A stretch of DNA of 54,985 bases. Origin: a virus (Duplodnaviria > Caudoviricetes). The stretch covers positions 1 to 54,985 of the IMG/VR virus record IMGVR_UViG_3300031801_000852. One strand, written 5' to 3'. Under the pieces are notes generated by a model. It was not told where the DNA came from and did no database searches. It was given only the letters and a program-made list of their open reading frames with translations. Within the stretch, counting starts at the first letter, position 1; each line of letters starts with the position of its first letter. Below, piece by piece: positions 1 through 54,985 of this stretch. Position numbers and translations under genes: made by a program.

Positions 1-185
1 GATCTATTAGTTTTAGATGTATCCCCTATTATACCATAGTTTTTATCATTGTCAACATATAAACTTCCATTGAGAGCATGATGGTTAATCTTCCCCCAAT
101 GGACTTTTGCGAATGGATTAATCTGGACTTCTCCATCATAATCTATGAATAACTGTGAAATATTTCGTGCTTCTTCTTTGTCCAT
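1..185 (-). CDS. hypothetical protein (partial, runs off the left edge)
   Basis: Manual translation MDKEEARNISQLFIDYDGEVQINPFAKVHWG... stays open to position 1; late-promoter-like CATAAATA at 190-197. Confidence 0.6.
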   Translation of the reverse strand, partial: MDKEEARNISQLFIDYDGEVQINPFAKVHWGKINHHALNGSLYVDNDKNYGIIGDTSKTNR

Positions 186-197
186 GAAATATTTATG

Positions 198-1127
198 CTA
201 TGGTAATTCCAACCATTGTTGAATTAATAGATTATATTTTGTTTCCTCATATGCACGTATCAAATTTGATTTTCCACCAATATTTTCAGCTCCCATATTA
301 TGGGTATACTTTTTCCATTCTATATTTTCAAATATTTTTCTAACAAAAGGTTGATATGCTTTAATAAGAAAGTGGGTAGTAGTATTTTCTTCAATTTCAT
401 TTAGTTCACATACTCCAATTTTTCCCCAATACTTAAGGCCGAAGTCCCAATATTCATTCTTTTTAATTTGTTTTCTTACCGATACTCTTTTCTTTACATT
501 ATCACAAGTGAGAAATAAATCAAAATCTTCATGGACAGTTTTTGGTCTTTCTAGTATTCTAAGGTTAGGTTCATGATTTCCTCTTTTCCAGAGTTGTTGA
601 CAACATTTAACATGATGTGGTTTTCCATTAAGTAAAAAACTATCTTTAGGTAAGTGTTCACTATAAACACATGAAAAATTTACATCCAATTGTCTATGAA
701 GTTTCCAACTAGAAGTCCATTTTAATGGTACGATAAAAGCAATATACTCACTAAACTTTGCTGCATGATTAAAAAACTTTACAGCCAAAGGATTTAAATA
801 TCCTCTACCAAAAGGTGGATTTCCAATCGTTAATATTTTCTTATAGTTTTTGTGAAATAAATTCTCTTCATCGTATGGTTCAAGACCAACAGGAAAATAA
901 TCAAAAAAATCCTGTTTAATAATACCATCACCTTCTGGAACCAAATCTATAGATACAGCATCCTCCGGTAAGCACTTTGATATATTACCACATCCAGCAG
1001 AAGGTTCAAGTATAATATCCATGTCATCAAATGATACATGTGATTTAATATTTTCAACAAACCTTTTAGAAATTTCTGGATGTGTATAAAATTTATCTAA
1101 ATCCCTACTAATATTTTCTTCCTTCAT
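198..1127 (-). CDS. N6-adenine DNA methyltransferase (gamma-type motif order), likely cognate MTase of the adjacent REase
   Basis: DKFYT, motif I ILEPSAGCG, motif IV IGNPPFG; ATGA overlap with the upstream nuclease. Confidence 0.85.
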   Translation of the reverse strand: MKEENISRDLDKFYTHPEISKRFVENIKSHVSFDDMDIILEPSAGCGNISKCLPEDAVSIDLVPEGDGIIKQDFFDYFPVGLEPYDEENLFHKNYKKILTIGNPPFGRGYLNPLAVKFFNHAAKFSEYIAFIVPLKWTSSWKLHRQLDVNFSCVYSEHLPKDSFLLNGKPHHVKCCQQLWKRGNHEPNLRILERPKTVHEDFDLFLTCDNVKKRVSVRKQIKKNEYWDFGLKYWGKIGVCELNEIEENTTTHFLIKAYQPFVRKIFENIEWKKYTHNMGAENIGGKSNLIRAYEETKYNLLIQQWLELP

Positions 1128-1765
1128 TTAGTTGAATTTCCTTTTTGAACACACAAGATGGGGATATGTCCAGTAGTTTCAACGAATATGTCAGTAACCC
1201 ACTCTTCATATCCTCTTCCTCTGTTATATTCGATTGTCCGTGTTCTCCCCCCGAATCCTTCTTCAGTCACATATTTTTTCTCAATACGAATACCATATAT
1301 TTCTACCTTCATACCTTCTGTAATACCATGATAATTAGATTCTGTAATAACATAGTTAGTAGTAGAACAAGAACCTTTCTTCATAGCCTTTCTAGTTCCA
1401 CACGAATATGAAGCAAATCGCTTTTTAAGACTTGAAAGAGACATACCAATTTTGACAATGTGGCCATCATATGCAATACAATATACCCATTCCGCGCCCT
1501 CATCTTCCCAATAAGGAGAATCTTTTAAATAATCAACCAGTTTACCTTCAAACTCTTCTCCATTAATAAACTCTCTATTTGAGTTAGGGAAAGATTCTTT
1601 TTCATTAAAAACACAATGTGCTACCAAATGCATTTTTTCAGTAAGAGCCTCTTCAAACTCTTCAGTAGTTATTTCTTCTTTATGATCAAACGTAAACCCG
1701 TTTGAATCAATGTATTTGGACATTTCAGGATAGATGTGTCCTGTATCTGCTGTTGGATAATTCAT
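1124..1765 (-). CDS. GIY-YIG restriction endonuclease, Hpy188I-like
   Basis: WVY-x8-VKIG, KRFASYSCG and KGSCSTTNY resemble R.Hpy188I as recalled (LVY...FKIG...KRVQSYNCG...GTCSTTNY). Confidence 0.75.
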   Translation of the reverse strand: MNYPTADTGHIYPEMSKYIDSNGFTFDHKEEITTEEFEEALTEKMHLVAHCVFNEKESFPNSNREFINGEEFEGKLVDYLKDSPYWEDEGAEWVYCIAYDGHIVKIGMSLSSLKKRFASYSCGTRKAMKKGSCSTTNYVITESNYHGITEGMKVEIYGIRIEKKYVTEEGFGGRTRTIEYNRGRGYEEWVTDIFVETTGHIPILCVQKGNSTK

Positions 1766-1766
1766 A

Positions 1767-2075
1767 TTAAAACCCCCTTTTCCAAATTTTCCTTACTGAT
1801 TTACCATTTACATAGATAGACATGGTTTCATACACATCAAAGATGGCACCCATGACTTTTTCCAATTCATCAACTGCACGAAGATGACCGGTTTTCACAT
1901 CAATATTTTCCCATAGGGAATTCTCGTTGCGAATTTTAATCATTTTACGCATCAATTTGTTAGCTTCTTCTACAGTTTCAACGGATTTAACGACACGTTT
2001 TCGACCTGCTCTAAACTCAAACACGGTTCGTTTTCGGCTCATCGCTCCGGCCTTGTACGCTGTGTGAATACTCAT
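1767..2075 (-). CDS. hypothetical protein (early-promoter driven)
   Basis: 102 aa ORF with GAGAG SD, downstream of the promoter at 2131-2159. Confidence 0.7.
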   Translation of the reverse strand: MSIHTAYKAGAMSRKRTVFEFRAGRKRVVKSVETVEEANKLMRKMIKIRNENSLWENIDVKTGHLRAVDELEKVMGAIFDVYETMSIYVNGKSVRKIWKRGF

Positions 2076-2130
2076 AATGTTCTCTCATTTAAGTTATGGG
2101 ATTATTCCCCTTCTTTATTGTTACAGGACC

Positions 2131-2178
2131 ATTATAACACTACTGGGTCAGGAAGTCAAGTGTTTATACAAACTTTTT
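2131..2178 (-). promoter_or_regulatory. sigma70-type early promoter, repeat copy 1
   Basis: TTGACT-17 nt-TATAAT with conserved upstream TATAAACAC. Confidence 0.85.
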
Positions 2179-2310
2179 GCATTTATTTTTGTTCTCTCAA
2201 GAGTTTTCCGAAACGAACAAGCAGAACAATGTGGAGGAGCCACACCTTCCATAGTGGTGCTCCTTCCAAATCAATTTCTATTGTCTCTTCACCTATTGTA
2301 ATTTCTTTAA

Positions 2311-2595
2311 TCATTGATATCCATCTTTATCGAACTTCACGTAACTGATGTTTTCACCTCTCAGGAGTCTCTGTTCCTTTCCGAAATACTCCTTGATGGA
2401 CATATCCTTTGGGATGAGTTCACTAAGGGGTATTGAGTTCTTTTCATAGTAAACATCTAAATCAATATGTCTAGTATCAGATTCATATTCTTCATAGGAA
2501 TTATGATAATTTTTTCGTAGATGTTCTTTGAAATTATCAGAGGTTACGGATTCGTTTATCTCTATCTGCACTTTTTCATAATCATTCATAATCAT
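2311..2595 (-). CDS. hypothetical protein
   Basis: 94 aa ORF downstream of the promoter at 2662-2690. Confidence 0.6.
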   Translation of the reverse strand: MIMNDYEKVQIEINESVTSDNFKEHLRKNYHNSYEEYESDTRHIDLDVYYEKNSIPLSELIPKDMSIKEYFGKEQRLLRGENISYVKFDKDGYQ

Positions 2596-2661
2596 TTCTC
2601 GTTTGGGAAAAGTCTAATAGAAAATTGGGTACATCCCCATCTCTTTTTAAACTACACTTAT

Positions 2662-2699
2662 ATTTTAAGCTATTCCGGGCTGAAAGTCAAGTGTTTATA
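2662..2699 (-). promoter_or_regulatory. sigma70-type early promoter
   Basis: TATAAACAC-TTGACT-17 nt-TAAAAT. Confidence 0.75.
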
Positions 2700-2898
2700 G
2701 AATTATTATTTTAAAATAATATCAGTATGTTATAGGTCAAAAACAGGAAATTTACAAAAATAAAAAATATTTACAAGTACGTTTTTAATTATGTAACAAT
2801 AACAATAAGATACCAAGTTAACATAATATTAAAAATGTAACTTAAAAAGTAAAAAGGTAGAGGTCTAAGGGCCAGAACCCCTATCTGGGACCCCCACC

Positions 2899-4335
2899 TT
2901 ATTGTGCTAAAAAACTCTCTAAAGGATTTCTTTGTTCATAATGTGACAAATACGATTCTTTAATTCGTTCTTTGTGATTCTTGAGGTAGATGGTATGACA
3001 ACCATCTTGGAAGGTTTTTTTGGGTCTAAACAAAAGTTCATTTGAAATCTTTCCGGCAAATGCTTTTCTCAACATCGGTTTCCACATCGGGCCGTCTTCT
3101 TTATATTTTGGTGGAATCCTCAAACAAAACTCGACCAAATCTTTGTGAAGAAATGGTGTCCTTAACTCAACAGTTCCACCATACATCATTGCTTTATTGG
3201 TACGTATTAAATTGTTTTTGTGGAGATTTACTACCAGCTTATAACGTTCTTTGATGTAGTCTTTGTCCTTATAGTTCCATGCAAATACATGACCATAAGA
3301 TGCAAACAATTCATCGCTCCCCTCTCCACCAAAAACAACTTTGAATCCTTCATCACGAATTCGTTTGGAAAGTGCTAATTGGGCAACCGCCGGAGAAACT
3401 TGTGTCCACGTATAATCTTCGACTGCATAGACCGCCTCACTCATATTGTCATTGACCCATTCCTCATCAATAATTACTTCATGAAGTGGAACACCTATTT
3501 CTTTACTTGCCATTCGGGCATAATACAAATCATCTTTCTTACCAGTATCACCGACACTCACTACAAAAGCCTGTAGGTCTGGAATTTGTTGTTTAAGTAG
3601 ATAAGTAACGATAGTTGAATCTACACCGCCAGACAAAATTGTACACACCGGCACATCTGAAATTAATTCATTGTGTACACCCTCAGTCAACAAATCTCTA
3701 ATACCATCGATTACTTCTTCTTCTTTCATGTCTTCAATATCTGTCATAGCAGGAAACTCGTAAAATTTTGTTTTCACTAGTTCCCCTGTCACATAATCAA
3801 ATTCATAGTAACAGCCAGGATCTACTAATACAACATCGGAGGCATTGATATTCAAGGATTTTGTAATTGTTTTTAATTCACTTGCAACTACAATTTGTTT
3901 TCCCTTCTTAAAAAAATATAAAGGAATTCTCCCTATGAAATCTCTAGCAAAAGTTAGTTTCTTTTTTTCTTCATCCAAGACTGCAAATCCAAACATACCA
4001 TCAAGATTTTTGATACAATCTTCTTGGTCTAAATGAAACATGTTCAATAACAATTCTGTATCACTTCCTGTATGTAAATCAAATTTAGATTTATGACTAT
4101 CCATACTTCGCCACAGTTCACCATTATAGACTAAAATATATGGCCATTTGAACATAGGTTGCTGTGATTCTTCAGTCAAACCCTGAATAGAAAGTCTGTT
4201 GTGTCCTAACCAAGTATCAGTTTCAATACTGTAGTTAATTCCTTTACTATCTGTACCACGATGATCTATAAGCTTTAAGGCATCGGTAAATTGTTTTTCA
4301 GATGTAAAAATATTCCCTATTACAAATCCACACAT
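2899..4335 (-). CDS. asnB: asparagine synthetase B-like glutamine amidotransferase
   Basis: N-terminal MCG (Ntn Cys), HNRLSI, YNGEL, PP-loop LSGGVDS, GEGSDELF, ELRTPFL. Confidence 0.9.
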   Translation of the reverse strand: MCGFVIGNIFTSEKQFTDALKLIDHRGTDSKGINYSIETDTWLGHNRLSIQGLTEESQQPMFKWPYILVYNGELWRSMDSHKSKFDLHTGSDTELLLNMFHLDQEDCIKNLDGMFGFAVLDEEKKKLTFARDFIGRIPLYFFKKGKQIVVASELKTITKSLNINASDVVLVDPGCYYEFDYVTGELVKTKFYEFPAMTDIEDMKEEEVIDGIRDLLTEGVHNELISDVPVCTILSGGVDSTIVTYLLKQQIPDLQAFVVSVGDTGKKDDLYYARMASKEIGVPLHEVIIDEEWVNDNMSEAVYAVEDYTWTQVSPAVAQLALSKRIRDEGFKVVFGGEGSDELFASYGHVFAWNYKDKDYIKERYKLVVNLHKNNLIRTNKAMMYGGTVELRTPFLHKDLVEFCLRIPPKYKEDGPMWKPMLRKAFAGKISNELLFRPKKTFQDGCHTIYLKNHKERIKESYLSHYEQRNPLESFLAQ

Positions 4336-5279
4336 TATTTTTTCCTAAAAAGAAACACGGGCTCATATTTAAAACTATCGGATTTTATATTCTTGCCAGG
4401 CATTTTTGATAAGGTAAGTTGAAACGTTTCCATATATTCAAATTCTTCAGATAGAACTATATTTGCACATTCACCTTCTAAATTATCAAATGAACTAACA
4501 TTAGCTATATTGATTGCCAAATAGCGTCTTGGTTTTAAGCCATATGCGCAGTTTTGTACTGTCTTACGTAAAAATCCCTCTAACCAATCTGCTTTATTAG
4601 GAAACTTTTTATAACTCTGGGTATCCTCATCAGAATATTTTTCTGTATCAAAGTATGGTGGTGAAGTGAAACATAAATCTAAAGATTCTTTTTCGGGGAC
4701 ATAATCTTCACTTCCACTTTGAACTATTTCTAAACGTTGAGTAGTTCCAAAAAGATTTGATTGATTGCCCCAATCCTTTGCAATTTGATTCAATCCATTA
4801 AATGTTTCTTTTGATGGTTCAGTAGCAATATAATTTATATGTGTTTTTATTGCACCTAACAATCTTCCACCATAACCTCCGGACATATCCCATGTAGTAC
4901 CACCATCAGGTAAAAACTTTTCATATATTGCTTGTGCGGCAGTTGGTCTAAAATTACTAACTCCTTGAGAGCCAGACATAACTTTCAAAACTTTTCTTAA
5001 ACCAGAGGGCGAGTCTACATGGCCAAGTTGTTTCATTTTCGTTTCGATTCTCCCCTTATCATTGAAAAAAGTTTGTAGAGGAGTATTCATGTTACCACAT
5101 TTAACATCAAAAGCATGAGGCATATAAGACCACAACAAAGCAAGACCGTGCATTGTTTGTTTTATTGTTTTACCATCCCACAAATTTCCTTGATACTGAA
5201 TAAATTTTTTGAATTCTTCTCTTCTCCAAACATTATCAGTAGGATAATATGGGAACTCTTCAGTCTCCAAACAACGCAT
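4335..5279 (-). CDS. SAM-dependent amino-DNA methyltransferase-like protein (SPPY family)
   Basis: NFRPTAA, DMSGGYGGRLLG, FTSPPYF. Confidence 0.8.
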   Translation of the reverse strand: MRCLETEEFPYYPTDNVWRREEFKKFIQYQGNLWDGKTIKQTMHGLALLWSYMPHAFDVKCGNMNTPLQTFFNDKGRIETKMKQLGHVDSPSGLRKVLKVMSGSQGVSNFRPTAAQAIYEKFLPDGGTTWDMSGGYGGRLLGAIKTHINYIATEPSKETFNGLNQIAKDWGNQSNLFGTTQRLEIVQSGSEDYVPEKESLDLCFTSPPYFDTEKYSDEDTQSYKKFPNKADWLEGFLRKTVQNCAYGLKPRRYLAINIANVSSFDNLEGECANIVLSEEFEYMETFQLTLSKMPGKNIKSDSFKYEPVFLFRKK

Positions 5280-6135
5280 TTGATTTTCTTTCCAAAACTA
5301 CTCTACTATTTCTAACAGGTGGCTCATACTTAGGATCATTCCTCAACAACCAATGAATTTCACCAAACACCATACTAAAGTATCGTTCATCATATTGTGT
5401 AATACCATATGCTTCCCACGCCTTATGTCCATGATACGTTACTTTTTTCGTTGCTACTAGCTCATCTCTTCCTTTAGGATCTAACATATCCATTTGAGCA
5501 TTTGTTATTCTACCATCATTCACAGCTTCAAGTAACGCCTCATTATCTATACAAGCAGGTCTTGATATAGAAATAATATTTCCACTAAATTTTTCTAACA
5601 ATGCTTTATCCAAAATTGGTGTATCTGTAGGTGATGAAGCAACAATTATTGTATCAAAACTCTCCATATATGGATAAATTGTATTGTAATCGGTTATGGA
5701 ATTCACTTCTGTTACATTATAATCAAAGGTATTAATAGCTTTACCAATTTTACCTGCTCCTAATAATAAAACGTTTGTACCTTTTTTCCATCGATCAATC
5801 CATTTTGCTACATTGAATGTATCTGGGTCTAGACAAACAACCCCTACTCTACGTTTCTCTGCTAATTCTAAATTGATATTATCCGATCCATGTGCTCTAC
5901 ATTGAATCCATTTTAGATTTGGATATGCATCAAATGTTTTTTGTCCTATCTTGGAAAACTTTACACTCAGTACTTCTGTTTCAAGATCACGTTCAATTTC
6001 ATCTTGAGAACCCATGATTTTATAATCTTCCCATTCAAGTTTATTATCTCTTATTTCATCCCACTCTTTAAAGTATGGTTCATAATGAAATAAATCATTC
6101 ATGTCTTTCTTGTCTTTTAATACAACCTTGCTCAC
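5260..6135 (-). CDS. D-isomer-specific 2-hydroxyacid dehydrogenase-like protein
   Basis: LKWIQCRAHGSDNI, Rossmann GAGKIG, ISRPACIDNEALLEA, His near the C-terminus. Confidence 0.75.
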   Translation of the reverse strand: MSKVVLKDKKDMNDLFHYEPYFKEWDEIRDNKLEWEDYKIMGSQDEIERDLETEVLSVKFSKIGQKTFDAYPNLKWIQCRAHGSDNINLELAEKRRVGVVCLDPDTFNVAKWIDRWKKGTNVLLLGAGKIGKAINTFDYNVTEVNSITDYNTIYPYMESFDTIIVASSPTDTPILDKALLEKFSGNIISISRPACIDNEALLEAVNDGRITNAQMDMLDPKGRDELVATKKVTYHGHKAWEAYGITQYDERYFSMVFGEIHWLLRNDPKYEPPVRNSRVVLERKSNALFGD

Positions 6136-6938
6136 CAGTTACCTCCTAGATTCCAAAATAAAATTTCACCTTCAAATTTTTGTATATTTTTTTCTAACCA
6201 ATACCACGCCTTCTTATCCCAAAATTCATTACAAGGAAATGGTGTTTCATACGATTCCATCATATCATCGAACTCAAATTCACTCTTGACTATTTCAATT
6301 TGTTCTGATGGTTGTATTTGATGCTTGAGAAATTTCTTTTTAATTGTGTCTTCACCAGATACATTTACTGTATGAAATGTTCTTGTGTTTCTTGGATCAA
6401 GCAAGGACGCCCATGGCTCATGTTCTAACATCAAACCTAAACAAGTAACACCAGAACCAGAAGAAACGACTAAATGATCAAAGTCTAATTCCTTCTTAAC
6501 TTCTCTTAATCTTTGTCTTTGCGTTGCTATATAGGCATCGTGATCAAACGCATACGGAAGTCTAATGTAATTCTTTTCCCTTGCTATCTGACCAACTTTG
6601 TTGTACATTACATTCATCATATTAGGTTTAATAGGAAGAACGTTTTCAGATTTTTCTAGGATATGTTGTGGGAATTTTTTGGAATCAGGATAGGCCATAA
6701 TAAATTCATAATCTAATTCTTTTGACACTTCAGCGAGTGCCCATCCAGACCACGAACCATAAACAGAAAGATGTATTAAAGGCTTTGATGGTTTTATAGT
6801 AGTCAGTACATTCTTGAGAGCAGTCAATTTACCCCACGGCGGATGTACTGTACCATCGCCCATTAAGTCATCACGTTTTACATGAACTTGTTTACCTTCT
6901 ACAGTATAAGTTTCAATTGGTGTAATTTCATTAATCAA
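6132..6938 (-). CDS. PLP-dependent fold-type II enzyme (ACC deaminase/D-cysteine desulfhydrase-like)
   Basis: VKRDDL...WGK (Schiff-base Lys position), SSGSGVT phosphate loop, C-terminal FWNLGG. Confidence 0.75.
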   Translation of the reverse strand: MINEITPIETYTVEGKQVHVKRDDLMGDGTVHPPWGKLTALKNVLTTIKPSKPLIHLSVYGSWSGWALAEVSKELDYEFIMAYPDSKKFPQHILEKSENVLPIKPNMMNVMYNKVGQIAREKNYIRLPYAFDHDAYIATQRQRLREVKKELDFDHLVVSSGSGVTCLGLMLEHEPWASLLDPRNTRTFHTVNVSGEDTIKKKFLKHQIQPSEQIEIVKSEFEFDDMMESYETPFPCNEFWDKKAWYWLEKNIQKFEGEILFWNLGGNW

Positions 6939-7434
6939 AGAACCCCGCTAATGACGCGTTACTAGTAGTAGTAGCTTGTTGTAACTGTCGTGTTCCGTTT
7001 TTCATGAAAAATCCATCTCTTGTACGTAGTCTTTCTTGCATTTCTTCGTATACTTCAGGATTATTTCTGAGTCGGAAAATTTCCAAACCTCTTTCTGATT
7101 GACCAGATTCAATAGTTTCTATAGTATGGCAATTCATACACAAAATCTTACACTTTCTAATCTCTTGAAATAATTCTCTTATGTATTGTCTATTTTTTTC
7201 TTTTTTAACATGAGCAATTCTTTTAACCAATCCATTCATTCCTGATCCACCCTTTCCCTGACCTACGCAATAATGATTCTTTTCTAAAGGATTTATATGA
7301 TCAAAAACTAATGCATAACCATTCTCATTATATCCACATATTTCACAACCTTTCGCACACTTGTATTTGTGAAGCCAATGAATTCTTCTGTCTTTTGTTC
7401 TTTTTCTTCTTGCGTTATTCTGAGGAGTACTCAT
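6931..7434 (-). CDS. HNH endonuclease-like protein
   Basis: CEICG...FDHINP...KCKILCMNCH. Confidence 0.75.
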   Translation of the reverse strand: MSTPQNNARRKRTKDRRIHWLHKYKCAKGCEICGYNENGYALVFDHINPLEKNHYCVGQGKGGSGMNGLVKRIAHVKKEKNRQYIRELFQEIRKCKILCMNCHTIETIESGQSERGLEIFRLRNNPEVYEEMQERLRTRDGFFMKNGTRQLQQATTTSNASLAGFFD

Positions 7435-8885
7435 TCGAAAAACCCATCTAATGTAGTTTTTTCTTTAGATGTTTCTGAGAACTTTTTCTTTTTGATTGGT
7501 TCTTGAACCACGGCCGGTCCCATACCCCCCAAAGTAGAATCTTTAAAAGGAGCAAATAAATCAACATCTTCTCCGCCAGGTTTTTGAAAACACCAAACAG
7601 ATTCGACAAACCACTTTGCTTGCCATTCATCGTATTTTGCTTTTCTTTCTTCATGTGTATCTCCCTCAAAAGATTTTATGCTTTTCGGGCGAGCCATAAT
7701 TCTCATTCCAATTTGCCCTTTGAAATATTCTTTAAGATCATTTACTAAATCATCACAAGACTTATGGCGTTTACCTTTGACTTTCGGGTCCATAATATTA
7801 ACCATTAACCATCCGCCTGGACTTAATTTATCAAATGCTTTTTTCATTACAGGAAGATAGAATCCATCTCTCCACTCTTCATAAGAATTATATCTACTCC
7901 ATGATTGATCACCTTCAAACTTACTACCCTCTGCATATCGTTCAGTAGCAAAGTATGGTGGAGAACTAAACATGATATCAATGTCATTAGGAATTTCATC
8001 CCACGGCAAGTCTTCAGCAGGCGATCTATAAATTTTTACTTTCTTTTTTCCTTCAACTGAAAACCAATTCTCACCAAATTCTGATTTAGGTTTTTCTTCT
8101 CCTAACCAATTTTCATACTGAACTGCCATCTTGTGATAATTTTCATGGAGATCACCATTCGGGTCCATTCCATAATATTCATCGGCATTAGAAGCAAAAA
8201 ATCCTGTCATACGATCACCCCAACCTGAACTTGTATCGAGTACTTTTTTAGATTTAGTAAAATCATAAAAAGCTTTAGCTACTGATGGTTTGAATTGTGT
8301 CGCAAAATATGCTCCAACTCGAACACCTTCAATGTACAAATTATTCTTGAGAGGCATTCCACAATCTGGATGAAGTCTCCATATCGGTGAAAGTATTTGT
8401 TTTAAATCTGTTTGATCATTCCACATTGTAATTGGACTTGGTGAACGATCATAACTACATTTCATTCGTTCACGATTCATGAACGCATCAGAAATGGTAT
8501 TAAAAATTGCACTAAAATTTAAAATTCCTATTCCCCATTCTGGAAAATTGCCAACATAGTCATCATATTTTTCATGGACTGTTTTACACTTTTCTTTTGG
8601 GAAAATATTATCTTTTAGATTGAGATTGCACAATTTATAAAAGCTTTGTCTAACTTCGTGCATATCAAATTCCCTGAATGGAAATTTGGGGTGGTGTTTT
8701 TCAAAGAAATGAATCAAAGTATCGATCATGACTTTCGCCCGTTTGGACATGGGCAAAGAAGTATCTGTATCGACATACTTCGTATTTAAGTTTTGCCAAG
8801 TAAATAAATCGAATACTGGCAACCCATATTCATTTACATTATCTTCATAAATTTTTAATAATTCTTCGTTCATTTGAATTCGCAA
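7431..8885 (-). CDS. SAM-dependent amino-DNA methyltransferase-like protein (SPPY family); true start probably 8873
   Basis: QFKPSVAK, LDTSSGWGDRMTG, FSSPPYF; ATG at 8873 overlaps the gp44 stop. Confidence 0.8.
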   Translation of the reverse strand: MRIQMNEELLKIYEDNVNEYGLPVFDLFTWQNLNTKYVDTDTSLPMSKRAKVMIDTLIHFFEKHHPKFPFREFDMHEVRQSFYKLCNLNLKDNIFPKEKCKTVHEKYDDYVGNFPEWGIGILNFSAIFNTISDAFMNRERMKCSYDRSPSPITMWNDQTDLKQILSPIWRLHPDCGMPLKNNLYIEGVRVGAYFATQFKPSVAKAFYDFTKSKKVLDTSSGWGDRMTGFFASNADEYYGMDPNGDLHENYHKMAVQYENWLGEEKPKSEFGENWFSVEGKKKVKIYRSPAEDLPWDEIPNDIDIMFSSPPYFATERYAEGSKFEGDQSWSRYNSYEEWRDGFYLPVMKKAFDKLSPGGWLMVNIMDPKVKGKRHKSCDDLVNDLKEYFKGQIGMRIMARPKSIKSFEGDTHEERKAKYDEWQAKWFVESVWCFQKPGGEDVDLFAPFKDSTLGGMGPAVVQEPIKKKKFSETSKEKTTLDGFFE

Positions 8886-9808
8886 TCTACCATCATCTCT
8901 GTGAGACAGGCGACTAGGTTAATTTCTTGGTCTGCGACAAACGCAGACTTGTATTGATATTCCGCAATAATAAGAACAGCTTGGGGGATTGAAGTATCCT
9001 TGAGATGTTCATGTATTCCATCATAAATCTTTCGAAAAATCCTTACCGGATCATTATCGACATTTTGAGTAACCCATTTACGTACTTCAGAAAAATGTTT
9101 TTCTTTTAATGCCCTCATCAATTCAAGAAGATTGATTTCACCAATCTGTGCCAAGATACCGGCATCGATAATTCCACCTGCTGCATATCTTTGAAGTTCG
9201 TTTATTACTCTCCTCATATCTGGAAAGTGTTTCAAAACTAATTCAACAAGAACCTTTTCATCAAACTTGATTCCCTTCTCTGTCAAAATTTCTTTGACTC
9301 TTACTAAACATTCTTGACCAAGTTTCGGTTTCTCTGCTCTTGGAATTACAAATTCTATTACAGAGCAACGTGAATGGATAGGATCAATGATCCGATTACG
9401 AAAATTACAAGTAAAGATAAAACTAACATTACTGCTAAATTTTTCAATGAACCCCCTTAGTGCTGGTTGAACCGATTCAGCATTCATGTAATCTGCCTCA
9501 TCGACTATGACAACTTTTCTTCCACCAGTCATTGAGACTGAACTACAATATTGCTGTAGAAGTGTTCTAACTGTATCTATATTTCTTCCCTCATTTGAAC
9601 CATTTATCATTAAATAATCCAAACCTATTTCATCACACATAGCACGAGCTATTGTGGTCTTACCTACACCGGCTCCACCAGACAAAAGTAAATTAGGAAT
9701 TTTACCATCATTAACAAAACCTTGAAAGACTTCTTTGGTTGGTTCTAATAGAACGCAGTCCGCCACTCTTTTAGGGCGAAACTCTTCTACCCATAAAAAG
9801 TTTTCCAT
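8870..9808 (-). CDS. gp44: clamp loader large subunit
   Basis: LWVEEFRP, Walker A GGAGVGKT, DEAD, SRC motif; adjacent to gp45. Confidence 0.95.
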   Translation of the reverse strand: MENFLWVEEFRPKRVADCVLLEPTKEVFQGFVNDGKIPNLLLSGGAGVGKTTIARAMCDEIGLDYLMINGSNEGRNIDTVRTLLQQYCSSVSMTGGRKVVIVDEADYMNAESVQPALRGFIEKFSSNVSFIFTCNFRNRIIDPIHSRCSVIEFVIPRAEKPKLGQECLVRVKEILTEKGIKFDEKVLVELVLKHFPDMRRVINELQRYAAGGIIDAGILAQIGEINLLELMRALKEKHFSEVRKWVTQNVDNDPVRIFRKIYDGIHEHLKDTSIPQAVLIIAEYQYKSAFVADQEINLVACLTEMMVDCEFK

Positions 9809-9810
9809 GA

Positions 9811-10479
9811 TTATCCGTTATAGTTTGAATTTTGTTCTGTTGCGATCCAATATTGTAATTTGGAATGTTCGTGTGCGAAATGTGCAATCCCTTTGGATGA
9901 AATTCCAACTTGGTATCCACCACTCAAAAGTTTCATGTTCTCAATTTTGAAAACCATTTGAAAATCTAATGTAGTAGTTCCAACTTCTCTTCGAAATTCA
10001 TCAGAAGAATTATTATTGGTATCAGTAGCTACCAAAAATATTTTACTTTCATCACCATGTACAACTAATTCTGGTAACGATAAAACTTGTGCCGCCTTCA
10101 GACAAGAATCGTATGCGTCTTTCGACATTTTGAAATTGATTTCCGGTTCAGGAAAATCAAGTTTTTTCTCTGGAGGTAAGACTAACATGGCTGGATCTCC
10201 ATAAACATAATCTAGTTCATATTCGTTACTACGAATATTCAATTTATTTTCACCAACATTTAATTCAGGAGACTTTTCAAAAAGACTAAGTGCACCTAAC
10301 AATTTGTTAAGATCATAGATAGCAAATGTGCTAGGAATGTCTTCACTAATTTCTGCACTTGTTAGAATATTTTTTTGAGGTGAAATTGTTGATAGTGATT
10401 TACCCTGTTTGAATTGTATGTTTTGATTTATTGTTGCGTAGTTTTTGAGTATCGCGAGTGTTTCTGCTGTTAACTTCAT
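9811..10479 (-). CDS. gp45: sliding clamp
   Basis: MKLTAETLAILKNYATINQNI, FAIYDLN, YWIATE. Confidence 0.95.
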   Translation of the reverse strand: MKLTAETLAILKNYATINQNIQFKQGKSLSTISPQKNILTSAEISEDIPSTFAIYDLNKLLGALSLFEKSPELNVGENKLNIRSNEYELDYVYGDPAMLVLPPEKKLDFPEPEINFKMSKDAYDSCLKAAQVLSLPELVVHGDESKIFLVATDTNNNSSDEFRREVGTTTLDFQMVFKIENMKLLSGGYQVGISSKGIAHFAHEHSKLQYWIATEQNSNYNG

Positions 10480-10516
10480 CGTATTCCTTGTATGATTTGT
10501 ATTAATTGTATATCTT

Positions 10517-10544
10517 ATTATATCATGTATTGTTGATTTGTCAA
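10517..10544 (-). promoter_or_regulatory. sigma70-type promoter for the gp45-gp44-modification operon
   Basis: TTGACA-16 nt-TATAAT with extended TG. Confidence 0.7.
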
Positions 10545-10545
10545 G

Positions 10546-11502
10546 TTATTTTGTGGGTGTAGTAAGTTTCACCTTCCCCTTCTTTTTGTCAGCTCGTTCT
10601 GCTGCTCTCCGTTCTTGTCGATTTTGTTTTCGTTCTTCTTTCAATGGTCTTTCTTGTATATCTACTCCATGTGATGCATATTCCAATTTACCCAAATCTT
10701 TTAATGTACCATTGAAAACATAAGTACCAACATGATTCACTTCCATCCAGGGGCACAACCAAGTTGTAAATCCTATCTTTCTTGCGAATTGACAAAACAT
10801 ATAATCTTCAGACAAATAACGATCTGAACCACTTGCGCCTTTTCCTGCATATAATTCATTATCAATTACTGTATCAAAGAAGGCATGAATGTATCGTTTG
10901 CCATCAAAATGTTCTGAACGATTATGATCTGGTTTGTAGGAAAATTGGGGATACTCTTCTCTAAATGCTTCAAAGACTTCACGGGCGATTATAACAAAAC
11001 CTGTACCCACTTCTAATACTTCAGTTGGTTCATCAATTTTAATTTGAGTTGTACCTGCTGTTGGATTAAATACAAAATCTCCTGTAAATTTTTCTAATAT
11101 TGTAGGGTCTTCATCTGCTAATCCCGCATCAACAGCATTACGAACTTTTTCCCAAGCAATACATTTTTTGGGATAAGGTCCGCCAATAATTGGTTTATCT
11201 TTTCCAACAAGGGAAGCGAGTGCTAATACATCTTGAGGATTAAAATTGATGTCCGAATCAATGAACATCAGGTGGGTATAAGGGGAACGTAGAAATTCAT
11301 CTACCAAATAATTTCTTGCTCTTGTAATTAAACTTTCATTAAAAAGATAAAAGAACTTTATATCCATTCCATATTTTGTGGCGGTAGTTGCTAAATCACA
11401 ACATGCTTTAGTGTACATTCCATGACATTGCCCGCCATACATTGGAGTACCGATAAATATTTTCTTTTCTCTTAGTTCTTTAATATCAATTGAAATTTTC
11501 AT
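10546..11502 (-). CDS. GT-A fold glycosyltransferase-like protein typical of marine T4-like phages
   Basis: IGTPMYGG, ESLITRARN, LMFIDSD (DxD), GTGF, LSEDYMFC. Confidence 0.7.
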   Translation of the reverse strand: MKISIDIKELREKKIFIGTPMYGGQCHGMYTKACCDLATTATKYGMDIKFFYLFNESLITRARNYLVDEFLRSPYTHLMFIDSDINFNPQDVLALASLVGKDKPIIGGPYPKKCIAWEKVRNAVDAGLADEDPTILEKFTGDFVFNPTAGTTQIKIDEPTEVLEVGTGFVIIAREVFEAFREEYPQFSYKPDHNRSEHFDGKRYIHAFFDTVIDNELYAGKGASGSDRYLSEDYMFCQFARKIGFTTWLCPWMEVNHVGTYVFNGTLKDLGKLEYASHGVDIQERPLKEERKQNRQERRAAERADKKKGKVKLTTPTK

Positions 11503-11540
11503 TTCACTTTCCTATTATAAAATTATTATAAAAATGTTAA

Positions 11541-11695
11541 TGTTAGGTAGAGCTTAAACTATCCTATCCTCACCCGTGGCACGTACCTCTGGGCTTATTG
11601 TATAGGCATCTTAACTTCATTTAAGTAGAGCTCTTACTCGCACTCAAGTGCAGAGTCCGTCCCTCTGACCTGGCTTTAGAGTCATTTACCTAACA
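11541..11695 (-). ncRNA. candidate structured ncRNA
   Basis: GC-elevated, mostly intergenic segment closed by TGTTAGGTA/TACCTAACA with several internal helices. Confidence 0.5.
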
Positions 11696-12023
11696 AATCT
11701 ATTTTAGATTCATCTATTCCACCATGCTTCTCAATCACTTCATCAATAATTGAACACGGCACATATCCATAAACCGTACCACAAAGATTTTCTTCATCTT
11801 CTGCGTAGGATGTAAGCAATGTTTCTTCTGTAGACGGAAAACCGACTTCAGCTCGTTCATAACTATCTGCCACATCTCGTGGCTCACTATACAAAGATTG
11901 TCCTGCTTGAACAGACATTTTAAATCCATCATTACAAACTACTTTAGGAGTGCGAGAACTTGTCATGCCTGGCACAAGTTTTGTGACTGTTCTATACTTC
12001 TGTATAAATTCATTAATTTTCAT
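11682..12023 (-). CDS. hypothetical protein (start MKINEF)
   Basis: ORF with CNDGFKMSVQAG...YSEPR...EVGFPS...VYGYVP, a phage-like family. Confidence 0.75.
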   Translation of the reverse strand: MKINEFIQKYRTVTKLVPGMTSSRTPKVVCNDGFKMSVQAGQSLYSEPRDVADSYERAEVGFPSTEETLLTSYAEDEENLCGTVYGYVPCSIIDEVIEKHGGIDESKIDLLGK

Positions 12024-12042
12024 ATCATTAATATATATAAGT

Positions 12043-12219
12043 TTAAGATTTATCTTTTTTATATTCCCTGGCGTGCTGCAATGCTTCTTTCTTTGTCTTG
12101 AAAAAACCACCACCCATTTCTACTTCATCTTCGAATCTTCGTACCATGTATTTGCCCACAGTAGGGGAACCAAAAATAAATTCACCTTCTTCAAGGATTT
12201 CAATCGTTGTTTTTTTCAT
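12043..12219 (-). CDS. hypothetical protein
   Basis: Small ORF coupled to the upstream ORF. Confidence 0.6.
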   Translation of the reverse strand: MKKTTIEILEEGEFIFGSPTVGKYMVRRFEDEVEMGGGFFKTKKEALQHAREYKKDKS

Positions 12220-12422
12220 CTTAATCCACTCCAATTTAAATAGGGATCATCGAACATTTCCATTTGGGCTTGTTCTTTTCTCCATTGTCTAATTGCATCT
12301 CCACGTTCCTCATCAATCACATGTTGAGGGAGATCATCTACATTTTCCATAGGTTCTTCTGCAACCTTTTTGGCTATACTATCTACCATTCCATCACTCC
12401 AAAGATAGGTTAAATTATTCAT
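12216..12422 (-). CDS. hypothetical protein
   Basis: 68 aa ORF with ATGA overlaps on both sides. Confidence 0.65.
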   Translation of the reverse strand: MNNLTYLWSDGMVDSIAKKVAEEPMENVDDLPQHVIDEERGDAIRQWRKEQAQMEMFDDPYLNWSGLR

Positions 12423-13078
12423 TTGATTTCAATGTTTGTTGATATTGTTATTCTTGGTTCTTTTGTCGGTCCTTGTTCCACAACTTCATGATTTAATGTT
12501 GAAGGAAAAATAATCATATCATCTTCTTGACATGGCATTATAAAATCCTCTAACAAATAAGAATTGTCCGGAGCCCCTAAATCCAAAAAATTAATTGTAC
12601 TCACTTGCAAGTGTTTTGTAAATGGTGCAAAGTTTGCTGGATTATTAAACCGTGTAAAAACATGTTCTTTTTTAAAATTCACATAATGACAAGTAGAAAA
12701 ACTCTCCTTTGTTAAATGATTATGAGAGCCTATCCGTTGACCTTCAAGAATTGCTGAATAACTTCTAATGTCAAGTTCCCATCTAAAAGGTTTTTCTGTA
12801 AATACTTTTTCATCAAAAAATTTATTAAATACTTTTGTATATTCACGGTTAAGTTTGTCAAAATTTACAAATCGAAAAGTTATATCATCATAATCTTTTT
12901 CAAAACTATTTTTTTTATAATCATTTCCAAATATACTAACGTATGTACAAGCATTCTTTTTTAAATTTTTATTATACTTTATATCCTCAACTATTTTTTC
13001 TTTATCATAAGAAGTAGGATCAATTCTAATTTTGTAAATTGGAAAAGAAAATAAATTTAATTGTGAAAACTCACTCAT
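12419..13078 (-). CDS. 2OG-Fe(II) oxygenase superfamily protein
   Basis: LFSFPIY, HNH metal motif, IIFPSTLNHEV, RITISTN. Confidence 0.75.
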   Translation of the reverse strand: MSEFSQLNLFSFPIYKIRIDPTSYDKEKIVEDIKYNKNLKKNACTYVSIFGNDYKKNSFEKDYDDITFRFVNFDKLNREYTKVFNKFFDEKVFTEKPFRWELDIRSYSAILEGQRIGSHNHLTKESFSTCHYVNFKKEHVFTRFNNPANFAPFTKHLQVSTINFLDLGAPDNSYLLEDFIMPCQEDDMIIFPSTLNHEVVEQGPTKEPRITISTNIEIK

Positions 13079-13245
13079 CTTATCTTTGTATTTTCAATAG
13101 TGGTTTTAGCTCGTTCAATTTTTTTCTTTAATCGTTTTTTCTCGGTATCATCTTCACAAGATTTTAGCTTCTCTTCATATACAAGAATAGATGCTTTTGT
13201 GCGTTCGATTGCGCCTTCTTGGCGTCTTCGTTTTTGTTGGTTCAT
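13075..13245 (-). CDS. small basic hypothetical protein (56 aa, not in ORF track)
   Basis: MNQQKRRRQEGAIERTKASIL...; stop overlaps the next ATG. Confidence 0.65.
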   Translation of the reverse strand: MNQQKRRRQEGAIERTKASILVYEEKLKSCEDDTEKKRLKKKIERAKTTIENTKIR

Positions 13246-13320
13246 AGTTTTTATAGACTAAACATTACTACTGCTGTAAGGTATAACATACCCATCATCA
13301 ATACGAATGTTGCGATCTCT

Positions 13321-13593
13321 TCAAGCCACATTTTCATTGTTTATCTCTATTAAAGAATCTCTCCAGTCACCCAATTCAGAATCAATTCCTGTATGGGTAA
13401 TTCCTTCTGCTGAAAGAAAAACTGGGTTTGTAATCTGTAAAAATTTACCTTCTTTAACATCCCAATTATCACAAGCAATATCGGTTGCGACACTTGGTTC
13501 GTTTTCAAAGGCATAAAGTTTACCATCCATATCCCTAGCCAAAAACTTGAACGTATCTGGTACTAGGGTTTCAACATTTATTTTTTTCATCAT
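13321..13593 (-). CDS. hypothetical protein
   Basis: 90 aa ORF with AGGA SD; FLARDMDGKLYAFENEP. Confidence 0.7.
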   Translation of the reverse strand: MMKKINVETLVPDTFKFLARDMDGKLYAFENEPSVATDIACDNWDVKEGKFLQITNPVFLSAEGITHTGIDSELGDWRDSLIEINNENVA

Positions 13594-13607
13594 TTATCCT
13601 ATTAAGA

Positions 13608-14888
13608 TTAATCTTCATAATCGGAATTTTCTTCATCCAAAAGTCTGTGAGCTTCTTCAGCTTCAGTTTCATCGAGATCAACTCCGGCATCAATCTTGGA
13701 ATACAAATCCAAGAAAGAAGTTTTCGTATCTTCATCAAAACGATTCACACACATTTCGATTGATTTCATTCTATCACCGAAAATTGCGAATGCGTTTGAA
13801 ATATGAACCAATCGGCGAGTTGCGATTACTTCATCGATTCCACCATCGTAAAAAGTCTTACGAATGGCGTTTGCCCAATTCACCAACTTCTCTGCGAAAT
13901 CAGAATCAGGAACTCCAAGAGAATCAAGAACTTTGTTCACGATTTTCTTTTCGGTTTGGGCTGAAGGATAATTAACTTCCATTGTGATAGGAAATCTTTC
14001 AAGGAAAGCTTCGTTCAAGATATTGGTAAAAACAAATCTACCATCTTCAGAACCTTTTCCTTTAGTATTGGCGGTTGCGACAACCGAAAATCCCTCGGCT
14101 GGTGTAACCATTCTGTTTATCTTTTTCAAATAAACACCTTTACCCTCAAGTATAGGTTGTAGACACATCACTTTGTTGGATGCCAAGTCAATCTCATCAA
14201 GGAGAAGAACTGCACCACGTTCCATTGCGATGACCACAGGACCATCCTGCCAAACTGTATTACCATCAACCAATGCGTAGTGACCCAAAAGATCATCTTC
14301 ATCAGTTTCAACAGTAATGTTAACCCTGATAAATTCTCTCTTGAGTTTTGCACAGGCTTGTTCGGTCATATAAGTTTTACCAGTTCCAGATTCACCAGTT
14401 TCAAATACTGGATAAAATTTTCTAGAACTCAAAACCTTAATCAAATCACTAAAATGTCCGTGAGCCACGAACAAAGGATCTTTTTTAGGAATCAATTCTG
14501 CTGGATTAAAATATGTACTCATATCTAAAGTATCACTCTCTACTTTTTTTGTTTTCACAGGAGCCGGATCTACCGGACGATCTGGTTGTACTACCGGAGC
14601 AGGAACCACATCTGCGACTGATGCACCTTCTCCACCATTTAATGCAGGAAGACGATAAGTATCTTTACTAACCTTAGTAAAGGCACCCATTCGCCGTGCG
14701 TCAGTCAACCAAAATGGGAATTTCAACCCATTCTCTTCTGCTATTTCAGTAATAGTTTTCTTTGCTAATACTGCGCCTTCGCCATATTTGACGATTGCCG
14801 CTGAAAGAAACTTTAACTGTTTTTCAGTATATGTCATTTTCACATCTCTCATAATGTATGTTTTATTTGATGAAGAACGTTTCTTCAT
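13608..14888 (-). CDS. cobS: CobS-like MoxR AAA+ ATPase (start may be ~14837)
   Basis: Walker A GESGTGKT, LLDEID, ATANTKGKGSEDGRF, NEAFLERF. Confidence 0.9.
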   Translation of the reverse strand: MKKRSSSNKTYIMRDVKMTYTEKQLKFLSAAIVKYGEGAVLAKKTITEIAEENGLKFPFWLTDARRMGAFTKVSKDTYRLPALNGGEGASVADVVPAPVVQPDRPVDPAPVKTKKVESDTLDMSTYFNPAELIPKKDPLFVAHGHFSDLIKVLSSRKFYPVFETGESGTGKTYMTEQACAKLKREFIRVNITVETDEDDLLGHYALVDGNTVWQDGPVVIAMERGAVLLLDEIDLASNKVMCLQPILEGKGVYLKKINRMVTPAEGFSVVATANTKGKGSEDGRFVFTNILNEAFLERFPITMEVNYPSAQTEKKIVNKVLDSLGVPDSDFAEKLVNWANAIRKTFYDGGIDEVIATRRLVHISNAFAIFGDRMKSIEMCVNRFDEDTKTSFLDLYSKIDAGVDLDETEAEEAHRLLDEENSDYED

Positions 14889-14899
14889 CTTCAGGTACC

Positions 14900-14947
14900 A
14901 TTATACAGTAAATTGGTCAGGAAGTCAAGTGTTTATACAAACTTTTT
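14900..14947 (-). promoter_or_regulatory. sigma70-type early promoter, repeat copy 2
   Basis: TTGACT-17 nt-TATAAT; 33 bp identical to copies 1 and 3. Confidence 0.85.
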
Positions 14948-14957
14948 TCACTTTTTT

Positions 14958-17276
14958 TCATGCCGCTACCATATTAATGAATCTTGACAAAAGTTTTCTC
15001 TTCTCAAGTTTTCCGGAAGAAAACTTCTTAAAGGCTTTCGCCATTTGTGCTACAGTTGCATCTTCTGCAACTTCTAAAGTAGTCTCTTCAACTTCCAAAC
15101 TTTTTCCACCTTGAACCAAATATTGTTCATTAAATCCCATCATTTCAGGGGCGATCATATATTTGTTTTTACGCCATTCTTTCATTGCATTGTGTACTTC
15201 TTCCCATTCTGGAATAGTATCTGTTTCACCTCTAGACTTTCTTTGCTTATCAAGATGATGTTGCATTTCATACTTTTTCATTCTATCAATCAAGAAAAAG
15301 TTAACAATATTAATATTAAAAACATCTCTTTGAAATCTAACCAAAGCTTCTGTGAAAGATGACGCTTGCCGAAAATCATGTTTTGAGTCAACTAACATTG
15401 TTTTTTTAGAAACTGGATCTCGTAAAATCACATTTTGCTTTCTTACATCAAAATGTTCAACGTTTGTACCATTCTCAGTCCAATAGTTATTTGAGGAATG
15501 AGAATCACCATCAGTAAGAAAAATACTATTAATAACATCAACTTGATTCTTCTTTTGAAATTCTCTCATTATTGAAAATGATACCAACAGAGTTGAATTC
15601 AAAGGCGTTCCACCAAGATTCATTCTATCTGGAATATTGAAATATACTCCTTCTCCATAATAACGATAGGCGTTAGAATAATAACTTGCTGTTGCTGTCA
15701 TAAAAATATATGCCTCATGAAGTTCTTTTGCTCTCATCCTTGAAGAAAACAAGTTCAAAAGATTGAAACGATTAATAACCACATCTCCGTAATCTGGAGT
15801 TTTAGTTGACAATATATGTCCATTACTGTCAGTCCAATCTATATCATCTTTGTATCTTGTATAGGAATCACTAAAGGCATAGACTTCAAAAGGAATGTTC
15901 ACTCTCTTACAGAACATAACCAAAATCATCAACTGGTCAATAGTCCCTTTCATATTTTTTGACATTGAACCAGACCAATCGACAAACATCACTAATCCAT
16001 GATTTTTTCCATCAGGAGTAATAGACAATTTCTTAAAAATATGTTCATTATATTTGTATGTATAGAGCCTTTCAGAATCAAGAATTCCAGAATTGGCGGT
16101 TGCTGTTCTTGCATGTTCTTTTGCCGCTTTCTTCATTTCAAATTCTTTTGCGAGGTATTCAACAATTTTTTTATTCTTGTTACGAAAATCTTTGAACAAT
16201 TTTGTTGCTGCATCCAACATCTCTACACCGGTTATCTCATTACTATATCTTGGTTCAGTACTACTTGAATACATTTCACGATATTCCTCATATACATCTG
16301 AAAAATTAACAACAACATTTTTCATATCGATCTTGGTAGGAAGATTCAAATATACATAATCTTTTGCTTCTTCTGATACTAATTCAATTTCATTATTTCG
16401 AAAGTTGCTATCAGTTTTTGATTCAGGCTCAAACCTTCCATCCATACCGCCTTCTTCTCCAGACCCACCGGCTTTTCCTTCTTCAGTTTCATCTTCATCT
16501 TCTTCAGAAGATTCTTCACTCCCTGCACGTTTTTCCTTTGAATCATCTTCGCCATCTTCGCCATCTTCACCGGCACCATCTCCAGATTCACCTTCTTCGC
16601 TATCTTCATTAGAATTTTCAAAATCACTAGGATCATAATTTTCATTCCAATCTTCATCTTCATCCACCATTACATCTTCCCATTCATGGTCACTCATATC
16701 GGTTTCAGATTCATTTTCTTTTGCATACTCATAAAGATCTTCACAAATCTTGACAACTTCTTTCCAAGTTTGGGCTTTATCAATTCTATCAATAAAGACT
16801 GATTCTTCTCCAGAAAATGAAATATTCAAATGACTACCTACTTTATAGTGAAGATTAATTCTATCAATCAATCCCAAACCGGCCACTTCTTCCTTTTTAA
16901 TACCGAAAAAATCACGCTTCATCAAATCGTTATAACCATTGACAAATGACCTTCGACCACCAGGATATTTAATTTTAATTTTTCTCTCAATTCGTGCATC
17001 TTCAACTACATTAAGAAAGGATTTGAATCCTTTTCCATGATCTTTTGCATCATGTAATCCCTCTTCAGGAGTGAATAATGCGTGTCCAACTTCGTGTAGT
17101 ACCAGTAAATCATAAAGACTCCCGTTCATCTCTTTCCAAATTGGAAGACGGAGAACGCGATTCTTTGTGTCAAATGATGCTGTATTAAATTTACCATGTT
17201 CAACAGTCAAGTTTTCTGAAGCGAGAAGTTTCGCTAGAATTGACTTTGATTCTTTATTGGCTAATTTCATTTCCAT
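14958..17276 (-). CDS. CobT-like protein (N-terminal HExxH domain, acidic linker, vWA domain)
   Basis: HEVGHAL, NVVEDARIE, MIDAS DWSGSM, GGTPL, LTDGD; adjacent to the MoxR ATPase. Confidence 0.85.
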   Translation of the reverse strand: MEMKLANKESKSILAKLLASENLTVEHGKFNTASFDTKNRVLRLPIWKEMNGSLYDLLVLHEVGHALFTPEEGLHDAKDHGKGFKSFLNVVEDARIERKIKIKYPGGRRSFVNGYNDLMKRDFFGIKKEEVAGLGLIDRINLHYKVGSHLNISFSGEESVFIDRIDKAQTWKEVVKICEDLYEYAKENESETDMSDHEWEDVMVDEDEDWNENYDPSDFENSNEDSEEGESGDGAGEDGEDGEDDSKEKRAGSEESSEEDEDETEEGKAGGSGEEGGMDGRFEPESKTDSNFRNNEIELVSEEAKDYVYLNLPTKIDMKNVVVNFSDVYEEYREMYSSSTEPRYSNEITGVEMLDAATKLFKDFRNKNKKIVEYLAKEFEMKKAAKEHARTATANSGILDSERLYTYKYNEHIFKKLSITPDGKNHGLVMFVDWSGSMSKNMKGTIDQLMILVMFCKRVNIPFEVYAFSDSYTRYKDDIDWTDSNGHILSTKTPDYGDVVINRFNLLNLFSSRMRAKELHEAYIFMTATASYYSNAYRYYGEGVYFNIPDRMNLGGTPLNSTLLVSFSIMREFQKKNQVDVINSIFLTDGDSHSSNNYWTENGTNVEHFDVRKQNVILRDPVSKKTMLVDSKHDFRQASSFTEALVRFQRDVFNINIVNFFLIDRMKKYEMQHHLDKQRKSRGETDTIPEWEEVHNAMKEWRKNKYMIAPEMMGFNEQYLVQGGKSLEVEETTLEVAEDATVAQMAKAFKKFSSGKLEKRKLLSRFINMVAA

Positions 17277-17318
17277 TTTTATTCTCTAAAAAAGTTTCTT
17301 TCTCATTGTTACAGGACC

Positions 17319-17366
17319 ATTTTATCATACCTGGGTCAGGAAGTCAAGTGTTTATACAAACTTTTT
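17319..17366 (-). promoter_or_regulatory. sigma70-type early promoter, repeat copy 3
   Basis: TTGACT-17 nt-TAAAAT; 33 bp shared core. Confidence 0.85.
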
Positions 17367-17603
17367 TCATTTTATTCCGTATGCCTTGGCTAATGTTGGA
17401 ATGTCCTTATATCCACAGGCATTCCAAATTTCCATACTTTCTGAACCTATTTCCCAGCGAACACGTTTGTTTACCAGTAGTTCAATTCGATTGAATTCTT
17501 TCACATCCATTTCAGGCGTTCTATCTGTTACAGTTATCTCGCCACCATTTCGTTTGAGGTGGTTCAATCTCCACCAGAATTGTTTAGTTGATTTTATTTT
17601 CAT
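17367..17603 (-). CDS. hypothetical protein
   Basis: 78 aa ORF. Confidence 0.6.
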   Translation of the reverse strand: MKIKSTKQFWWRLNHLKRNGGEITVTDRTPEMDVKEFNRIELLVNKRVRWEIGSESMEIWNACGYKDIPTLAKAYGIK

Positions 17604-17769
17604 AACATTTCATACCTATCCAATGTGATCCATCTTTTAAATTCTCTATCAGTTCCTTTTTACATTCATTAGAACATACGTGACCCGTACCTTTTGGACA
17701 ATTAAACATCTTGCTAACATCAATTCCAGAATCATTTCTATGTGTAGTTTTACAATTAGTACAAATCAT
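17584..17769 (-). CDS. small Cys-rich putative Zn-binding protein
   Basis: CTNC...C...CSNEC; AAGG SD. Confidence 0.6.
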   Translation of the reverse strand: MICTNCKTTHRNDSGIDVSKMFNCPKGTGHVCSNECKKELIENLKDGSHWIGMKCYENKIN

Positions 17770-17786
17770 ATTTTCCCTTTTTCATT

Positions 17787-17863
17787 TGGGTTGACGGATG
17801 AGAATCGAACTCACGACCTTTTGAATCACAATCAAATGCTCTACCAATTGAGCTACCGTCAAC
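17787..17863 (-). tRNA. tRNA-His(GUG)
   Basis: G-1:C73, acceptor TTGACGG/CCGTCAA, anticodon loop TTGTGAT, GTTCGA, encoded CCA. Confidence 0.95.
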
Positions 17864-17866
17864 ATC

Positions 17867-17951
17867 TGGTGGGGAGAGAAGGAGTCGAACCTTCACAGTC
17901 TCAGACGGCTGATTTACAGTCAGTTGGGCTCGCCACGTGCTCAGCCTCCCC
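17867..17951 (-). tRNA. tRNA-Tyr(GUA)
   Basis: Anticodon loop CTGTAAA, long variable arm, GGTTCGACTCC, A73-CCA. Confidence 0.92.
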
Positions 17952-17954
17952 ATA

Positions 17955-18074
17955 TGTTGAGGGTGAGGAATCGAACCTCACACCGACAATTCACTCTCAA
18001 GTGAATTTAGTTCCCCATATATTCCACAAAGGACATATTCATGGGTTTGCTCTACCTTTGAGCTCTACCTCAAC
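17955..18074 (-). ncRNA. tRNA-like RNA with expanded central arms
   Basis: Acceptor GTTGAGG/CCTCAAC, D-arm GCTC-AAAGGTA-GAGC, T-arm GTGAGG-TTCGATT-CCTCAC; no canonical anticodon arm and no CCA. Confidence 0.65.
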
Positions 18075-18101
18075 TTTAATCTTTTCTTATTCTCTAGTTA
18101 T

Positions 18102-18138
18102 ATTATACCACGATTTGGGGGTAAATGTCAAGTGTTTA
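18102..18138 (-). promoter_or_regulatory. sigma70-type promoter of the tRNA cluster
   Basis: TAAACAC-TTGACA-18 nt-TATAAT. Confidence 0.75.
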
Positions 18139-18165
18139 ATGCAAATAAACGCAAATATTTGCATT

Positions 18166-19350
18166 TTATACAAAAAATTTATTGAGGGGGGAAGTGTCAT
18201 CTATTATTTGATCCAATGTTCTGCTATCTCCTTTTTTCCATACCCACATTGGTTCAATAATCTGTTTTCCTTTTGATTCTGGTTTATCATTATTACTGCC
18301 TGGTCTACGATTTAATTTTAATCCGATACATCCAGTATATTTAGATTGTGGAAGTGATTGTATAAAATCATTCATGGGATCACAAATCTTTACATAAGTT
18401 TTATTATTTCCTTTATCGTTTGCATACACATCAGCAATATTGATAATCATCGTTCCATCATCTTTTAAGGAACTCCAACATTTTTCTAAAGTTGGAAACA
18501 AGAAATTTCCTAACCAATCATCAATATCTTTTCCATATCGTTTCCAAGATTGGGTTTCATCATCTGCATATCTTTCTACATGAAAATATGGTGGAGAAGT
18601 ATACACCATATCAAATTTTCTCTTGCTAAGATCTACATCTTCTGCCGGAGCTTTTATAAATTCTGTTTTCTTGTAAGTCTCATAAAGCTCATTTTGTCTT
18701 GGATAATTATCAAACACCTCTTGGTTAGGATCAATGCCTGTATAACTTTCTGCATTAGAGGCGTGAAATCCAGCGAGTCTATCACCCCACCCCATAGAAA
18801 AATCTAAAACATCTTTTGCTTCAAATAAATTATAAAGTGATTTTGCTACTGCTGGTGGATATTGAGCTGCCATATACATTCTCATTTGAATGGCTAATCT
18901 CATTTGTTTATTATTTACCTCTGGCATATCTAATGTCCATAGAGGATTCAAAAATGTTTGATGGAATTTTTTAATCGTCCAAGAACGATAGGGGCTTGTA
19001 TGTCTGGCGTGCTGTACTTTCCATCTTGCGAATTGATGAAAGTAATTAGATGATTTTCTTCCTACATTACTATTTTTTATATACCAATGTGATAAATCAT
19101 ATTTGTAATCTGCTTTAGAATAAAGACTATCTTTGGTCAATAAAGTTCTTGCATCAAACTTCGCTAACTCATAAAAGTCTTGTTTAGCTTCTTCTTCAGT
19201 AATATCAACAAGAGGTAAATCTAACCCCTCAATAGCATCTGAGATTGCATCTTTTAATTCTTGTATAGTATAGATATTTTTTAATTGATGCCAATGAGGT
19301 TTGTCGATGATCAATTCACCATTCACTACAAACGATTTCAAATTTAACAT
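18166..19350 (-). CDS. SAM-dependent amino-DNA methyltransferase-like protein (SPPY family)
   Basis: QYPPAVAK, LDFSMGWGDRLAG, YTSPPYF. Confidence 0.8.
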   Translation of the reverse strand: MLNLKSFVVNGELIIDKPHWHQLKNIYTIQELKDAISDAIEGLDLPLVDITEEEAKQDFYELAKFDARTLLTKDSLYSKADYKYDLSHWYIKNSNVGRKSSNYFHQFARWKVQHARHTSPYRSWTIKKFHQTFLNPLWTLDMPEVNNKQMRLAIQMRMYMAAQYPPAVAKSLYNLFEAKDVLDFSMGWGDRLAGFHASNAESYTGIDPNQEVFDNYPRQNELYETYKKTEFIKAPAEDVDLSKRKFDMVYTSPPYFHVERYADDETQSWKRYGKDIDDWLGNFLFPTLEKCWSSLKDDGTMIINIADVYANDKGNNKTYVKICDPMNDFIQSLPQSKYTGCIGLKLNRRPGSNNDKPESKGKQIIEPMWVWKKGDSRTLDQIIDDTSPLNKFFV

Positions 19351-19357
19351 TATAATC

Positions 19358-19591
19358 TTAGTATTCTCCTAGTCCACCCAATCTACGTTCTACATCTTCA
19401 AGAGTAAAAAATTTAGGTATACCATCGCGGACATCTTCTTTCATATACGAGGCATTGTCCTTAAACAATTCAAATTGGCCCGTGTCACCTTCTTCATAGG
19501 TAGTGGTAAGTCCTGCATTATTCATTTCAACAGAAAGACTTTCTGCTTGAGGTCTATAGTTTCAAGAACTACAATATTTGATTATCCACAT
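19358..19591 (-). CDS. SelW/SelT/SelH (Rdx) family selenoprotein, 77 aa, in-frame UGA at 19562-19564
   Basis: MWIIKYCSS-U-NYRPQAESLSVEMNNAGLTTTYEEGDTGQFELFKD...; CxxU plus GxFE motif; AGGA SD; frame stays open after UGA to TAA at 19358. Confidence 0.82.
19527..19550 (-). promoter_or_regulatory. putative bacterial-type SECIS hairpin
   Basis: UCAAGCAGAAA-GUC-UUUCUGUUGA begins 11 nt after the UGA; apical loop G is 22 nt downstream of the UGA. Confidence 0.65.
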
Positions 19592-19592
19592 A

Positions 19593-19742
19593 TTATGTTC
19601 CTTTTTCTAATTCTTTTACACGATGTTGTAAAGTAGAAATAGTAGTATGAATATGTCCCATTTCAGTTGGCTCAAGTTTTGATTTCAAATGTGCTATTTC
19701 GGCCTTGAGTACCGCAATGTATGTTGTTATTGCTTTATCCAT
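19593..19742 (-). CDS. small hypothetical protein (49 aa, not in ORF track)
   Basis: MDKAITTYIAVLKAEIAHLKSKLEPTEMGHIHTTISTLQHRVKELEKGT. Confidence 0.7.
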   Translation of the reverse strand: MDKAITTYIAVLKAEIAHLKSKLEPTEMGHIHTTISTLQHRVKELEKGT

Positions 19743-19908
19743 TTATTGTGTCCTTATGTAACTTCTTTGTTTGAGAACATTCGAAACATAATTGTCCTGC
19801 ACCTTCTATGTATCCAGAACGATATATAACATTATCTGTTTTCTCTACGGTTGTTAATTTTCCACATTTAATACAAGTTTCAAACTTTTCTTCGTTGTCA
19901 TCTTCCAT
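19735..19908 (-). CDS. small Zn-ribbon protein (57 aa, not in ORF track)
   Basis: CIKC...YIEGAGQLCFEC. Confidence 0.7.
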   Translation of the reverse strand: MEDDNEEKFETCIKCGKLTTVEKTDNVIYRSGYIEGAGQLCFECSQTKKLHKDTING

Positions 19909-19914
19909 TTTACT

Positions 19915-20115
19915 TTACTCCGTGTATTCATCTTTTAATACGAATCTTCCACCGTAGTCTAATTTACAGTATCGATGGATATCTGCTAAAATTGCTAATT
20001 CACCTCCCGCGTCTTTCACAACCATGTATTTTCTAGGACAAGGTTCTGGATGTGTAAACGCAAAATATGAAAAAAGAGATACCCCGACAATCAATAAATT
20101 TATAGTTGTAATCAT
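19915..20115 (-). CDS. small membrane-anchored hypothetical protein
   Basis: N-terminal hydrophobic segment, two Cys. Confidence 0.6.
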   Translation of the reverse strand: MITTINLLIVGVSLFSYFAFTHPEPCPRKYMVVKDAGGELAILADIHRYCKLDYGGRFVLKDEYTE

Positions 20116-20116
20116 T

Positions 20117-20350
20117 TTATAAGTGGTTTATAAATCGTTCTACCTCTGTATAACCACCGACAAATTTATCATCGATGACCACTTGAGGAACAGTATTTAC
20201 ATTTTTTCCTGCGTGGGCTTTCATTTGTTTAAAATTATCTTGGCTTTCTGTAATATCAATTTTGTCTACTTCTATTTTTGCATCCTTTAACATAGATGTT
20301 ACCCTATCACACCAAACACATTTTGTTGTACTAAATACGACTGCTTTCAT
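20117..20350 (-). CDS. glutaredoxin
   Basis: CVWC, TVPQV, VGGY. Confidence 0.92.
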   Translation of the reverse strand: MKAVVFSTTKCVWCDRVTSMLKDAKIEVDKIDITESQDNFKQMKAHAGKNVNTVPQVVIDDKFVGGYTEVERFINHL

Positions 20351-20381
20351 TTTACCTTTCTTTTTTCAAGTATTTATTCAT

Positions 20382-20594
20382 TCATGATGGAAATGTAAGT
20401 CCTTTTTCTTCCATCTGAAAATTTAATTCATTTCGAACAAGTTGTAATACTTCTTCTCTGTCTTGTTCATATTTAATTTTGTTTCGAATAAACTGGTCTA
20501 TGTGCAAAACAAGAAGTGCCCAATCCATTGCTTTCGATGCAAGTTCAAACTCCTCCTTATCTTCCGGTAAATTAAATTCTAGTATTGCTTTCAT
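20382..20594 (-). CDS. hypothetical protein
   Basis: MKAILEFNLPEDKEEF. Confidence 0.75.
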   Translation of the reverse strand: MKAILEFNLPEDKEEFELASKAMDWALLVLHIDQFIRNKIKYEQDREEVLQLVRNELNFQMEEKGLTFPS

Positions 20595-20952
20595 TTGGTC
20601 TCCTGTTGTAATGAATTTTTGCTTCTTCTTCTGTTAAGGGTATACCCTTAGAACGATCCCACTCCTCATCTTTTCCGGCATCATCTACTATTTTATCTAA
20701 TACATCACCCATAGTAACTTCTTCGGTTAAAAAACTATTTTTTTGCTGAACCATTGTTTCAAAAACCCTCCATAGTTTTTTCATTCTTGTTTCATGTAAT
20801 TCACTCAACCCAATCAGAACATTTGAAAGTTCATCAGCTGACATTGGACCATCTGGATCATCATAATGTCTTTCTGCTATAGCATTCAAATCATCTTTTG
20901 TCTGCCAAACATTTTGAATTTCTTCTTCTAAATTAAATCTATCGTATTTCAT
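20572..20952 (-). CDS. hypothetical protein
   Basis: MKYDRFNLEEEIQNVW; AGGA SD. Confidence 0.75.
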   Translation of the reverse strand: MKYDRFNLEEEIQNVWQTKDDLNAIAERHYDDPDGPMSADELSNVLIGLSELHETRMKKLWRVFETMVQQKNSFLTEEVTMGDVLDKIVDDAGKDEEWDRSKGIPLTEEEAKIHYNRRPNESNTRI

Positions 20953-20971
20953 AATTTCCTATAATTATCTG

Positions 20972-21049
20972 TGGCGGCCTCAATGGGATTTGAACCCATG
21001 TTGCAGGATTGACAATCCTGAGTCCTAGACCTGACTGAACGATGAGGCC
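20972..21049 (-). tRNA. tRNA-Asp(GUC)
   Basis: GGCCTCA/TGAGGCC, CAGGA-TTGTCAA-TCCTG, GGTTCAAATCC, G73-CCA. Confidence 0.93.
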
Positions 21050-21074
21050 GAGACTAATTTTTACTAATACTTAT

Positions 21075-21110
21075 ATTATAACACGACATTGTGGATTTGT
21101 CAAGTGTTTA
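21075..21110 (-). promoter_or_regulatory. sigma70-type promoter for tRNA-Asp and downstream small genes
   Basis: TAAACAC-TTGACA-17 nt-TATAAT. Confidence 0.8.
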
Positions 21111-21115
21111 TTTTA

Positions 21116-21123
21116 TATAAATA
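21116..21123 (+). promoter_or_regulatory. T4-type late promoter
   Basis: Exact TATAAATA just before a plus-strand ORF. Confidence 0.55.
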
Positions 21124-21131
21124 AAAATAAA

Positions 21132-21281
21132 TTGGTAGACACAGAATTGGCTAGATATTATTGTAAAGATTTTTGGGAAGAAGAAGGATGGGTTTCCTGT
21201 TTCGAATGTGACATAATTTTTTATGATTTAGAAAAGCTTTATGAGCATCAACTAATTCACCTCCGTGAAGAGGTGAAATAA
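21132..21281 (+). CDS. small C2H2 zinc-finger protein (probable TTG start)
   Basis: CFEC-DII-F-YDLEK-L-YE-H-QLI-H fits C-x2-C-x3-F-x5-L-x2-H-x3-H. Confidence 0.65.
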   Translation: MVDTELARYYCKDFWEEEGWVSCFECDIIFYDLEKLYEHQLIHLREEVK

Positions 21282-21283
21282 GT

Positions 21284-21445
21284 TTACTTCTTTTTCTTTT
21301 TGGGTTTCAAGCCTTTTACCTTTTTACCTACTGCTTTCACTTTTGCTTCTTTTGTCTCAGGTACTACTTTATGGGGCGGGGCAGGGGGATCATGTGGCCA
21401 AAACAGTTTCAAGTTCTGCTTCAATTTTTCAATAAGTTTTTTCAT
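21284..21445 (-). CDS. small Lys-rich protein (53 aa, not in ORF track)
   Basis: MKKLIEKLKQNLKLFWPHDPPAPP...KGLKPKKKKK; AAGGA SD. Confidence 0.65.
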   Translation of the reverse strand: MKKLIEKLKQNLKLFWPHDPPAPPHKVVPETKEAKVKAVGKKVKGLKPKKKKK

Positions 21446-21447
21446 TT

Positions 21448-22404
21448 TTATCCTTTGCTATATTTTTGTTGTTCTGGTAAATATTGTTTTCCATCTTTTT
21501 TTACTTCATCATCTTCTATATATTTATTATCTACGTAAGATTGTGCTAATCTCCACTTCAAATATTCATACGCCGAGATTGGTGGATATTTTGCTGGTGT
21601 ACTCATAAGATTTTCAATCATAACATCTCGGCCAGGATCTACAAAGTATGGCATTGAGTATCGTGGTCTATCCATTGCCACATTCACTACTCTATGTGGA
21701 GTAGATTTAAATAAATCATTTGTCCATCGTGCAAACATATCTGCAATATTTAGAACTATACTATTTTCAACTATTGGTACATCTGTCCATTCATCTTTAT
21801 TATCATCAAATAATTGTAAGCCTGGACAATCATCAAATCTCCAAAGTAATGTTTGAGTTCCATAATCAGTATGTTCATTTGCTCTCAATTGACCTTCTTT
21901 AATTTCTCCATCCCACACAGGATATTTAATCATTCTCATAGTTGCAGAACCATCTAAATGTTTCTCTACTAATTTTCCAGTAGGAATTCCTAAAACTTGC
22001 TCAAATCTGTAGAGAAATTGATAGGACAACATTCTTGAGATGCGTTCTATCTTTTGTGCGAGAGGTTTGAATTCTGGTATTTCGGTAGGCCAATATTGTT
22101 CCTGCATCCTTGCTGGTTCAACCCAATTATAAGATTCTTTGAGATCGCCGGGCTTGGATGGAGTCAGGGATTCTTCCTCCATCCAATTGTATCCAAGATT
22201 TTCTGTCACACCAGAGTAAGCATATTTCTTTTTCACCTCTAGTGGTAGTTGGAAAAACTCTTCCATAAGTTTCTCCCAGTCTTGGAATTCCGACAACCAA
22301 TTATCATAGACATGAGTAAATACAGCAAAACCACAAGTAGTATAGGCTTTATACATTTCTTCTGCACAGTCTTGCTCAAATCTAAAGTCTATAATAGGTA
22401 TCAT
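21448..22404 (-). CDS. isopenicillin N synthase-family 2OG-Fe(II) dioxygenase
   Basis: IPIIDF, DLKESY, HTDYG, STPHRV, RYSMPYF. Confidence 0.9.
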   Translation of the reverse strand: MIPIIDFRFEQDCAEEMYKAYTTCGFAVFTHVYDNWLSEFQDWEKLMEEFFQLPLEVKKKYAYSGVTENLGYNWMEEESLTPSKPGDLKESYNWVEPARMQEQYWPTEIPEFKPLAQKIERISRMLSYQFLYRFEQVLGIPTGKLVEKHLDGSATMRMIKYPVWDGEIKEGQLRANEHTDYGTQTLLWRFDDCPGLQLFDDNKDEWTDVPIVENSIVLNIADMFARWTNDLFKSTPHRVVNVAMDRPRYSMPYFVDPGRDVMIENLMSTPAKYPPISAYEYLKWRLAQSYVDNKYIEDDEVKKDGKQYLPEQQKYSKG

Positions 22405-22407
22405 TTT

Positions 22408-23493
22408 TTAATTTAATTTGCCGTTCACACCTTCAACATAAAAATTCATCGTGTCAAGAGCATGTCTTTTGATTTCACCAGCAGGAATTTTTGTTCCGTC
22501 CTGTTTGGTAACACCGGCGCTAAATGGAAACCATTTGTCCATTTTATCATTTACCCAATTCATCTTAATTGTCTCGACTTGATTGACAACTGAGCCAGGC
22601 ACATTAACACCCCATGGCGATAGACCTACACAATTTTCCTGTAGACCCCAATTCAACTTTTGATTTGGTTTCCACGTTCCATTTGCTACAGAGTCAAGTA
22701 TGTGTTTATACATAAGATTCCAGTTGAACATCATACCTGTTACATAACGATCTGGGCCGTTACTTCCCATAGGTGCATCGTTACCCATACTCCAAACTTC
22801 TCTACCATCAGTTTTCCATGCTTGTTGTGCAAGGGTAACTACACTAGGTGAATCAGTTGTTGTATACAGAATGTCATTTCCATCATCGAGAAGTGCTTTG
22901 GCTGCATCCATATCTTTAGGTGGATCAAACCAAGAGTTGATCCATACAACATTAACTACTGCATCTGGATTAACTGACCTTGCACCAAGTGCAATTGCAT
23001 TGATGTTACGAATGATTTCTGGAATTGTATGTGAACCGACCACACCAATTTTATTAGTCTTGGTCATCAATCCAGCGGCAATACCTGTGAGGTATCGTGC
23101 TTGATAACTCATACAACCATAATTATCAAAGTTAGTATCATTACCTTTGAATCCTGTAGCGTGCATGAAAATTGTATCTGGCGATTTCGCCGCCGCTTTT
23201 GCCATTCCATCCATATAACCGAATGAAGTTGCAAATACAATATCGTGTTTTCGTGCAAGTTTAAGGAATATTTTTGTTGACTCTGCTTCTGGCACCATTT
23301 CTACCATGCCAACTTTATAACCATGTTTTGTCAATGATTGAAATCCATCATGATGTCTCATTGACCATCCACCATCAGTATGTGGTCCCACTAGAACATA
23401 TCCAACTGAAGGTAATTTCCCTCCAGATACATTTACTATACTAAAGATTGCCAACCCGACAATCGTTGCCAATAAGGCAAATATTTTCTTCAT
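22408..23493 (-). CDS. BMP-family ABC substrate-binding protein (purine nucleoside-type)
   Basis: Signal peptide, VGPHTDGGW, FATSFGY, TKTNKIGVV, SWFDP. Confidence 0.88.
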   Translation of the reverse strand: MKKIFALLATIVGLAIFSIVNVSGGKLPSVGYVLVGPHTDGGWSMRHHDGFQSLTKHGYKVGMVEMVPEAESTKIFLKLARKHDIVFATSFGYMDGMAKAAAKSPDTIFMHATGFKGNDTNFDNYGCMSYQARYLTGIAAGLMTKTNKIGVVGSHTIPEIIRNINAIALGARSVNPDAVVNVVWINSWFDPPKDMDAAKALLDDGNDILYTTTDSPSVVTLAQQAWKTDGREVWSMGNDAPMGSNGPDRYVTGMMFNWNLMYKHILDSVANGTWKPNQKLNWGLQENCVGLSPWGVNVPGSVVNQVETIKMNWVNDKMDKWFPFSAGVTKQDGTKIPAGEIKRHALDTMNFYVEGVNGKLN

Positions 23494-23517
23494 ATAAATC
23501 TCCTTCCGAGATTGGGG

Positions 23518-23991
23518 TTAAACAGGAGCATTCCACCAATGCTCCCAGGGAAAATGGATCCAGATATCTTCTGAATCCTTTGCACATTCCTGTGCATAAT
23601 AATAAGGCTCAAGATCACATTCGTTATTCCACCACAAAGTCGCAAATCGAACTTCAAGGTTTTCTTTGTCTATTTTATTTTGTCTTGAGGAAATATGTTT
23701 GTGGATTTTTTCGAAAGTTTTTCCAGAATCACAAATATCATCTACGATAAGAATTCGTTTATCTGTTTTTCTGGGTAAATAATTTTCCCATTCAGGAAAA
23801 TCTCTTAATGCGGCTATAATAGGTTTGAAAGGTTTTTGCATCCAATGGGACATCATAACACCAGGAAGTAGGCCTCCCCGAGCAATCCCTACAATCACAT
23901 TGGGATCATACTTATCTAACATCACTTCTCTACAAAGGGTATTAACATCCCTTCGCATTTCATGCCAATCATACCATAATTTTTTGCTCAT
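23518..23991 (-). CDS. type I phosphoribosyltransferase (xanthine/guanine PRT-like)
   Basis: GIARGGL, LIVDDICDSGKT, WIHFPWE. Confidence 0.9.
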   Translation of the reverse strand: MSKKLWYDWHEMRRDVNTLCREVMLDKYDPNVIVGIARGGLLPGVMMSHWMQKPFKPIIAALRDFPEWENYLPRKTDKRILIVDDICDSGKTFEKIHKHISSRQNKIDKENLEVRFATLWWNNECDLEPYYYAQECAKDSEDIWIHFPWEHWWNAPV

Positions 23992-24040
23992 AGTCCTTCC
24001 AGACTTAATTGTGAATAAGAACCTTCCGTTCCATACATTC

Positions 24041-24048
24041 TATTTAGT
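24041..24048 (-). promoter_or_regulatory. late promoter variant ACTAAATA
   Basis: Same octamer precedes gp22 (45091) and the gene after gp23 (42444). Confidence 0.5.
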
Positions 24049-24051
24049 AAA

Positions 24052-25581
24052 TCAAAATCCTCTAAAATATTCAATAAATTCTTTGTATGTGGACTCATTT
24101 TGTAAGTCTTGATCCCATTGTTTATTCATCTCATAATAATCTAGTTGTGCATGTTCAGACAGGTTTCTCCCGTCCCATTCAACATCAAGTTCTGCACCTG
24201 CTACATCTTTATTGATTACATTAATGCCTTCCATTACATAACTCCACAAACCCCAATTTGCACTGCCTGGATTATCGTTGAAAACATTAACAGTAGGTAT
24301 ATTAGTTTTAGCCATTTCTAGTAAATCTTTAACAAATTCAGTTTTTGTTACACCAGTCTTTATATATTTCCAAAATTCACTATCTTCTCGGCCACCCATA
24401 TAGTGCATTACAAGAAAATCTTTTAAATCATCATACATTATTCTTGTACGCTTGTTATAAATTGCAATACTACCTTCATTTATTGTATTGTTGATGGTAG
24501 GTTTTACATATTCAAAGAATAGATTGTTTGCTTGGAAAATAGTTGAATGTATACTATTTGCTTCCAATGGTTCTAAGAAAGCACTACTAAGTCCTATTGT
24601 TACACAGTTTTTGATCCATGCAGATTCTTGCCGTCCAGAAGAAAATTTAATTGTTCTAATAGGATCAATCTCCTGTCCTAGTATAGTTTCTATTTCTTCT
24701 TGTGCTTTGTCTGGAGTAGTATATGCATCACAATACACATACCCACATCCTTTACTGTCCATTAATGGTATTTGCCACATCCATCCTGCTTTTTGAGCCC
24801 AAGCTGTTGTATATGGTTCAGGAATTTCATCTTGTTTATATTTTAAATGGAATGGCATACCGGCGTTTAATGGTAAGTTGTCTTTATAACTGACCCATTT
24901 GCTTGGTAGGTGTTTCATTATTACACGATTAAAGCCTGAACAGTCAACAAATAAGTCACCATCAACAGTCTGGCCATTAGATAGGCCTAAGTCTTTAACA
25001 AATCCCTGTTCATTAAGTGACACATCTAATACCTCTGAATCAATACATTTTGTGTTATGCCTTTGTAGAGAAATTTTCTTAAAATATTGACCAGTAAGGT
25101 GGGCATCTATGTGATATGCATGATCTTTCTCACTTCCATTTATAAATTGTTTAGTATGTTTGTTAAAATTACTACTACCATGATAAATCCGATGTCCGCA
25201 CCTTGATAATTTTAACATATCTTGTCGCGATAGCTTATCTAAACCATAATTAAACATAATGTCAGGTACAAACCAGTTAGTGGTAGTTCCATCTATAGGG
25301 CCTATGTAATAATCATCTATATTATTAGTCCAGCCTTTATGTTTGATAGCATATTTTAGTGTTGCACCTGTTTCTTTAATAAATTCATGTTGGTCACAAC
25401 CAAAGTTTGTTGCCCCGTTTGCAACTATAGCAGTAAAAAATCCTGTTGTACTTTCACCTACTCCTACAACTCCTATTTTGCTGCTTTCTATAACAGTAAT
25501 ATTGTGATTAGGGTGTCTTGCACTAGCAATTATTGCACTAATCCAACCAGCAGTGCCACCACCAACGATAACTATTTTCAT
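24052..25581 (-). CDS. flavin-dependent tryptophan halogenase-family protein
   Basis: GGGTAGW, GVGEST, catalytic-position Lys (ATLK), GWMWQIP, FLEPLE. Confidence 0.9.
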   Translation of the reverse strand: MKIVIVGGGTAGWISAIIASARHPNHNITVIESSKIGVVGVGESTTGFFTAIVANGATNFGCDQHEFIKETGATLKYAIKHKGWTNNIDDYYIGPIDGTTTNWFVPDIMFNYGLDKLSRQDMLKLSRCGHRIYHGSSNFNKHTKQFINGSEKDHAYHIDAHLTGQYFKKISLQRHNTKCIDSEVLDVSLNEQGFVKDLGLSNGQTVDGDLFVDCSGFNRVIMKHLPSKWVSYKDNLPLNAGMPFHLKYKQDEIPEPYTTAWAQKAGWMWQIPLMDSKGCGYVYCDAYTTPDKAQEEIETILGQEIDPIRTIKFSSGRQESAWIKNCVTIGLSSAFLEPLEANSIHSTIFQANNLFFEYVKPTINNTINEGSIAIYNKRTRIMYDDLKDFLVMHYMGGREDSEFWKYIKTGVTKTEFVKDLLEMAKTNIPTVNVFNDNPGSANWGLWSYVMEGINVINKDVAGAELDVEWDGRNLSEHAQLDYYEMNKQWDQDLQNESTYKEFIEYFRGF

Positions 25582-25602
25582 TTGGGTTTCTTTTTCATAG
25601 GA

Positions 25603-26040
25603 TCAAAATTTTGAGATAAATCTTGCAATGGGCTGAATAAATGGAAGTAGGGCAACTGCCATAACTGTATTCACTCCTGTATGAACAAGTGCTACTTGTT
25701 TTGTTATTCCTGTGGGCATACCATCACTTACTAATATTCCCGCTATCCATATCGTTCCTGTTGTTCCCACATTTGCTCCTAGTATTGCGGCGATTGCAGA
25801 TGGTAAAGGTAATGTTCCAGAAGCAACTAATCCTATTACAGCAGTTGTAGTAAGTGATGAAGATTGCCAAAGGAGTGTAAAAACAATTGCTCCTAAAAAC
25901 ATCCAATAAGGATTTCCCAAAAACCATTCAAGTTGTTCTAAATGGCCCAATGATTTCATTCCACCTGAAAACATCTTGAGTCCAATATAAAAAATTACCA
26001 AGCCTAAAAGAGCTTGGAAAACAGGATTATTAAATTCCAT
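25603..26040 (-). CDS. Na+/Pi cotransporter-family protein, single repeat (start probably MEFNNP)
   Basis: WQSSSLTT and AILGANVGTT motifs; hydrophobic helices. Confidence 0.8.
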   Translation of the reverse strand: MEFNNPVFQALLGLVIFYIGLKMFSGGMKSLGHLEQLEWFLGNPYWMFLGAIVFTLLWQSSSLTTTAVIGLVASGTLPLPSAIAAILGANVGTTGTIWIAGILVSDGMPTGITKQVALVHTGVNTVMAVALLPFIQPIARFISKF

Positions 26041-26177
26041 AAAATTTCTTGATTTATATTTCCACGAATCGTAGAGTTGTCTGTGTTTCTTTTTCATAGG
26101 AACATAGTATAAGATGAGAGTGCTACAGCAATGACTTAGAATTTGTTATATATCAATTCTAAACTGATGACGGATGA

Positions 26178-26438
26178 CTAAACCCGCCGATCTGGTTCAT
26201 GGTCAGTAGTCACCTGCGCCGCCCCAGAATCAACACCCTCATTTTTTTGTGGTGATTGATATCCATCTTTGTACCATCCATCACCCTTAAGAATAAAATT
26301 TAGTTGTCCAGGTATGAGTCTATGTACACCTCCTTCAGTCTCACACCCCTTACAATAGGTTAATGCAGGATCAGAAAATTTTTCGATTTCTTCCCACAAG
26401 CAATTACATAAGTCACACTTATATTCATATATAGGCAT
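26178..26438 (-). CDS. FmdB-family zinc-ribbon protein
   Basis: MPIYEYKC..C...CKGC...FILKGDGWY. Confidence 0.85.
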   Translation of the reverse strand: MPIYEYKCDLCNCLWEEIEKFSDPALTYCKGCETEGGVHRLIPGQLNFILKGDGWYKDGYQSPQKNEGVDSGAAQVTTDHEPDRRV

Positions 26439-26439
26439 C

Positions 26440-26643
26440 TTATTTTTTAGACTTCTTTTTCTTTTTGGGTTTCAATCCTTTGGGTTTTTTTGCTCTAAAA
26501 TTTTCATTATTATTTTTTCTGATCATCTTTTCTTCTTCAGCAAACATCATATCTTCTTCATGATGGGATCTACCATGACTTGCATTCGCTGAAGATTCTG
26601 GCCAACCTGATAACCACGCACAAAACTTAGAATATAACGACAT
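26440..26643 (-). CDS. small Lys-rich hypothetical protein
   Basis: 67 aa; AGGAG SD; C-terminal KGLKPKKKKK. Confidence 0.65.
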   Translation of the reverse strand: MSLYSKFCAWLSGWPESSANASHGRSHHEEDMMFAEEEKMIRKNNNENFRAKKPKGLKPKKKKKSKK

Positions 26644-26654
26644 AGTTTTCTCCT

Positions 26655-27638
26655 TTAAGTAACTTTTTCTTCTTCTATTAACTTAGCCTCAAATTCTCTT
26701 AAACGCCTAAAAACACTTATTAATTCAATAATAGTAGGCCACGCTTTTAATAGATATTGCATCGATCCTTCTACTCTACCAAATGCTCTTATTATTTGTT
26801 GCATTACACCTAGAGTCATTACTCCAGCAACTATGGCTGGTGCTAGGAATACATAAGCTGATAATACGTTTGCTTGCAAGTAAGCCATTCGACCAATATT
26901 AAAATATAGATAACGTAAGTAACTTAAAAAATGAATTTTACGAACATCATCAAAGAATTCTTCGATTTTCTTTGGTCTAACAGTTCCATCATCTTCGGCA
27001 ATAACAAGTATTTTTCTATATGCCGCTTCTTTTGCTTGTATATCATATTCTATACCAACTAAACGCAATATATACCCTAATCCAATTAAAAAGGCAGTAC
27101 CTCCTAATGTCCAAAGTAACGCACCTGTAATCAATCCATATTCCCAATCACCAAAAAAGAATATCGGAATACCCATTGACAATCCAAACAGTATAGGAAT
27201 AAACTGAACTAAAACCATAACTGATTCAATTAAGGCTGTTCCTAAACCTTCCATTATACGAGTAAATTTAATTGTATCTTCTTGAACTCTTTGCGATGCA
27301 CCTTCTATTGTTCTGGCTTTCTCATACACACTATGATACCATTCAACCATGGCTGTACGCCATCTAAACAAATAGTGAGCCGTAAAATAACTTATTACAA
27401 CATAGAGCCCAACATATATTCCTGCTAGTGTAATAAATGATAATAGACTTTCAAAATATTCTTCTATTGTAATTGCATTTGGTGTAGCAAGTGCTTTTTG
27501 AATCATGTCATAAAATTGACCAAACCACTCGTTGATCTTAACATCTATCTTTACTTGAACCCAAAGTGATCCCAAAATAATTATTGAGCCTAACCAGGCC
27601 CATAGAAACCATTTTTTGTTTGTAAAAAATCTAAACAT
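26655..27638 (-). CDS. sbmA: SbmA/BacA-like peptide transporter
   Basis: INEWFGQFYDMIQKAL, FRWRTAM, IEGASQRVQEDT, EAAYRK, WPTIIEL. Confidence 0.88.
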   Translation of the reverse strand: MFRFFTNKKWFLWAWLGSIIILGSLWVQVKIDVKINEWFGQFYDMIQKALATPNAITIEEYFESLLSFITLAGIYVGLYVVISYFTAHYLFRWRTAMVEWYHSVYEKARTIEGASQRVQEDTIKFTRIMEGLGTALIESVMVLVQFIPILFGLSMGIPIFFFGDWEYGLITGALLWTLGGTAFLIGLGYILRLVGIEYDIQAKEAAYRKILVIAEDDGTVRPKKIEEFFDDVRKIHFLSYLRYLYFNIGRMAYLQANVLSAYVFLAPAIVAGVMTLGVMQQIIRAFGRVEGSMQYLLKAWPTIIELISVFRRLREFEAKLIEEEKVT

Positions 27639-27649
27639 AATATTCTCCT

Positions 27650-27874
27650 CTAATCATTTGTCAAAGTTGGTTCGCCTCTATCGTAAAATTTCCAGCCTGT
27701 TCTACACGGCTTATGTTTTCTTTTACCCCAGGCCTTATCTGTATATACACCATCTCCGTGTTGATCGTATTCACACTCTGCAAAAAATGGTGTCATTCCA
27801 TAAGGCCAATTATTTGTGTTGCTCGAACAACTACTCATCAATAACATTACAAAAACGAGTAATGCTATTCTCAT
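27650..27874 (-). CDS. small lipoprotein
   Basis: Signal peptide with lipobox LMSSC; two further Cys. Confidence 0.7.
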   Translation of the reverse strand: MRIALLVFVMLLMSSCSSNTNNWPYGMTPFFAECEYDQHGDGVYTDKAWGKRKHKPCRTGWKFYDRGEPTLTND

Positions 27875-28107
27875 CCGAATGGCCTCCGTTCTAAATCTAG
27901 ATGTGGTGCTTTTTCATCCACACATTGTCTATAAGGTTTAACATTATGTCGATTAGACCAAATAGTACCTTTCTTGTGTCCACTTCTGGCTCCATCGTTT
28001 GACTCCACCCAATGTCCAAAACAACCGGCCTTAACTTGTCTTACTGTTTCGCATCCCACAACCATCCATGTCGCCATCATTACGAAAATTAATAATAGCT
28101 TCTTCAC
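27871..28107 (-). CDS. small lipoprotein (paralog of 28104-28316)
   Basis: Lipobox VVGC; CFGHWV...PYRQCVDE. Confidence 0.75.
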   Translation of the reverse strand: MKKLLLIFVMMATWMVVGCETVRQVKAGCFGHWVESNDGARSGHKKGTIWSNRHNVKPYRQCVDEKAPHLDLERRPFG

Positions 28108-28316
28108 AAATATCTCCGTTCTTTTAAATTGTTACCTTTGTTATTTTCATCTACACATTGGTAATAAGGTAAACTGGCATCTTTAAGAAGTGTTCTAGTT
28201 CCTCTATGATGTCCGGGTCCCTTAACCCAATGTCCATAACAACTTCCTATACTTGTTCCACATCCAACAACTATCCATGTCGCCATCATTACAAAAAGTA
28301 ATAATAGCTTATTCAT
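28104..28316 (-). CDS. small lipoprotein (paralog of 27871-28107)
   Basis: Lipobox VVGC; CYGHWV...PYYQCVDE. Confidence 0.75.
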   Translation of the reverse strand: MNKLLLLFVMMATWIVVGCGTSIGSCYGHWVKGPGHHRGTRTLLKDASLPYYQCVDENNKGNNLKERRYL

Positions 28317-28325
28317 CTACTTTCC

Positions 28326-28423
28326 TCTGGGTTCTTTTGTTGACTGTCACAAAAACTATATACTTTTTGTGACAAAATAACTACTGTATTCATTCTCTTT
28401 CTGGGTTCTTTTGTTGACTGTCA
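28326..28423. repeat. 24 bp direct repeat flanking an 11 bp inverted repeat
   Basis: tctgggttcttttgttgactgtca at 28326 and 28400; TGTCACAAAAA/TTTTTGTGACA at 28345-28374. Confidence 0.85.
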
Positions 28424-28887
28424 GTTTTATAGTCCCATTCATAGAAACTAATATCTCCGCCAATTGTGATTCCACCTTCTTGGTTTTCTGCTCCATCTTC
28501 CTCTCCTTCTGCTCCTTCTTCTCTTGGTTCACGTAAAACCATAAATTTTCCTTCTTGCTCCGATTTCTCTTTCACACCCTCTAACGCTTTGTGTGTTTCT
28601 TTTGAATACACCAACTGGTAAGAAATAGGAATTTTTTCTTTATATACAACCCACAAATAAATCCAATTTGGTTCATCAATATAATGTTTAAGATACAATC
28701 CCTCTTTTGGGTTTTCAATTCTCGGATACCCCAATATTGAGGTATATGTTACATAAGTTGATGAAACCAAAACGAGAAAAAGTGGAATAAACCAAACTAA
28801 AAACTTTGGGCTTTTCCTTCCTTCAATCAACAGCCACAAACATATGACCGAAAGTAATACTAATCCAAAAATTAAACTTTCTATCAT
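28390..28887 (-). CDS. membrane protein (2 TM), third gene of the MotA-like module
   Basis: Two N-terminal TM segments; ATGA coupled. Confidence 0.75.
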   Translation of the reverse strand: MIESLIFGLVLLSVICLWLLIEGRKSPKFLVWFIPLFLVLVSSTYVTYTSILGYPRIENPKEGLYLKHYIDEPNWIYLWVVYKEKIPISYQLVYSKETHKALEGVKEKSEQEGKFMVLREPREEGAEGEEDGAENQEGGITIGGDISFYEWDYKTDSQQKNPERE

Positions 28888-29573
28888 CTTTCGTCCCTTA
28901 TTCCTTCATATGCGGCAGCACCTGTTGGTGGGGCTGTATAGTTTCCCAATTCCTGCATCGGAGTCACAAACTTTTTCTTTTCAAATGTAAATGGTGAAAG
29001 AATGTTTCCATCTTTGTCCAATCTAAATCTCAAAAAAGTTTCTTCTTGTCCTCTATGATTAAATAGTTTCTCTCCTACCCACATTATTGAATATGGATTT
29101 ACTTTGTGTAATTCAACTCTTACCGTTACAGCTGGTTTTTTAGGATTGATCTTATCATAACTTCTAATTGAATAATAATGACCATTGACAGTATATTCAC
29201 CCTTGATAATTCCACGAATAGTTACTACTTCTCTATTGATTGCAATAGTACTTATTGTTCCATCCGCATTAACTACAGTATCATTCATTGCACCTAAATC
29301 ATCTTTATCTAAGTGCATGAAGTTGTGATTATGATATCTAAAACTAACTTGTTTACCCGTAGGATCTTCTACATAGAGATCAATATCTCCACTAGCATCA
29401 TTGTCCCATTCCATGACAACAACAAATTCTGCTCTTCTGTTGAAATCTTCTTTTTTCGCTTCTGGTTTTATTAGCAAGAATGCTACAATAAAAAGAAAGG
29501 CAAACCCTAGTAGAATGTTGAACAACATATCGGTAAACCCGATAGTTGACTTATATTTATTTTTATCGAACAT
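28884..29573 (-). CDS. single-TM protein with a MotB/ExbD-like membrane Asp and an extracytoplasmic domain
   Basis: GFTDMLFNILLGFAFLF; W...DIDLYVEDP domain. Confidence 0.65.
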   Translation of the reverse strand: MFDKNKYKSTIGFTDMLFNILLGFAFLFIVAFLLIKPEAKKEDFNRRAEFVVVMEWDNDASGDIDLYVEDPTGKQVSFRYHNHNFMHLDKDDLGAMNDTVVNADGTISTIAINREVVTIRGIIKGEYTVNGHYYSIRSYDKINPKKPAVTVRVELHKVNPYSIMWVGEKLFNHRGQEETFLRFRLDKDGNILSPFTFEKKKFVTPMQELGNYTAPPTGAAAYEGIRDER

Positions 29574-29576
29574 TGG

Positions 29577-30047
29577 CTAATCCACCAGTTTTTCATTAAC
29601 TTCATAATTCACCAATTGTATTTTAATAATCAAAGACGCGATTAGCCCGGTCAGGGTAGTGTATAATGCGGTAGACATTCCTCTTGCCATTGATGCGAGA
29701 GCATCTTGTAATGTTGTGGCATTAGTAATATCTATATTTTCAAATGCGGTTCCTAACATATACAAAAAGCCGGTTACTGTTCCAACCATTCCTAATGCTA
29801 AGCAAGATTCAGCAACAAACCATCCAACATCAATTGTGTCATCAACGACAGAAGTTGTTTCTAAATCAAAAGTTTTTCTTCCAATCCAAATCGAAGTAAA
29901 CATAAAAATAACAATAATAAGAAAACTGAGTTTAGTGACATCTGCATAATATAAGAGTGAATGCACGTTAAAGTAATATAATGTTCCGAACCCCAGTATG
30001 GTTAAGCAAAATATTAACCACCATTTTAGTAATTTTTTCCCTATCAT
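29577..30047 (-). CDS. MotA/TolQ/ExbB proton-channel family protein
   Basis: LGMVGTVTGF...GMSTALYTTLTGL. Confidence 0.82.
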   Translation of the reverse strand: MIGKKLLKWWLIFCLTILGFGTLYYFNVHSLLYYADVTKLSFLIIVIFMFTSIWIGRKTFDLETTSVVDDTIDVGWFVAESCLALGMVGTVTGFLYMLGTAFENIDITNATTLQDALASMARGMSTALYTTLTGLIASLIIKIQLVNYEVNEKLVD

Positions 30048-30072
30048 TTTTTCCCTTTAAACTGTTATTATT

Positions 30073-30597
30073 CTAATATTTATCTGTTTTACCTCCATTC
30101 CTTTTTCTCTTTCGCTCCCATAATACTTGTTTTTTTCTAGCATTTCTTATCATATAATCACTAGCATATTCAAGATATAGCTTTCCTAGCATGTGATCAT
30201 ACTCATGTTGAAATATTTTAGCTGATATATCAATAAATGAAGCATTCATTTCATCACCTTCTTTGCCTGAATATGTTGCATTTATTCCTTGAGCCCGTGT
30301 TACTGGAAAAAATAATCCAGGATAAGATAAACACCCCTCTTTCATATACGTTGTTTCTTCAGAATAGTGAATTATTCGGGGATTAAAACACGCAATTGCA
30401 TCGCCATTAAATCTCATTACAAACACTTTTAGATCTACTCCTATCTGACAAGCGGATAATCCCATACCCTCATATTTTATCATAGCATGAATTAATTCTT
30501 CTATCAATTTTTCAGGGTCTTCTTGTGGATTATTAAAATCAAATAATTGTCCACGTTTTCTTAAAATTGGGTCATCTTCTAATACTAAATTTTTCAT
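30073..30597 (-). CDS. def: peptide deformylase
   Basis: GMGLSACQIG, EGCLS, QHEYDH. Confidence 0.95.
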   Translation of the reverse strand: MKNLVLEDDPILRKRGQLFDFNNPQEDPEKLIEELIHAMIKYEGMGLSACQIGVDLKVFVMRFNGDAIACFNPRIIHYSEETTYMKEGCLSYPGLFFPVTRAQGINATYSGKEGDEMNASFIDISAKIFQHEYDHMLGKLYLEYASDYMIRNARKKQVLWERKRKRNGGKTDKY

Positions 30598-30749
30598 TCT
30601 TCTAACCAGTTTTTTTCATCATCGAAAAATCGTTTATACATTTCTTTATATGCCTTTTCTTTTGGCATGCCTTCCTCCATACATTGGTAAAAAAGCTCTA
30701 TTAATTTTTTTGCGTGATCAGGCTTCAACTCTAATAAATCTGCTGTCAT
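30594..30749 (-). CDS. small hypothetical protein (51 aa, not in ORF track)
   Basis: MTADLLELKPDHAKKLIELFYQC...; ATGA overlaps on both sides. Confidence 0.7.
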   Translation of the reverse strand: MTADLLELKPDHAKKLIELFYQCMEEGMPKEKAYKEMYKRFFDDEKNWLEE

Positions 30750-32413
30750 ACTATCCTTGAAAAGTTCTTGTATTTCTCAAACTTTATAATATCCTTAAAC
30801 TTGTCAAAGAGTATATCACCCTTATGACTAATAATGAATACGTTTTGGTTTCCTGTTAGGTGATTAAGTATCTTTAAGAATTCATCTGTACCATTTGCAT
30901 CTAATGAACTATCAAATACCTCATCCAAAATCAAGAGATTGGTATTCACACTATTCTTCATTTTAGCAATTGTTCGCCAAGTGAAAAGAAGTGCCAAGTC
31001 AATTCTCATCTTTTCACCCTCACTAAACGAATCATACGTAAATTCATCTCTATGTCGAGACTTAATATTCTCTTCAAATTTTTCATCTAAATTGAAAGAT
31101 ACAAAGAAGTCCATCGAGGCGAGATACTTGTTGATCAATTGATTCATTATAGGCAAGTACTGTTTAATGATACGTGTCTTGATTCCAGTATCTTTTAACA
31201 AAACATAAGCTGTTTCATATAACAATTTCTGTGCTGACAGTTTTTCTTGTTTTTCCATACAATTTTTCAAGTCACCTTTTAAATTTCTTAATTTGCGTAT
31301 CTTGTCCTCAATGTCATCTTCTCTGGCTTCTATTTCCTTAATCTGATCTTTCAATTTTGTAATGTAACTATTGATTGCCTGAATTTGGTTTTGATTGGTG
31401 GTGATAGCTGTCTGAACTTTTGATACATGATCTAAACGTGATTCTAAATTTTTAATTTTATTACCAAGTTGTAATAATGCAGTTCCATTCTTATGCATCG
31501 ATCCATGATGTTCTTCTATCATTTTAGATTTATGTTCTTCACCCAAATCTTGATTACAAGTAGAACAAATATCATTTTGTTCATAAAATTCTATTTCTTT
31601 TTCTGAGGATATTATTTTTCGTTCAATACCACCTTGATATCCTTCTAATTCTTTAAGGGTTTGTGCCGTCTTATCATCTGATATTGAGTCCATCAACTCT
31701 TTTATTGTTCTATTTAATCGGTCAACCTCACCTTCATTGTTACTAACATCAAGTTCATTTTGTTGAATTTGATTTGTCTTAGTCTTTTTTAACTCATTAA
31801 TTGCTTCTTCAGTATTACTAATATGTGCAACAGATAATTTCCTATTGACTTCAATGTTTTGACTGTCTTCTTTGTTCTCTGATATTTTAAATTTCAACAA
31901 ACCATTCATTACAGAGAAAATTTGAATATCAAGTAAATCTTCAATAATGGTTCTACGATCTGTTGATTTCAATTGCATGAATGGGATATAGTGATTTGCT
32001 CCCAATAAAACAATTTGAGTAAAAGATTTATAGTTTAATTTAAGGATGGTCTTTTCAAGATACTCTTGTTGATCTGCAGTCTTGGCATCTTGGTTCAATC
32101 TTTTACCATCGATAAAAATTTCAAAGATATTTTTCTTGATTCCTCGGCGAACCATATAGGATTTACTACCAATCTCAAACTCTATTTCTACCAACAGTCC
32201 ACCATCATTAATAGAATTTATTAATTGCGGCCTATTGATTCTTCGAAATGGTTTGCTGAATAATCCGAAACACAAGGCATCTAAGATGGTAGATTTACCT
32301 GATCCATTTTCTCCGACAATTAACGTGGTGGAAATTTTATCTAACTGAATTTCTGTAAATTGATTGCCGGTACTTAATAAATTTTTCCACCTGATACTTT
32401 TAAAATATAACAA
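30746..32413 (-). CDS. gp46: recombination endonuclease ATPase subunit (Rad50/SbcC-like)
   Basis: GENGSGKS, CSTC zinc hook, FSEGEKMRIDLA, LDEVFD. Confidence 0.95.
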   Translation of the reverse strand: MLYFKSIRWKNLLSTGNQFTEIQLDKISTTLIVGENGSGKSTILDALCFGLFSKPFRRINRPQLINSINDGGLLVEIEFEIGSKSYMVRRGIKKNIFEIFIDGKRLNQDAKTADQQEYLEKTILKLNYKSFTQIVLLGANHYIPFMQLKSTDRRTIIEDLLDIQIFSVMNGLLKFKISENKEDSQNIEVNRKLSVAHISNTEEAINELKKTKTNQIQQNELDVSNNEGEVDRLNRTIKELMDSISDDKTAQTLKELEGYQGGIERKIISSEKEIEFYEQNDICSTCNQDLGEEHKSKMIEEHHGSMHKNGTALLQLGNKIKNLESRLDHVSKVQTAITTNQNQIQAINSYITKLKDQIKEIEAREDDIEDKIRKLRNLKGDLKNCMEKQEKLSAQKLLYETAYVLLKDTGIKTRIIKQYLPIMNQLINKYLASMDFFVSFNLDEKFEENIKSRHRDEFTYDSFSEGEKMRIDLALLFTWRTIAKMKNSVNTNLLILDEVFDSSLDANGTDEFLKILNHLTGNQNVFIISHKGDILFDKFKDIIKFEKYKNFSRIV

Positions 32414-32414
32414 T

Positions 32415-32726
32415 TTAATATTCTTTTAGTACTTGAGGTTTTGTTTGATGTTCGAATCTATAGTCAAGATCTTTAAGTGATTTTTTAAGAACTGAATTAC
32501 ATAATTGATTTAAAGTTATATCTCTATCGTGAGCTGCAAGTGTCAATACTAAAAGATCATCATTAGATAATTCTATTTCTACTTCTGTTGTAGCTTCTTT
32601 TGGTTCTCCTATTTTAACACTCGCAAAGGCATTCCGATCTCTTTCCCTTTCAAGCTCATCCAAATCATAATTGGTCATTTTTTCCTTTTTTCGTTTTTGC
32701 AGTCTTTCTGCATAAGTTTCCATCAT
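32415..32726 (-). CDS. hypothetical protein (possible ribbon-helix-helix)
   Basis: VEIELS...LAAHDRDITLNQ. Confidence 0.65.
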   Translation of the reverse strand: MMETYAERLQKRKKEKMTNYDLDELERERDRNAFASVKIGEPKEATTEVEIELSNDDLLVLTLAAHDRDITLNQLCNSVLKKSLKDLDYRFEHQTKPQVLKEY

Positions 32727-33796
32727 ACTGTCTCCACAGTCAATGCTTCATTATATAGATTTCTCATCAATATATTTAATTCTGTTTTATTTTCTATATT
32801 TAATGAATCAACATATTTACTTAAAATGGTTAATGTGTCTTGAGCCTCATCGATTATCTCATCATCTTCCATGAATTCCAAATCCGAAAAATTCTCAACT
32901 ACTACTAGATTTGCAACATTTACTGAATATAACTTATCTAGTACAGTATCAAACCAAAAAGGATTTGTTTTCTTTTGTACTACTACTTTTACATAGGTGT
33001 TTTCATATTCACTATAATCTCTTTCAGTTAATGTTTCAAAAGACTCATTACTGTCATCATAGTAAAATTTTCTAAACATTCTATAGGGGTTTTGTATGTG
33101 TTTTAACTCTCTTGTCTCTGTATCGAAGATGTGGAACCCCCTGGGGTCTTTATAATCACTCCATGTTATTTCATAGGGATTTCCTAAGTAGTAAATTGTA
33201 CCATCATCTGACTTGTGGTGAAAATGTCCACTCATAGCCATATCAAATTTATCAAAAATCTTCGCTTCTACACCTTCATGACTCCATGATCCAATATGCT
33301 GTTCAAATCCTCTAACTTCTAAATGTCCCATAAGAATCTGACATTGAGTATTTTTAATTGCTTTCATACATTCACCATAATTATCTTCATTTATCCACGG
33401 CATCATGAGAATTCCTAGTCCATCAAAGCCTACTTCCTTTGGAGAAGAATACATCCACGGCTCTACTTTTCCTTCATGAGTCGTAAAAATTTCTTGGAGA
33501 GAATTTAGTTCGTTAGTATTTTTGTGGAAGGTATCGTGATTACCGATAATTATGTGAGTATCTATCCCCATTTTCCATAGGCGTTCAACAAAATTTGTTC
33601 GTAGATCGTTCAGTATTTTGAAGTTAATGAATTTTCTACGATCCACCACATCACCTAAATGGATGAGGGTTTTGATATTGTGTTTTTCTAGGTAAGGGAA
33701 AAATACATTATCATAAAATTTTCGGAAATAGTTCATGAAGGTGAGACTATCGCCCCTTGCGCCCCAATGAGTGTCCGTTATAAGGGCTATCTTCAT
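32723..33796 (-). CDS. gp47: recombination endonuclease nuclease subunit (Mre11/SbcD-like)
   Basis: TDTHWG, LGDVVD, GNHD, GHFH. Confidence 0.95.
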   Translation of the reverse strand: MKIALITDTHWGARGDSLTFMNYFRKFYDNVFFPYLEKHNIKTLIHLGDVVDRRKFINFKILNDLRTNFVERLWKMGIDTHIIIGNHDTFHKNTNELNSLQEIFTTHEGKVEPWMYSSPKEVGFDGLGILMMPWINEDNYGECMKAIKNTQCQILMGHLEVRGFEQHIGSWSHEGVEAKIFDKFDMAMSGHFHHKSDDGTIYYLGNPYEITWSDYKDPRGFHIFDTETRELKHIQNPYRMFRKFYYDDSNESFETLTERDYSEYENTYVKVVVQKKTNPFWFDTVLDKLYSVNVANLVVVENFSDLEFMEDDEIIDEAQDTLTILSKYVDSLNIENKTELNILMRNLYNEALTVETV

Positions 33797-34371
33797 GCTG
33801 TGGAGCTCATAAATAATTCTAAATTAGATTCTTTTTTCTTAACTACTGCCTTTTTCTTCTTACTCTTTTCAAAAGTGTCTACAAATTCATCTACTACTAT
33901 TCTAAAATCTGAATTTTTATAATCTCCAATTGGATTAGGTACATCATTAGTTTTATCGATATCCATATACCCAGGTATCGTATCATAGTTTTGCATGCTT
34001 TTATATTTTATATATAATTGTTTTTTCTCTTTTTGTATTCTTCGAATAAAAGCATAATAAATTATTTGAGTAAAATATGCAAACGGATTGTTTGATTTTT
34101 CTGGATTAAAATTATGAATATAGTGTAGACAATTTTCTATACCATCAGATATCATGTCATTTTTAAATGCATAATTTATAAAGTTGGGCCTAAAAGATAA
34201 TCTTTGGGCTATTTTCAAAAATACAGATCCTAAATATTCTGAAATTTGTGGAAGTTCCTTTTCATTTTTCTTTGCGTCATCATATTCACTTTTATATTGG
34301 ATCATTGCTTCTAAAAATACGGAGTTATCCACATAATGGGCTTTATTACCCTTATTTTTTCTTCTGGCCAT
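33793..34371 (-). CDS. gp55: late-transcription sigma factor
   Basis: HYVDN, PNFINY, DMISDGIENC, NPFAYFTQIIYYAFIRRIQKEKKQ. Confidence 0.95.
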   Translation of the reverse strand: MARRKNKGNKAHYVDNSVFLEAMIQYKSEYDDAKKNEKELPQISEYLGSVFLKIAQRLSFRPNFINYAFKNDMISDGIENCLHYIHNFNPEKSNNPFAYFTQIIYYAFIRRIQKEKKQLYIKYKSMQNYDTIPGYMDIDKTNDVPNPIGDYKNSDFRIVVDEFVDTFEKSKKKKAVVKKKESNLELFMSSTA

Positions 34372-34406
34372 AATATTATCCCTTTTAAAGTTAATGTCGT
34401 ACACTC

Positions 34407-34479
34407 ATTATATCATGGAATTTAAATATGTCAAGTGTAAAACAGGGGGTCTTGACTTTTCAGGAAAACGTGATATAAT
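34407..34479. promoter_or_regulatory. back-to-back sigma70-type promoters
   Basis: Minus: TTGACA-16-TATAAT (34407-34434) toward gp55. Plus: TTGACT-16-TATAAT (34452-34479). Both have extended TG. Confidence 0.65.
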
Positions 34480-34504
34480 AAAGTGTTAAACACAAAAGGT
34501 GAAT

Positions 34505-34882
34505 TTAATTCATATATCCACTTGGTTCAAAATCTTCTAAAAGTTTTGACATTTTATTTAGTTCTTGATCTCTCGTCTGTGTACTATCTTCATTTACAGA
34601 ATTTAAATAAAATCCTTTATATTCTTCTCCTAAATCTGAAACAGACATAATACTTCTTGTGGCTAAAGGTACTTGTGTAGTATCTGTAAAGGGCAACCAT
34701 TTAAGTAATGCTAATTGAGTAACTTTTTCTTCTTTATCAAATTTCATTAGAACTTTCATTGGCCAATGGAGTTCCAAATAACCACTACTTTTACTTTTAT
34801 CAGTTACTTGTACTTTTGCGAAAAGTATTTCTCCATTATCTAATCTAATAACTTTTAAGTTTTTGTTATCTAATTCTGCCAT
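34505..34882 (-). CDS. conserved T4-like hypothetical protein (Sm-like fold) downstream of uvsW
   Basis: VIRLDNGEILFA...KWLPF; typical position. Confidence 0.7.
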   Translation of the reverse strand: MAELDNKNLKVIRLDNGEILFAKVQVTDKSKSSGYLELHWPMKVLMKFDKEEKVTQLALLKWLPFTDTTQVPLATRSIMSVSDLGEEYKGFYLNSVNEDSTQTRDQELNKMSKLLEDFEPSGYMN

Positions 34883-36364
34883 TCATGCCTTAAGTGGAAT
34901 GTTATGAATTTTATATGGAAACTTTTCTTCATCATATATTTTCATTCGGTCTTCATGATGTCGATAAGCATAATTCTTTCTATTCTTCCATCTCAAATCA
35001 TCTGCAATATCGTATAGTACTGTTTCTTGATTATTATCTGACAGTCTTAATCCTCGACCTATTGACTGTAGATTTCTAATACGACTCTTAGAAGGAGAAG
35101 AGAAAATAATGTTATGAAGATTCCTAATGTTGATGCCGGTACTAAATACCCCATAACTAGCCACGATGATTGCGTCTCGTTCTGTTTCTGCGATTGCTCG
35201 TATTTGTTCTCTTGTATCGGTTTCTGTTCCCCCATATACAAAAAAAGTTTTCCTATTGTCATCTGCTTTCTCCTTTATCATTTCGTATAAAATACGTCCA
35301 TGTTTTTTCACTAATCTAAAGAGAAGTAAAGTATTACCATCAAGTGATAATACTAAGTTTCTTATATATTTATTTCTTTTCTCATGTCCTACTATAAATT
35401 CCAATTCATCCGCATACTTAATTTTTCTAAATTGCTCACATATTACATCAGGATATTTTAATACAATAATTTCTACACGAAATGAAGCTAATTGCTTACT
35501 GTCAATTAATTTTTTGGTTGTTGTAACTTTATAAACCTTACCAAATAATCCCTCTAAAACTAATTTGTGAGTTTGAGTTCCATCTAATGTTCCTGTAGTT
35601 CCTATTCGATATTCTGCGTTCACACATTTAGTCATGATAGATGTAAGGGATTTTGATTTGAATCCGTGAGCCTCATCACCAATTACTAATTTGTATGATT
35701 CGAAAAGTTTCTTATTGAGTTTATAAATGGATTGCCATGTGGAAATAACAACCTTCTTATCTGATACCTTATCTTGACCCGCATAGACTTGGTGACAAAA
35801 TTTTGCGGAATCCCATCCATATTCCTGAAAGTCTGCATACAATTGAGAAACTAAAGAAGTAGTAGGTACAATTATTAACGTTTTAACATTAAGTGCTCGT
35901 ACAATTAGATAGATGATTAGGGATTTTCCACTAGCAGTAGGAGATACTAACAAACATTTTTTGTATGATAAGGCATGATAAAATCCCTCAAGTTGATAAT
36001 CTCTTGGTTCAAATGGTAATTTTAAATCCGCAAAGAAAGCTTTATTTTTTGCTATTTTTTTAGGTTTCCAATCAAAACCTATCGGGGCTACTGAGTAGTT
36101 TCGTGGCTGTGCGAATATAAAAACATATTCAAGTAATCCACTATACAGTAACCTATTGTGAATATTGAACAATCTTATCTTACCATCCCAGATCTTCATC
36201 CGAAAGGCCGGCATGAAAGTATGGCCCGGAACAATAAATGTAAAATAATCACACAATTCTTGTGCTACGCCTGCTTCACAGCTTATTTTGAGATATACCT
36301 CATCCTTCTTAGTAATCTCAATAATCTCAATGACCTTCTGTGAATCGTTTCCAATCGATTGCAT
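34883..36364 (-). CDS. uvsW: SF2 DNA helicase
   Basis: WDGKIRLF, PRDYQ, SPTASGKS, DEAH, QSIGRGLR. Confidence 0.95.
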   Translation of the reverse strand: MQSIGNDSQKVIEIIEITKKDEVYLKISCEAGVAQELCDYFTFIVPGHTFMPAFRMKIWDGKIRLFNIHNRLLYSGLLEYVFIFAQPRNYSVAPIGFDWKPKKIAKNKAFFADLKLPFEPRDYQLEGFYHALSYKKCLLVSPTASGKSLIIYLIVRALNVKTLIIVPTTSLVSQLYADFQEYGWDSAKFCHQVYAGQDKVSDKKVVISTWQSIYKLNKKLFESYKLVIGDEAHGFKSKSLTSIMTKCVNAEYRIGTTGTLDGTQTHKLVLEGLFGKVYKVTTTKKLIDSKQLASFRVEIIVLKYPDVICEQFRKIKYADELEFIVGHEKRNKYIRNLVLSLDGNTLLLFRLVKKHGRILYEMIKEKADDNRKTFFVYGGTETDTREQIRAIAETERDAIIVASYGVFSTGINIRNLHNIIFSSPSKSRIRNLQSIGRGLRLSDNNQETVLYDIADDLRWKNRKNYAYRHHEDRMKIYDEEKFPYKIHNIPLKA

Positions 36365-36761
36365 TTTTTATTAAATATCCTCTAGTTGTTAAACTTTTCA
36401 CTATAGATTCAAGATAGTTAACTTTTTCTTCTTGTAATGCAAGTAATTTTTTAGATTCTATTACATTATCATCCGCATCTATATATTCTTGTACATCTGC
36501 TTTGAGTAATTTTAATTGAAATGGTTCCCAATCGGCCGCCTCTAATTCTTTCGCAGTCATTCTTCCACTATAATAATCTCTTTTTCTTTTAATAAGACCG
36601 GCAAATAGATATTTTATTTCCTTGAATTTTAATTTTTCGTTGGAATAGAATATTAAATATTTGTTATGTAATTGGGGGATCTTTATGGATTCTTGAGATA
36701 GTTCAGTTTCATCCATTACACAATCGAGTGTCCATTGATATTGTATTTCTTCAAATTTCAT
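36327..36761 (-). CDS. uvsY: recombination mediator
   Basis: IPQLHNKY, YYSG, IKNAIDWKRF. Confidence 0.92.
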   Translation of the reverse strand: MKFEEIQYQWTLDCVMDETELSQESIKIPQLHNKYLIFYSNEKLKFKEIKYLFAGLIKRKRDYYSGRMTAKELEAADWEPFQLKLLKADVQEYIDADDNVIESKKLLALQEEKVNYLESIVKSLTTRGYLIKNAIDWKRFTEGH

Positions 36762-37332
36762 AATCTTTCAATTTTTTAAGGGCAACCATCGTGCCCGCTT
36801 GTTCAATTATTTCGGCGTAACCCTCTTCGATCCATTCATCTATAAATCTAGTTACTCCTTCACAAGTTGGATCAGTATAATCATGAGCTAAACAAGGACC
36901 ATTTAAATAATTCCAATGATGAATAAGGTCTTTCTTAACTCCTTCATATGAATGATCACCATCAACAAATAACATAGACAATGGTACATTTTCCATTGCG
37001 TGAGAATTCTCTGTCCTAATATCTATACGTTCTTTTTCTTCGTAATCATTCAACCAATCATCCACATCTGGATCATGACACCCCTCAACAACATCAACGG
37101 AAACTATTTCTACTTTGGTATCGTGTGTAGCAATGGCAAGTAATATGGTTGATCCTCCCCAATATCGACCAATCTCTAATATGATATTACCCTCTCTTGT
37201 CTTGGGCATTATTTTCCATTGCTGTGAAGCATACTTGTACAATAATCCTGCTTCATGCAAATCTAATCGAATTATATTTCTTGTTTCTCTTGGTGAATTA
37301 AATAACCATAATAATTGTGAAAAATCAGTCAT
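36751..37332 (-). CDS. class I SAM-dependent methyltransferase (small-molecule/O-MTase-like)
   Basis: LEIGRYWGGST, LFVDGDHSYEGV, HDY. Confidence 0.85.
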   Translation of the reverse strand: MTDFSQLLWLFNSPRETRNIIRLDLHEAGLLYKYASQQWKIMPKTREGNIILEIGRYWGGSTILLAIATHDTKVEIVSVDVVEGCHDPDVDDWLNDYEEKERIDIRTENSHAMENVPLSMLFVDGDHSYEGVKKDLIHHWNYLNGPCLAHDYTDPTCEGVTRFIDEWIEEGYAEIIEQAGTMVALKKLKDYEI

Positions 37333-38911
37333 TGTGAATATTGTTTTTTAGATATTGATAAGGGCTTGGAAAATCTTTAATTTGTTCATCCCAATTCTTT
37401 TTTCTTTCTTCAATTTGCTGAATATTGAACTTAGTCATTTTTTTAATACTTTCCATATTGCCCCCACTATATTTTATTGAATGTATATCTGTAGGGTTCC
37501 AATTCATACCAGCCGCCATACAATGGGCAGGACTATATGTATTGAATTGCTTATTAAAATTTTTCTCCCTATAAGCCTGATGAAATTTTCCAGATAAACC
37601 ATCAGAAGTAGATGAAAAAAGATCTGGTGACCACTCTCTAGATATTATCTCTCGCCAGTATTCAGTATCATCTCTATGTGTGAGCCCATAACACATTACA
37701 ACCGGAGCGGCAAATCCATAAAAATCATCATGACATTTGGTAGTAAATTCTTTTCTATCCCATTCACTTATATGTCCTCGTTCTAATGTACAACATAAAT
37801 TAAATATAAATTGATGAGTACAATGTAATCCATTGGATTGTAATGGTTCAATAAAACCTGCTGCTAACCCAATTGCACAAGTATTTTTAACCCATAATTT
37901 TGATTGTATTCCACATCTCATTGGAATTAAATGATATTCTAAAGCTTCAACATTTTCATATCCTTTTCTTCTTAATCCCTGTTTAAATTCTCGTAATGCG
38001 GCTTGTGTAGAAATAAACTTATCCGAAAATACATAACCAGATCCCATTCTAGACCACAATGGAATTTCCCATATCCAGCCATTTTCAATCGCTGTACACT
38101 TTGTATAATTTACAATTTGTGTTTCTGGATCTTTATAAGGTATTTTAGTAGCCCAAGCATAATTATTGGGAATATAATCATTAATGTTTACAAATGATAC
38201 CCCAAAGGCTTCAGTCAATAATAAAGATTTGAATCCTGTACAGTCTATAAATAAATCTGCCTCAAGTCTACGCCCATCATCTAATACAAGATGTTTAATC
38301 CCATTATCATTCAAAGGGATTTCTTTTACTTCTGCTAGAATATGAGTGAAATTATTAGAATACTTAGACTTACAGTAATTATCTTTCAACCATATACCGA
38401 ATTTAGTAGCATCAAATTGATAAGAATATTTCGATTGTTGTTGAACTTCATTCTCTGAAGAATTATCAGTAAAAAGTGATTTGTTTTGATTTACAAGTGC
38501 CATCCCTGGGAAAAAACATTCCGCATAATCACTTACTGGTGTTTCGGGATAAAGTATTTTTTTAAAATGCCAGTCATCTAATCCAGTATTTGGTGGAAAT
38601 ATTGGCATACCAAATGGATAATGAAATGTTCCTGAATCTTCTCGATACCAGTTTTCAAATGCAATACTTAATTTATAAATGGCATCACAATGAGGCATAA
38701 AATCACGGTCATTAATGTCTACCAAACTTAACCAATTAGCAATACCTTGAAAACCACTTTGACCACCAGCAACAGTACTTTCTCCCACACCTATATTAGA
38801 AATATTAGGAGATTCTACAAGTGTAATTTTTTTATCAGGAAATTGATTTAATAATGTGGCTGCGGTCATCCACCCCGCCGTACCACCTCCTACTATTGCA
38901 ATATTAATCAT
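37325..38911 (-). CDS. flavin-dependent tryptophan halogenase-family protein
   Basis: GGGTAGW, GVGEST, AIYK, GWIWEIP, FIEPL. Confidence 0.9.
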   Translation of the reverse strand: MINIAIVGGGTAGWMTAATLLNQFPDKKITLVESPNISNIGVGESTVAGGQSGFQGIANWLSLVDINDRDFMPHCDAIYKLSIAFENWYREDSGTFHYPFGMPIFPPNTGLDDWHFKKILYPETPVSDYAECFFPGMALVNQNKSLFTDNSSENEVQQQSKYSYQFDATKFGIWLKDNYCKSKYSNNFTHILAEVKEIPLNDNGIKHLVLDDGRRLEADLFIDCTGFKSLLLTEAFGVSFVNINDYIPNNYAWATKIPYKDPETQIVNYTKCTAIENGWIWEIPLWSRMGSGYVFSDKFISTQAALREFKQGLRRKGYENVEALEYHLIPMRCGIQSKLWVKNTCAIGLAAGFIEPLQSNGLHCTHQFIFNLCCTLERGHISEWDRKEFTTKCHDDFYGFAAPVVMCYGLTHRDDTEYWREIISREWSPDLFSSTSDGLSGKFHQAYREKNFNKQFNTYSPAHCMAAGMNWNPTDIHSIKYSGGNMESIKKMTKFNIQQIEERKKNWDEQIKDFPSPYQYLKNNIHND

Positions 38912-40170
38912 AAGCCTTCAAACATTTTCTTTAGTTTAGCTACATATTCTTCTATAACAATAAAAGGCTCATCAGGATTAAGTGGCCACCTATAATTAGG
39001 TATCAATCTTCTTTCAACCCGTTTCTTTGTGCTATCATCTTCATCATACTGTACAACTTCTGAAGAAAAAGTAAAATCTATGCCGTCTGGGGGATCTCCT
39101 ATAGTATTCTCTAACACATTATAAAAATCAGCTATTAGTTTTTTCACAGGCCAATCTTTTTTATCATAAGTACATAACCATTTAGGTGTATAACTATCTC
39201 CGTCTTCAACATATTCTAACTTATCTTCTATTCTAGAAAATGTATATTTATGATTTTTATAAGATCCAATTCCTAATACATTATAATTTGACGCTAATAA
39301 CATTTCGGGATTAGTCATCAAGCCATCAAGGTGTATATCTTGTTGAGACATTTCATCCCAATCTATTTCTTTTTTGTATATCTTATCTTCTTTTCTTGCC
39401 TTACGTCCTGTTGCATCAGCAAAATCACTATCAGAATCTTCTCGTTCAAATCCTTTATGATATTGAGTATTAAGATGTAAAAATTCATTTACTCTATTAG
39501 TAACTTGAACATCATACTTCCCCACTTCATCAAAAATCGTCTGCACACTTATTTCTGAAATATCATGATTGGCTAATTTTTGCATATCTGTTGAAAGTCT
39601 ATCCAAATCCCTATTCACATCACCTGTATCAAAAAAAATAATATCTGACATTGTAAATAATCCTAGTGTATTTGCATGGTCTAAAAAATTATAAATGACA
39701 TCATCATTTTTGGGTGCTCTTCGTTTTTGTTGTTTTACTACTTCTCTATCAAAACTCTGTACACAAGCTACTACTGTATTAAAGTTGTATTCACTCACCA
39801 CATTTAATTGTTCCTTAGTCCAATCGGCCATGTGGAATTCCATTAATTTTCTTGGGCATTCTTTGAAATTAGGAATAAGATCAAATATGTTTCGCATTAT
39901 TTTTGCGGACATCAATGTGGGAGTTCCACCACCCCAAAAATAGTTACGAATGAGGTCTGAACTTAATACAGGTTCATAAAATTTTATTTGATTTGGAAGA
40001 TATTCTGAATAATAACGATGGAAGGCGCTCTTCTCAAACATTGTACCCTTAAAAGTACAATAAGTACATTGTTCTTTACAGAAGGGGCTGTGGATATATA
40101 CCCCCGTTTTTAATTTGGTATTACTCCACGCTGTTAAAATTTCTTCTTTAGAAATTTCTTTCATAATCAA
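38908..40170 (-). CDS. HemN-like radical SAM protein
   Basis: YIHSPFCKEQCTYC, WGGGTPT, VQSFD. Confidence 0.85.
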   Translation of the reverse strand: MIMKEISKEEILTAWSNTKLKTGVYIHSPFCKEQCTYCTFKGTMFEKSAFHRYYSEYLPNQIKFYEPVLSSDLIRNYFWGGGTPTLMSAKIMRNIFDLIPNFKECPRKLMEFHMADWTKEQLNVVSEYNFNTVVACVQSFDREVVKQQKRRAPKNDDVIYNFLDHANTLGLFTMSDIIFFDTGDVNRDLDRLSTDMQKLANHDISEISVQTIFDEVGKYDVQVTNRVNEFLHLNTQYHKGFEREDSDSDFADATGRKARKEDKIYKKEIDWDEMSQQDIHLDGLMTNPEMLLASNYNVLGIGSYKNHKYTFSRIEDKLEYVEDGDSYTPKWLCTYDKKDWPVKKLIADFYNVLENTIGDPPDGIDFTFSSEVVQYDEDDSTKKRVERRLIPNYRWPLNPDEPFIVIEEYVAKLKKMFEGL

Positions 40171-40184
40171 ATAATCATTAGAAG

Positions 40185-41153
40185 TTAAAAATTTAACATT
40201 GGTGCGATGGTGTCTTGTTCAACCATCCAATCAGAAATATTATAGTTCACAAATCCCCAAGGCGCATCTCTCCCTTGTAATTTAAAATTTCTAAAACCCA
40301 AATCATAAAGTTGTTTAAATTCGGCTTTAGAAAGTACACATGACCTTAATTCTGATTTTGTCCACCTTTCACATATACTATTAGGATGTCCGGGATTATG
40401 AATAAAATCTACATTAGTAAAATTAAACATACCATGCCAACCATCAATTACTGCTGATGAAGTTTCATCATAGTGATCTTTTCTTATACTACAATTTATT
40501 GTACATTTTTCATTTACGAGAAGTTCATATTTATCAACTTTTCCAGACTCAGCTATTTTTTCACATAATCTGAGATTAAGATTATCATCAGGGTGTAAAT
40601 ATATTCTATCATACTTCTCAAACAAACTTTCGTAATATTCAAAGGTTCTTTTCTTTGGCATTTCTGATGTTAGTTTGACAATCGATGCTTTTTGTCTTAG
40701 ATTTGGATATTTGTCTCTTATGTAGTCTGACAAAATATCACAAGTAATAGCAACAGAATTACTATCAAAGTTTTGTCTTGCCAACAAATCCAACAAATAA
40801 TTACAACTTGGATCAGATAAATGTTCTTCTTTAAGTAAAGTATTTGAAAAAGTAAAAGTACAACCTATACCTCTATTATTATAGTCTTTGATTACCGCTT
40901 CTGGTGTCCATCCACTATAATTATGAACAGGAGAAGAACAAGAAGTTCTTCCTCCTTGCCACATTACATTGTAACAACCAAATACTGATGTAATGGGTAA
41001 TATACATGCATATCGATTTTGAATTTGATCTAAAAGCTGAAAAATGTTATCATCGTGAACAAATAGACCACCGATATCCCATTTTGCATCTGGCCAATCT
41101 GGATTTAATATATCCTGACCGTGCGGAACTTTGTTTGATTTTAATTTGGGCAT
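40185..41153 (-). CDS. peptidase U32-like (putative Fe-S) protein
   Basis: ELLVNEKCTINC...C..., LYDLGFRNFKLQGR resembles the U32 LKIEGR signature. Confidence 0.55.
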   Translation of the reverse strand: MPKLKSNKVPHGQDILNPDWPDAKWDIGGLFVHDDNIFQLLDQIQNRYACILPITSVFGCYNVMWQGGRTSCSSPVHNYSGWTPEAVIKDYNNRGIGCTFTFSNTLLKEEHLSDPSCNYLLDLLARQNFDSNSVAITCDILSDYIRDKYPNLRQKASIVKLTSEMPKKRTFEYYESLFEKYDRIYLHPDDNLNLRLCEKIAESGKVDKYELLVNEKCTINCSIRKDHYDETSSAVIDGWHGMFNFTNVDFIHNPGHPNSICERWTKSELRSCVLSKAEFKQLYDLGFRNFKLQGRDAPWGFVNYNISDWMVEQDTIAPMLNF

Positions 41154-41156
41154 TTT

Positions 41157-41630
41157 TTAATTGTTCAATAGATTTTTAATAATATATTCTGAATAGTTAA
41201 AACTAATGGATGCGGTTTGATATACTGGATCTGTTGTAGTACTATCAAATGATATTGCTGATAATGAGATGGGGAATATTTCTTTGAAATGAAATTCCAG
41301 CGTAGGATTCATAGAACTACTTAAAATAGTTAATACTGCGGAAGTGTATTTGGATTTGTTACCAGTCATCCACTCATATATTTCTTGCCAATTTTTTAAA
41401 TATTCATCAATCAAAAAAGTTATATCAAGATTCTCATAAGTTATAACACCAGTATAACGTGCAAAATTTGTAATTCGAGGAGCTCCAATTTGCTGTGCTT
41501 CTAATGTTACACCTGGTAAATTACAAGTTTGAACAAAAAAAGAAGTGGTTGGTAAGGCAGCAATGTCAAACTTAAATTGGACATCGGCTAAAGGGTTAAT
41601 ATTTTTAGGTTGTTCTGCTAAGCTTGCCAT
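41157..41630 (-). CDS. gp3: tail completion/terminator protein
   Basis: NINPL..FKF, NLPGV, FLIDEYLKNWQEIYEWM, FPISLS. Confidence 0.88.
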   Translation of the reverse strand: MASLAEQPKNINPLADVQFKFDIAALPTTSFFVQTCNLPGVTLEAQQIGAPRITNFARYTGVITYENLDITFLIDEYLKNWQEIYEWMTGNKSKYTSAVLTILSSSMNPTLEFHFKEIFPISLSAISFDSTTTDPVYQTASISFNYSEYIIKNLLNN

Positions 41631-42418
41631 AGTTCCTTTTCATCTTTTGAAAATAAATTTGGGAGTTTTGGAAAATCATCTCCACGATAATTAATCCAAA
41701 TAAATTGTAGAGCCGGATGTTTTTCAATAACTTTATAGAGTTGATCTGTCCAACTTTTATGTACATCTATCCACCCTCTTGTATTTTCATTACCTTGTCT
41801 TACAGTTTTAGTTCCGTTTTCATGTATATAACCATCACTAATTTTACTATCTTTACTAAAATAGTGCTTGGTATCGGCATAAAGATTATCATATTCATCT
41901 TCTTTATGATCAAACCCTAGTAAATAAACTTTTTCATAATCATTACAAGTAAAATCTTGACATGCAATGTGTAATGCTGAAGTTCCTGTAGACCACCCTA
42001 AAACTTCTTCACCTATATTTTTTATCTTATCTTCCATTCCTTTAGGAACCCAGATAATGTAACTTTGAGTTTTTGTTACTCCACTATCAAGTCCGGAAAT
42101 ATACACAAAATATTCACAATCAAATCTTCGATATGTTACATGTTCTGTTCCATTTGCTAAACCATCATATGCACTTGCGGGTAACAGATTCCATGAATTA
42201 TGTGTAAAATAACATTGTCCTTCATATCCGGAGTCAATAATATCACTCATTATTCCTGCATCAATGGCACAAATTACATCAGGTGTAAAGTCTCTATAAC
42301 AAGCATTACATCCTATAACTGTTCCATCTAATTTTGATGGATCTATATTTTTTCTACTTGGACCGTTTCCTAGTACAAAAACAGAATCTATACCTTGAGC
42401 ATCATCTCCTTCAAACAT
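41618..42418 (-). CDS. conserved phage protein (DUF115/glycosyltransferase-like Rossmann fold)
   Basis: VLGNGPSR, GCNACYRDF, WSTGTSA, YLLGFD. Confidence 0.65.
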   Translation of the reverse strand: MFEGDDAQGIDSVFVLGNGPSRKNIDPSKLDGTVIGCNACYRDFTPDVICAIDAGIMSDIIDSGYEGQCYFTHNSWNLLPASAYDGLANGTEHVTYRRFDCEYFVYISGLDSGVTKTQSYIIWVPKGMEDKIKNIGEEVLGWSTGTSALHIACQDFTCNDYEKVYLLGFDHKEDEYDNLYADTKHYFSKDSKISDGYIHENGTKTVRQGNENTRGWIDVHKSWTDQLYKVIEKHPALQFIWINYRGDDFPKLPNLFSKDEKELWQA

Positions 42419-42457
42419 TTCACTACCTCCATTATTATACTAATATTTAGTAAGCAT

Positions 42458-42489
42458 AAAAAAAGGGTGGACATAAAGCCCACCCTTTT
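42458..42489 (-). terminator. rho-independent terminator after gp23
   Basis: AAAAGGGTGG...CCACCC followed by a T7 run. Confidence 0.88.
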
Positions 42490-42511
42490 AAAGTCATCTT
42501 CAGAAAGAAGA

Positions 42512-43798
42512 TTACATAAGGTTAGCCACGATAACGTGTCTGTAGTAACGGTTAGCGTTAGCTGTAAGTGAACCATCACCTGCTCCGTTATTTGCGGAAC
42601 CGGTTTCATTCGCGAAAGGATTAGAAACAAGACCATAACGAGTCTTAAAACCAATCTTTGGCTGGAATGAATTCTCACCAACTGCACGAACCATTTGCAA
42701 CGGAACGTAAGGACAGTAGAACAGTCCTGCGTCATATGCAGATGAGCCTTTGTAACCAACTGTGAAATAGTTAGTTGCGGCAGAAGGAGCGTATGGATCA
42801 ACGAAAACTTTGAAACGACCATTCAAAGTTCCAACCATTGTGGAACCAGAATCATCTGGATCAAAATTATTTCCGGAAGGTGCTCCGGACAGCTGACCTG
42901 CCATTGCTAATGCAGATGCTACATCTGAAGAAGTAATGAGAACATTACCTTTTCCTCTGCGAGTATCTTTAGCAATTGCGTTTGCTTCACGTTCAATCTG
43001 GAACATCAACCCTTTGAACTTCTCTACTGACCAACGGCCATTAGAATCGGTATCAAGATCAAAAGTTCCTGCGGCTGTAGTGTTATGAGCTGCACCAGTT
43101 TTTGCGTTGGTGTAGATAGTTCTCATAACTTCGCGGTTAATTTCAGCCAAAATTTCATTTGACAGAATGTTTGACAATTCTGTTTCAGCATCCAAACCAT
43201 GAACGGCTTTAAGATCCTGAGCCAATTCCATTGTGTACTCAGCTTTGAGTGCACGTGACTTGGCGGTAACAGTTACTTTGTCAATTGCGAATGCCATTTC
43301 GGATACTGCCACATCAGCTTCTTGTGTCGCTGTTGCGGTACCAGTACCAGTAGTCATACTAGCATGTGCAGGGTTACTGTTAGCAGAATGTGTTCCACTA
43401 CCAGAAAATGATGTGTCGGCTTCGACAGAATCAGCCGCTTCTACACCAGCCTGAGATGTGATGTGAGACTTCATACAGAAGATCAGTCCGGTAGGACCAG
43501 TCATCGGTTGAACTCCACAAACATCATAGGCGATGAGATTAGGCATGGCTCTACGAACCAACGAAATTAAAACAGGATCAACGGTGTCAACGTTACCGCC
43601 GGTCTTGTTAGCGTGAGCTGCTTCTTGGATATTTCCAAACATTCCACCATCTTGAGTGGCTTGTTCCCGCATAGCTTTCTCTTGGTTTTCCAAAAGAACT
43701 GCCGTTACGGCCTTCCGATAGTTATCTTTGATCGGAGGGAGATCTTCGTGTCCAAGAACCGGACCCCACTTTTTCTGAAGGTCTTCAGCTAGGTACAT
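42512..43798 (-). CDS. gp23: major capsid protein
   Basis: GVQPMTGPTGLIF, SRALKAEYTMELAQDLKAVHGLDAE, FQPKIGFKTRYG. Confidence 0.98.
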   Translation of the reverse strand: MYLAEDLQKKWGPVLGHEDLPPIKDNYRKAVTAVLLENQEKAMREQATQDGGMFGNIQEAAHANKTGGNVDTVDPVLISLVRRAMPNLIAYDVCGVQPMTGPTGLIFCMKSHITSQAGVEAADSVEADTSFSGSGTHSANSNPAHASMTTGTGTATATQEADVAVSEMAFAIDKVTVTAKSRALKAEYTMELAQDLKAVHGLDAETELSNILSNEILAEINREVMRTIYTNAKTGAAHNTTAAGTFDLDTDSNGRWSVEKFKGLMFQIEREANAIAKDTRRGKGNVLITSSDVASALAMAGQLSGAPSGNNFDPDDSGSTMVGTLNGRFKVFVDPYAPSAATNYFTVGYKGSSAYDAGLFYCPYVPLQMVRAVGENSFQPKIGFKTRYGLVSNPFANETGSANNGAGDGSLTANANRYYRHVIVANLM

Positions 43799-43822
43799 AT
43801 TATTCTCCTATAAGGTTTAAAA

Positions 43823-45043
43823 TTAAGTATTGTAGCGTTTTATCGCTGATGTATAATGTTTCATAGATTCATCAATTTTTTCTGGAGATTTCTCTTCAGT
43901 CAATTCGATGGTGTCATCAGTTTCAGTAATTTCTGATGTAACTGAATCAGTCTTTGGGAAATAACTCTCCTTAAGGACATTCAATTTTTCAATGTATTGC
44001 TCCGTGTTCTCAAATTCAATACCTTCAGCCAACTTAGCGATTTTTTCCGAATCAGTATCGGCCAAATCTTTAGTTGATTGTTTAAGGGCATCATCTTTTT
44101 TGAACTGAGCCAATTCTTTTTGGAGTTCTACTCCACGATTAATCTCTTCATCCAAAGAGGTTTCAAGATCTTCAACTTTTGTGAATAAGTCGTCAACCAT
44201 GTCAACTTTCTCTTCAGGAATGTCGATGTAATGTTCTGTGAAGAGGGTTTTGATTCCAGACATGAAATCTTCAACCAATTCGGAACGAATTCCTCTTTCG
44301 ATTGCCAATTCATTTTCCTTCATCCACTCTTCTACAACATAAGTAAGATAACCGTCAACTTTTTCTGTAAGTTCTTTTTGGAACTCTTGAGATCCAGCTT
44401 CTTGTTCTTTTGCTTGTTGTTCCATCCGGGCATTGACTTCATCGACAACTTTTGCATGAACTGCAGCTTCGAAAATAGTCGTGGCCTTTGTTTTAAATTC
44501 TTCAGAAAGTCCTTCTTCACCTGCAGTTAAGGCTTCAATGTCGTCTTGAACATTAATCGGTCCAATATCTTCCTTTGTAACTACAGCTTTAGTACGGGTT
44601 TCTTTGACTTCTTTAACTTGTTTCAAAGAAGTTGAGGCCATGATTTGCTCATATTTACCAGCAAGATCACTTTTCAACATTTTGTTAACTTCATCATAGA
44701 TGTTTTTCAACATTTGATTTTTAGTTGAAGGAATTACAGATTCTTTTTTTGCTTTTTTAGATTCTGCGGGAACTTCTTCTTCCTCTTCATCCCCTTCTTC
44801 CTCTTCCTCTTCACCTTCTTCTTTTTTAACGGAAGATTTACCTTCTGCTACTTCAGGCTCTTCTTCATCTTCTTCTTCGTCATCTTCTTCTTTTTTAACT
44901 GAACGTTTACCTTCTTTTACTTCAGGCTCTTCTTCATCTTCTTCTTCGTCTGAAGAATCTTGTTCAGCAGCAGCTCTCCGCTTTTCAGCTAGTTCTTCTT
45001 CTGTCATTTCCTCAGACTCTTTGGTCAAAATTTCTTCAGACAT
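43823..45043 (-). CDS. gp22: prohead core scaffold
   Basis: LSEEFKTKATTIFEAAV, YVVEEWMKENELAIE. Confidence 0.93.
   Translation of the reverse strand: MSEEILTKESEEMTEEELAEKRRAAAEQDSSDEEEDEEEPEVKEGKRSVKKEEDDEEEDEEEPEVAEGKSSVKKEEGEEEEEEGDEEEEEVPAESKKAKKESVIPSTKNQMLKNIYDEVNKMLKSDLAGKYEQIMASTSLKQVKEVKETRTKAVVTKEDIGPINVQDDIEALTAGEEGLSEEFKTKATTIFEAAVHAKVVDEVNARMEQQAKEQEAGSQEFQKELTEKVDGYLTYVVEEWMKENELAIERGIRSELVEDFMSGIKTLFTEHYIDIPEEKVDMVDDLFTKVEDLETSLDEEINRGVELQKELAQFKKDDALKQSTKDLADTDSEKIAKLAEGIEFENTEQYIEKLNVLKESYFPKTDSVTSEITETDDTIELTEEKSPEKIDESMKHYTSAIKRYNT
44810..44950. repeat. 69 bp-period tandem repeat in the gp22 acidic N-terminus
   Basis: acttcaggctcttcttcatcttcttcttcgtc at 44850 and 44919. 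Confidence 0.8.
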
Positions 45044-45090
45044 TTAAATCTCCTAATCTGTTCTAATTAAAGTATATTTACTTTGTGTAT

Positions 45091-45098
45091 TATTTAGT
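45091..45098 (-). promoter_or_regulatory. late promoter variant ACTAAATA upstream of gp22
   Basis: One of three intergenic copies. Confidence 0.6.
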
Positions 45099-45102
45099 AA
45101 TT

Positions 45103-45750
45103 TTATAAACTTGACATAAACTGGTTAAAGGCTTTTAGTTGATATTGATCTAATTGCTTTTGACTAGTTATTTTCATTTCTTTTTCGATTCGGGCAATAT
45201 GGCGTTCATCTAGAATACCATTATCCCATATCCACTCTTTTCCTTCCATAATACCATTGACAAATGCCGCTGGTGCAGAAGGATCGGCAACAATATCTGC
45301 AGCTGTTGCAAGATAAAAATCATCTTGTACGTGACTACAATTGCGACCCACAGGCTTTAAGGAGCCCATTCCTCTGGATGAGACACCCAAACGGGCACCC
45401 TCATCGATAAGGTTCTTTACAATTTTACCATAAGGAGTATCCATAATCTTGGCTCGACCTACGTAATTGTCTCCATCCTCTTTAAGTTCTTGTATCATGT
45501 GGGAGACTCTTTCCAAATTGACAGTCGGTCCTTCTGGATGTCCTAGTTCTCCAAACGCTCTGTTTTGTAGAATATAATTTTGGTGATATCTCTTAGCTTC
45601 TTTTTGTAATATTGCTTTTGGATATACTCGACCATTGCGATTCTTCACATTGGCCTGCATGAATACACCCTCAATGAAATAATTTTTTGATTTTCCGGCG
45701 CCTTCACATATAAATTCTACATCTTCTAATTGTTCGCATATAAGTCTCAT
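45103..45750 (-). CDS. gp21: prohead protease
   Basis: NRNGRVY, GELGHP, GVSSRGMGS, DIVADPSAP. Confidence 0.97.
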   Translation of the reverse strand: MRLICEQLEDVEFICEGAGKSKNYFIEGVFMQANVKNRNGRVYPKAILQKEAKRYHQNYILQNRAFGELGHPEGPTVNLERVSHMIQELKEDGDNYVGRAKIMDTPYGKIVKNLIDEGARLGVSSRGMGSLKPVGRNCSHVQDDFYLATAADIVADPSAPAAFVNGIMEGKEWIWDNGILDERHIARIEKEMKITSQKQLDQYQLKAFNQFMSSL

Positions 45751-45763
45751 TAAATTTCTCCTA

Positions 45764-46483
45764 TCATGTGAAATTACCTTTTAAGTAGTCTACTTTATAG
45801 CCCAATGAAGTATTTTCTTCATATGCTGGGATGTCAAAGCCTGGTGCTTGTTTCTTCAATTCCATTATAATCGTATATGAATCACCAGATGCATGTCCGG
45901 TTGTGGAAAATTGAATATCACCCAAAACTTCAGAAGAATCTCCAGTTGCGTTTATTCCAATTCCCGGCCATTCATTTCCTGGCATAGACCAACTTCCATT
46001 ACCTGATAATTCTGCAATATATTTTTCTGCTGTAGATCCGTCCCATTCAATTGCAACTTGTAGGCCATTTGTAATCCACATTATTTTAGTAACTAATACA
46101 TTCCACTCTAGGCCCGTCAAGTTACCACTATTTGCAAGAGTTCTTGTATTAGCTCCTGATACTGCACCACTAATTGCATCTCCATTGGAACTGGTAGTTA
46201 GGATACTTGTTGCTTTTTTGTTCGTATTATCCCATCCAACAACTTCTACTGTGGATGCACCGGCTGTAAAACCTGTAACAAGAAAATGTTCAGTAGCAGC
46301 GGTTGTTATTACTTCGCCAATCTTAAAATTTGGACTTGCCGCTCCAGAAAGCGTCATAGTATGTTTCGCCCAAGCGAGTGTCGATAAATCTACTTTCTTA
46401 ACATCTGATTCTGATGCATCAGAAAAAAACTTCATAATCACTTTACGTTCTGAATCTAATAGCGTTTGTGTTTCAGCTGCCAT
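45764..46483 (-). CDS. hypothetical protein in the head operon
   Basis: 239 aa ORF between gp67-like and gp21. Confidence 0.75.
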   Translation of the reverse strand: MAAETQTLLDSERKVIMKFFSDASESDVKKVDLSTLAWAKHTMTLSGAASPNFKIGEVITTAATEHFLVTGFTAGASTVEVVGWDNTNKKATSILTTSSNGDAISGAVSGANTRTLANSGNLTGLEWNVLVTKIMWITNGLQVAIEWDGSTAEKYIAELSGNGSWSMPGNEWPGIGINATGDSSEVLGDIQFSTTGHASGDSYTIIMELKKQAPGFDIPAYEENTSLGYKVDYLKGNFT

Positions 46484-46685
46484 CTGTTACTTCCTCTTGA
46501 CTTTCCGGCTCTTTCGAGTCTGTATTCGGTTTAGTTAAAAAAGTTTTAGCGAAATCCTTTTTCTTACTTTCTAATGATACCATCACTTTTTGTTGAAGTA
46601 CATCACCTATTGCGGTCTTTACTCCTGCAGCATCATCTGATCTAGAAAATGCTACGATATCACCAATTGTAGTTTCATTAGACAT
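46473..46685 (-). CDS. prohead core protein, gp67-like
   Basis: Size and position right after the portal gene. Confidence 0.6.
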   Translation of the reverse strand: MSNETTIGDIVAFSRSDDAAGVKTAIGDVLQQKVMVSLESKKKDFAKTFLTKPNTDSKEPESQEEVTDGS

Positions 46686-46709
46686 AAATTTCCTCTATTA
46701 TTTCTGTTA

Positions 46710-46726
46710 TATTTATACTATTTATA
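46710..46726 (-). promoter_or_regulatory. tandem T4 late promoters
   Basis: TATAAATA at 46710-46717 and 46719-46726. Confidence 0.75.
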
Positions 46727-46730
46727 AATT

Positions 46731-48308
46731 TTAGTTACTAATCACCTTTAAGTCTGGCTTGTTTGCTGAAGGATCAAATTCCCATTGTTGATCTTCTGAT
46801 TCTCCTCCACCTTCAGCGGCCGCAGCTTCCGCTTTCTCTGCTGCAATCTGTTCTTTCATATTGTCAATTTCTTCTTGAGACAATTTAAGAACGTGCTTAT
46901 TGATATATTCTTGAGAGAAATATTTACCAACAACTTCATCTCTATATCCCATATCATTTACTAATGTACCTAACCGTTCTCTCATCATTGTTGCTTGTTG
47001 TAGTTCCGCAAAATGTGAATCCGATTCCCACTCGTATATTATATTATCCCTTACAATTCCCCAATCCACAGAAGAAACAATTCCCTTGAGTAATAACTGT
47101 TTCTCTATGAGATCATTGAACAAAATATTAAATCGGGCTCTCAATCTTTCAATAAAACGTGTAAATTTAACTTCATCTCTAGAAATTTCTTCAGCTCGTC
47201 CTAGTATAAAGCCTGAATCTTGTTCTAACCTTGAGGGGGGAACATTGAGTGCTTTGTATAGTTTTGTTTTGAAGTAATCAACATCAGCCAATTCACCAAG
47301 ATTCTCCCCTCCCGGCAACGTAGAAATCTCTGTACCTCTTCCACCTTCTCTTCGTGGAAGCCAATAATCCTCTAACATACTCATGTGCTTACGTTCATCT
47401 TTAATCTCACCAGTATTGGAATCATATACCAATTTGTTTTTATATTTGCTCATGATATCACGTAGATACTGTTCCGCTTTGATCTTAGGTAAGTTACCAA
47501 CATCAATGTAGAAAATTCTACGTTCAGGAGCACGTGAAATACGATAGATAACTACCGCATCTTCTAACATTCGTAATTGATTTAAGGGTTTGATTGCTTT
47601 ATGTAGATGACTTAAAACTAATTTTCTATCGGGATCTAATATACCAGAATGTGCATAAGAGATAGAATCAGCTGCAATTTGAACTGTCATACCTCCAGAT
47701 TGAGCGGTAGAAATTCCTCTTTCATTAAATAAGTAATACTCTTGAAATCCAGAAGTATCTATCACTGCTGTGCCGTGTGCATCTTGAGCAACTTTTGGTT
47801 CTCTAACCTTTTTTATTTTTAGGGGATCTATTGAGCGTAGTTCTAATATACCACGTTTGGGGTTTTTATTATCAATGATAATGTGAAAATACAATCTACC
47901 ATCAACATACCACTTTTTAAACATTTCATAACCAACTTTACGAAAATCGAGCAAACGAATCAGTTCTTTAAATTCGTACTTTACCTTTTCTTTAATATCA
48001 TCTGATAGATTTGATTTTTCTAGGCTAATGCTGACAGGAGAGTTTTCCCTATTTGTAACAACGGCCTCATTAACAACATCATCTATTGCTTGATCACATT
48101 CAGGAAATGTAGCCATCTCCCTATATTTTCTAATTAATTCTAATTCATTTTTGGCATGACCTTCCATGTCAACATACGTACCGTATGCTCCACCGGAGGG
48201 GCCAATTTCAACTGCTCCGTCTTCTGGATCAGGAAGTGCAAAAGATTCTTTATTCTTTGCGTCCTTGTCAACTCTTCCTATAGAAAATCCAAATAATTCA
48301 ACTGCCAT
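46731..48308 (-). CDS. gp20: portal protein
   Basis: WYVDGR, IYRISRAPERRIFYIDVGNLPK, EDYWLPRREGGRGTEI. Confidence 0.98.
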   Translation of the reverse strand: MAVELFGFSIGRVDKDAKNKESFALPDPEDGAVEIGPSGGAYGTYVDMEGHAKNELELIRKYREMATFPECDQAIDDVVNEAVVTNRENSPVSISLEKSNLSDDIKEKVKYEFKELIRLLDFRKVGYEMFKKWYVDGRLYFHIIIDNKNPKRGILELRSIDPLKIKKVREPKVAQDAHGTAVIDTSGFQEYYLFNERGISTAQSGGMTVQIAADSISYAHSGILDPDRKLVLSHLHKAIKPLNQLRMLEDAVVIYRISRAPERRIFYIDVGNLPKIKAEQYLRDIMSKYKNKLVYDSNTGEIKDERKHMSMLEDYWLPRREGGRGTEISTLPGGENLGELADVDYFKTKLYKALNVPPSRLEQDSGFILGRAEEISRDEVKFTRFIERLRARFNILFNDLIEKQLLLKGIVSSVDWGIVRDNIIYEWESDSHFAELQQATMMRERLGTLVNDMGYRDEVVGKYFSQEYINKHVLKLSQEEIDNMKEQIAAEKAEAAAAEGGGESEDQQWEFDPSANKPDLKVISN

Positions 48309-48329
48309 ACATTCTTCCTAATAGGTGAA

Positions 48330-48355
48330 ATGGGAGTGGATTGCACCACTCCCAT
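48330..48355 (-). terminator. 10 bp hairpin between gp19 and gp20 (terminator or processing site)
   Basis: ATGGGAGTGG-6 nt-CCACTCCCAT with a weak U tail. Confidence 0.6.
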
Positions 48356-48391
48356 ATAAAATTGTTTTCTTCATAATAAATCAAATAATTA

Positions 48392-48946
48392 TTAGTTACC
48401 AGCGACAGTTCCACCAGATTCGTTTAAACCTATCCAATAATTATATTCCCATGTTATAGCAAAGGTTTGAATTTCATTAGTTTCCCATGATAGAGGAACT
48501 TCTGCACAAGAGGAGGGCCAGGCATCAATAAATTCATAAGTTTTAACTGCTCCCTGATCTTCTTTTGAAAGCTGTTTAACCGTCAATTTACCAGTATACT
48601 TAGTGACAGCGGACATACCTGTTTGTCTACTATTCGTTCTATGAGAATTAATCTTCTCCATCCAGTTTTCAATATGATTTCTGATTTCCATCCCCTCATC
48701 ATTATAAACATCTGTATTTAATTGTTGTGCGGCTCTATTACCAGGAATTTGTAAAGCTCTTCCCATGTATGTAATAGTTCCCGCCTCTATGGTTGAAGCT
48801 GGGAGCACTGCACCTTTACACATAAATTTAAAGTCTGCAATAGTCATCCCTGTACCTTTAGCGGCATCAAGGCTACATTCAAATAAACTTCCTAATGCAC
48901 CACCTCTTTTGAAATTTGAGGTAAATGTGTCGATGTTAAATGACAT
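48392..48946 (-). CDS. gp19: tail tube protein
   Basis: FMCKGAVLPAS, YMGR...PGNR, YNDE, AWPS. Confidence 0.93.
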   Translation of the reverse strand: MSFNIDTFTSNFKRGGALGSLFECSLDAAKGTGMTIADFKFMCKGAVLPASTIEAGTITYMGRALQIPGNRAAQQLNTDVYNDEGMEIRNHIENWMEKINSHRTNSRQTGMSAVTKYTGKLTVKQLSKEDQGAVKTYEFIDAWPSSCAEVPLSWETNEIQTFAITWEYNYWIGLNESGGTVAGN

Positions 48947-49043
48947 TGTTTTTTTCTCCGATGACTAAAATTAAAGATGTGATGGGGAAGTCTTTTTTAC
49001 AAGTACTTCCTTCGAAAGTCATCGTCTTCCCCCATCTTTTAAA

Positions 49044-49051
49044 TATTTATA
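49044..49051 (-). promoter_or_regulatory. T4 late promoter for gp19
   Basis: Exact TATAAATA. Confidence 0.75.
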
Positions 49052-49067
49052 TACTATTATTTATCGG

Positions 49068-51257
49068 TTATCCACCGGTAATTTCTTCAAATTCAACACC
49101 GCTTCTAACTGCAACAAATTGTAGTTGTATGAAGTTAATTGAACGAGATGGTTTTATATAGATGTCTCCACGAAATTCGTTTCGATCTACTACATCTCCG
49201 GGATTATTACCCTCATCACAAACAACTGAAAAGTCTTGAACTCCACCTCTCCCTTGAATATCTCTCAAGAAAGGTTCAACAGTTGCAACGAACCTAGATC
49301 GTGTAAATGCATCGTTGAATTCAAACAAGAAGGAATTGGCCATAATCGCGATTGATTTTTCCAAAAGGATAAACAGTCGTCTTACGTTAATACGATCAAA
49401 TGCACTTGGTTTTGCTAATAATGTTTTATCCCCAAAAAGAAGTATTCCACTTCCCGGCATTGCTGTAACAGGATTAATACCATTTTTATAAAGATCATCC
49501 CTTTGTGTCTTATTTGGACTAAAAGGAAGTTTAATGGCATTACGAATATTACCACGATCTATTCCTGCTGGTGACCAGAAGGGATCACGTGCTTCATCTG
49601 TAAAGGCACAACATCCTGCAACATCCCCATTTAATGGAACATATCTGAACACATCATTGTACTTATCATACATGTATTTCCATCCAGAGTCAAGTACTGC
49701 GTATGAAGAACTTGGCATTGAATTACGGAAAGATATAACGTCATTAACTTCGCTTCCTGAGTTATTAACAACATTTGCTTGTGTAGGTGAAATAAATGCC
49801 ACACAATCCTTACGATATTCGGCAATATTATTAATTGCATAAATGGCTGTTGCTGCATCGGCATCACCAGTCATCAGTAGTGTTACATCTACTTCTTCAG
49901 TATTTTTGTATTCATCAAGAGCGGTTTGAATATTACCAGCAGTTGCTGCAGTTCCTGCAGTTCCACCAGTTAGACTTCCAGAAACGATAATTCCTTTAGC
50001 GTTAAATGTACCACTCGCGACTCCACCCCAATCGGTTGTTCCACCATCAAGAAGTGCATCTGCATCACCATCTGGGTGATGATCCATCCAACGGAGATAC
50101 TTTGAACCTCTATTAACTAAATCTTTGTAATAGATACTCTGTCCATCTTCACCTTTGGCTCCACCGGCAACTGATCCTGTATATGATTCCACTACAGTAT
50201 TGTTTGCTCCAGTAAATTCTCCATCTTCATCTACAACAGCAATATGAATCTCATCATAGTTTCCGCTATTTCGTTTGGCATGAGATGAGGTAACGGGCTC
50301 ACTATCGAATGCGTCTGCATATTCCCATCTTCGTGAATGAGTGTTTGCGACTGCTGCAGCAACAAAAGGTACTGTAACTGTCATGGAAGTTGAATTAGCA
50401 ATTGCCGAAATCTTACGTTCTTCATTGATTCCAACAAGTTTAACAAGATCACCTACAGTATATTGAGTATCAAGTGCTGTAGATGTTCCTGTTATTGTGC
50501 TTCCATTAGCTGAACAAGCAACTGTTCCAATCATTTGAGCTGCGGGTTCACCGAATGCTGATCTTTTCTTACGAGTAGCGGCAGCTCCGCTGGCCATACT
50601 TGCGGCACCGATTGCCTGACATTCTATATCGGATGTAACTGTAGTGATTACAGCATATTTACTATCAAACCAAATAACATCACCAACAGAAAGTTCAGCA
50701 CGAAAAGTTGTTCCTACTCCTGTAAGAGTAGTATTTCCAACTGCATATACAATAGAAGTTCCAACTGTAAGCGAAACATCTGTATTACTGTTAAGTGTTC
50801 CATCATTATTTGTATTTGCTCTTGTGGCACCACACATGGAAACTCTTAAACTGTTTCCAAGATCTCCTGGATATTTTGCAATGAATGCTCCAGCAGTGGT
50901 GACTAGTGATCCGCCCATGTCTGGGTCGTATGTATTCTCATAGTGTTCATCATTTTTTACTTGTAGTGCGGTGGTCATTGCTGCATTATTTGCATCTGTT
51001 CCACTTGCACGAACTACTTTAAGATTTCCCGAATATGCGAGATAACTTGCAGCAGTGAAAAATGTTTTATATGTGGCTGCGTTTGGTTTACCAAAGCGAC
51101 TTGTTAATTCTGATTCATTACTGACTGTAACGCGATCATACGTAGGTCCCCACTTAAAAGGACCGGCGATTGCGCCTTCTGTCATAGAAATTTCAGGTAC
51201 AATAGTTGTTAAGTCAATTTCTTTGGTTACAACGCCTGGACTAATTGTAAAAGGCAT
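49068..51257 (-). CDS. gp18: tail sheath protein
   Basis: SPGVVTKEIDLT, WSPAG..RG, FDRINVRRLF, IKPSRSINFI. Confidence 0.97.
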   Translation of the reverse strand: MPFTISPGVVTKEIDLTTIVPEISMTEGAIAGPFKWGPTYDRVTVSNESELTSRFGKPNAATYKTFFTAASYLAYSGNLKVVRASGTDANNAAMTTALQVKNDEHYENTYDPDMGGSLVTTAGAFIAKYPGDLGNSLRVSMCGATRANTNNDGTLNSNTDVSLTVGTSIVYAVGNTTLTGVGTTFRAELSVGDVIWFDSKYAVITTVTSDIECQAIGAASMASGAAATRKKRSAFGEPAAQMIGTVACSANGSTITGTSTALDTQYTVGDLVKLVGINEERKISAIANSTSMTVTVPFVAAAVANTHSRRWEYADAFDSEPVTSSHAKRNSGNYDEIHIAVVDEDGEFTGANNTVVESYTGSVAGGAKGEDGQSIYYKDLVNRGSKYLRWMDHHPDGDADALLDGGTTDWGGVASGTFNAKGIIVSGSLTGGTAGTAATAGNIQTALDEYKNTEEVDVTLLMTGDADAATAIYAINNIAEYRKDCVAFISPTQANVVNNSGSEVNDVISFRNSMPSSSYAVLDSGWKYMYDKYNDVFRYVPLNGDVAGCCAFTDEARDPFWSPAGIDRGNIRNAIKLPFSPNKTQRDDLYKNGINPVTAMPGSGILLFGDKTLLAKPSAFDRINVRRLFILLEKSIAIMANSFLFEFNDAFTRSRFVATVEPFLRDIQGRGGVQDFSVVCDEGNNPGDVVDRNEFRGDIYIKPSRSINFIQLQFVAVRSGVEFEEITGG

Positions 51258-51320
51258 CTTATCTCTCCTATAGATAAAGTTGAAAGATTATGGTTTATAA
51301 ATTTTCTACCATATTACTTT

Positions 51321-51356
51321 TATTTATCTTTTTACAGTTCTCTAAAATCATAAATA
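51321..51356. promoter_or_regulatory. divergent late-promoter-like octamers
   Basis: GATAAATA on minus toward gp18; CATAAATA on plus toward the HNH-like gene. Confidence 0.5.
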
Positions 51357-51387
51357 TTAAGTGTTATCATAAATTTATAAAGGGCAT

Positions 51388-51888
51388 ATGAATTACAAAG
51401 AAACATATAAGCTAATAGACAATAAAAAAATAAAAGAACGATTTCTTAAAAAAGTTGATCGTTCCGAAAAAAATACAGAATGTCATATCTGGCTTGCTTC
51501 AAAAAATAAAACAGGTCATGGAATGTTTTCTGTAATGGGAAAAACTATTCCTGCTAGTAGATATGCATTTATGATGTATGGTAATTTCTCATCAATTTCT
51601 GGAATGAGAGGTGAACTGACACCCAGTGAAGTAGTAACTCAAACATGCTTTAATCCATCTTGTGTAAATCCCAAACACCTTGAAGTATCCGATAAAAGAA
51701 AGATAGGAAAAAGATTATCTATCCGTCCAGACCAATTAGTTACTGGTTCTCTAAGTTTTTTAAACAGATTAAAAAAGGAAAGACCTGATCTATCTAATAA
51801 AATTGAAGATTTAATAACAGAAATAAACAATCCACCTACTGAAGTTAATTTTGCGGATATAGATCCATTTAGTAATATAGCCTCCTAG
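51388..51888 (+). CDS. HNH/His-Me finger homing-endonuclease-like protein, degenerate active site
   Basis: CHIW...GHGMF...ASRYAF...VTQTCFNPSCVNPKHL. Confidence 0.72.
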   Translation: MNYKETYKLIDNKKIKERFLKKVDRSEKNTECHIWLASKNKTGHGMFSVMGKTIPASRYAFMMYGNFSSISGMRGELTPSEVVTQTCFNPSCVNPKHLEVSDKRKIGKRLSIRPDQLVTGSLSFLNRLKKERPDLSNKIEDLITEINNPPTEVNFADIDPFSNIAS

Positions 51889-53500
51889 CGTCATCATCCA
51901 CCGTCCACACAGTACCTTCATTATCCTTAAAGGTTTCCTCTTCCTGTCCATCATCTATAATTCCAAACGGCAACATGTCTTGCTCTAGAGTTTCCATTTG
52001 TTCTTCCCACATTTTCTTTCGTATATCCATATTTGTTAACTCCTTAAAATATCTCTGTTGTACTAGCCACCCAAATATAACAAGAGTCATTGCTAGATCA
52101 TCATGTGAACCCTCTTCTGCTTGATATGTATTATTTGTTAAAGCAAAGGTTGTGAGTTCTCTAATTGTTTCAAAATCTGGTAAGAGTAATTGATCTTGTT
52201 CTATCAAATCTTTTAGAGTTGCACACCCTATCCTCTTGATCTGTTTACTAGTTCTTAATCCTAATTGAATGTTCTTTGCGAATCCACCACCAATCTGTTG
52301 TCCCGCTCTACCTCTCATTGTAATAATCATTATGTTTTCGTACTCTAAATCATAATGTAGAGTATCCGCGACTTGAGAACCAATATCATTTACCTCAACC
52401 AAAACATGAGCCTGATTATACTTATTCCCCACATTGAAAATTATATTTGGATATAACATAGGAGAAATAGTATTATCTCTAAATTTTGCTACTTGTTTGT
52501 ACGGCATTCCGGAAACATCGAATACATTAAATGCAGAATAATCTAACCCCTTTCCCTGAGCAGTATCGGCTACCAATGCATATGTATGATTTTTTATTGG
52601 TTCTTCATAAACATCTAAATTATTATTAGAATGAATTGGAGTCTTAAATACCAACGTTCTAAGCTTTGATGGAGCAATTAATGTATACGTTGATCCCACA
52701 AATTCACATTCAAACTCTTGAGTGAACTGTACTTCAGAAGTATTACGTATTGTTTCTATTTTCCATTTTTCATCACGTCCTGGCATTTCCGACCAATGTA
52801 CCTCTATCGGCACATAATCATTTCTATTCTCTATTGATTCGATCCACATTTTGTAAAACATATTCATACCAAGTGGAGTTGAAACGATTAGAACTTTGGT
52901 GGATTCACCAGAAGAAATTGTAGGATAAACAGAGGTGAAGAATTGTTCTGCTATGTTTTGTGGTACGTGTGCAAACTCATCAAGAAAAATAATATTGAAT
53001 GAACTACCACGAACAGCAGAACTAGAAGTTGCTGCAGCAATAACCTTAGATCCATTTTCTACTTCAATGTTTCCTTTGTTCCATACAACTGCGCCTTGCT
53101 GTAACCATTTGGGCAAATGTTCATATGCGAGTTGTAATCTAGAAAGAAGTTCTCTCGCCACCGCTCCTTTGTTAGCAAGGATAGCAACGTTAACACTTTC
53201 ATTGAACAGAATGTAATGGAGAAGAAAGGCGATGATTGTGGTAGACTTGCCGGTTTGTCTAGGCATTTTACAGATCACAAAACGATTATCATTGAACTTA
53301 TGTATCATATCTTTTTGATAATCATACATCTCAAATGGTACAAGTCCCTTATCTACATGAACAATTTTAACAAAATTGCGTATGAAGTGTTCAGGGGTTT
53401 CCTTACATTTCATATATTCTGTAAGAGTCTCTTCTGTCCACTTTATTTTTTGTCCAACATTTTTGAGGTTGGGATTTCCCAAATACGTTTCGCTAGCCAC
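51869..53500 (-). CDS. gp17: terminase large subunit
   Basis: YLGNPNLK, PRQTGKST, LDEFAH, VSTPLG, HDDLAM. Confidence 0.98.
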   Translation of the reverse strand: MASETYLGNPNLKNVGQKIKWTEETLTEYMKCKETPEHFIRNFVKIVHVDKGLVPFEMYDYQKDMIHKFNDNRFVICKMPRQTGKSTTIIAFLLHYILFNESVNVAILANKGAVARELLSRLQLAYEHLPKWLQQGAVVWNKGNIEVENGSKVIAAATSSSAVRGSSFNIIFLDEFAHVPQNIAEQFFTSVYPTISSGESTKVLIVSTPLGMNMFYKMWIESIENRNDYVPIEVHWSEMPGRDEKWKIETIRNTSEVQFTQEFECEFVGSTYTLIAPSKLRTLVFKTPIHSNNNLDVYEEPIKNHTYALVADTAQGKGLDYSAFNVFDVSGMPYKQVAKFRDNTISPMLYPNIIFNVGNKYNQAHVLVEVNDIGSQVADTLHYDLEYENIMIITMRGRAGQQIGGGFAKNIQLGLRTSKQIKRIGCATLKDLIEQDQLLLPDFETIRELTTFALTNNTYQAEEGSHDDLAMTLVIFGWLVQQRYFKELTNMDIRKKMWEEQMETLEQDMLPFGIIDDGQEEETFKDNEGTVWTVDDDARRLYY

Positions 53501-53897
53501 GTTTTGCCTTTAAGAGTTTTTGTAATTCAGCGGTAGATCCCACAAATACTGCGTTATTAACATTAACATCACCACCTTTTTCTATACTTAGTTCTTTTTT
53601 GGTTTTATGTAGAGACATTAATTCTTTATTTGCATCTAATCCAGATTTGATTAATTGTCCGACTACTTCAAAAGCACGAGGATGTTCAGATTGTTTAGCA
53701 ATCTCCAACATTTCTTCTACTGCGTCTTGATTTCTTTCGATTAGATTGTAGTAATTTTCACGGGCATAATTATAATCAATGTCATCATCTTTACCTGTCT
53801 TTGGTATAATCCTTGCAGGGGGCTCAGGTGCCATTTCTGGAGTAGGAACTAAACTTGTAATTTCTAATATTTCATCTATACGATCATCAACTGTCAT
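53493..53897 (-). CDS. gp16: terminase small subunit
   Basis: DYNYAR, SEHPRAFEV, FVGSTAELQK. Confidence 0.93.
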   Translation of the reverse strand: MTVDDRIDEILEITSLVPTPEMAPEPPARIIPKTGKDDDIDYNYARENYYNLIERNQDAVEEMLEIAKQSEHPRAFEVVGQLIKSGLDANKELMSLHKTKKELSIEKGGDVNVNNAVFVGSTAELQKLLKAKRG

Positions 53898-54258
53898 CTT
53901 TCTTCTCCATATCAGGTTCTACATCATCATACCAAGACTGTCCAGTTTCTTTTAAACAATCATTAGCCAGAGGAGTAATAATATTATGTATTTCTAAAGG
54001 TGATTTTACTAAAAATTGTTTAGGGTTATGTTTTTTCCTAACCTTATCACATATACAAAAACATTGTTTAGATACATCTATTTCAGTTAATTTATGTTTT
54101 TTTCTTTTATATTTTGTAGTACCTAAAAAATGAATGGTTTCATAACAAGACTTAAACAACAATAAGATATCTTCAGTTTTATATACTTCTTTTTGGGCCG
54201 CGGAAACCGATGAAAAAGAAACCATCATTAAAATTACTAAAAGAATCCGAAAAAACAT
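53887..54258 (-). CDS. secreted Cys-containing hypothetical protein
   Basis: Signal peptide; C...CFCICD...C. Confidence 0.65.
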   Translation of the reverse strand: MFFRILLVILMMVSFSSVSAAQKEVYKTEDILLLFKSCYETIHFLGTTKYKRKKHKLTEIDVSKQCFCICDKVRKKHNPKQFLVKSPLEIHNIITPLANDCLKETGQSWYDDVEPDMEKKDDS

Positions 54259-54259
54259 T

Positions 54260-54985
54260 CTACAGATTCACATCTAATCCAGTTGTCAAATTAACATCTA
54301 TATTGTCATTAAAATATTCAAAAGTTTGTGTATAACCAAAATCATCATTCGCGGTGACATCTCCTGGACCAGGTGTAACAGTTAATCTTGATTTAATTCC
54401 TGCTGCTCCTGTACTTGTTGAACTAGTTTCTGTTATGAATTTCATTAATCCTGTTGCGTTTGGAGAACCCGCGTCTGCATCCAAGAGTACATAGTTAACA
54501 GAAAAATCTGTACTGTCTTCTAAAATAATATATTCTGGAACAGATGCTTCTTCTGAAGGCATTCTAAGGTTTACTATGACGCTTTTCGTAACTGACCCTG
54601 ACTTGATATCTGGATAGATATATCCTTTTATTTGAAAATTTAAAGTCCATATAATTTCTCTCCTTAAACTGAGTTCACCTTCGTATGAATCTTCAAGGGA
54701 AACACCATTTAATATTATAGTAATATCAGGCTTAATATTCATGGCGGGAACTAAATTCACACTAACTGTAAATTCTGGAGTAAAGAAAGGAACAATCTGT
54801 TCAAAAATCTGTGCACCATCTTCTGAATTATCTACCAGTGCCGACAATGTAAAATCAAAATTATAAGGAACAGGATTATACTGCTTCATAAGGGAACTGG
54901 TTCCCGCTGCAGTATTTGCGGCATAAGTTTGACCTAAAGTATTTAATTTCCTAGTTCCATCATAAGTAATTCCAGTTAAAGAAAA
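54260..54985 (-). CDS. gp15: tail sheath stabilizer/completion protein (5' end beyond the window)
   Basis: Frame open to the window edge (FSLTGITYDGTRKLN); PVPYN, EQIVPFFTP, RREIIWTLNF. Confidence 0.93.
   Translation of the reverse strand, partial: FSLTGITYDGTRKLNTLGQTYAANTAAGTSSLMKQYNPVPYNFDFTLSALVDNSEDGAQIFEQIVPFFTPEFTVSVNLVPAMNIKPDITIILNGVSLEDSYEGELSLRREIIWTLNFQIKGYIYPDIKSGSVTKSVIVNLRMPSEEASVPEYIILEDSTDFSVNYVLLDADAGSPNATGLMKFITETSSTSTGAAGIKSRLTVTPGPGDVTANDDFGYTQTFEYFNDNIDVNLTTGLDVNL

Follow-up and report, generated by a model that had tools for sequence, protein, structure and literature searches.

Do the overlapping genes that adjoin the clamp and clamp loader genes of an uncultured phage encode a stepwise modification of DNA bases, or are they unrelated auxiliary metabolic genes? 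The question arises from a viral contig (IMG/VR record IMGVR_UViG_3300031801_000852; the window, that is, the whole stretch of DNA analysed, comprises positions 1 to 54,985) in which an earlier note had read six genes as a candidate hypermodification operon. The source is a pelagimyophage-like uncultured marine T4-type phage, and the cassette is embedded in the replication operon, between gp44 and gp43.

Organisation of the locus

On the minus strand, to which all coordinates below refer, six overlapping genes are joined to gp45 and gp44 in a single unit downstream of a sigma-70-type promoter at 10517..10544 (TTGACA-16-TG-TATAAT, 12/12 consensus with a TG extension). This promoter, just upstream of gp45, is likely the start of the transcription unit; it was assigned by consensus match only, in a region whose total count of promoter-like sites is not above shuffled expectation. 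The gp45 sliding clamp (9811..10479; phrog_223, 5e-67; Pfam gp45-slide_C) and the gp44 clamp loader large subunit (8870..9808; phrog_168, 1e-115; Pfam Gp44_lid and AAA) are followed by genes for a methyltransferase-like protein (MT1, 7431..8873), an HNH homing endonuclease (6931..7434; phrog_2255/3106), a fold-type II PLP enzyme (6132..6938), a D-2-hydroxyacid dehydrogenase-like NAD(P) oxidoreductase (DH, 5260..6135), a second methyltransferase-like protein (MT2, 4335..5279) and an AsnB-like glutamine amidotransferase/adenylating enzyme (2899..4335). The open reading frames match the coordinates of the earlier note, and the coupling of the six genes to the clamp loader gene that it described was confirmed: read from the sequence, the junctions are an ATGA overlap at gp44/MT1, ATGA at MT1/HNH, an 8-nt overlap with a TTG start at HNH/PLP, GTGA at PLP/DH, a 20-nt overlap at DH/MT2 and TAATG at MT2/AsnB. 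A TTG at 8885 was rejected as the MT1 start in favour of the ATG at 8873, which gives 480 aa, as in most of the homologues listed. Short gene overlaps are frequent in phage genomes and on their own weak evidence, so the real test of the unit is its conservation elsewhere.

Conservation of the gene neighbourhood

Such conservation was found when we compared 62 further viral loci retrieved by PLP enzyme alignment (35-74% identity). In viral contigs from 12 PLP sequence clusters, the PLP gene is found together with methyltransferase-like, DH and AsnB-like genes in varying order, an outcome in favour of the earlier proposal. Of the 62 loci, DH is present in 36, AsnB in 34, MT2-like genes in 29, MT3-like genes in 21 and MT1 in 7. 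A gene of the methyltransferase (SPPY) family lies near the PLP gene in 33 of the 34 loci whose flanks extend for 4 kb or more in each direction and in 12/12 PLP clusters (60% identity), and AsnB or DH is likewise present in 33/34, counts that do not represent independent events, as many loci come from related phages.

The membership of the unit differs from that first suggested. The HNH gene was rejected as a pathway member, being a mobile insertion of 478 bp (about 6957-7434) flanked by a duplicate of some 22 bp from the 3' end of MT1 (blastn against the related contig L018), and no HNH homologue was found in the 36 related loci first examined; a single one sits at another position in L077. 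MT2, listed as a member in the earlier note, is dispensable: of the 11 related contigs covering the stretch from DH to AsnB, 6 have it. The unit is also larger than its original limits (2899-8885), as an AspH-like 2OG/Fe(II) oxygenase gene is cut by the contig end after its first 61 codons (3..185). This fragment is identical at 61/61 positions to the start of a 366-aa protein (L018:15007-16107; Pfam Asp_Arg_Hydrox, 2e-10), an AspH-like gene lies directly 3' of AsnB in two loci (L115 and L117), and in 20 loci a related oxygenase gene stands immediately before the PLP gene; we regard the oxygenase as a likely cassette member. Between it and AsnB lies a further methyltransferase-like gene (198..1127, 309 aa; phrog_5172, 1e-42, and phrog_799) with EPSAGCGN and NPPF motifs, for which Pfam and NCBIfam searches returned no match. 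These comparisons support a conserved, phage-restricted module of SPPY methyltransferase-like, PLP, DH, AsnB-like and AspH-like oxygenase genes; no cultured phage with the cassette was found.

We also searched for the enzymes that usually install a starting group. No homologue of a 5-hmdU kinase or an amino-acid:DNA transferase turned up in the PLP loci (0/62), nor did homologues of phage M6 gp51, gp53 and gp54 (0/62), and a 134.5-kb relative (G001; CheckV completeness 100%), which encodes ThyX, gave no ThyA-family, gp51, gp54 or CmoA match. A ThyA-like gene takes the place of DH in DH-less cassettes (21 loci, never alongside DH); at least those variants may begin at a 5-substituted pyrimidine, which counts against the reading preferred below.

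Methyltransferase-like proteins

MT1 has a class I SAM fold with motif I (VLDTSSGWGDR), an SPPY-containing motif IV (FSSPPYF), a disordered linker towards the C-terminus, and the tail TLDGFFE (AF2 model with pLDDT 88.3; residues 453-484 disordered). MT2 (314 aa; phrog_12517, 6e-19) and MT3, encoded elsewhere in the window (18166..19350; 394 aa, tail SPLNKFFV), are SPPY paralogues (BLASTP 5e-44 for MT3 to MT1, and 1e-24 and 1e-15 for MT2 to MT3 and MT1, respectively). Pfam N6_N4_Mtase (cut-off 26.7 bits) matches MT1 and MT2 weakly around the SPPY motif, at 28.6 and 21.2 bits, and MT3 at 32.1 bits.

The three SPPY proteins might therefore be ordinary DNA N4-cytosine/N6-adenine methyltransferases that protect the genome, with the PLP, DH, AsnB-like and oxygenase genes serving separately, either as auxiliary metabolic genes whose substrates are free amino or oxo acids, or in tailoring an adduct from another installer. 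We consider this explanation unlikely, though it deserves serious weight. Both SPPY and motif I belong to the canonical motifs of amino-methyltransferases, and the MT1 fold search returned generic class I methyltransferases (top, catechol O-methyltransferases, Z 14.8), with no match pointing to aminocarboxypropyl (ACP) transfer. Moreover, a search with the MT1 alignment gave 71 loci, in which the MT1-family gene usually sits just 3' of the DNA polymerase gene, and only 3 of them (L038, L073 and L084) harbour PLP-type genes; as the family so often occurs apart from the module, MT1 could be an ordinary DNA N-methyltransferase. Against this stand the methyltransferase-family neighbour at nearly all well-flanked PLP loci and in every cluster, and the failure to find another installer in the 62 PLP loci or in G001. 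In the hypermodification reading that we prefer, MT1 is the proposed installer of the DNA adduct.

PLP enzyme and dehydrogenase

The PLP enzyme (268 aa; phrog_7093, 7e-24) scores 19.5, under the cut-off of 35 for Pfam PALP, but its model (pLDDT 95.2) superposes on D-Cys desulfhydrase and ACC deaminase, the best PDB matches (TM 0.73-0.76), as expected from the fold that had been named for it. Its reading as a deaminase held up less well, since the nearest characterised relative, M6 gp52 (tblastn 1e-18, 26% identity over residues 1-265 of 268), is a decarboxylase, not a deaminase; the predicted PLP lysine K37 aligns with gp52 K36. M6 gp52 and ViI gp226 are described as decarboxylating amino-acid:nucleobase conjugates in DNA (PMC8989533), and the homology supports placing the window enzyme in one family with gp52, whose substrates are DNA-attached amino acids. 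The subfamily is phage-restricted and hardly occurs in cellular genomes (7 weak relatives, 21-26% identity, among 185,579 species genomes), which argues against separate metabolic genes.

DH (291 aa) clears the Pfam cut-offs for 2-Hacid_dh (31.6 bits) and 2-Hacid_dh_C (30.3 bits) and matches glyoxylate reductases in the PDB down to 6e-6. Its G.G, S..R, D and H residues are invariant in 14 diverse homologues, and its C-terminal tail, NALFGD, is conserved. Two observations count against the reading that we prefer: one conserved Glu is missing from the Arg-Glu-His triad typical of the family, and the tail differs in a divergent lineage (ERV(T/M)F). The resemblance of DH to glyoxylate reductases and of the PLP enzyme to D-Cys desulfhydrase, all of which handle free metabolites, does count in favour of ordinary methylation plus metabolic genes.

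AsnB-like enzyme

The AsnB-like enzyme (478 aa, with a shortened C-terminus and a PLESFLAQ tail) matches Pfam Asn_synthase (1.5e-52), GATase_7 and E. coli AsnB (PDB 1ct9, 8e-47). It also clears the cut-off of NCBIfam TIGR01536 'asparagine synthase (glutamine-hydrolyzing)' (282.4 vs 267.1), as a metabolic enzyme would. Yet while Cys2, HNRL, NGE, SGGVDS and GEGSDE are retained, it reads TQVS in place of TTxR, and its alignment to E. coli AsnB stops at residue 466 of 553. Similarly, 13/13 diverse cassette AsnBs retain Cys2, HNRL, NGE, SGGxDS and GE-G-(S/A)-DE and have WTQ(V/I)(S/A)P or TVQ(M/V/Q)(E/Q)V at the TTxR segment, without its Arg. According to PMC5775275, aspartate/ATP binding involves Thr-Thr-x-Arg and Cys523. 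The motifs for glutaminase activity and adenylation are thus intact in the enzyme and the aspartate-binding determinants are missing, which argues against a plain asparagine synthetase among metabolic genes.

C-terminal tails and the gp45 clamp

(S/T)LExFF, the motif in which the DNA polymerase of these phages ends, recurs at the C-termini of MT1 and the AsnB-like enzyme, and the DH tail is similar. In G001, for example, the C-termini are SSLDNFFI (polymerase), SSLEGFFD (MT1), NPLESFFG (AsnB) and NALFGD (DH), and the MT1 tail, predicted to be disordered, is kept in homologues down to 42-47% identity; the AsnB tail is conserved as well. Across the fetched loci, which are partly redundant, [STNP]L[EDA].F[FLMW] occurs within the last 9 residues of 143/2,276 ORFs (82 MT1-family, 37 DNA polymerases, 20 AsnB, 1 HNH and 3 others), against 2/59,855 internal 9-mers. 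With a looser motif, 5/76 ORFs of the window are positive (MT1, HNH, AsnB, MT3 and gp55) versus 1/1,868 internal 9-mers; the late sigma factor gp55 (33793..34404; phrog_234, 7e-56; C-terminal segment NLELFM) serves as internal reference. Hydrophobic-acidic C-termini of T4 gp43, gp55 and gp33 are reported to be gp45-binding elements (PMC2988020), and (S/T)LExFF is presumed to be a gp45-clamp-binding tail.

When the gp45 trimer was modelled together with AsnB residues 432-478, the predicted complex gave weak support to binding. It scored 0.34 (runs 0.59, 0.33 and 0.34, sharing at least 48% of contacts, with partner pLDDT at least 39), versus 0.00 for the best of 3 controls. The mark for such predictions is reached by 58/80 solved complexes and 2/110 mismatched pairs, and at scores of 0.60 or under by 7/80 solved complexes and both passing mismatches; as a related phage's clamp-peptide complex is already solved, this pass may reflect prior exposure of the predictor to that structure.

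The tails speak against separate metabolic genes and also bear on whether the target might be RNA (tRNA or rRNA) or protein instead of DNA. So far, ACP transfer is known from RNA, protein and small-molecule substrates, and tRNA/rRNA amino-methyltransferases are among the best structural matches of MT1 (TrmN Z 14.1, Trm11 Z 13.8, METTL5 Z 13.5). Nevertheless, the tail motif shared with DNA polymerase, the position within the replication operon and the homology of the PLP enzyme to a DNA-acting one render such a target very improbable.

Discussion

The claim of a stepwise base modification, as opposed to unrelated metabolic genes, finds support in gene co-occurrence, in the homology to M6 gp52 and in the polymerase tail motif on MT1 and AsnB, whereas the modified base, donor, product and overall chemistry are inferred. 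We lean towards a post-replicative DNA base hypermodification cassette in general, and treat the aminocarboxypropyl route specifically as a tentative candidate that we would hesitate to rely on.

In this route, the enzymes would be tethered to the gp45 sliding clamp by their tails, such that new DNA would be modified behind the fork. A methyltransferase-like enzyme would attach the first group to an exocyclic amino nitrogen, and the SPPY motif suggests cytosine N4 as target. The starting group would be SAM-derived, most coherently 3-amino-3-carboxypropyl. The oxygenase would then hydroxylate the beta-carbon, the PLP enzyme would eliminate water and ammonia to yield a 2-oxo acid, DH would reduce it to a 2-hydroxy acid, and the AsnB-like enzyme would amidate the carboxylate with glutamine-derived ammonia; MT2 might add a methyl group. 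A product arising via aminocarboxypropyl, deamination, reduction and amidation is plausible, and the presence of a hydroxylase makes this scheme more coherent. Alternatively, the PLP enzyme may decarboxylate, as gp52 does, which counts against the scheme because decarboxylation of an ACP-derived adduct would leave no carboxylate for AsnB.

The substrates of AsnB and AspH-type enzymes normally contain a -CH2-C(=O)- unit, and carbamoylmethyl is the group attributed to phage Mu Mom. This fits a different route, in which an SPPY enzyme would use host-made carboxy-SAM to put carboxymethyl on an exocyclic nitrogen, the AsnB-like enzyme would convert it to carbamoylmethyl and the AspH-like enzyme would hydroxylate the CH2 next to the carbonyl, in parallel to CmoX/CmoY. 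In the CmoA/CmoX/CmoY system, the AsnB-like ligase CmoY is described as acting on a DNA-borne carboxylate, 5-carboxymethylcytosine, and a second cluster of CmoY-type ligases has a glutaminase domain (PMC12783734); CmoY is equally a precedent for the hypermodification reading in general. We nonetheless find this route improbable: CmoA was not found in the window or in G001, there is no role for DH or for the PLP enzyme, the one universal partner, and the methyltransferase-like proteins are of the SPPY amino-type, unlike CmoX, which is defined by an SPPC C5-type motif (PMC12783734).

If the preferred hypermodification reading is true, a complex base decoration of unfamiliar kind would be built by enzymes riding the replication sliding clamp. 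A precedent for the aminocarboxypropyl route is the MccD/MccE pathway, in which the SAM ACP-transferase MccD and the PLP decarboxylase MccE together give rise to an aminopropyl group (PMC11350588).

Gene layout of the cassette and identity of the phage

Within the first 14 kb of the window, all sizeable ORFs that could be assigned to a family lie on the minus strand, where a sigma-70-type promoter that matches the consensus perfectly (12/12, with a TG extension; 10544-10517) is located upstream of the sliding clamp gene gp45 (9811-10479), followed by the clamp loader gene gp44 (8870-9808). Behind gp44, all in the same orientation, come genes for a SPPY methyltransferase-like protein of 480 amino acids (MT1, 7431-8873), an HNH endonuclease (6931-7434), a fold-type II PLP enzyme (6132-6938), a D-2-hydroxyacid-dehydrogenase-like protein (DH, 5260-6135), a second SPPY protein (MT2, 4335-5279) and an asparagine-synthetase-like protein (AsnB, 2899-4335). 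The junctions by which the earlier note had coupled these genes are all real (ATGA, ATGA, 8 nt, GTGA, 20 nt and TAATG). A third SPPY paralogue (MT3) is encoded at 18166-19350. At 13608-17276 the window has, like many marine myophages, genes for a CobS-like AAA ATPase (phrog_249) and for a phrog_459 protein of 772 aa. Matches to the T4 late-promoter motif TATAAATA show no enrichment (5 versus 8.2 expected), and a terminator scan around the cassette gave no convincing candidate.

The window is the entire record for its genome, with a CheckV-type completeness of ~30%. In a complete relative of 134.5 kb (G001) the order is gp45, gp44, MT1, PLP, DH, MT2, AsnB, oxygenase and gp43 DNA polymerase, and the module thus sits within the replication gene cluster. 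Since the major capsid protein is nearest to those of Pelagibacter phage HTVC008M (66%), Methylophilales phage Melnitz (64%) and Pelagibacter phage Mosig (62%), we take the phage to be a pelagimyophage-like myophage of T4 type, marine and uncultured; with a capsid protein closest to those of SAR11 and OM43 myophages, its hosts are likely abundant marine heterotrophs.

The PLP enzyme points to DNA as the substrate

By tblastn, residues 1-265 of the 268 in the PLP enzyme align with gp52 of Pseudomonas phage M6 (E 1e-18, 26% identity), and phrog_7093 is matched over the same residues (7.2e-24), so that homology to the M6 gp52/ViI gp226 family extends over the full length. In the available part of the report on these two proteins, purified gp52 and gp226 decarboxylate amino acids already on thymine in DNA, and lysine 36 of gp52 is the proposed PLP lysine (PMC8989533); K37 of the window protein aligns with it, and at least 90% of 23 family members have a lysine there. 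Judged by sequence comparison, the nearest characterised relative is a DNA-acting decarboxylase, and it is the PLP enzyme that appears to link the cassette to DNA.

Structural superposition of the predicted model (pLDDT 95.2) bears out the ACC deaminase/D-Cys desulfhydrase fold that had been proposed for this protein: the best Foldseek matches are D-cysteine desulfhydrase and ACC deaminase homologues (TM 0.73-0.76), including D-Cys desulfhydrase (4d9e/4d92, TM 0.75-0.76, E 8e-12) and 1j0a (TM 0.73), with threonine deaminases next in the ranking. At the level of sequence the protein falls outside the ACC deaminase/D-Cys desulfhydrase group (Pfam PALP, 19.5 bits against a threshold of 35), and searches of PDB sequences and NCBIfam returned no match. 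Only 7 weak relatives (21-26% identity) were found with the PLP alignment in 185,579 species genomes, hence the family is virus-specific and no recently borrowed metabolic gene. Among cultured phages, homologues of the PLP enzyme occur in M6-like and Bordetella phages only, and no close homologue of MT1, DH or AsnB was found.

The module genes co-occur in shuffled order

An IMG/VR scan with the PLP alignment confirmed at least 145 stretches that encode this PLP type, of which the best 80 were kept; these included 62 previously unseen loci whose PLP proteins are 35-74% identical to that of the window, and their neighbours were assigned by phmmer. DH is a neighbour in 36/62 loci, AsnB in 34/62, an MT2-like gene in 29/62, an MT3-like gene in 21/62 and MT1 in 7/62, while the M6 gp51 transferase, gp53 radical SAM enzyme and gp54 kinase gave 0/62 in single-sequence searches, which could miss very distant forms. 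When at least 4 kb were available on each side of the PLP gene (n=34), an MT-family gene was present in 33/34 loci and AsnB or DH likewise in 33/34, and after clustering of the PLP proteins at 60% identity an MT-family neighbour was found in 12/12 clusters. The co-occurrence on which the earlier note had made its reading depend is therefore seen elsewhere, and MT-like proteins are the sole universal partners of the PLP enzyme. These counts are not independent events, because some of the loci come from related phages or are cuts of one contig that overlap. Gene orders vary by lineage (MT1-PLP-DH-AsnB; gp44-MT1-x-AsnB-PLP; oxygenase-PLP-x-DH-MT2; MT3-x-AsnB-PLP; AsnB-DH-PLP-MT3), and such shuffling across the 12 PLP clusters argues for functional linkage.

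The reverse association fails. The MT1 family comprises 1,910 proteins at E ≤ 0.001 among 4,224 candidates and 571 confirmed IMG/VR stretches; in the 71 loci of its own scan, MT1 lies directly after a B-family DNA polymerase gene in 37 and usually before UvsX and a helicase, and PLP-type genes occur in only 3/71 (L038, L073 and L084), so that MT1-family genes are mostly without a PLP-type gene. The numbers for the MT1 family and the PLP type together indicate that the cassette is widespread. L084 holds a variant cassette (9004-12887) composed of MT1, an AspH-like oxygenase, a gp52-like PLP enzyme and a canonical N6_N4 methyltransferase of 228 aa that also carries a terminal tail motif, NTLDEFMT.

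SPPY methyltransferase-like proteins

MT1 has the glycine-rich motif I of class I Rossmann SAM-binding proteins (VLDTSSGWGDR), and its AF2 model (pLDDT 88.3) superposes on class I methyltransferases with Z up to 14.8. Motif I and SPPY are canonical in the MT proteins; motif IV conforms to (D/N/S)PP(Y/F) in all three paralogues (FSSPPYF in MT1, FTSPPYF in MT2 and YTSPPYF in MT3) and is invariant across 74 MT1-family sequences. Against Pfam N6_N4_Mtase (PF01555, cut-off 26.7), MT1 scores 28.6 over profile positions 1-83 of 221 only, MT3 32.1 over positions 2-67, and MT2 remains under the cut-off (21.2). PDB sequence searches with MT1 and MT2 gave nothing usable. The fold searches with the MT1 model (Foldseek and VIA-align), in which residues 1-75 were barely covered, matched generic class I methyltransferases only, tRNA/rRNA amino-methyltransferases among them, and did not separate methyl transfer from transfer of SAM's 3-amino-3-carboxypropyl moiety (ACP); no computed result tells methyl from other alkyl transfer by the MT proteins.

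A mobile HNH gene, an optional MT2 and an additional oxygenase

In its main thrust, the earlier reading of the six genes as a unit for stepwise base hypermodification holds, but its gene list has to be amended on three points: the HNH gene has to be removed, MT2 is optional and an oxygenase has to be added. The 36 related loci first fetched contain no HNH homologue, and DNA comparison with the closest relative (L018) reveals a 478-bp insertion (about 6957-7434) at the MT1/PLP junction, at whose borders ~22 bp of the MT1 3' end are present in duplicate. We therefore regard the HNH gene as a homing-endonuclease insertion and reject it as a pathway member. Because the insertion duplicates the MT1 3' end, the MT1 and HNH ORFs both end in a tail of the kind discussed below; the terminal SLAGFFD of the HNH protein is the displaced original MT1 tail and, as a duplicated copy, is left out of the independent evidence. 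The overlap at the PLP start is kept despite the insertion (6931-7456).

MT2, present in the window, lies between DH and AsnB in 6/11 related contigs that span both genes and is missing in the other 5.

At the end of the contig, a truncated ORF (3-185) is identical (61/61) to the start of a 366-aa AspH-like 2OG/Fe(II) oxygenase of the closest relative (Pfam Asp_Arg_Hydrox, 2e-10). Its gene comes directly after AsnB in L115 and L117, and a related gene immediately precedes the PLP gene in 20 other loci; the cassette would thus be longer than first proposed and include this oxygenase. A second perfect 12/12 sigma-70 promoter with TG extension (28-55, minus strand) lies within the 5' part of the AspH-like gene. 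An NPPF-motif methyltransferase-like gene (198-1127, phrog_5172/799) and an overlapping endonuclease-like gene (1124-1765, phrog_1111) lie in the interval from AsnB to the oxygenase, with tblastn matches in the L003/L018 contig only among the related loci first fetched; they may form a mobile pair of methylase and nuclease, or may add to the pathway. Short AspH-related ORFs (143-192 aa) overlap the MT1 end in five loci (L051, L065, L085, L087 and L093) from phages without PLP, DH and AsnB genes.

The AsnB-like enzyme lacks aspartate/ATP-binding residues

The protein falls clearly within the AsnB family: it matches E. coli AsnB (8e-47) and exceeds the cut-off of NCBIfam TIGR01536 (282.4 versus 267.1 bits) while remaining far under that of the equivalog NF006949 (283.9 versus 499). 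The window protein and 12 diverse homologues (13/13) keep the N-terminal Cys, the glutaminase motifs, the PP-loop and GE-G-(S/A)-DE (MCGF, HNRL, NGE, SGGVDS and GEGSDE). In the available text on the E. coli enzyme, the residues of Thr-Thr-x-Arg and Cys523 bind aspartate/ATP (PMC5775275). Both elements are missing from the window protein: TTIR of E. coli aligns with TQVS, and the alignment stops at E. coli residue 466 of 553, the protein being ~85 residues shorter. Thr-Thr-x-Arg is replaced in all 13 cassette proteins, by WTQ(V/I)(S/A)P or TVQ(M/V/Q)(E/Q)V, and the Arg is missing. The most economical reading of these sequences is that the enzyme makes ammonia and adenylates a carboxylate other than that of free aspartate. 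The precedent for action on a DNA-borne carboxylate is CmoY of phage S-B43, described in the accessible part of its report as an AsnB-like ligase that acts on 5-carboxymethylcytosine in DNA (PMC12783734). In one locus (L170, 8094-9014) the AsnB-like protein consists of a synthetase domain only (306 aa, without the glutaminase domain) and is encoded between ThyA-like and PLP genes, with two MT3-like genes flanking.

DH scores over both Pfam thresholds (31.6 versus 24.6 bits and 30.3 versus 25.1 bits). Its nucleotide-binding motif is GAGKIG, with an invariant G.G, and 14 homologues share an invariant Arg (S..R) and an invariant His; where the Glu of the Arg-Glu-His triad of D-2-hydroxyacid dehydrogenases would be expected, none is conserved.

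Polymerase-type C-terminal tails on cassette enzymes

The last residues of MT1, TLDGFFE, follow a 30-residue segment for which disorder is predicted. The tails of its orthologues read (S/T)L(A/E)GFFD, and family members at 42-47% identity end in TLEEFF, SLEDFF or SLDDFL. AsnB-like proteins end in NPLE(S/N)F(L/F), or SLE(K/E)FM in the next lineage, and DH in N(A/S)LFGD, SFFED or DFFDF; the DH tail of a divergent DH-PLP lineage (L016/L017 type) differs (ERV(T/M)F). DNA polymerases from the same locus sets carry (S/T)LE.FF (SSLDNFFI in G001), and gp55 of the window has NLELFM near its C-terminal end. Similar hydrophobic-acidic C-termini of T4 gp43, gp55 and gp33 are gp45 clamp-binding elements, according to the available part of PMC2988020. 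Over all fetched loci, 143/2,276 non-overlapping ORFs show the pattern [STNP]L[EDA].F[FLMW] within their final nine residues (82 MT1-family proteins, 37 polymerases, 20 AsnB, 1 HNH and 3 others), compared with 2/59,855 internal 9-mers. A terminal motif like that of the cognate DNA polymerase is thus found on MT1, AsnB and DH. That an amidotransferase has the tail of the polymerase, and a dehydrogenase one that resembles it, is hard to account for unless these enzymes work at replicating DNA. The large-phage cassettes of L142-L168 (contigs up to 290 kb) have other ends: AsnB GIYKWI, DH NVWF and DNA polymerase KFFxF, and the PLP enzyme gains GGIYKF; in this lineage such tails may serve for docking on a PCNA-like clamp whose gene lies nearby.

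A predicted complex of the gp45 trimer with AsnB 432-478 scored 0.34 (runs 0.59, 0.33 and 0.34; best of three controls 0.00) and so supports docking weakly, with at least 48% of contacts agreeing between runs and a partner pLDDT of at least 39. The mark it passes is reached by 58/80 solved complexes and 2/110 mismatched pairs, and with scores of 0.60 or less by only 7/80 solved complexes and both passing mismatches; moreover, since a related clamp-peptide complex has already been solved, the pass may reflect memory. We thus take the case for putative clamp docking from the sequence pattern and not from the complex score. Base-modifying enzymes with a clamp-type tail are not reported in the searched literature. 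The tails that these enzymes share with the polymerase suggest that phages have a general means of coupling base modification to replication.

Known installers are missing and an alternative attachment chemistry is proposed

Homologues of M6 gp51 and gp54 and of CmoA (TIGR00740) were found neither in the window nor in G001, and G001 gave no match for a ThyA-family gene; ThyX is present in G001, far from the cassette. With these installers unmatched in G001, the known routes for placing an amino acid or a carboxymethyl group onto phage DNA seem absent, and for the lineage of the window we reject the 5-hydroxymethyl-pyrimidine route, whose ThyA-family, kinase and transferase genes are lacking in G001. 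In the cassettes that have no DH, the MT gene and AsnB are instead separated by a short (~235 aa), divergent ThyA-like gene. Over the 62 loci, the ThyA-like gene and DH never occur together (both 0, ThyA-like only 21, DH only 36, neither 5; ThyA-like in L118, L142, L170 and 18 others). At least two cassette types exist, and for the ThyA type the substrate may be a 5-substituted pyrimidine.

Phage hypermodifications from appended amino acids start, in the literature searched and as far as its available text goes, from 5-hydroxymethyl pyrimidines or carboxymethylcytosine. Since the cassette is associated with neither starting point and combines a PLP enzyme of the gp52 type with a methyltransferase-like protein of the amino type, a different attachment chemistry is expected. 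A PLP enzyme requires a primary amine beside a carboxylate, and the only route known to us by which a class I SAM enzyme supplies both is transfer of the ACP group of SAM. In addition, lyases of fold type II, threonine deaminase and D-Cys desulfhydrase among them, need a leaving group on the beta carbon. In the pathway that we propose, a SPPY methyltransferase-like enzyme would transfer the ACP group onto an exocyclic nitrogen of cytosine or adenine, the AspH-like oxygenase would beta-hydroxylate the side chain, the PLP enzyme would eliminate water and ammonia to leave a 2-oxo acid, the dehydrogenase would reduce this to a 2-hydroxy acid and AsnB would amidate the carboxylate. The chain of deamination, reduction and amidation envisaged in the earlier note becomes chemically coherent because the oxygenase would supply the beta-carbon leaving group, and variants in other phages fit as shorter chains (e.g. 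oxygenase-PLP-DH without AsnB). Should the PLP enzyme instead decarboxylate its substrate, as gp52 does, AsnB would have no explained role, which is the main internal weakness of the elimination pathway.

In our reading the module most likely serves phage DNA hypermodification, probably with a new modified base, and it stands a good chance of revealing such a base together with a new principle, that of a clamp-tethered pathway. The specific proposal, that SPPY enzymes of marine T4-type and jumbo phages put ACP on the exocyclic nitrogen of C or A in new DNA and that a clamp-docked oxygenase, PLP lyase, dehydrogenase and amidotransferase turn it into a hydroxy-amide side chain, is advanced tentatively, as possible yet rather unlikely. 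If true, DNA would have its first ACP-derived base and its first N-linked hypermodification of amino-acid type, and no whole modification pathway with the replication clamp as toolbelt would have preceded this one. We found nothing relevant on ACP-type DNA modification in phages in the searched literature, in which the module is also undescribed; the supplements of PMC8989533 and PMC12783734, outside that search, may list overlapping clusters. New DNA-modifying enzymes of this kind would be useful for DNA labelling and help to understand evasion of restriction and CRISPR defences.

Comparison with known systems

The thymidine hypermodification clusters of M6 and ViI share with the cassette a PLP enzyme, whose homology spans the full length and includes alignment of the PLP lysine, and the tailoring of an amino-acid-like group on DNA after replication (for the cassette, proposed). 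According to the available part of the report, these clusters comprise a 5-HMUDK kinase, an aGPT-Pplase2 amino-acid:DNA transferase, a radical SAM isomerase and the PLP decarboxylase gp52/gp226, and uncharacterised amidoligase/glutaminotransferase genes are noted in metagenomic clusters (PMC8989533). The cassette differs in that kinase, transferase and radical SAM homologues are absent (0/62 loci, and none in G001), as is a ThyA-family hydroxymethylase from G001; its PLP enzyme is only 26% identical to gp52, its universal partner is a SPPY methyltransferase-like protein, and its DH and AspH-like oxygenase are tailoring classes not reported in that part of the text.

In the CmoA/CmoX/CmoY system of S-B43, also a marine phage, a methyltransferase-like enzyme that depends on a SAM analogue puts the handle on DNA, and an asparagine-synthetase-like, ATP-dependent enzyme turns the DNA-borne carboxylate into an amide, to go by the accessible text; the cassette would resemble it in this sequence of two steps. 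However, the cassette lacks CmoA, and instead of a C5-methyltransferase with the SPPC motif and carboxylate-binding Arg of CmoX it has the SPPY motif and an amino-methyltransferase arrangement. It has PLP, dehydrogenase and oxygenase genes in addition, and its AsnB, which keeps the glutaminase domain, would use ammonia and not glycine as nucleophile. S-B43 was not among the 17 phage records matched by tblastn.

In microcin C maturation, as described in the available part of PMC11350588, the class I SAM-fold enzyme MccD transfers the ACP group of SAM and a PLP decarboxylase (the N-terminal domain of MccE) then acts on the transferred amino-acid moiety, an order of events like that proposed here; the substrate, however, is a peptide-nucleotide and not DNA, and MccE belongs to another PLP fold group. 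As the MccD structure (5fcd) ranks 23 among the MT1 Foldseek matches, no better than dozens of ordinary methyltransferases, we treat this likeness as an analogy and not as evidence of membership.

The putative docking tails, finally, resemble those of T4 gp43, gp55 and gp33, as far as described, in being short hydrophobic-acidic motifs at the extreme C-terminus after a flexible linker, and the DNA polymerases of these marine phages show the identical pattern. What sets them apart from the T4-type tails is their bearers: one is a methyltransferase-like enzyme, another an amidotransferase, and a dehydrogenase has a similar tail.

Follow-up and report, generated by a model that had tools for sequence, protein, structure and literature searches.

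A probable SelW-like selenoprotein gene with a candidate bacterial-type SECIS hairpin in marine T4-like phages

Background

In the fdhF gene of Escherichia coli, a hairpin situated directly 3' of the UGA codon, inside the open reading frame (ORF), is the ligand of SelB, with a G-U at the start of its small apical loop. The marine bacterial SelW-like selenoproteins (PF10262, formerly PF05169) are proteins of ~75-90 residues with a CxxU motif and a thioredoxin-like Rdx fold, and in their genes an in-frame hairpin, whose small apical loop contains a G, likewise comes after the UGA. According to two marine surveys, in which phages are not mentioned, this is the most abundant selenoprotein family of marine bacteria (PMC1088965, PMC2398784).

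A 2021 re-analysis of the GOS data states that selenoprotein families contain few or no viral sequences (PMC9402790). In a 2021 review, the poxviruses molluscum contagiosum and fowlpox are named as having taken up a selenoprotein gene (PMC8310308). Our search of the literature found no report of a phage selenoprotein; supplementary tables of the surveys, which possibly list the origins of GOS SelW-like sequences, lay outside its scope.

The window analysed here, by which we mean the whole stretch of DNA of 54,985 bp, is an IMG/VR viral contig with an estimated completeness of ~30%. Its gene at 19591-19358 very probably encodes a 77-residue Rdx/SelW-like protein in which the second residue of CxxU is selenocysteine (Sec), specified by UGA and decoded by the host by means of a bacterial-type SECIS element. 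Relatives were gathered from IMG/VR and from metagenome contigs of JGI/ENA; the scans yielded 118 loci, or 119 sequences with the window; a further 163 matching metagenome stretches were left out of this set. A relative is encoded by 243 metagenome stretches and carried by 37 IMG/VR contigs, and near-identical DNA occurs in 14 runs from 11 studies.

Gene structure

The gene and its immediate surroundings comprise the following features:

19358-19591, minus strand: predicted selenoprotein gene of the Rdx (SelW-like) family, with 77 codons, one of them an in-frame UGA, and the stop codon TAA at 19360-19358
19591-19589, minus strand: start codon ATG
19599-19602, minus strand: Shine-Dalgarno-like AGGA, 7 nt 5' of the ATG, as read from the sequence
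19562-19573, minus strand: CxxU motif in the translation, with Cys7 (TGT), Ser, Ser and the presumed Sec10 (TGA, 19564-19562)
19593-19742, minus strand: upstream ORF for a coiled-coil-like 49-aa product, its TAA one base ahead of the selenoprotein ATG

The predicted product starts with MWIIKYCSS-UGA-NYRPQ, codons 2-9 reading WIIKYCSS, and 67 sense codons follow the TGA in an open frame as far as the terminal TAA. Gene calling under table 11 recovers only a 55-aa ORF (19525-19358, from the ATG at 19525) and leaves a gap of 67 nt at 19526-19592, which the read-through form occupies with zero overlap with its neighbours. Ten read-through candidates exist in the window, and this is the only one that combines a CxxU context with an extension confined to an uncalled gap. 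At the position that matches the AGGA, related loci carry AAGGAG or AAGGA. A first-pass annotation of this DNA had described the ATG, the AGGA, the in-frame UGA, the continuation of 67 codons and the filling of the gap, all of which proved exact on the minus strand. It had also supposed that standard gene callers would miss the gene, and in public protein collections it indeed appears only as truncations of 53-57 aa or as full-length forms with W in place of Sec.

The gene is located within a block of small ORFs on the same strand. Translational coupling between the upstream 49-aa ORF and the selenoprotein gene is possible; a homologue of this ORF is found upstream on the same strand at 25 of the 118 loci. 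No other selenoprotein gene was detected by a simple screen of the window, and none besides the SelW-like gene was found in G001, a related phage record of 134.5 kb with a completeness estimate of 100%.

Conservation of the in-frame UGA

Across the family, the codon at the Sec column is distributed as follows:

TGA: 115 of 119 sequences
One codon shorter, with CGA instead (C-G-R-K/N-Y): 4 of 119 sequences
TGG: 0 of 119 sequences
TGT or TGC: 0 of 119 sequences

The possibility that the UGA is peculiar to this assembly, which the first-pass annotation had raised against its own reading, is contradicted by this recurrence of an in-frame TGA, and the column that it had singled out for comparison holds neither Trp (TGG) nor Cys (TGY). 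Judged by the aligned relatives, the in-frame UGA is neither a chance occurrence nor an assembly error.

Over the first 28 codons the loci comprise 87 distinct sequences, and protein identity falls as low as 46%. Synonymous variation among these 87 is observed 5' of the TGA (three codons for Ile4; TAT in 69 and TAC in 18 for Tyr6; four codons for Gly8), where Cys7 is invariant (TGT 77, TGC 10), as well as 3' of it (TAC in 40 and TAT in 47 for Tyr12; four codons for Pro14). Since the flanking codons vary synonymously down to such low identity, both sides of the UGA appear to be translated in one frame, and the pattern indicates selection for the UGA in its role as a codon. At one locus (L063) the TGA is kept and the Cys is lost via a small insertion.

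These data bear on the possibility that the gene is broken or split, so that the UGA is a true stop, the nine upstream codons are a leftover, and either the 55-aa ORF from Met23 or nothing at all is made. The table 11 call from the ATG at 19525 would fit such a view, as would the many entries of 53-57 aa in public collections. However, the nine upstream codons vary synonymously while the residues they encode are conserved, the start codon and the Shine-Dalgarno sequence are kept, and decay would not leave the TGA in place in nearly all relatives over deep divergence. The ATG of the short ORF is replaced by an Ile codon in 16 of the 87 distinct sequences, which argues that the 55-aa downstream piece is not a separate gene, and this piece would be devoid of β1 and α1 of the predicted fold (see below). 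We thus regard a broken or split gene as very unlikely.

The four sequences without TGA (L003, L004, L064 and L065) form one Sec-less lineage, in which an ORF of 76 codons is retained intact; the protein may therefore tolerate the loss of Sec. A Cys-form member of the phage subfamily was found neither among the 119 DNA sequences nor among the 31 full-length database proteins examined. Among the latter, 29 have W at the Sec position and the other two represent the Sec-less form. Because no DNA copy has TGG, the W of these public entries is best read as the result of code-4 calls on short contigs.

Some public callers thus chose a code in which TGA is sense for short contigs with this gene, and one may ask whether TGA is read as sense (code 4 or 25) throughout the phage or its host. 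Against this, TGA is the commonest stop codon in the window, where it ends 30 of 67 non-overlapping ORFs with a coding cover of 92% under table 11, and it terminates 73 of the 203 ORFs of G001. Furthermore, a single gene of the window needs read-through, and no suppressor tRNA was detected in either the window or G001. A reassigned code is, on these grounds, scarcely credible.

The downstream hairpin

Downstream of the UGA, the messenger strand contains a potential hairpin with the following parts:

19527-19550, minus strand: SECIS-like hairpin UCAAGCAGAAA-GUC-UUUCUGUUGA, from RNAalifold and covariation
19547-19540 pairing with 19536-19529, minus strand: core stem of 8 bp
19539-19537, minus strand: loop GUC, with the loop G at 19539
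19550 and 19527, minus strand: ends of the hairpin base, to which two outer pairs extend, with A19548 bulged

There are 22 nt between the UGA and the loop G, which thus lies 25 nt from the U of the UGA, or at +26 if this U is counted as 1. The extent of this hairpin, its loop with a G in first place and its distance from the UGA had been given correctly in the first-pass annotation, and the relatives add to this that it is conserved with compensatory changes. Applied to 83 distinct sequences, each extending from 6 nt 5' of the TGA to 60 nt 3' of it, RNAalifold returned, without prior structural input, a stem of 8 bp and a loop of 3 nt, G(U/G)C. The loop G is invariant across the aligned family sequences.

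A sign of constraint on the RNA comes from two synonymous sites: within the stem, the third positions of Ala16 (GCN) and Ser20 (TCN) form a pair. In the 87 sequences this pair is A-U in 73, G-C in 10, C-G in one, G-U in two and mismatched in one. Cells changed on both sides of the stem number 11, as compared with 2.5 in shuffles, and none of 500 shuffles reaches 11; the sequences are related, so that the compensatory changes represent perhaps 3-4 independent events rather than 11. Paired cells amount to 87%; sliding the partner column lowers this share to 31-55%. Elsewhere in the stem and loop, codon choice is frozen (Glu17 GAA in 86/86, Ser18 AGT in 78/78, Leu19 CTT in 86/87, Val21 GTT in 63/63), and Leu28, which is beyond the hairpin, uses six codons. 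In the divergent member L016, a hairpin of different sequence is built at the same place.

Taken by itself, the window hairpin is modestly unusual (-6.8 kcal/mol, z -1.66): 17 of 200 shuffles fold as well, as do 344 of 5000 synonymous recodings of the window peptide. The support for the hairpin is its comparison across the family, not the window sequence alone. The Sec-bearing members fold at -6.8 to -9.5 kcal/mol, while the Sec-less lineage has acquired a stem-breaking change and folds at -2.6 kcal/mol (z 0.11). In the sole lineage without UGA, the loss of this codon is accompanied, as far as folding predictions tell, by the loss of the hairpin.

Rfam SECIS families gave no match at gathering score in the window and none at E<=10 in 19480-19600. 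According to a 2026 preprint, bacterial SECIS elements are poorly covered by Rfam (10.64898/2026.04.03.716425). The hairpin is short and its stem is rich in A and U.

The encoded protein

With Sec represented as Cys, the window product scores 21.4 bits (E 2.9e-4) against Pfam Rdx (PF10262), just below the cut-off of 22.6. Wider comparisons used the alignment A3, which joins the window product to 31 diverse relatives, translated with Sec for TGA. All 32 of these representatives match Pfam Rdx at E<=0.01 when Sec is given as Cys (best 1.8e-10), and the SelW/Rdx assignment of the first-pass annotation, for which it had suggested such a profile search, gains support from these matches as well as from the predicted fold. 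If W is placed at the Sec column instead, only 7 of 22 match at E<=0.1. A3 shows no variation at C7 or in the U column, nor at the first three residues of a further motif:

19466-19480, minus strand: GQFEL motif (residues 38-42), strand β3 of the Rdx fold, with G38, Q39 and F40 invariant in A3

A search of the PDB by sequence profile gave nothing significant, so that a comparison of folds was needed; the best relevant match of that search was 2p0g at E 0.72, and in this weak alignment the Sec column is matched to the second Cys of the 2p0g CxxC. An AlphaFold2 model built from A3 (pLDDT 78.6, pTM 0.62) predicts the succession β1(2-6), α1(13-25), β2(30-34), β3(40-44), β4(47-51) and α2(64-73), with the CxxU (C7-S-S-U10) between β1 and α1. 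Foldseek returned 14 matches to this model at E<=0.001. The first 11 PDB chains listed are bacterial SelW-related/Rdx proteins (2ojl, 2fa8, 3dex, 2p0g, 2obk, 2oka; E 2e-4 to 8e-4, TM 0.57-0.69), and they are followed by MIEN1 (2ljk) and mouse SelW (2npb), then by ordinary thioredoxins. Profile matches and predicted structure thus support the assignment of the gene product to the Rdx/SelW-like family with a thioredoxin-like fold.

An in-frame UGA followed by a hairpin could also be read through by a standard tRNA. The coat protein extension of the RNA phage Qβ is made by read-through, and in the present gene a hairpin-stimulated insertion of Trp would give a CxxW product, with most ribosomes stopping after nine residues. 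The UGA is followed by A and has a hairpin nearby, a context that might in principle favour read-through; this hairpin is AU-rich and short, the Sec competence of the host is only predicted, and W does appear in public gene calls, though as code-4 translations. On the other hand, the UGA coincides exactly with the second redox residue of the Rdx motif CxxC/CxxU, and the replacement of W by Cys raises the Pfam matches from 7/22 to 32/32. TGG is one mutation away and yet is found in none of the 119 sequences, and there is no plausible role for an upstream product of nine residues. In addition, cellular homologues from Sec-competent SAR324 bacteria (see below) share the UGA and the placement of the hairpin. 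Read-through by Trp is accordingly quite unlikely in our estimation.

Phage genomes and Sec machinery

The window is a fragment of a T4-like myophage with genes for a tail sheath, portal, large terminase, SbcC-like nuclease and helicase, and its portal is ~55% identical to those of both cyanomyophages and the Pelagibacter phage Mosig. Comparison of the region 18900-20400 with cultured and deposited phages by blastn gave nothing, and tblastn of the product against the same phages gave chance hits only (E>=1, 33 records). Another redox gene is located upstream of the selenoprotein gene:

20117-20350, minus strand: glutaredoxin gene (CVWC), Pfam Glutaredoxin E 2.9e-14, 526 nt upstream of the selenoprotein gene

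No terminator-like site was found between the two genes in the window. A glutaredoxin homologue is present on the same strand within ~2.2 kb at only 21 of the 118 loci, 61 of which have at least 1 kb of upstream flank. The co-transcription with the glutaredoxin gene that the first-pass annotation had proposed is compatible with this arrangement. RNA libraries contributed short contigs or fragments of the region from three runs. One piece of 52 nt spans the UGA and the hairpin, with four differences, and continues into unlike sequence; the remaining pieces belong to upstream ORFs or to the glutaredoxin gene, and the libraries may contain DNA.

None of the four phage records that carry the gene, G001 among them, has a tRNA-Sec above the Rfam cut-off or a SelB wing domain. 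Those sub-threshold tRNA-Sec hits that were checked by ARAGORN turned out to be Tyr, Gly, Asp and Asn tRNAs, and the only tRNAs of G001 are those for Asn and Tyr. Since neither tRNA-Sec nor SelB was found in these four phage records, the machinery must be supplied by the host.

Candidate hosts

None of the four phage records has psbA. A scan of one genome per GTDB species revealed three carriers of the phage-type gene. Two are contigs of metagenome-assembled genomes (MAGs) assigned to Flavobacteriales (1.4 kb) and Nitrososphaerales (2.2 kb), which we rejected as indications of hosts: they are short and look misbinned, and the protein of the Nitrososphaerales contig is identical to that of a viral locus (L022).

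The third carrier, a contig of 5.5 kb, comes from a single-cell genome of SAR324. The copy on this contig shares 53% identity with the query, contains the TGA and a nearly identical hairpin, and scores 23.2 bits against Pfam Rdx. The neighbouring genes are cellular (adenylate cyclase/TPR, ABC1 kinase, TetR, MORN), and the same single-cell genome contains a tRNA-Sec (56.4 bits) and a SelB of 658 aa (72.6 bits). The window portal protein has no match in this genome, so that the copy is not evidence of an infected cell. In the SAR324 phylum as a whole, 63 of 88 genomes have a SelW-like match with one TGA each, in a U-N-Y-x-P-x-A context and with a hairpin at the same distance, whose loops are GUU, GUC or GGU. 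These ordinary SAR324 SelW-like proteins are much less close to the phage family, with scores of 22-45 bits as compared with 90.5.

In a tree of 38 rows (43 had been intended; L006, L008, L020, L036 and L114 were left out by an ORF filter), the ordinary SAR324 SelW-like proteins split from the phage clade with support of 100/100. The SAR324 phage-type copy, by contrast, falls within a phage subclade with support of 98/92; its branch is long (0.95), which renders both the nesting and the direction of transfer tentative. A transfer of the gene from phage to SAR324 is suggested by this topology, if only tentatively.

Other evidence points elsewhere. Permuted tmRNAs are typical of Alphaproteobacteria, and G001 has a permuted tmRNA (RF04321, 88.8 bits) to which none of five SAR324 genomes has a match above cut-off; we take this as a hint away from a SAR324 host. 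For SAR11, our sole basis is the preprint mentioned above, which reports 135 complete Pelagibacter genomes without selC (10.64898/2026.04.03.716425); if the phages infect SAR11, Sec could not be inserted. The same preprint attributes a full Sec pathway to Actinomarina. The hints at the host therefore conflict, and the sole prediction we make is that it should be Sec-competent.

Proposed mechanism and implications

We propose that the mRNA folds a hairpin of 8-10 bp within the coding sequence, whose small loop with a leading G, 25 nt from the U of the UGA, would make it a bacterial-type SECIS. During infection, host SelB·GTP·Sec-tRNA(Sec) would bind this hairpin and, competing with release factor 2, deliver Sec at the UGA. 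The phage would contribute the gene and the cis-element only, and tRNA-Sec, SelA, SelB and SelD would come from the host, which is why a Sec-competent host is expected. Most likely, the product would function as a thiol-selenol oxidoreductase in a phage redox or glutaredoxin context. In a broader sense, it is probable that marine T4-like phages of a widespread clade produce a selenoprotein of their own, for which they carry just a SelW-like gene and a SECIS and commandeer the Sec recoding pathway of the host.

If this is true, the gene would be the first phage selenoprotein gene and the first phage auxiliary gene that depends on a recoding trait of the host. Were Sec inserted as proposed, phages would exploit the expanded genetic code of their hosts by means of an RNA element of merely 24 nt. 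The gene would then mark Sec-competent hosts, and thus serve as a predictor of host physiology from sequence only. In one lineage, the combined loss of the UGA and degeneration of the hairpin would reflect a move to a host that lacks Sec, and the SAR324 copy nested in the phage clade would record the transfer of a selenoprotein gene from phage to bacterium. Part of the top-ranking "SelW-like" signal in marine selenoproteome surveys would be viral, with viral genes included in the counts. The gene also exposes a fault of annotation, in that standard callers either truncate it to 55 aa or give a false Trp under code 4.

Comparison with known systems

Like the fdhF SECIS, the phage hairpin lies directly 3' of the UGA within the ORF and has G-U at the start of its loop. 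The loop G of fdhF is G23, whereas that of the phage hairpin is at +26. The bulges differ likewise, being an A at the base of the phage stem and a U near the loop in fdhF; the phage element is a candidate ligand of SelB. As a small redox protein with a predicted thioredoxin fold among early or auxiliary phage genes, the product parallels the NrdC-type glutaredoxin/thioredoxin of T4. In contrast to the CxxU of the phage gene, NrdC-type proteins have Cys only and no recoding is needed.

There is a close resemblance to the marine bacterial SelW-like selenoproteins, with which the phage gene has in common the CxxU, the size, the predicted Rdx fold and the order of UGA and in-frame hairpin, the small apical loop of which contains a G. 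Unlike those genes, it resides on T4-like phage genomes, forms a clade of its own and has an AU-rich stem.

The poxvirus glutathione peroxidase (GPx) selenoproteins offer a parallel in strategy, as the 2021 review describes viruses that carry the gene and its SECIS and rely on the Sec machinery of the host; in fowlpox the SECIS is also inside the coding region, as in the phage gene (PMC8310308). The poxvirus cases differ from the phage gene in that they concern eukaryotic viruses with a eukaryotic SECIS, SBP2/eEFSec and the GPx family. The molecular kind of the phage gene is thus known, and what appears to be new is its phage carrier and the dependence on host recoding.

Database annotation of the proposed selenoprotein gene

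Tryptophan stands at the selenocysteine (Sec) position in 29 of the 31 full-length database versions of the SelW-like protein that were examined (entries among P0002-P0054). None of the DNA copies of this gene family carries TGG in that column. The Trp in these full-length entries most likely arose where short, AT-rich contigs were translated under code 4, an annotation artefact by which selenoproteins stay hidden.

Two copies of the phage-type gene are found on contigs assigned to cellular organisms:

L128, 1.4 kb, contig of a Flavobacteriales MAG
L129, 2.2 kb, contig of a Nitrososphaerales MAG

Both contigs are short and appear to be phage DNA misassigned to these MAGs; the L129 protein is identical to that of the viral locus L022.

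Variation of the Sec codon and the CxxU motif

Two departures from the canonical motif were observed:

L003, L004, L064 and L065, lineage without Sec (gene, e.g., L003:3001-3228)
L063:328-576, metagenome copy without the motif Cys (KYQSISYSGSU)

The Sec codon is gone from the four-locus lineage, the protein of which is 83% identical to that of the window. Its gene reads C-G-R-K/N-Y with CGA and is shorter by one codon, and its hairpin has acquired a stem-breaking change (-2.6 kcal/mol, z 0.11). Despite the loss of the Sec codon, the 76-codon ORF is still intact. The metagenome copy displays a short insertion in place of the CxxU cysteine, while TGA and hairpin are kept.

Other genes in the window

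The following features, all on the minus strand, accompany the gene in this T4-like phage fragment:

17787-17951 and 20972-21049, three phage tRNA genes (His-GTG, Tyr-GTA, Asp-GTC)
18166-19350, DNA methyltransferase-like gene, 394 aa (N6_N4_Mtase, E 1.4e-7)
21448-22404, 2OG-Fe(II) oxygenase gene (E 5e-18)
24052-25581, tryptophan halogenase PHROG match (E 6e-104)
37325-38911, tryptophan halogenase PHROG match (E 4e-126)

The tRNA genes lie on either side of the block of small ORFs to which the selenoprotein gene belongs, and tRNA-Tyr and tRNA-Asp recur in the related phage records G001 and G002. The methyltransferase-like gene lies directly 3' of the selenoprotein gene, a placement shared by only 4 of 118 related loci. 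The oxygenase gene lies upstream, in one strand block with the glutaredoxin and SelW-like genes. Two further genes match a PHROG annotated as tryptophan halogenase.

Permuted tmRNA and the SAR324 lead

The 134.5-kb phage G001, which carries the same selenoprotein gene family, encodes its own permuted tmRNA:

L173:11520-11728, permuted tmRNA (Rfam tmRNA_permuted, 88.8 bits)

ARAGORN gives its tag peptide as ANNNDYTPAYAYAIAA. This tmRNA is at odds with a SAR324 host, as suggested by one Sec-competent single-cell genome holding a phage-type copy, because none of the five SAR324 genomes searched reaches the tmRNA_permuted cut-off.

SAR324 genomes have SelW-like genes themselves (63 of 88 in the phylum; loci L138-L166), each with one in-frame TGA. 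Their hairpins are GC-rich with GUU, GUC or GGU loops, and their spacing matches that of the phage hairpin.
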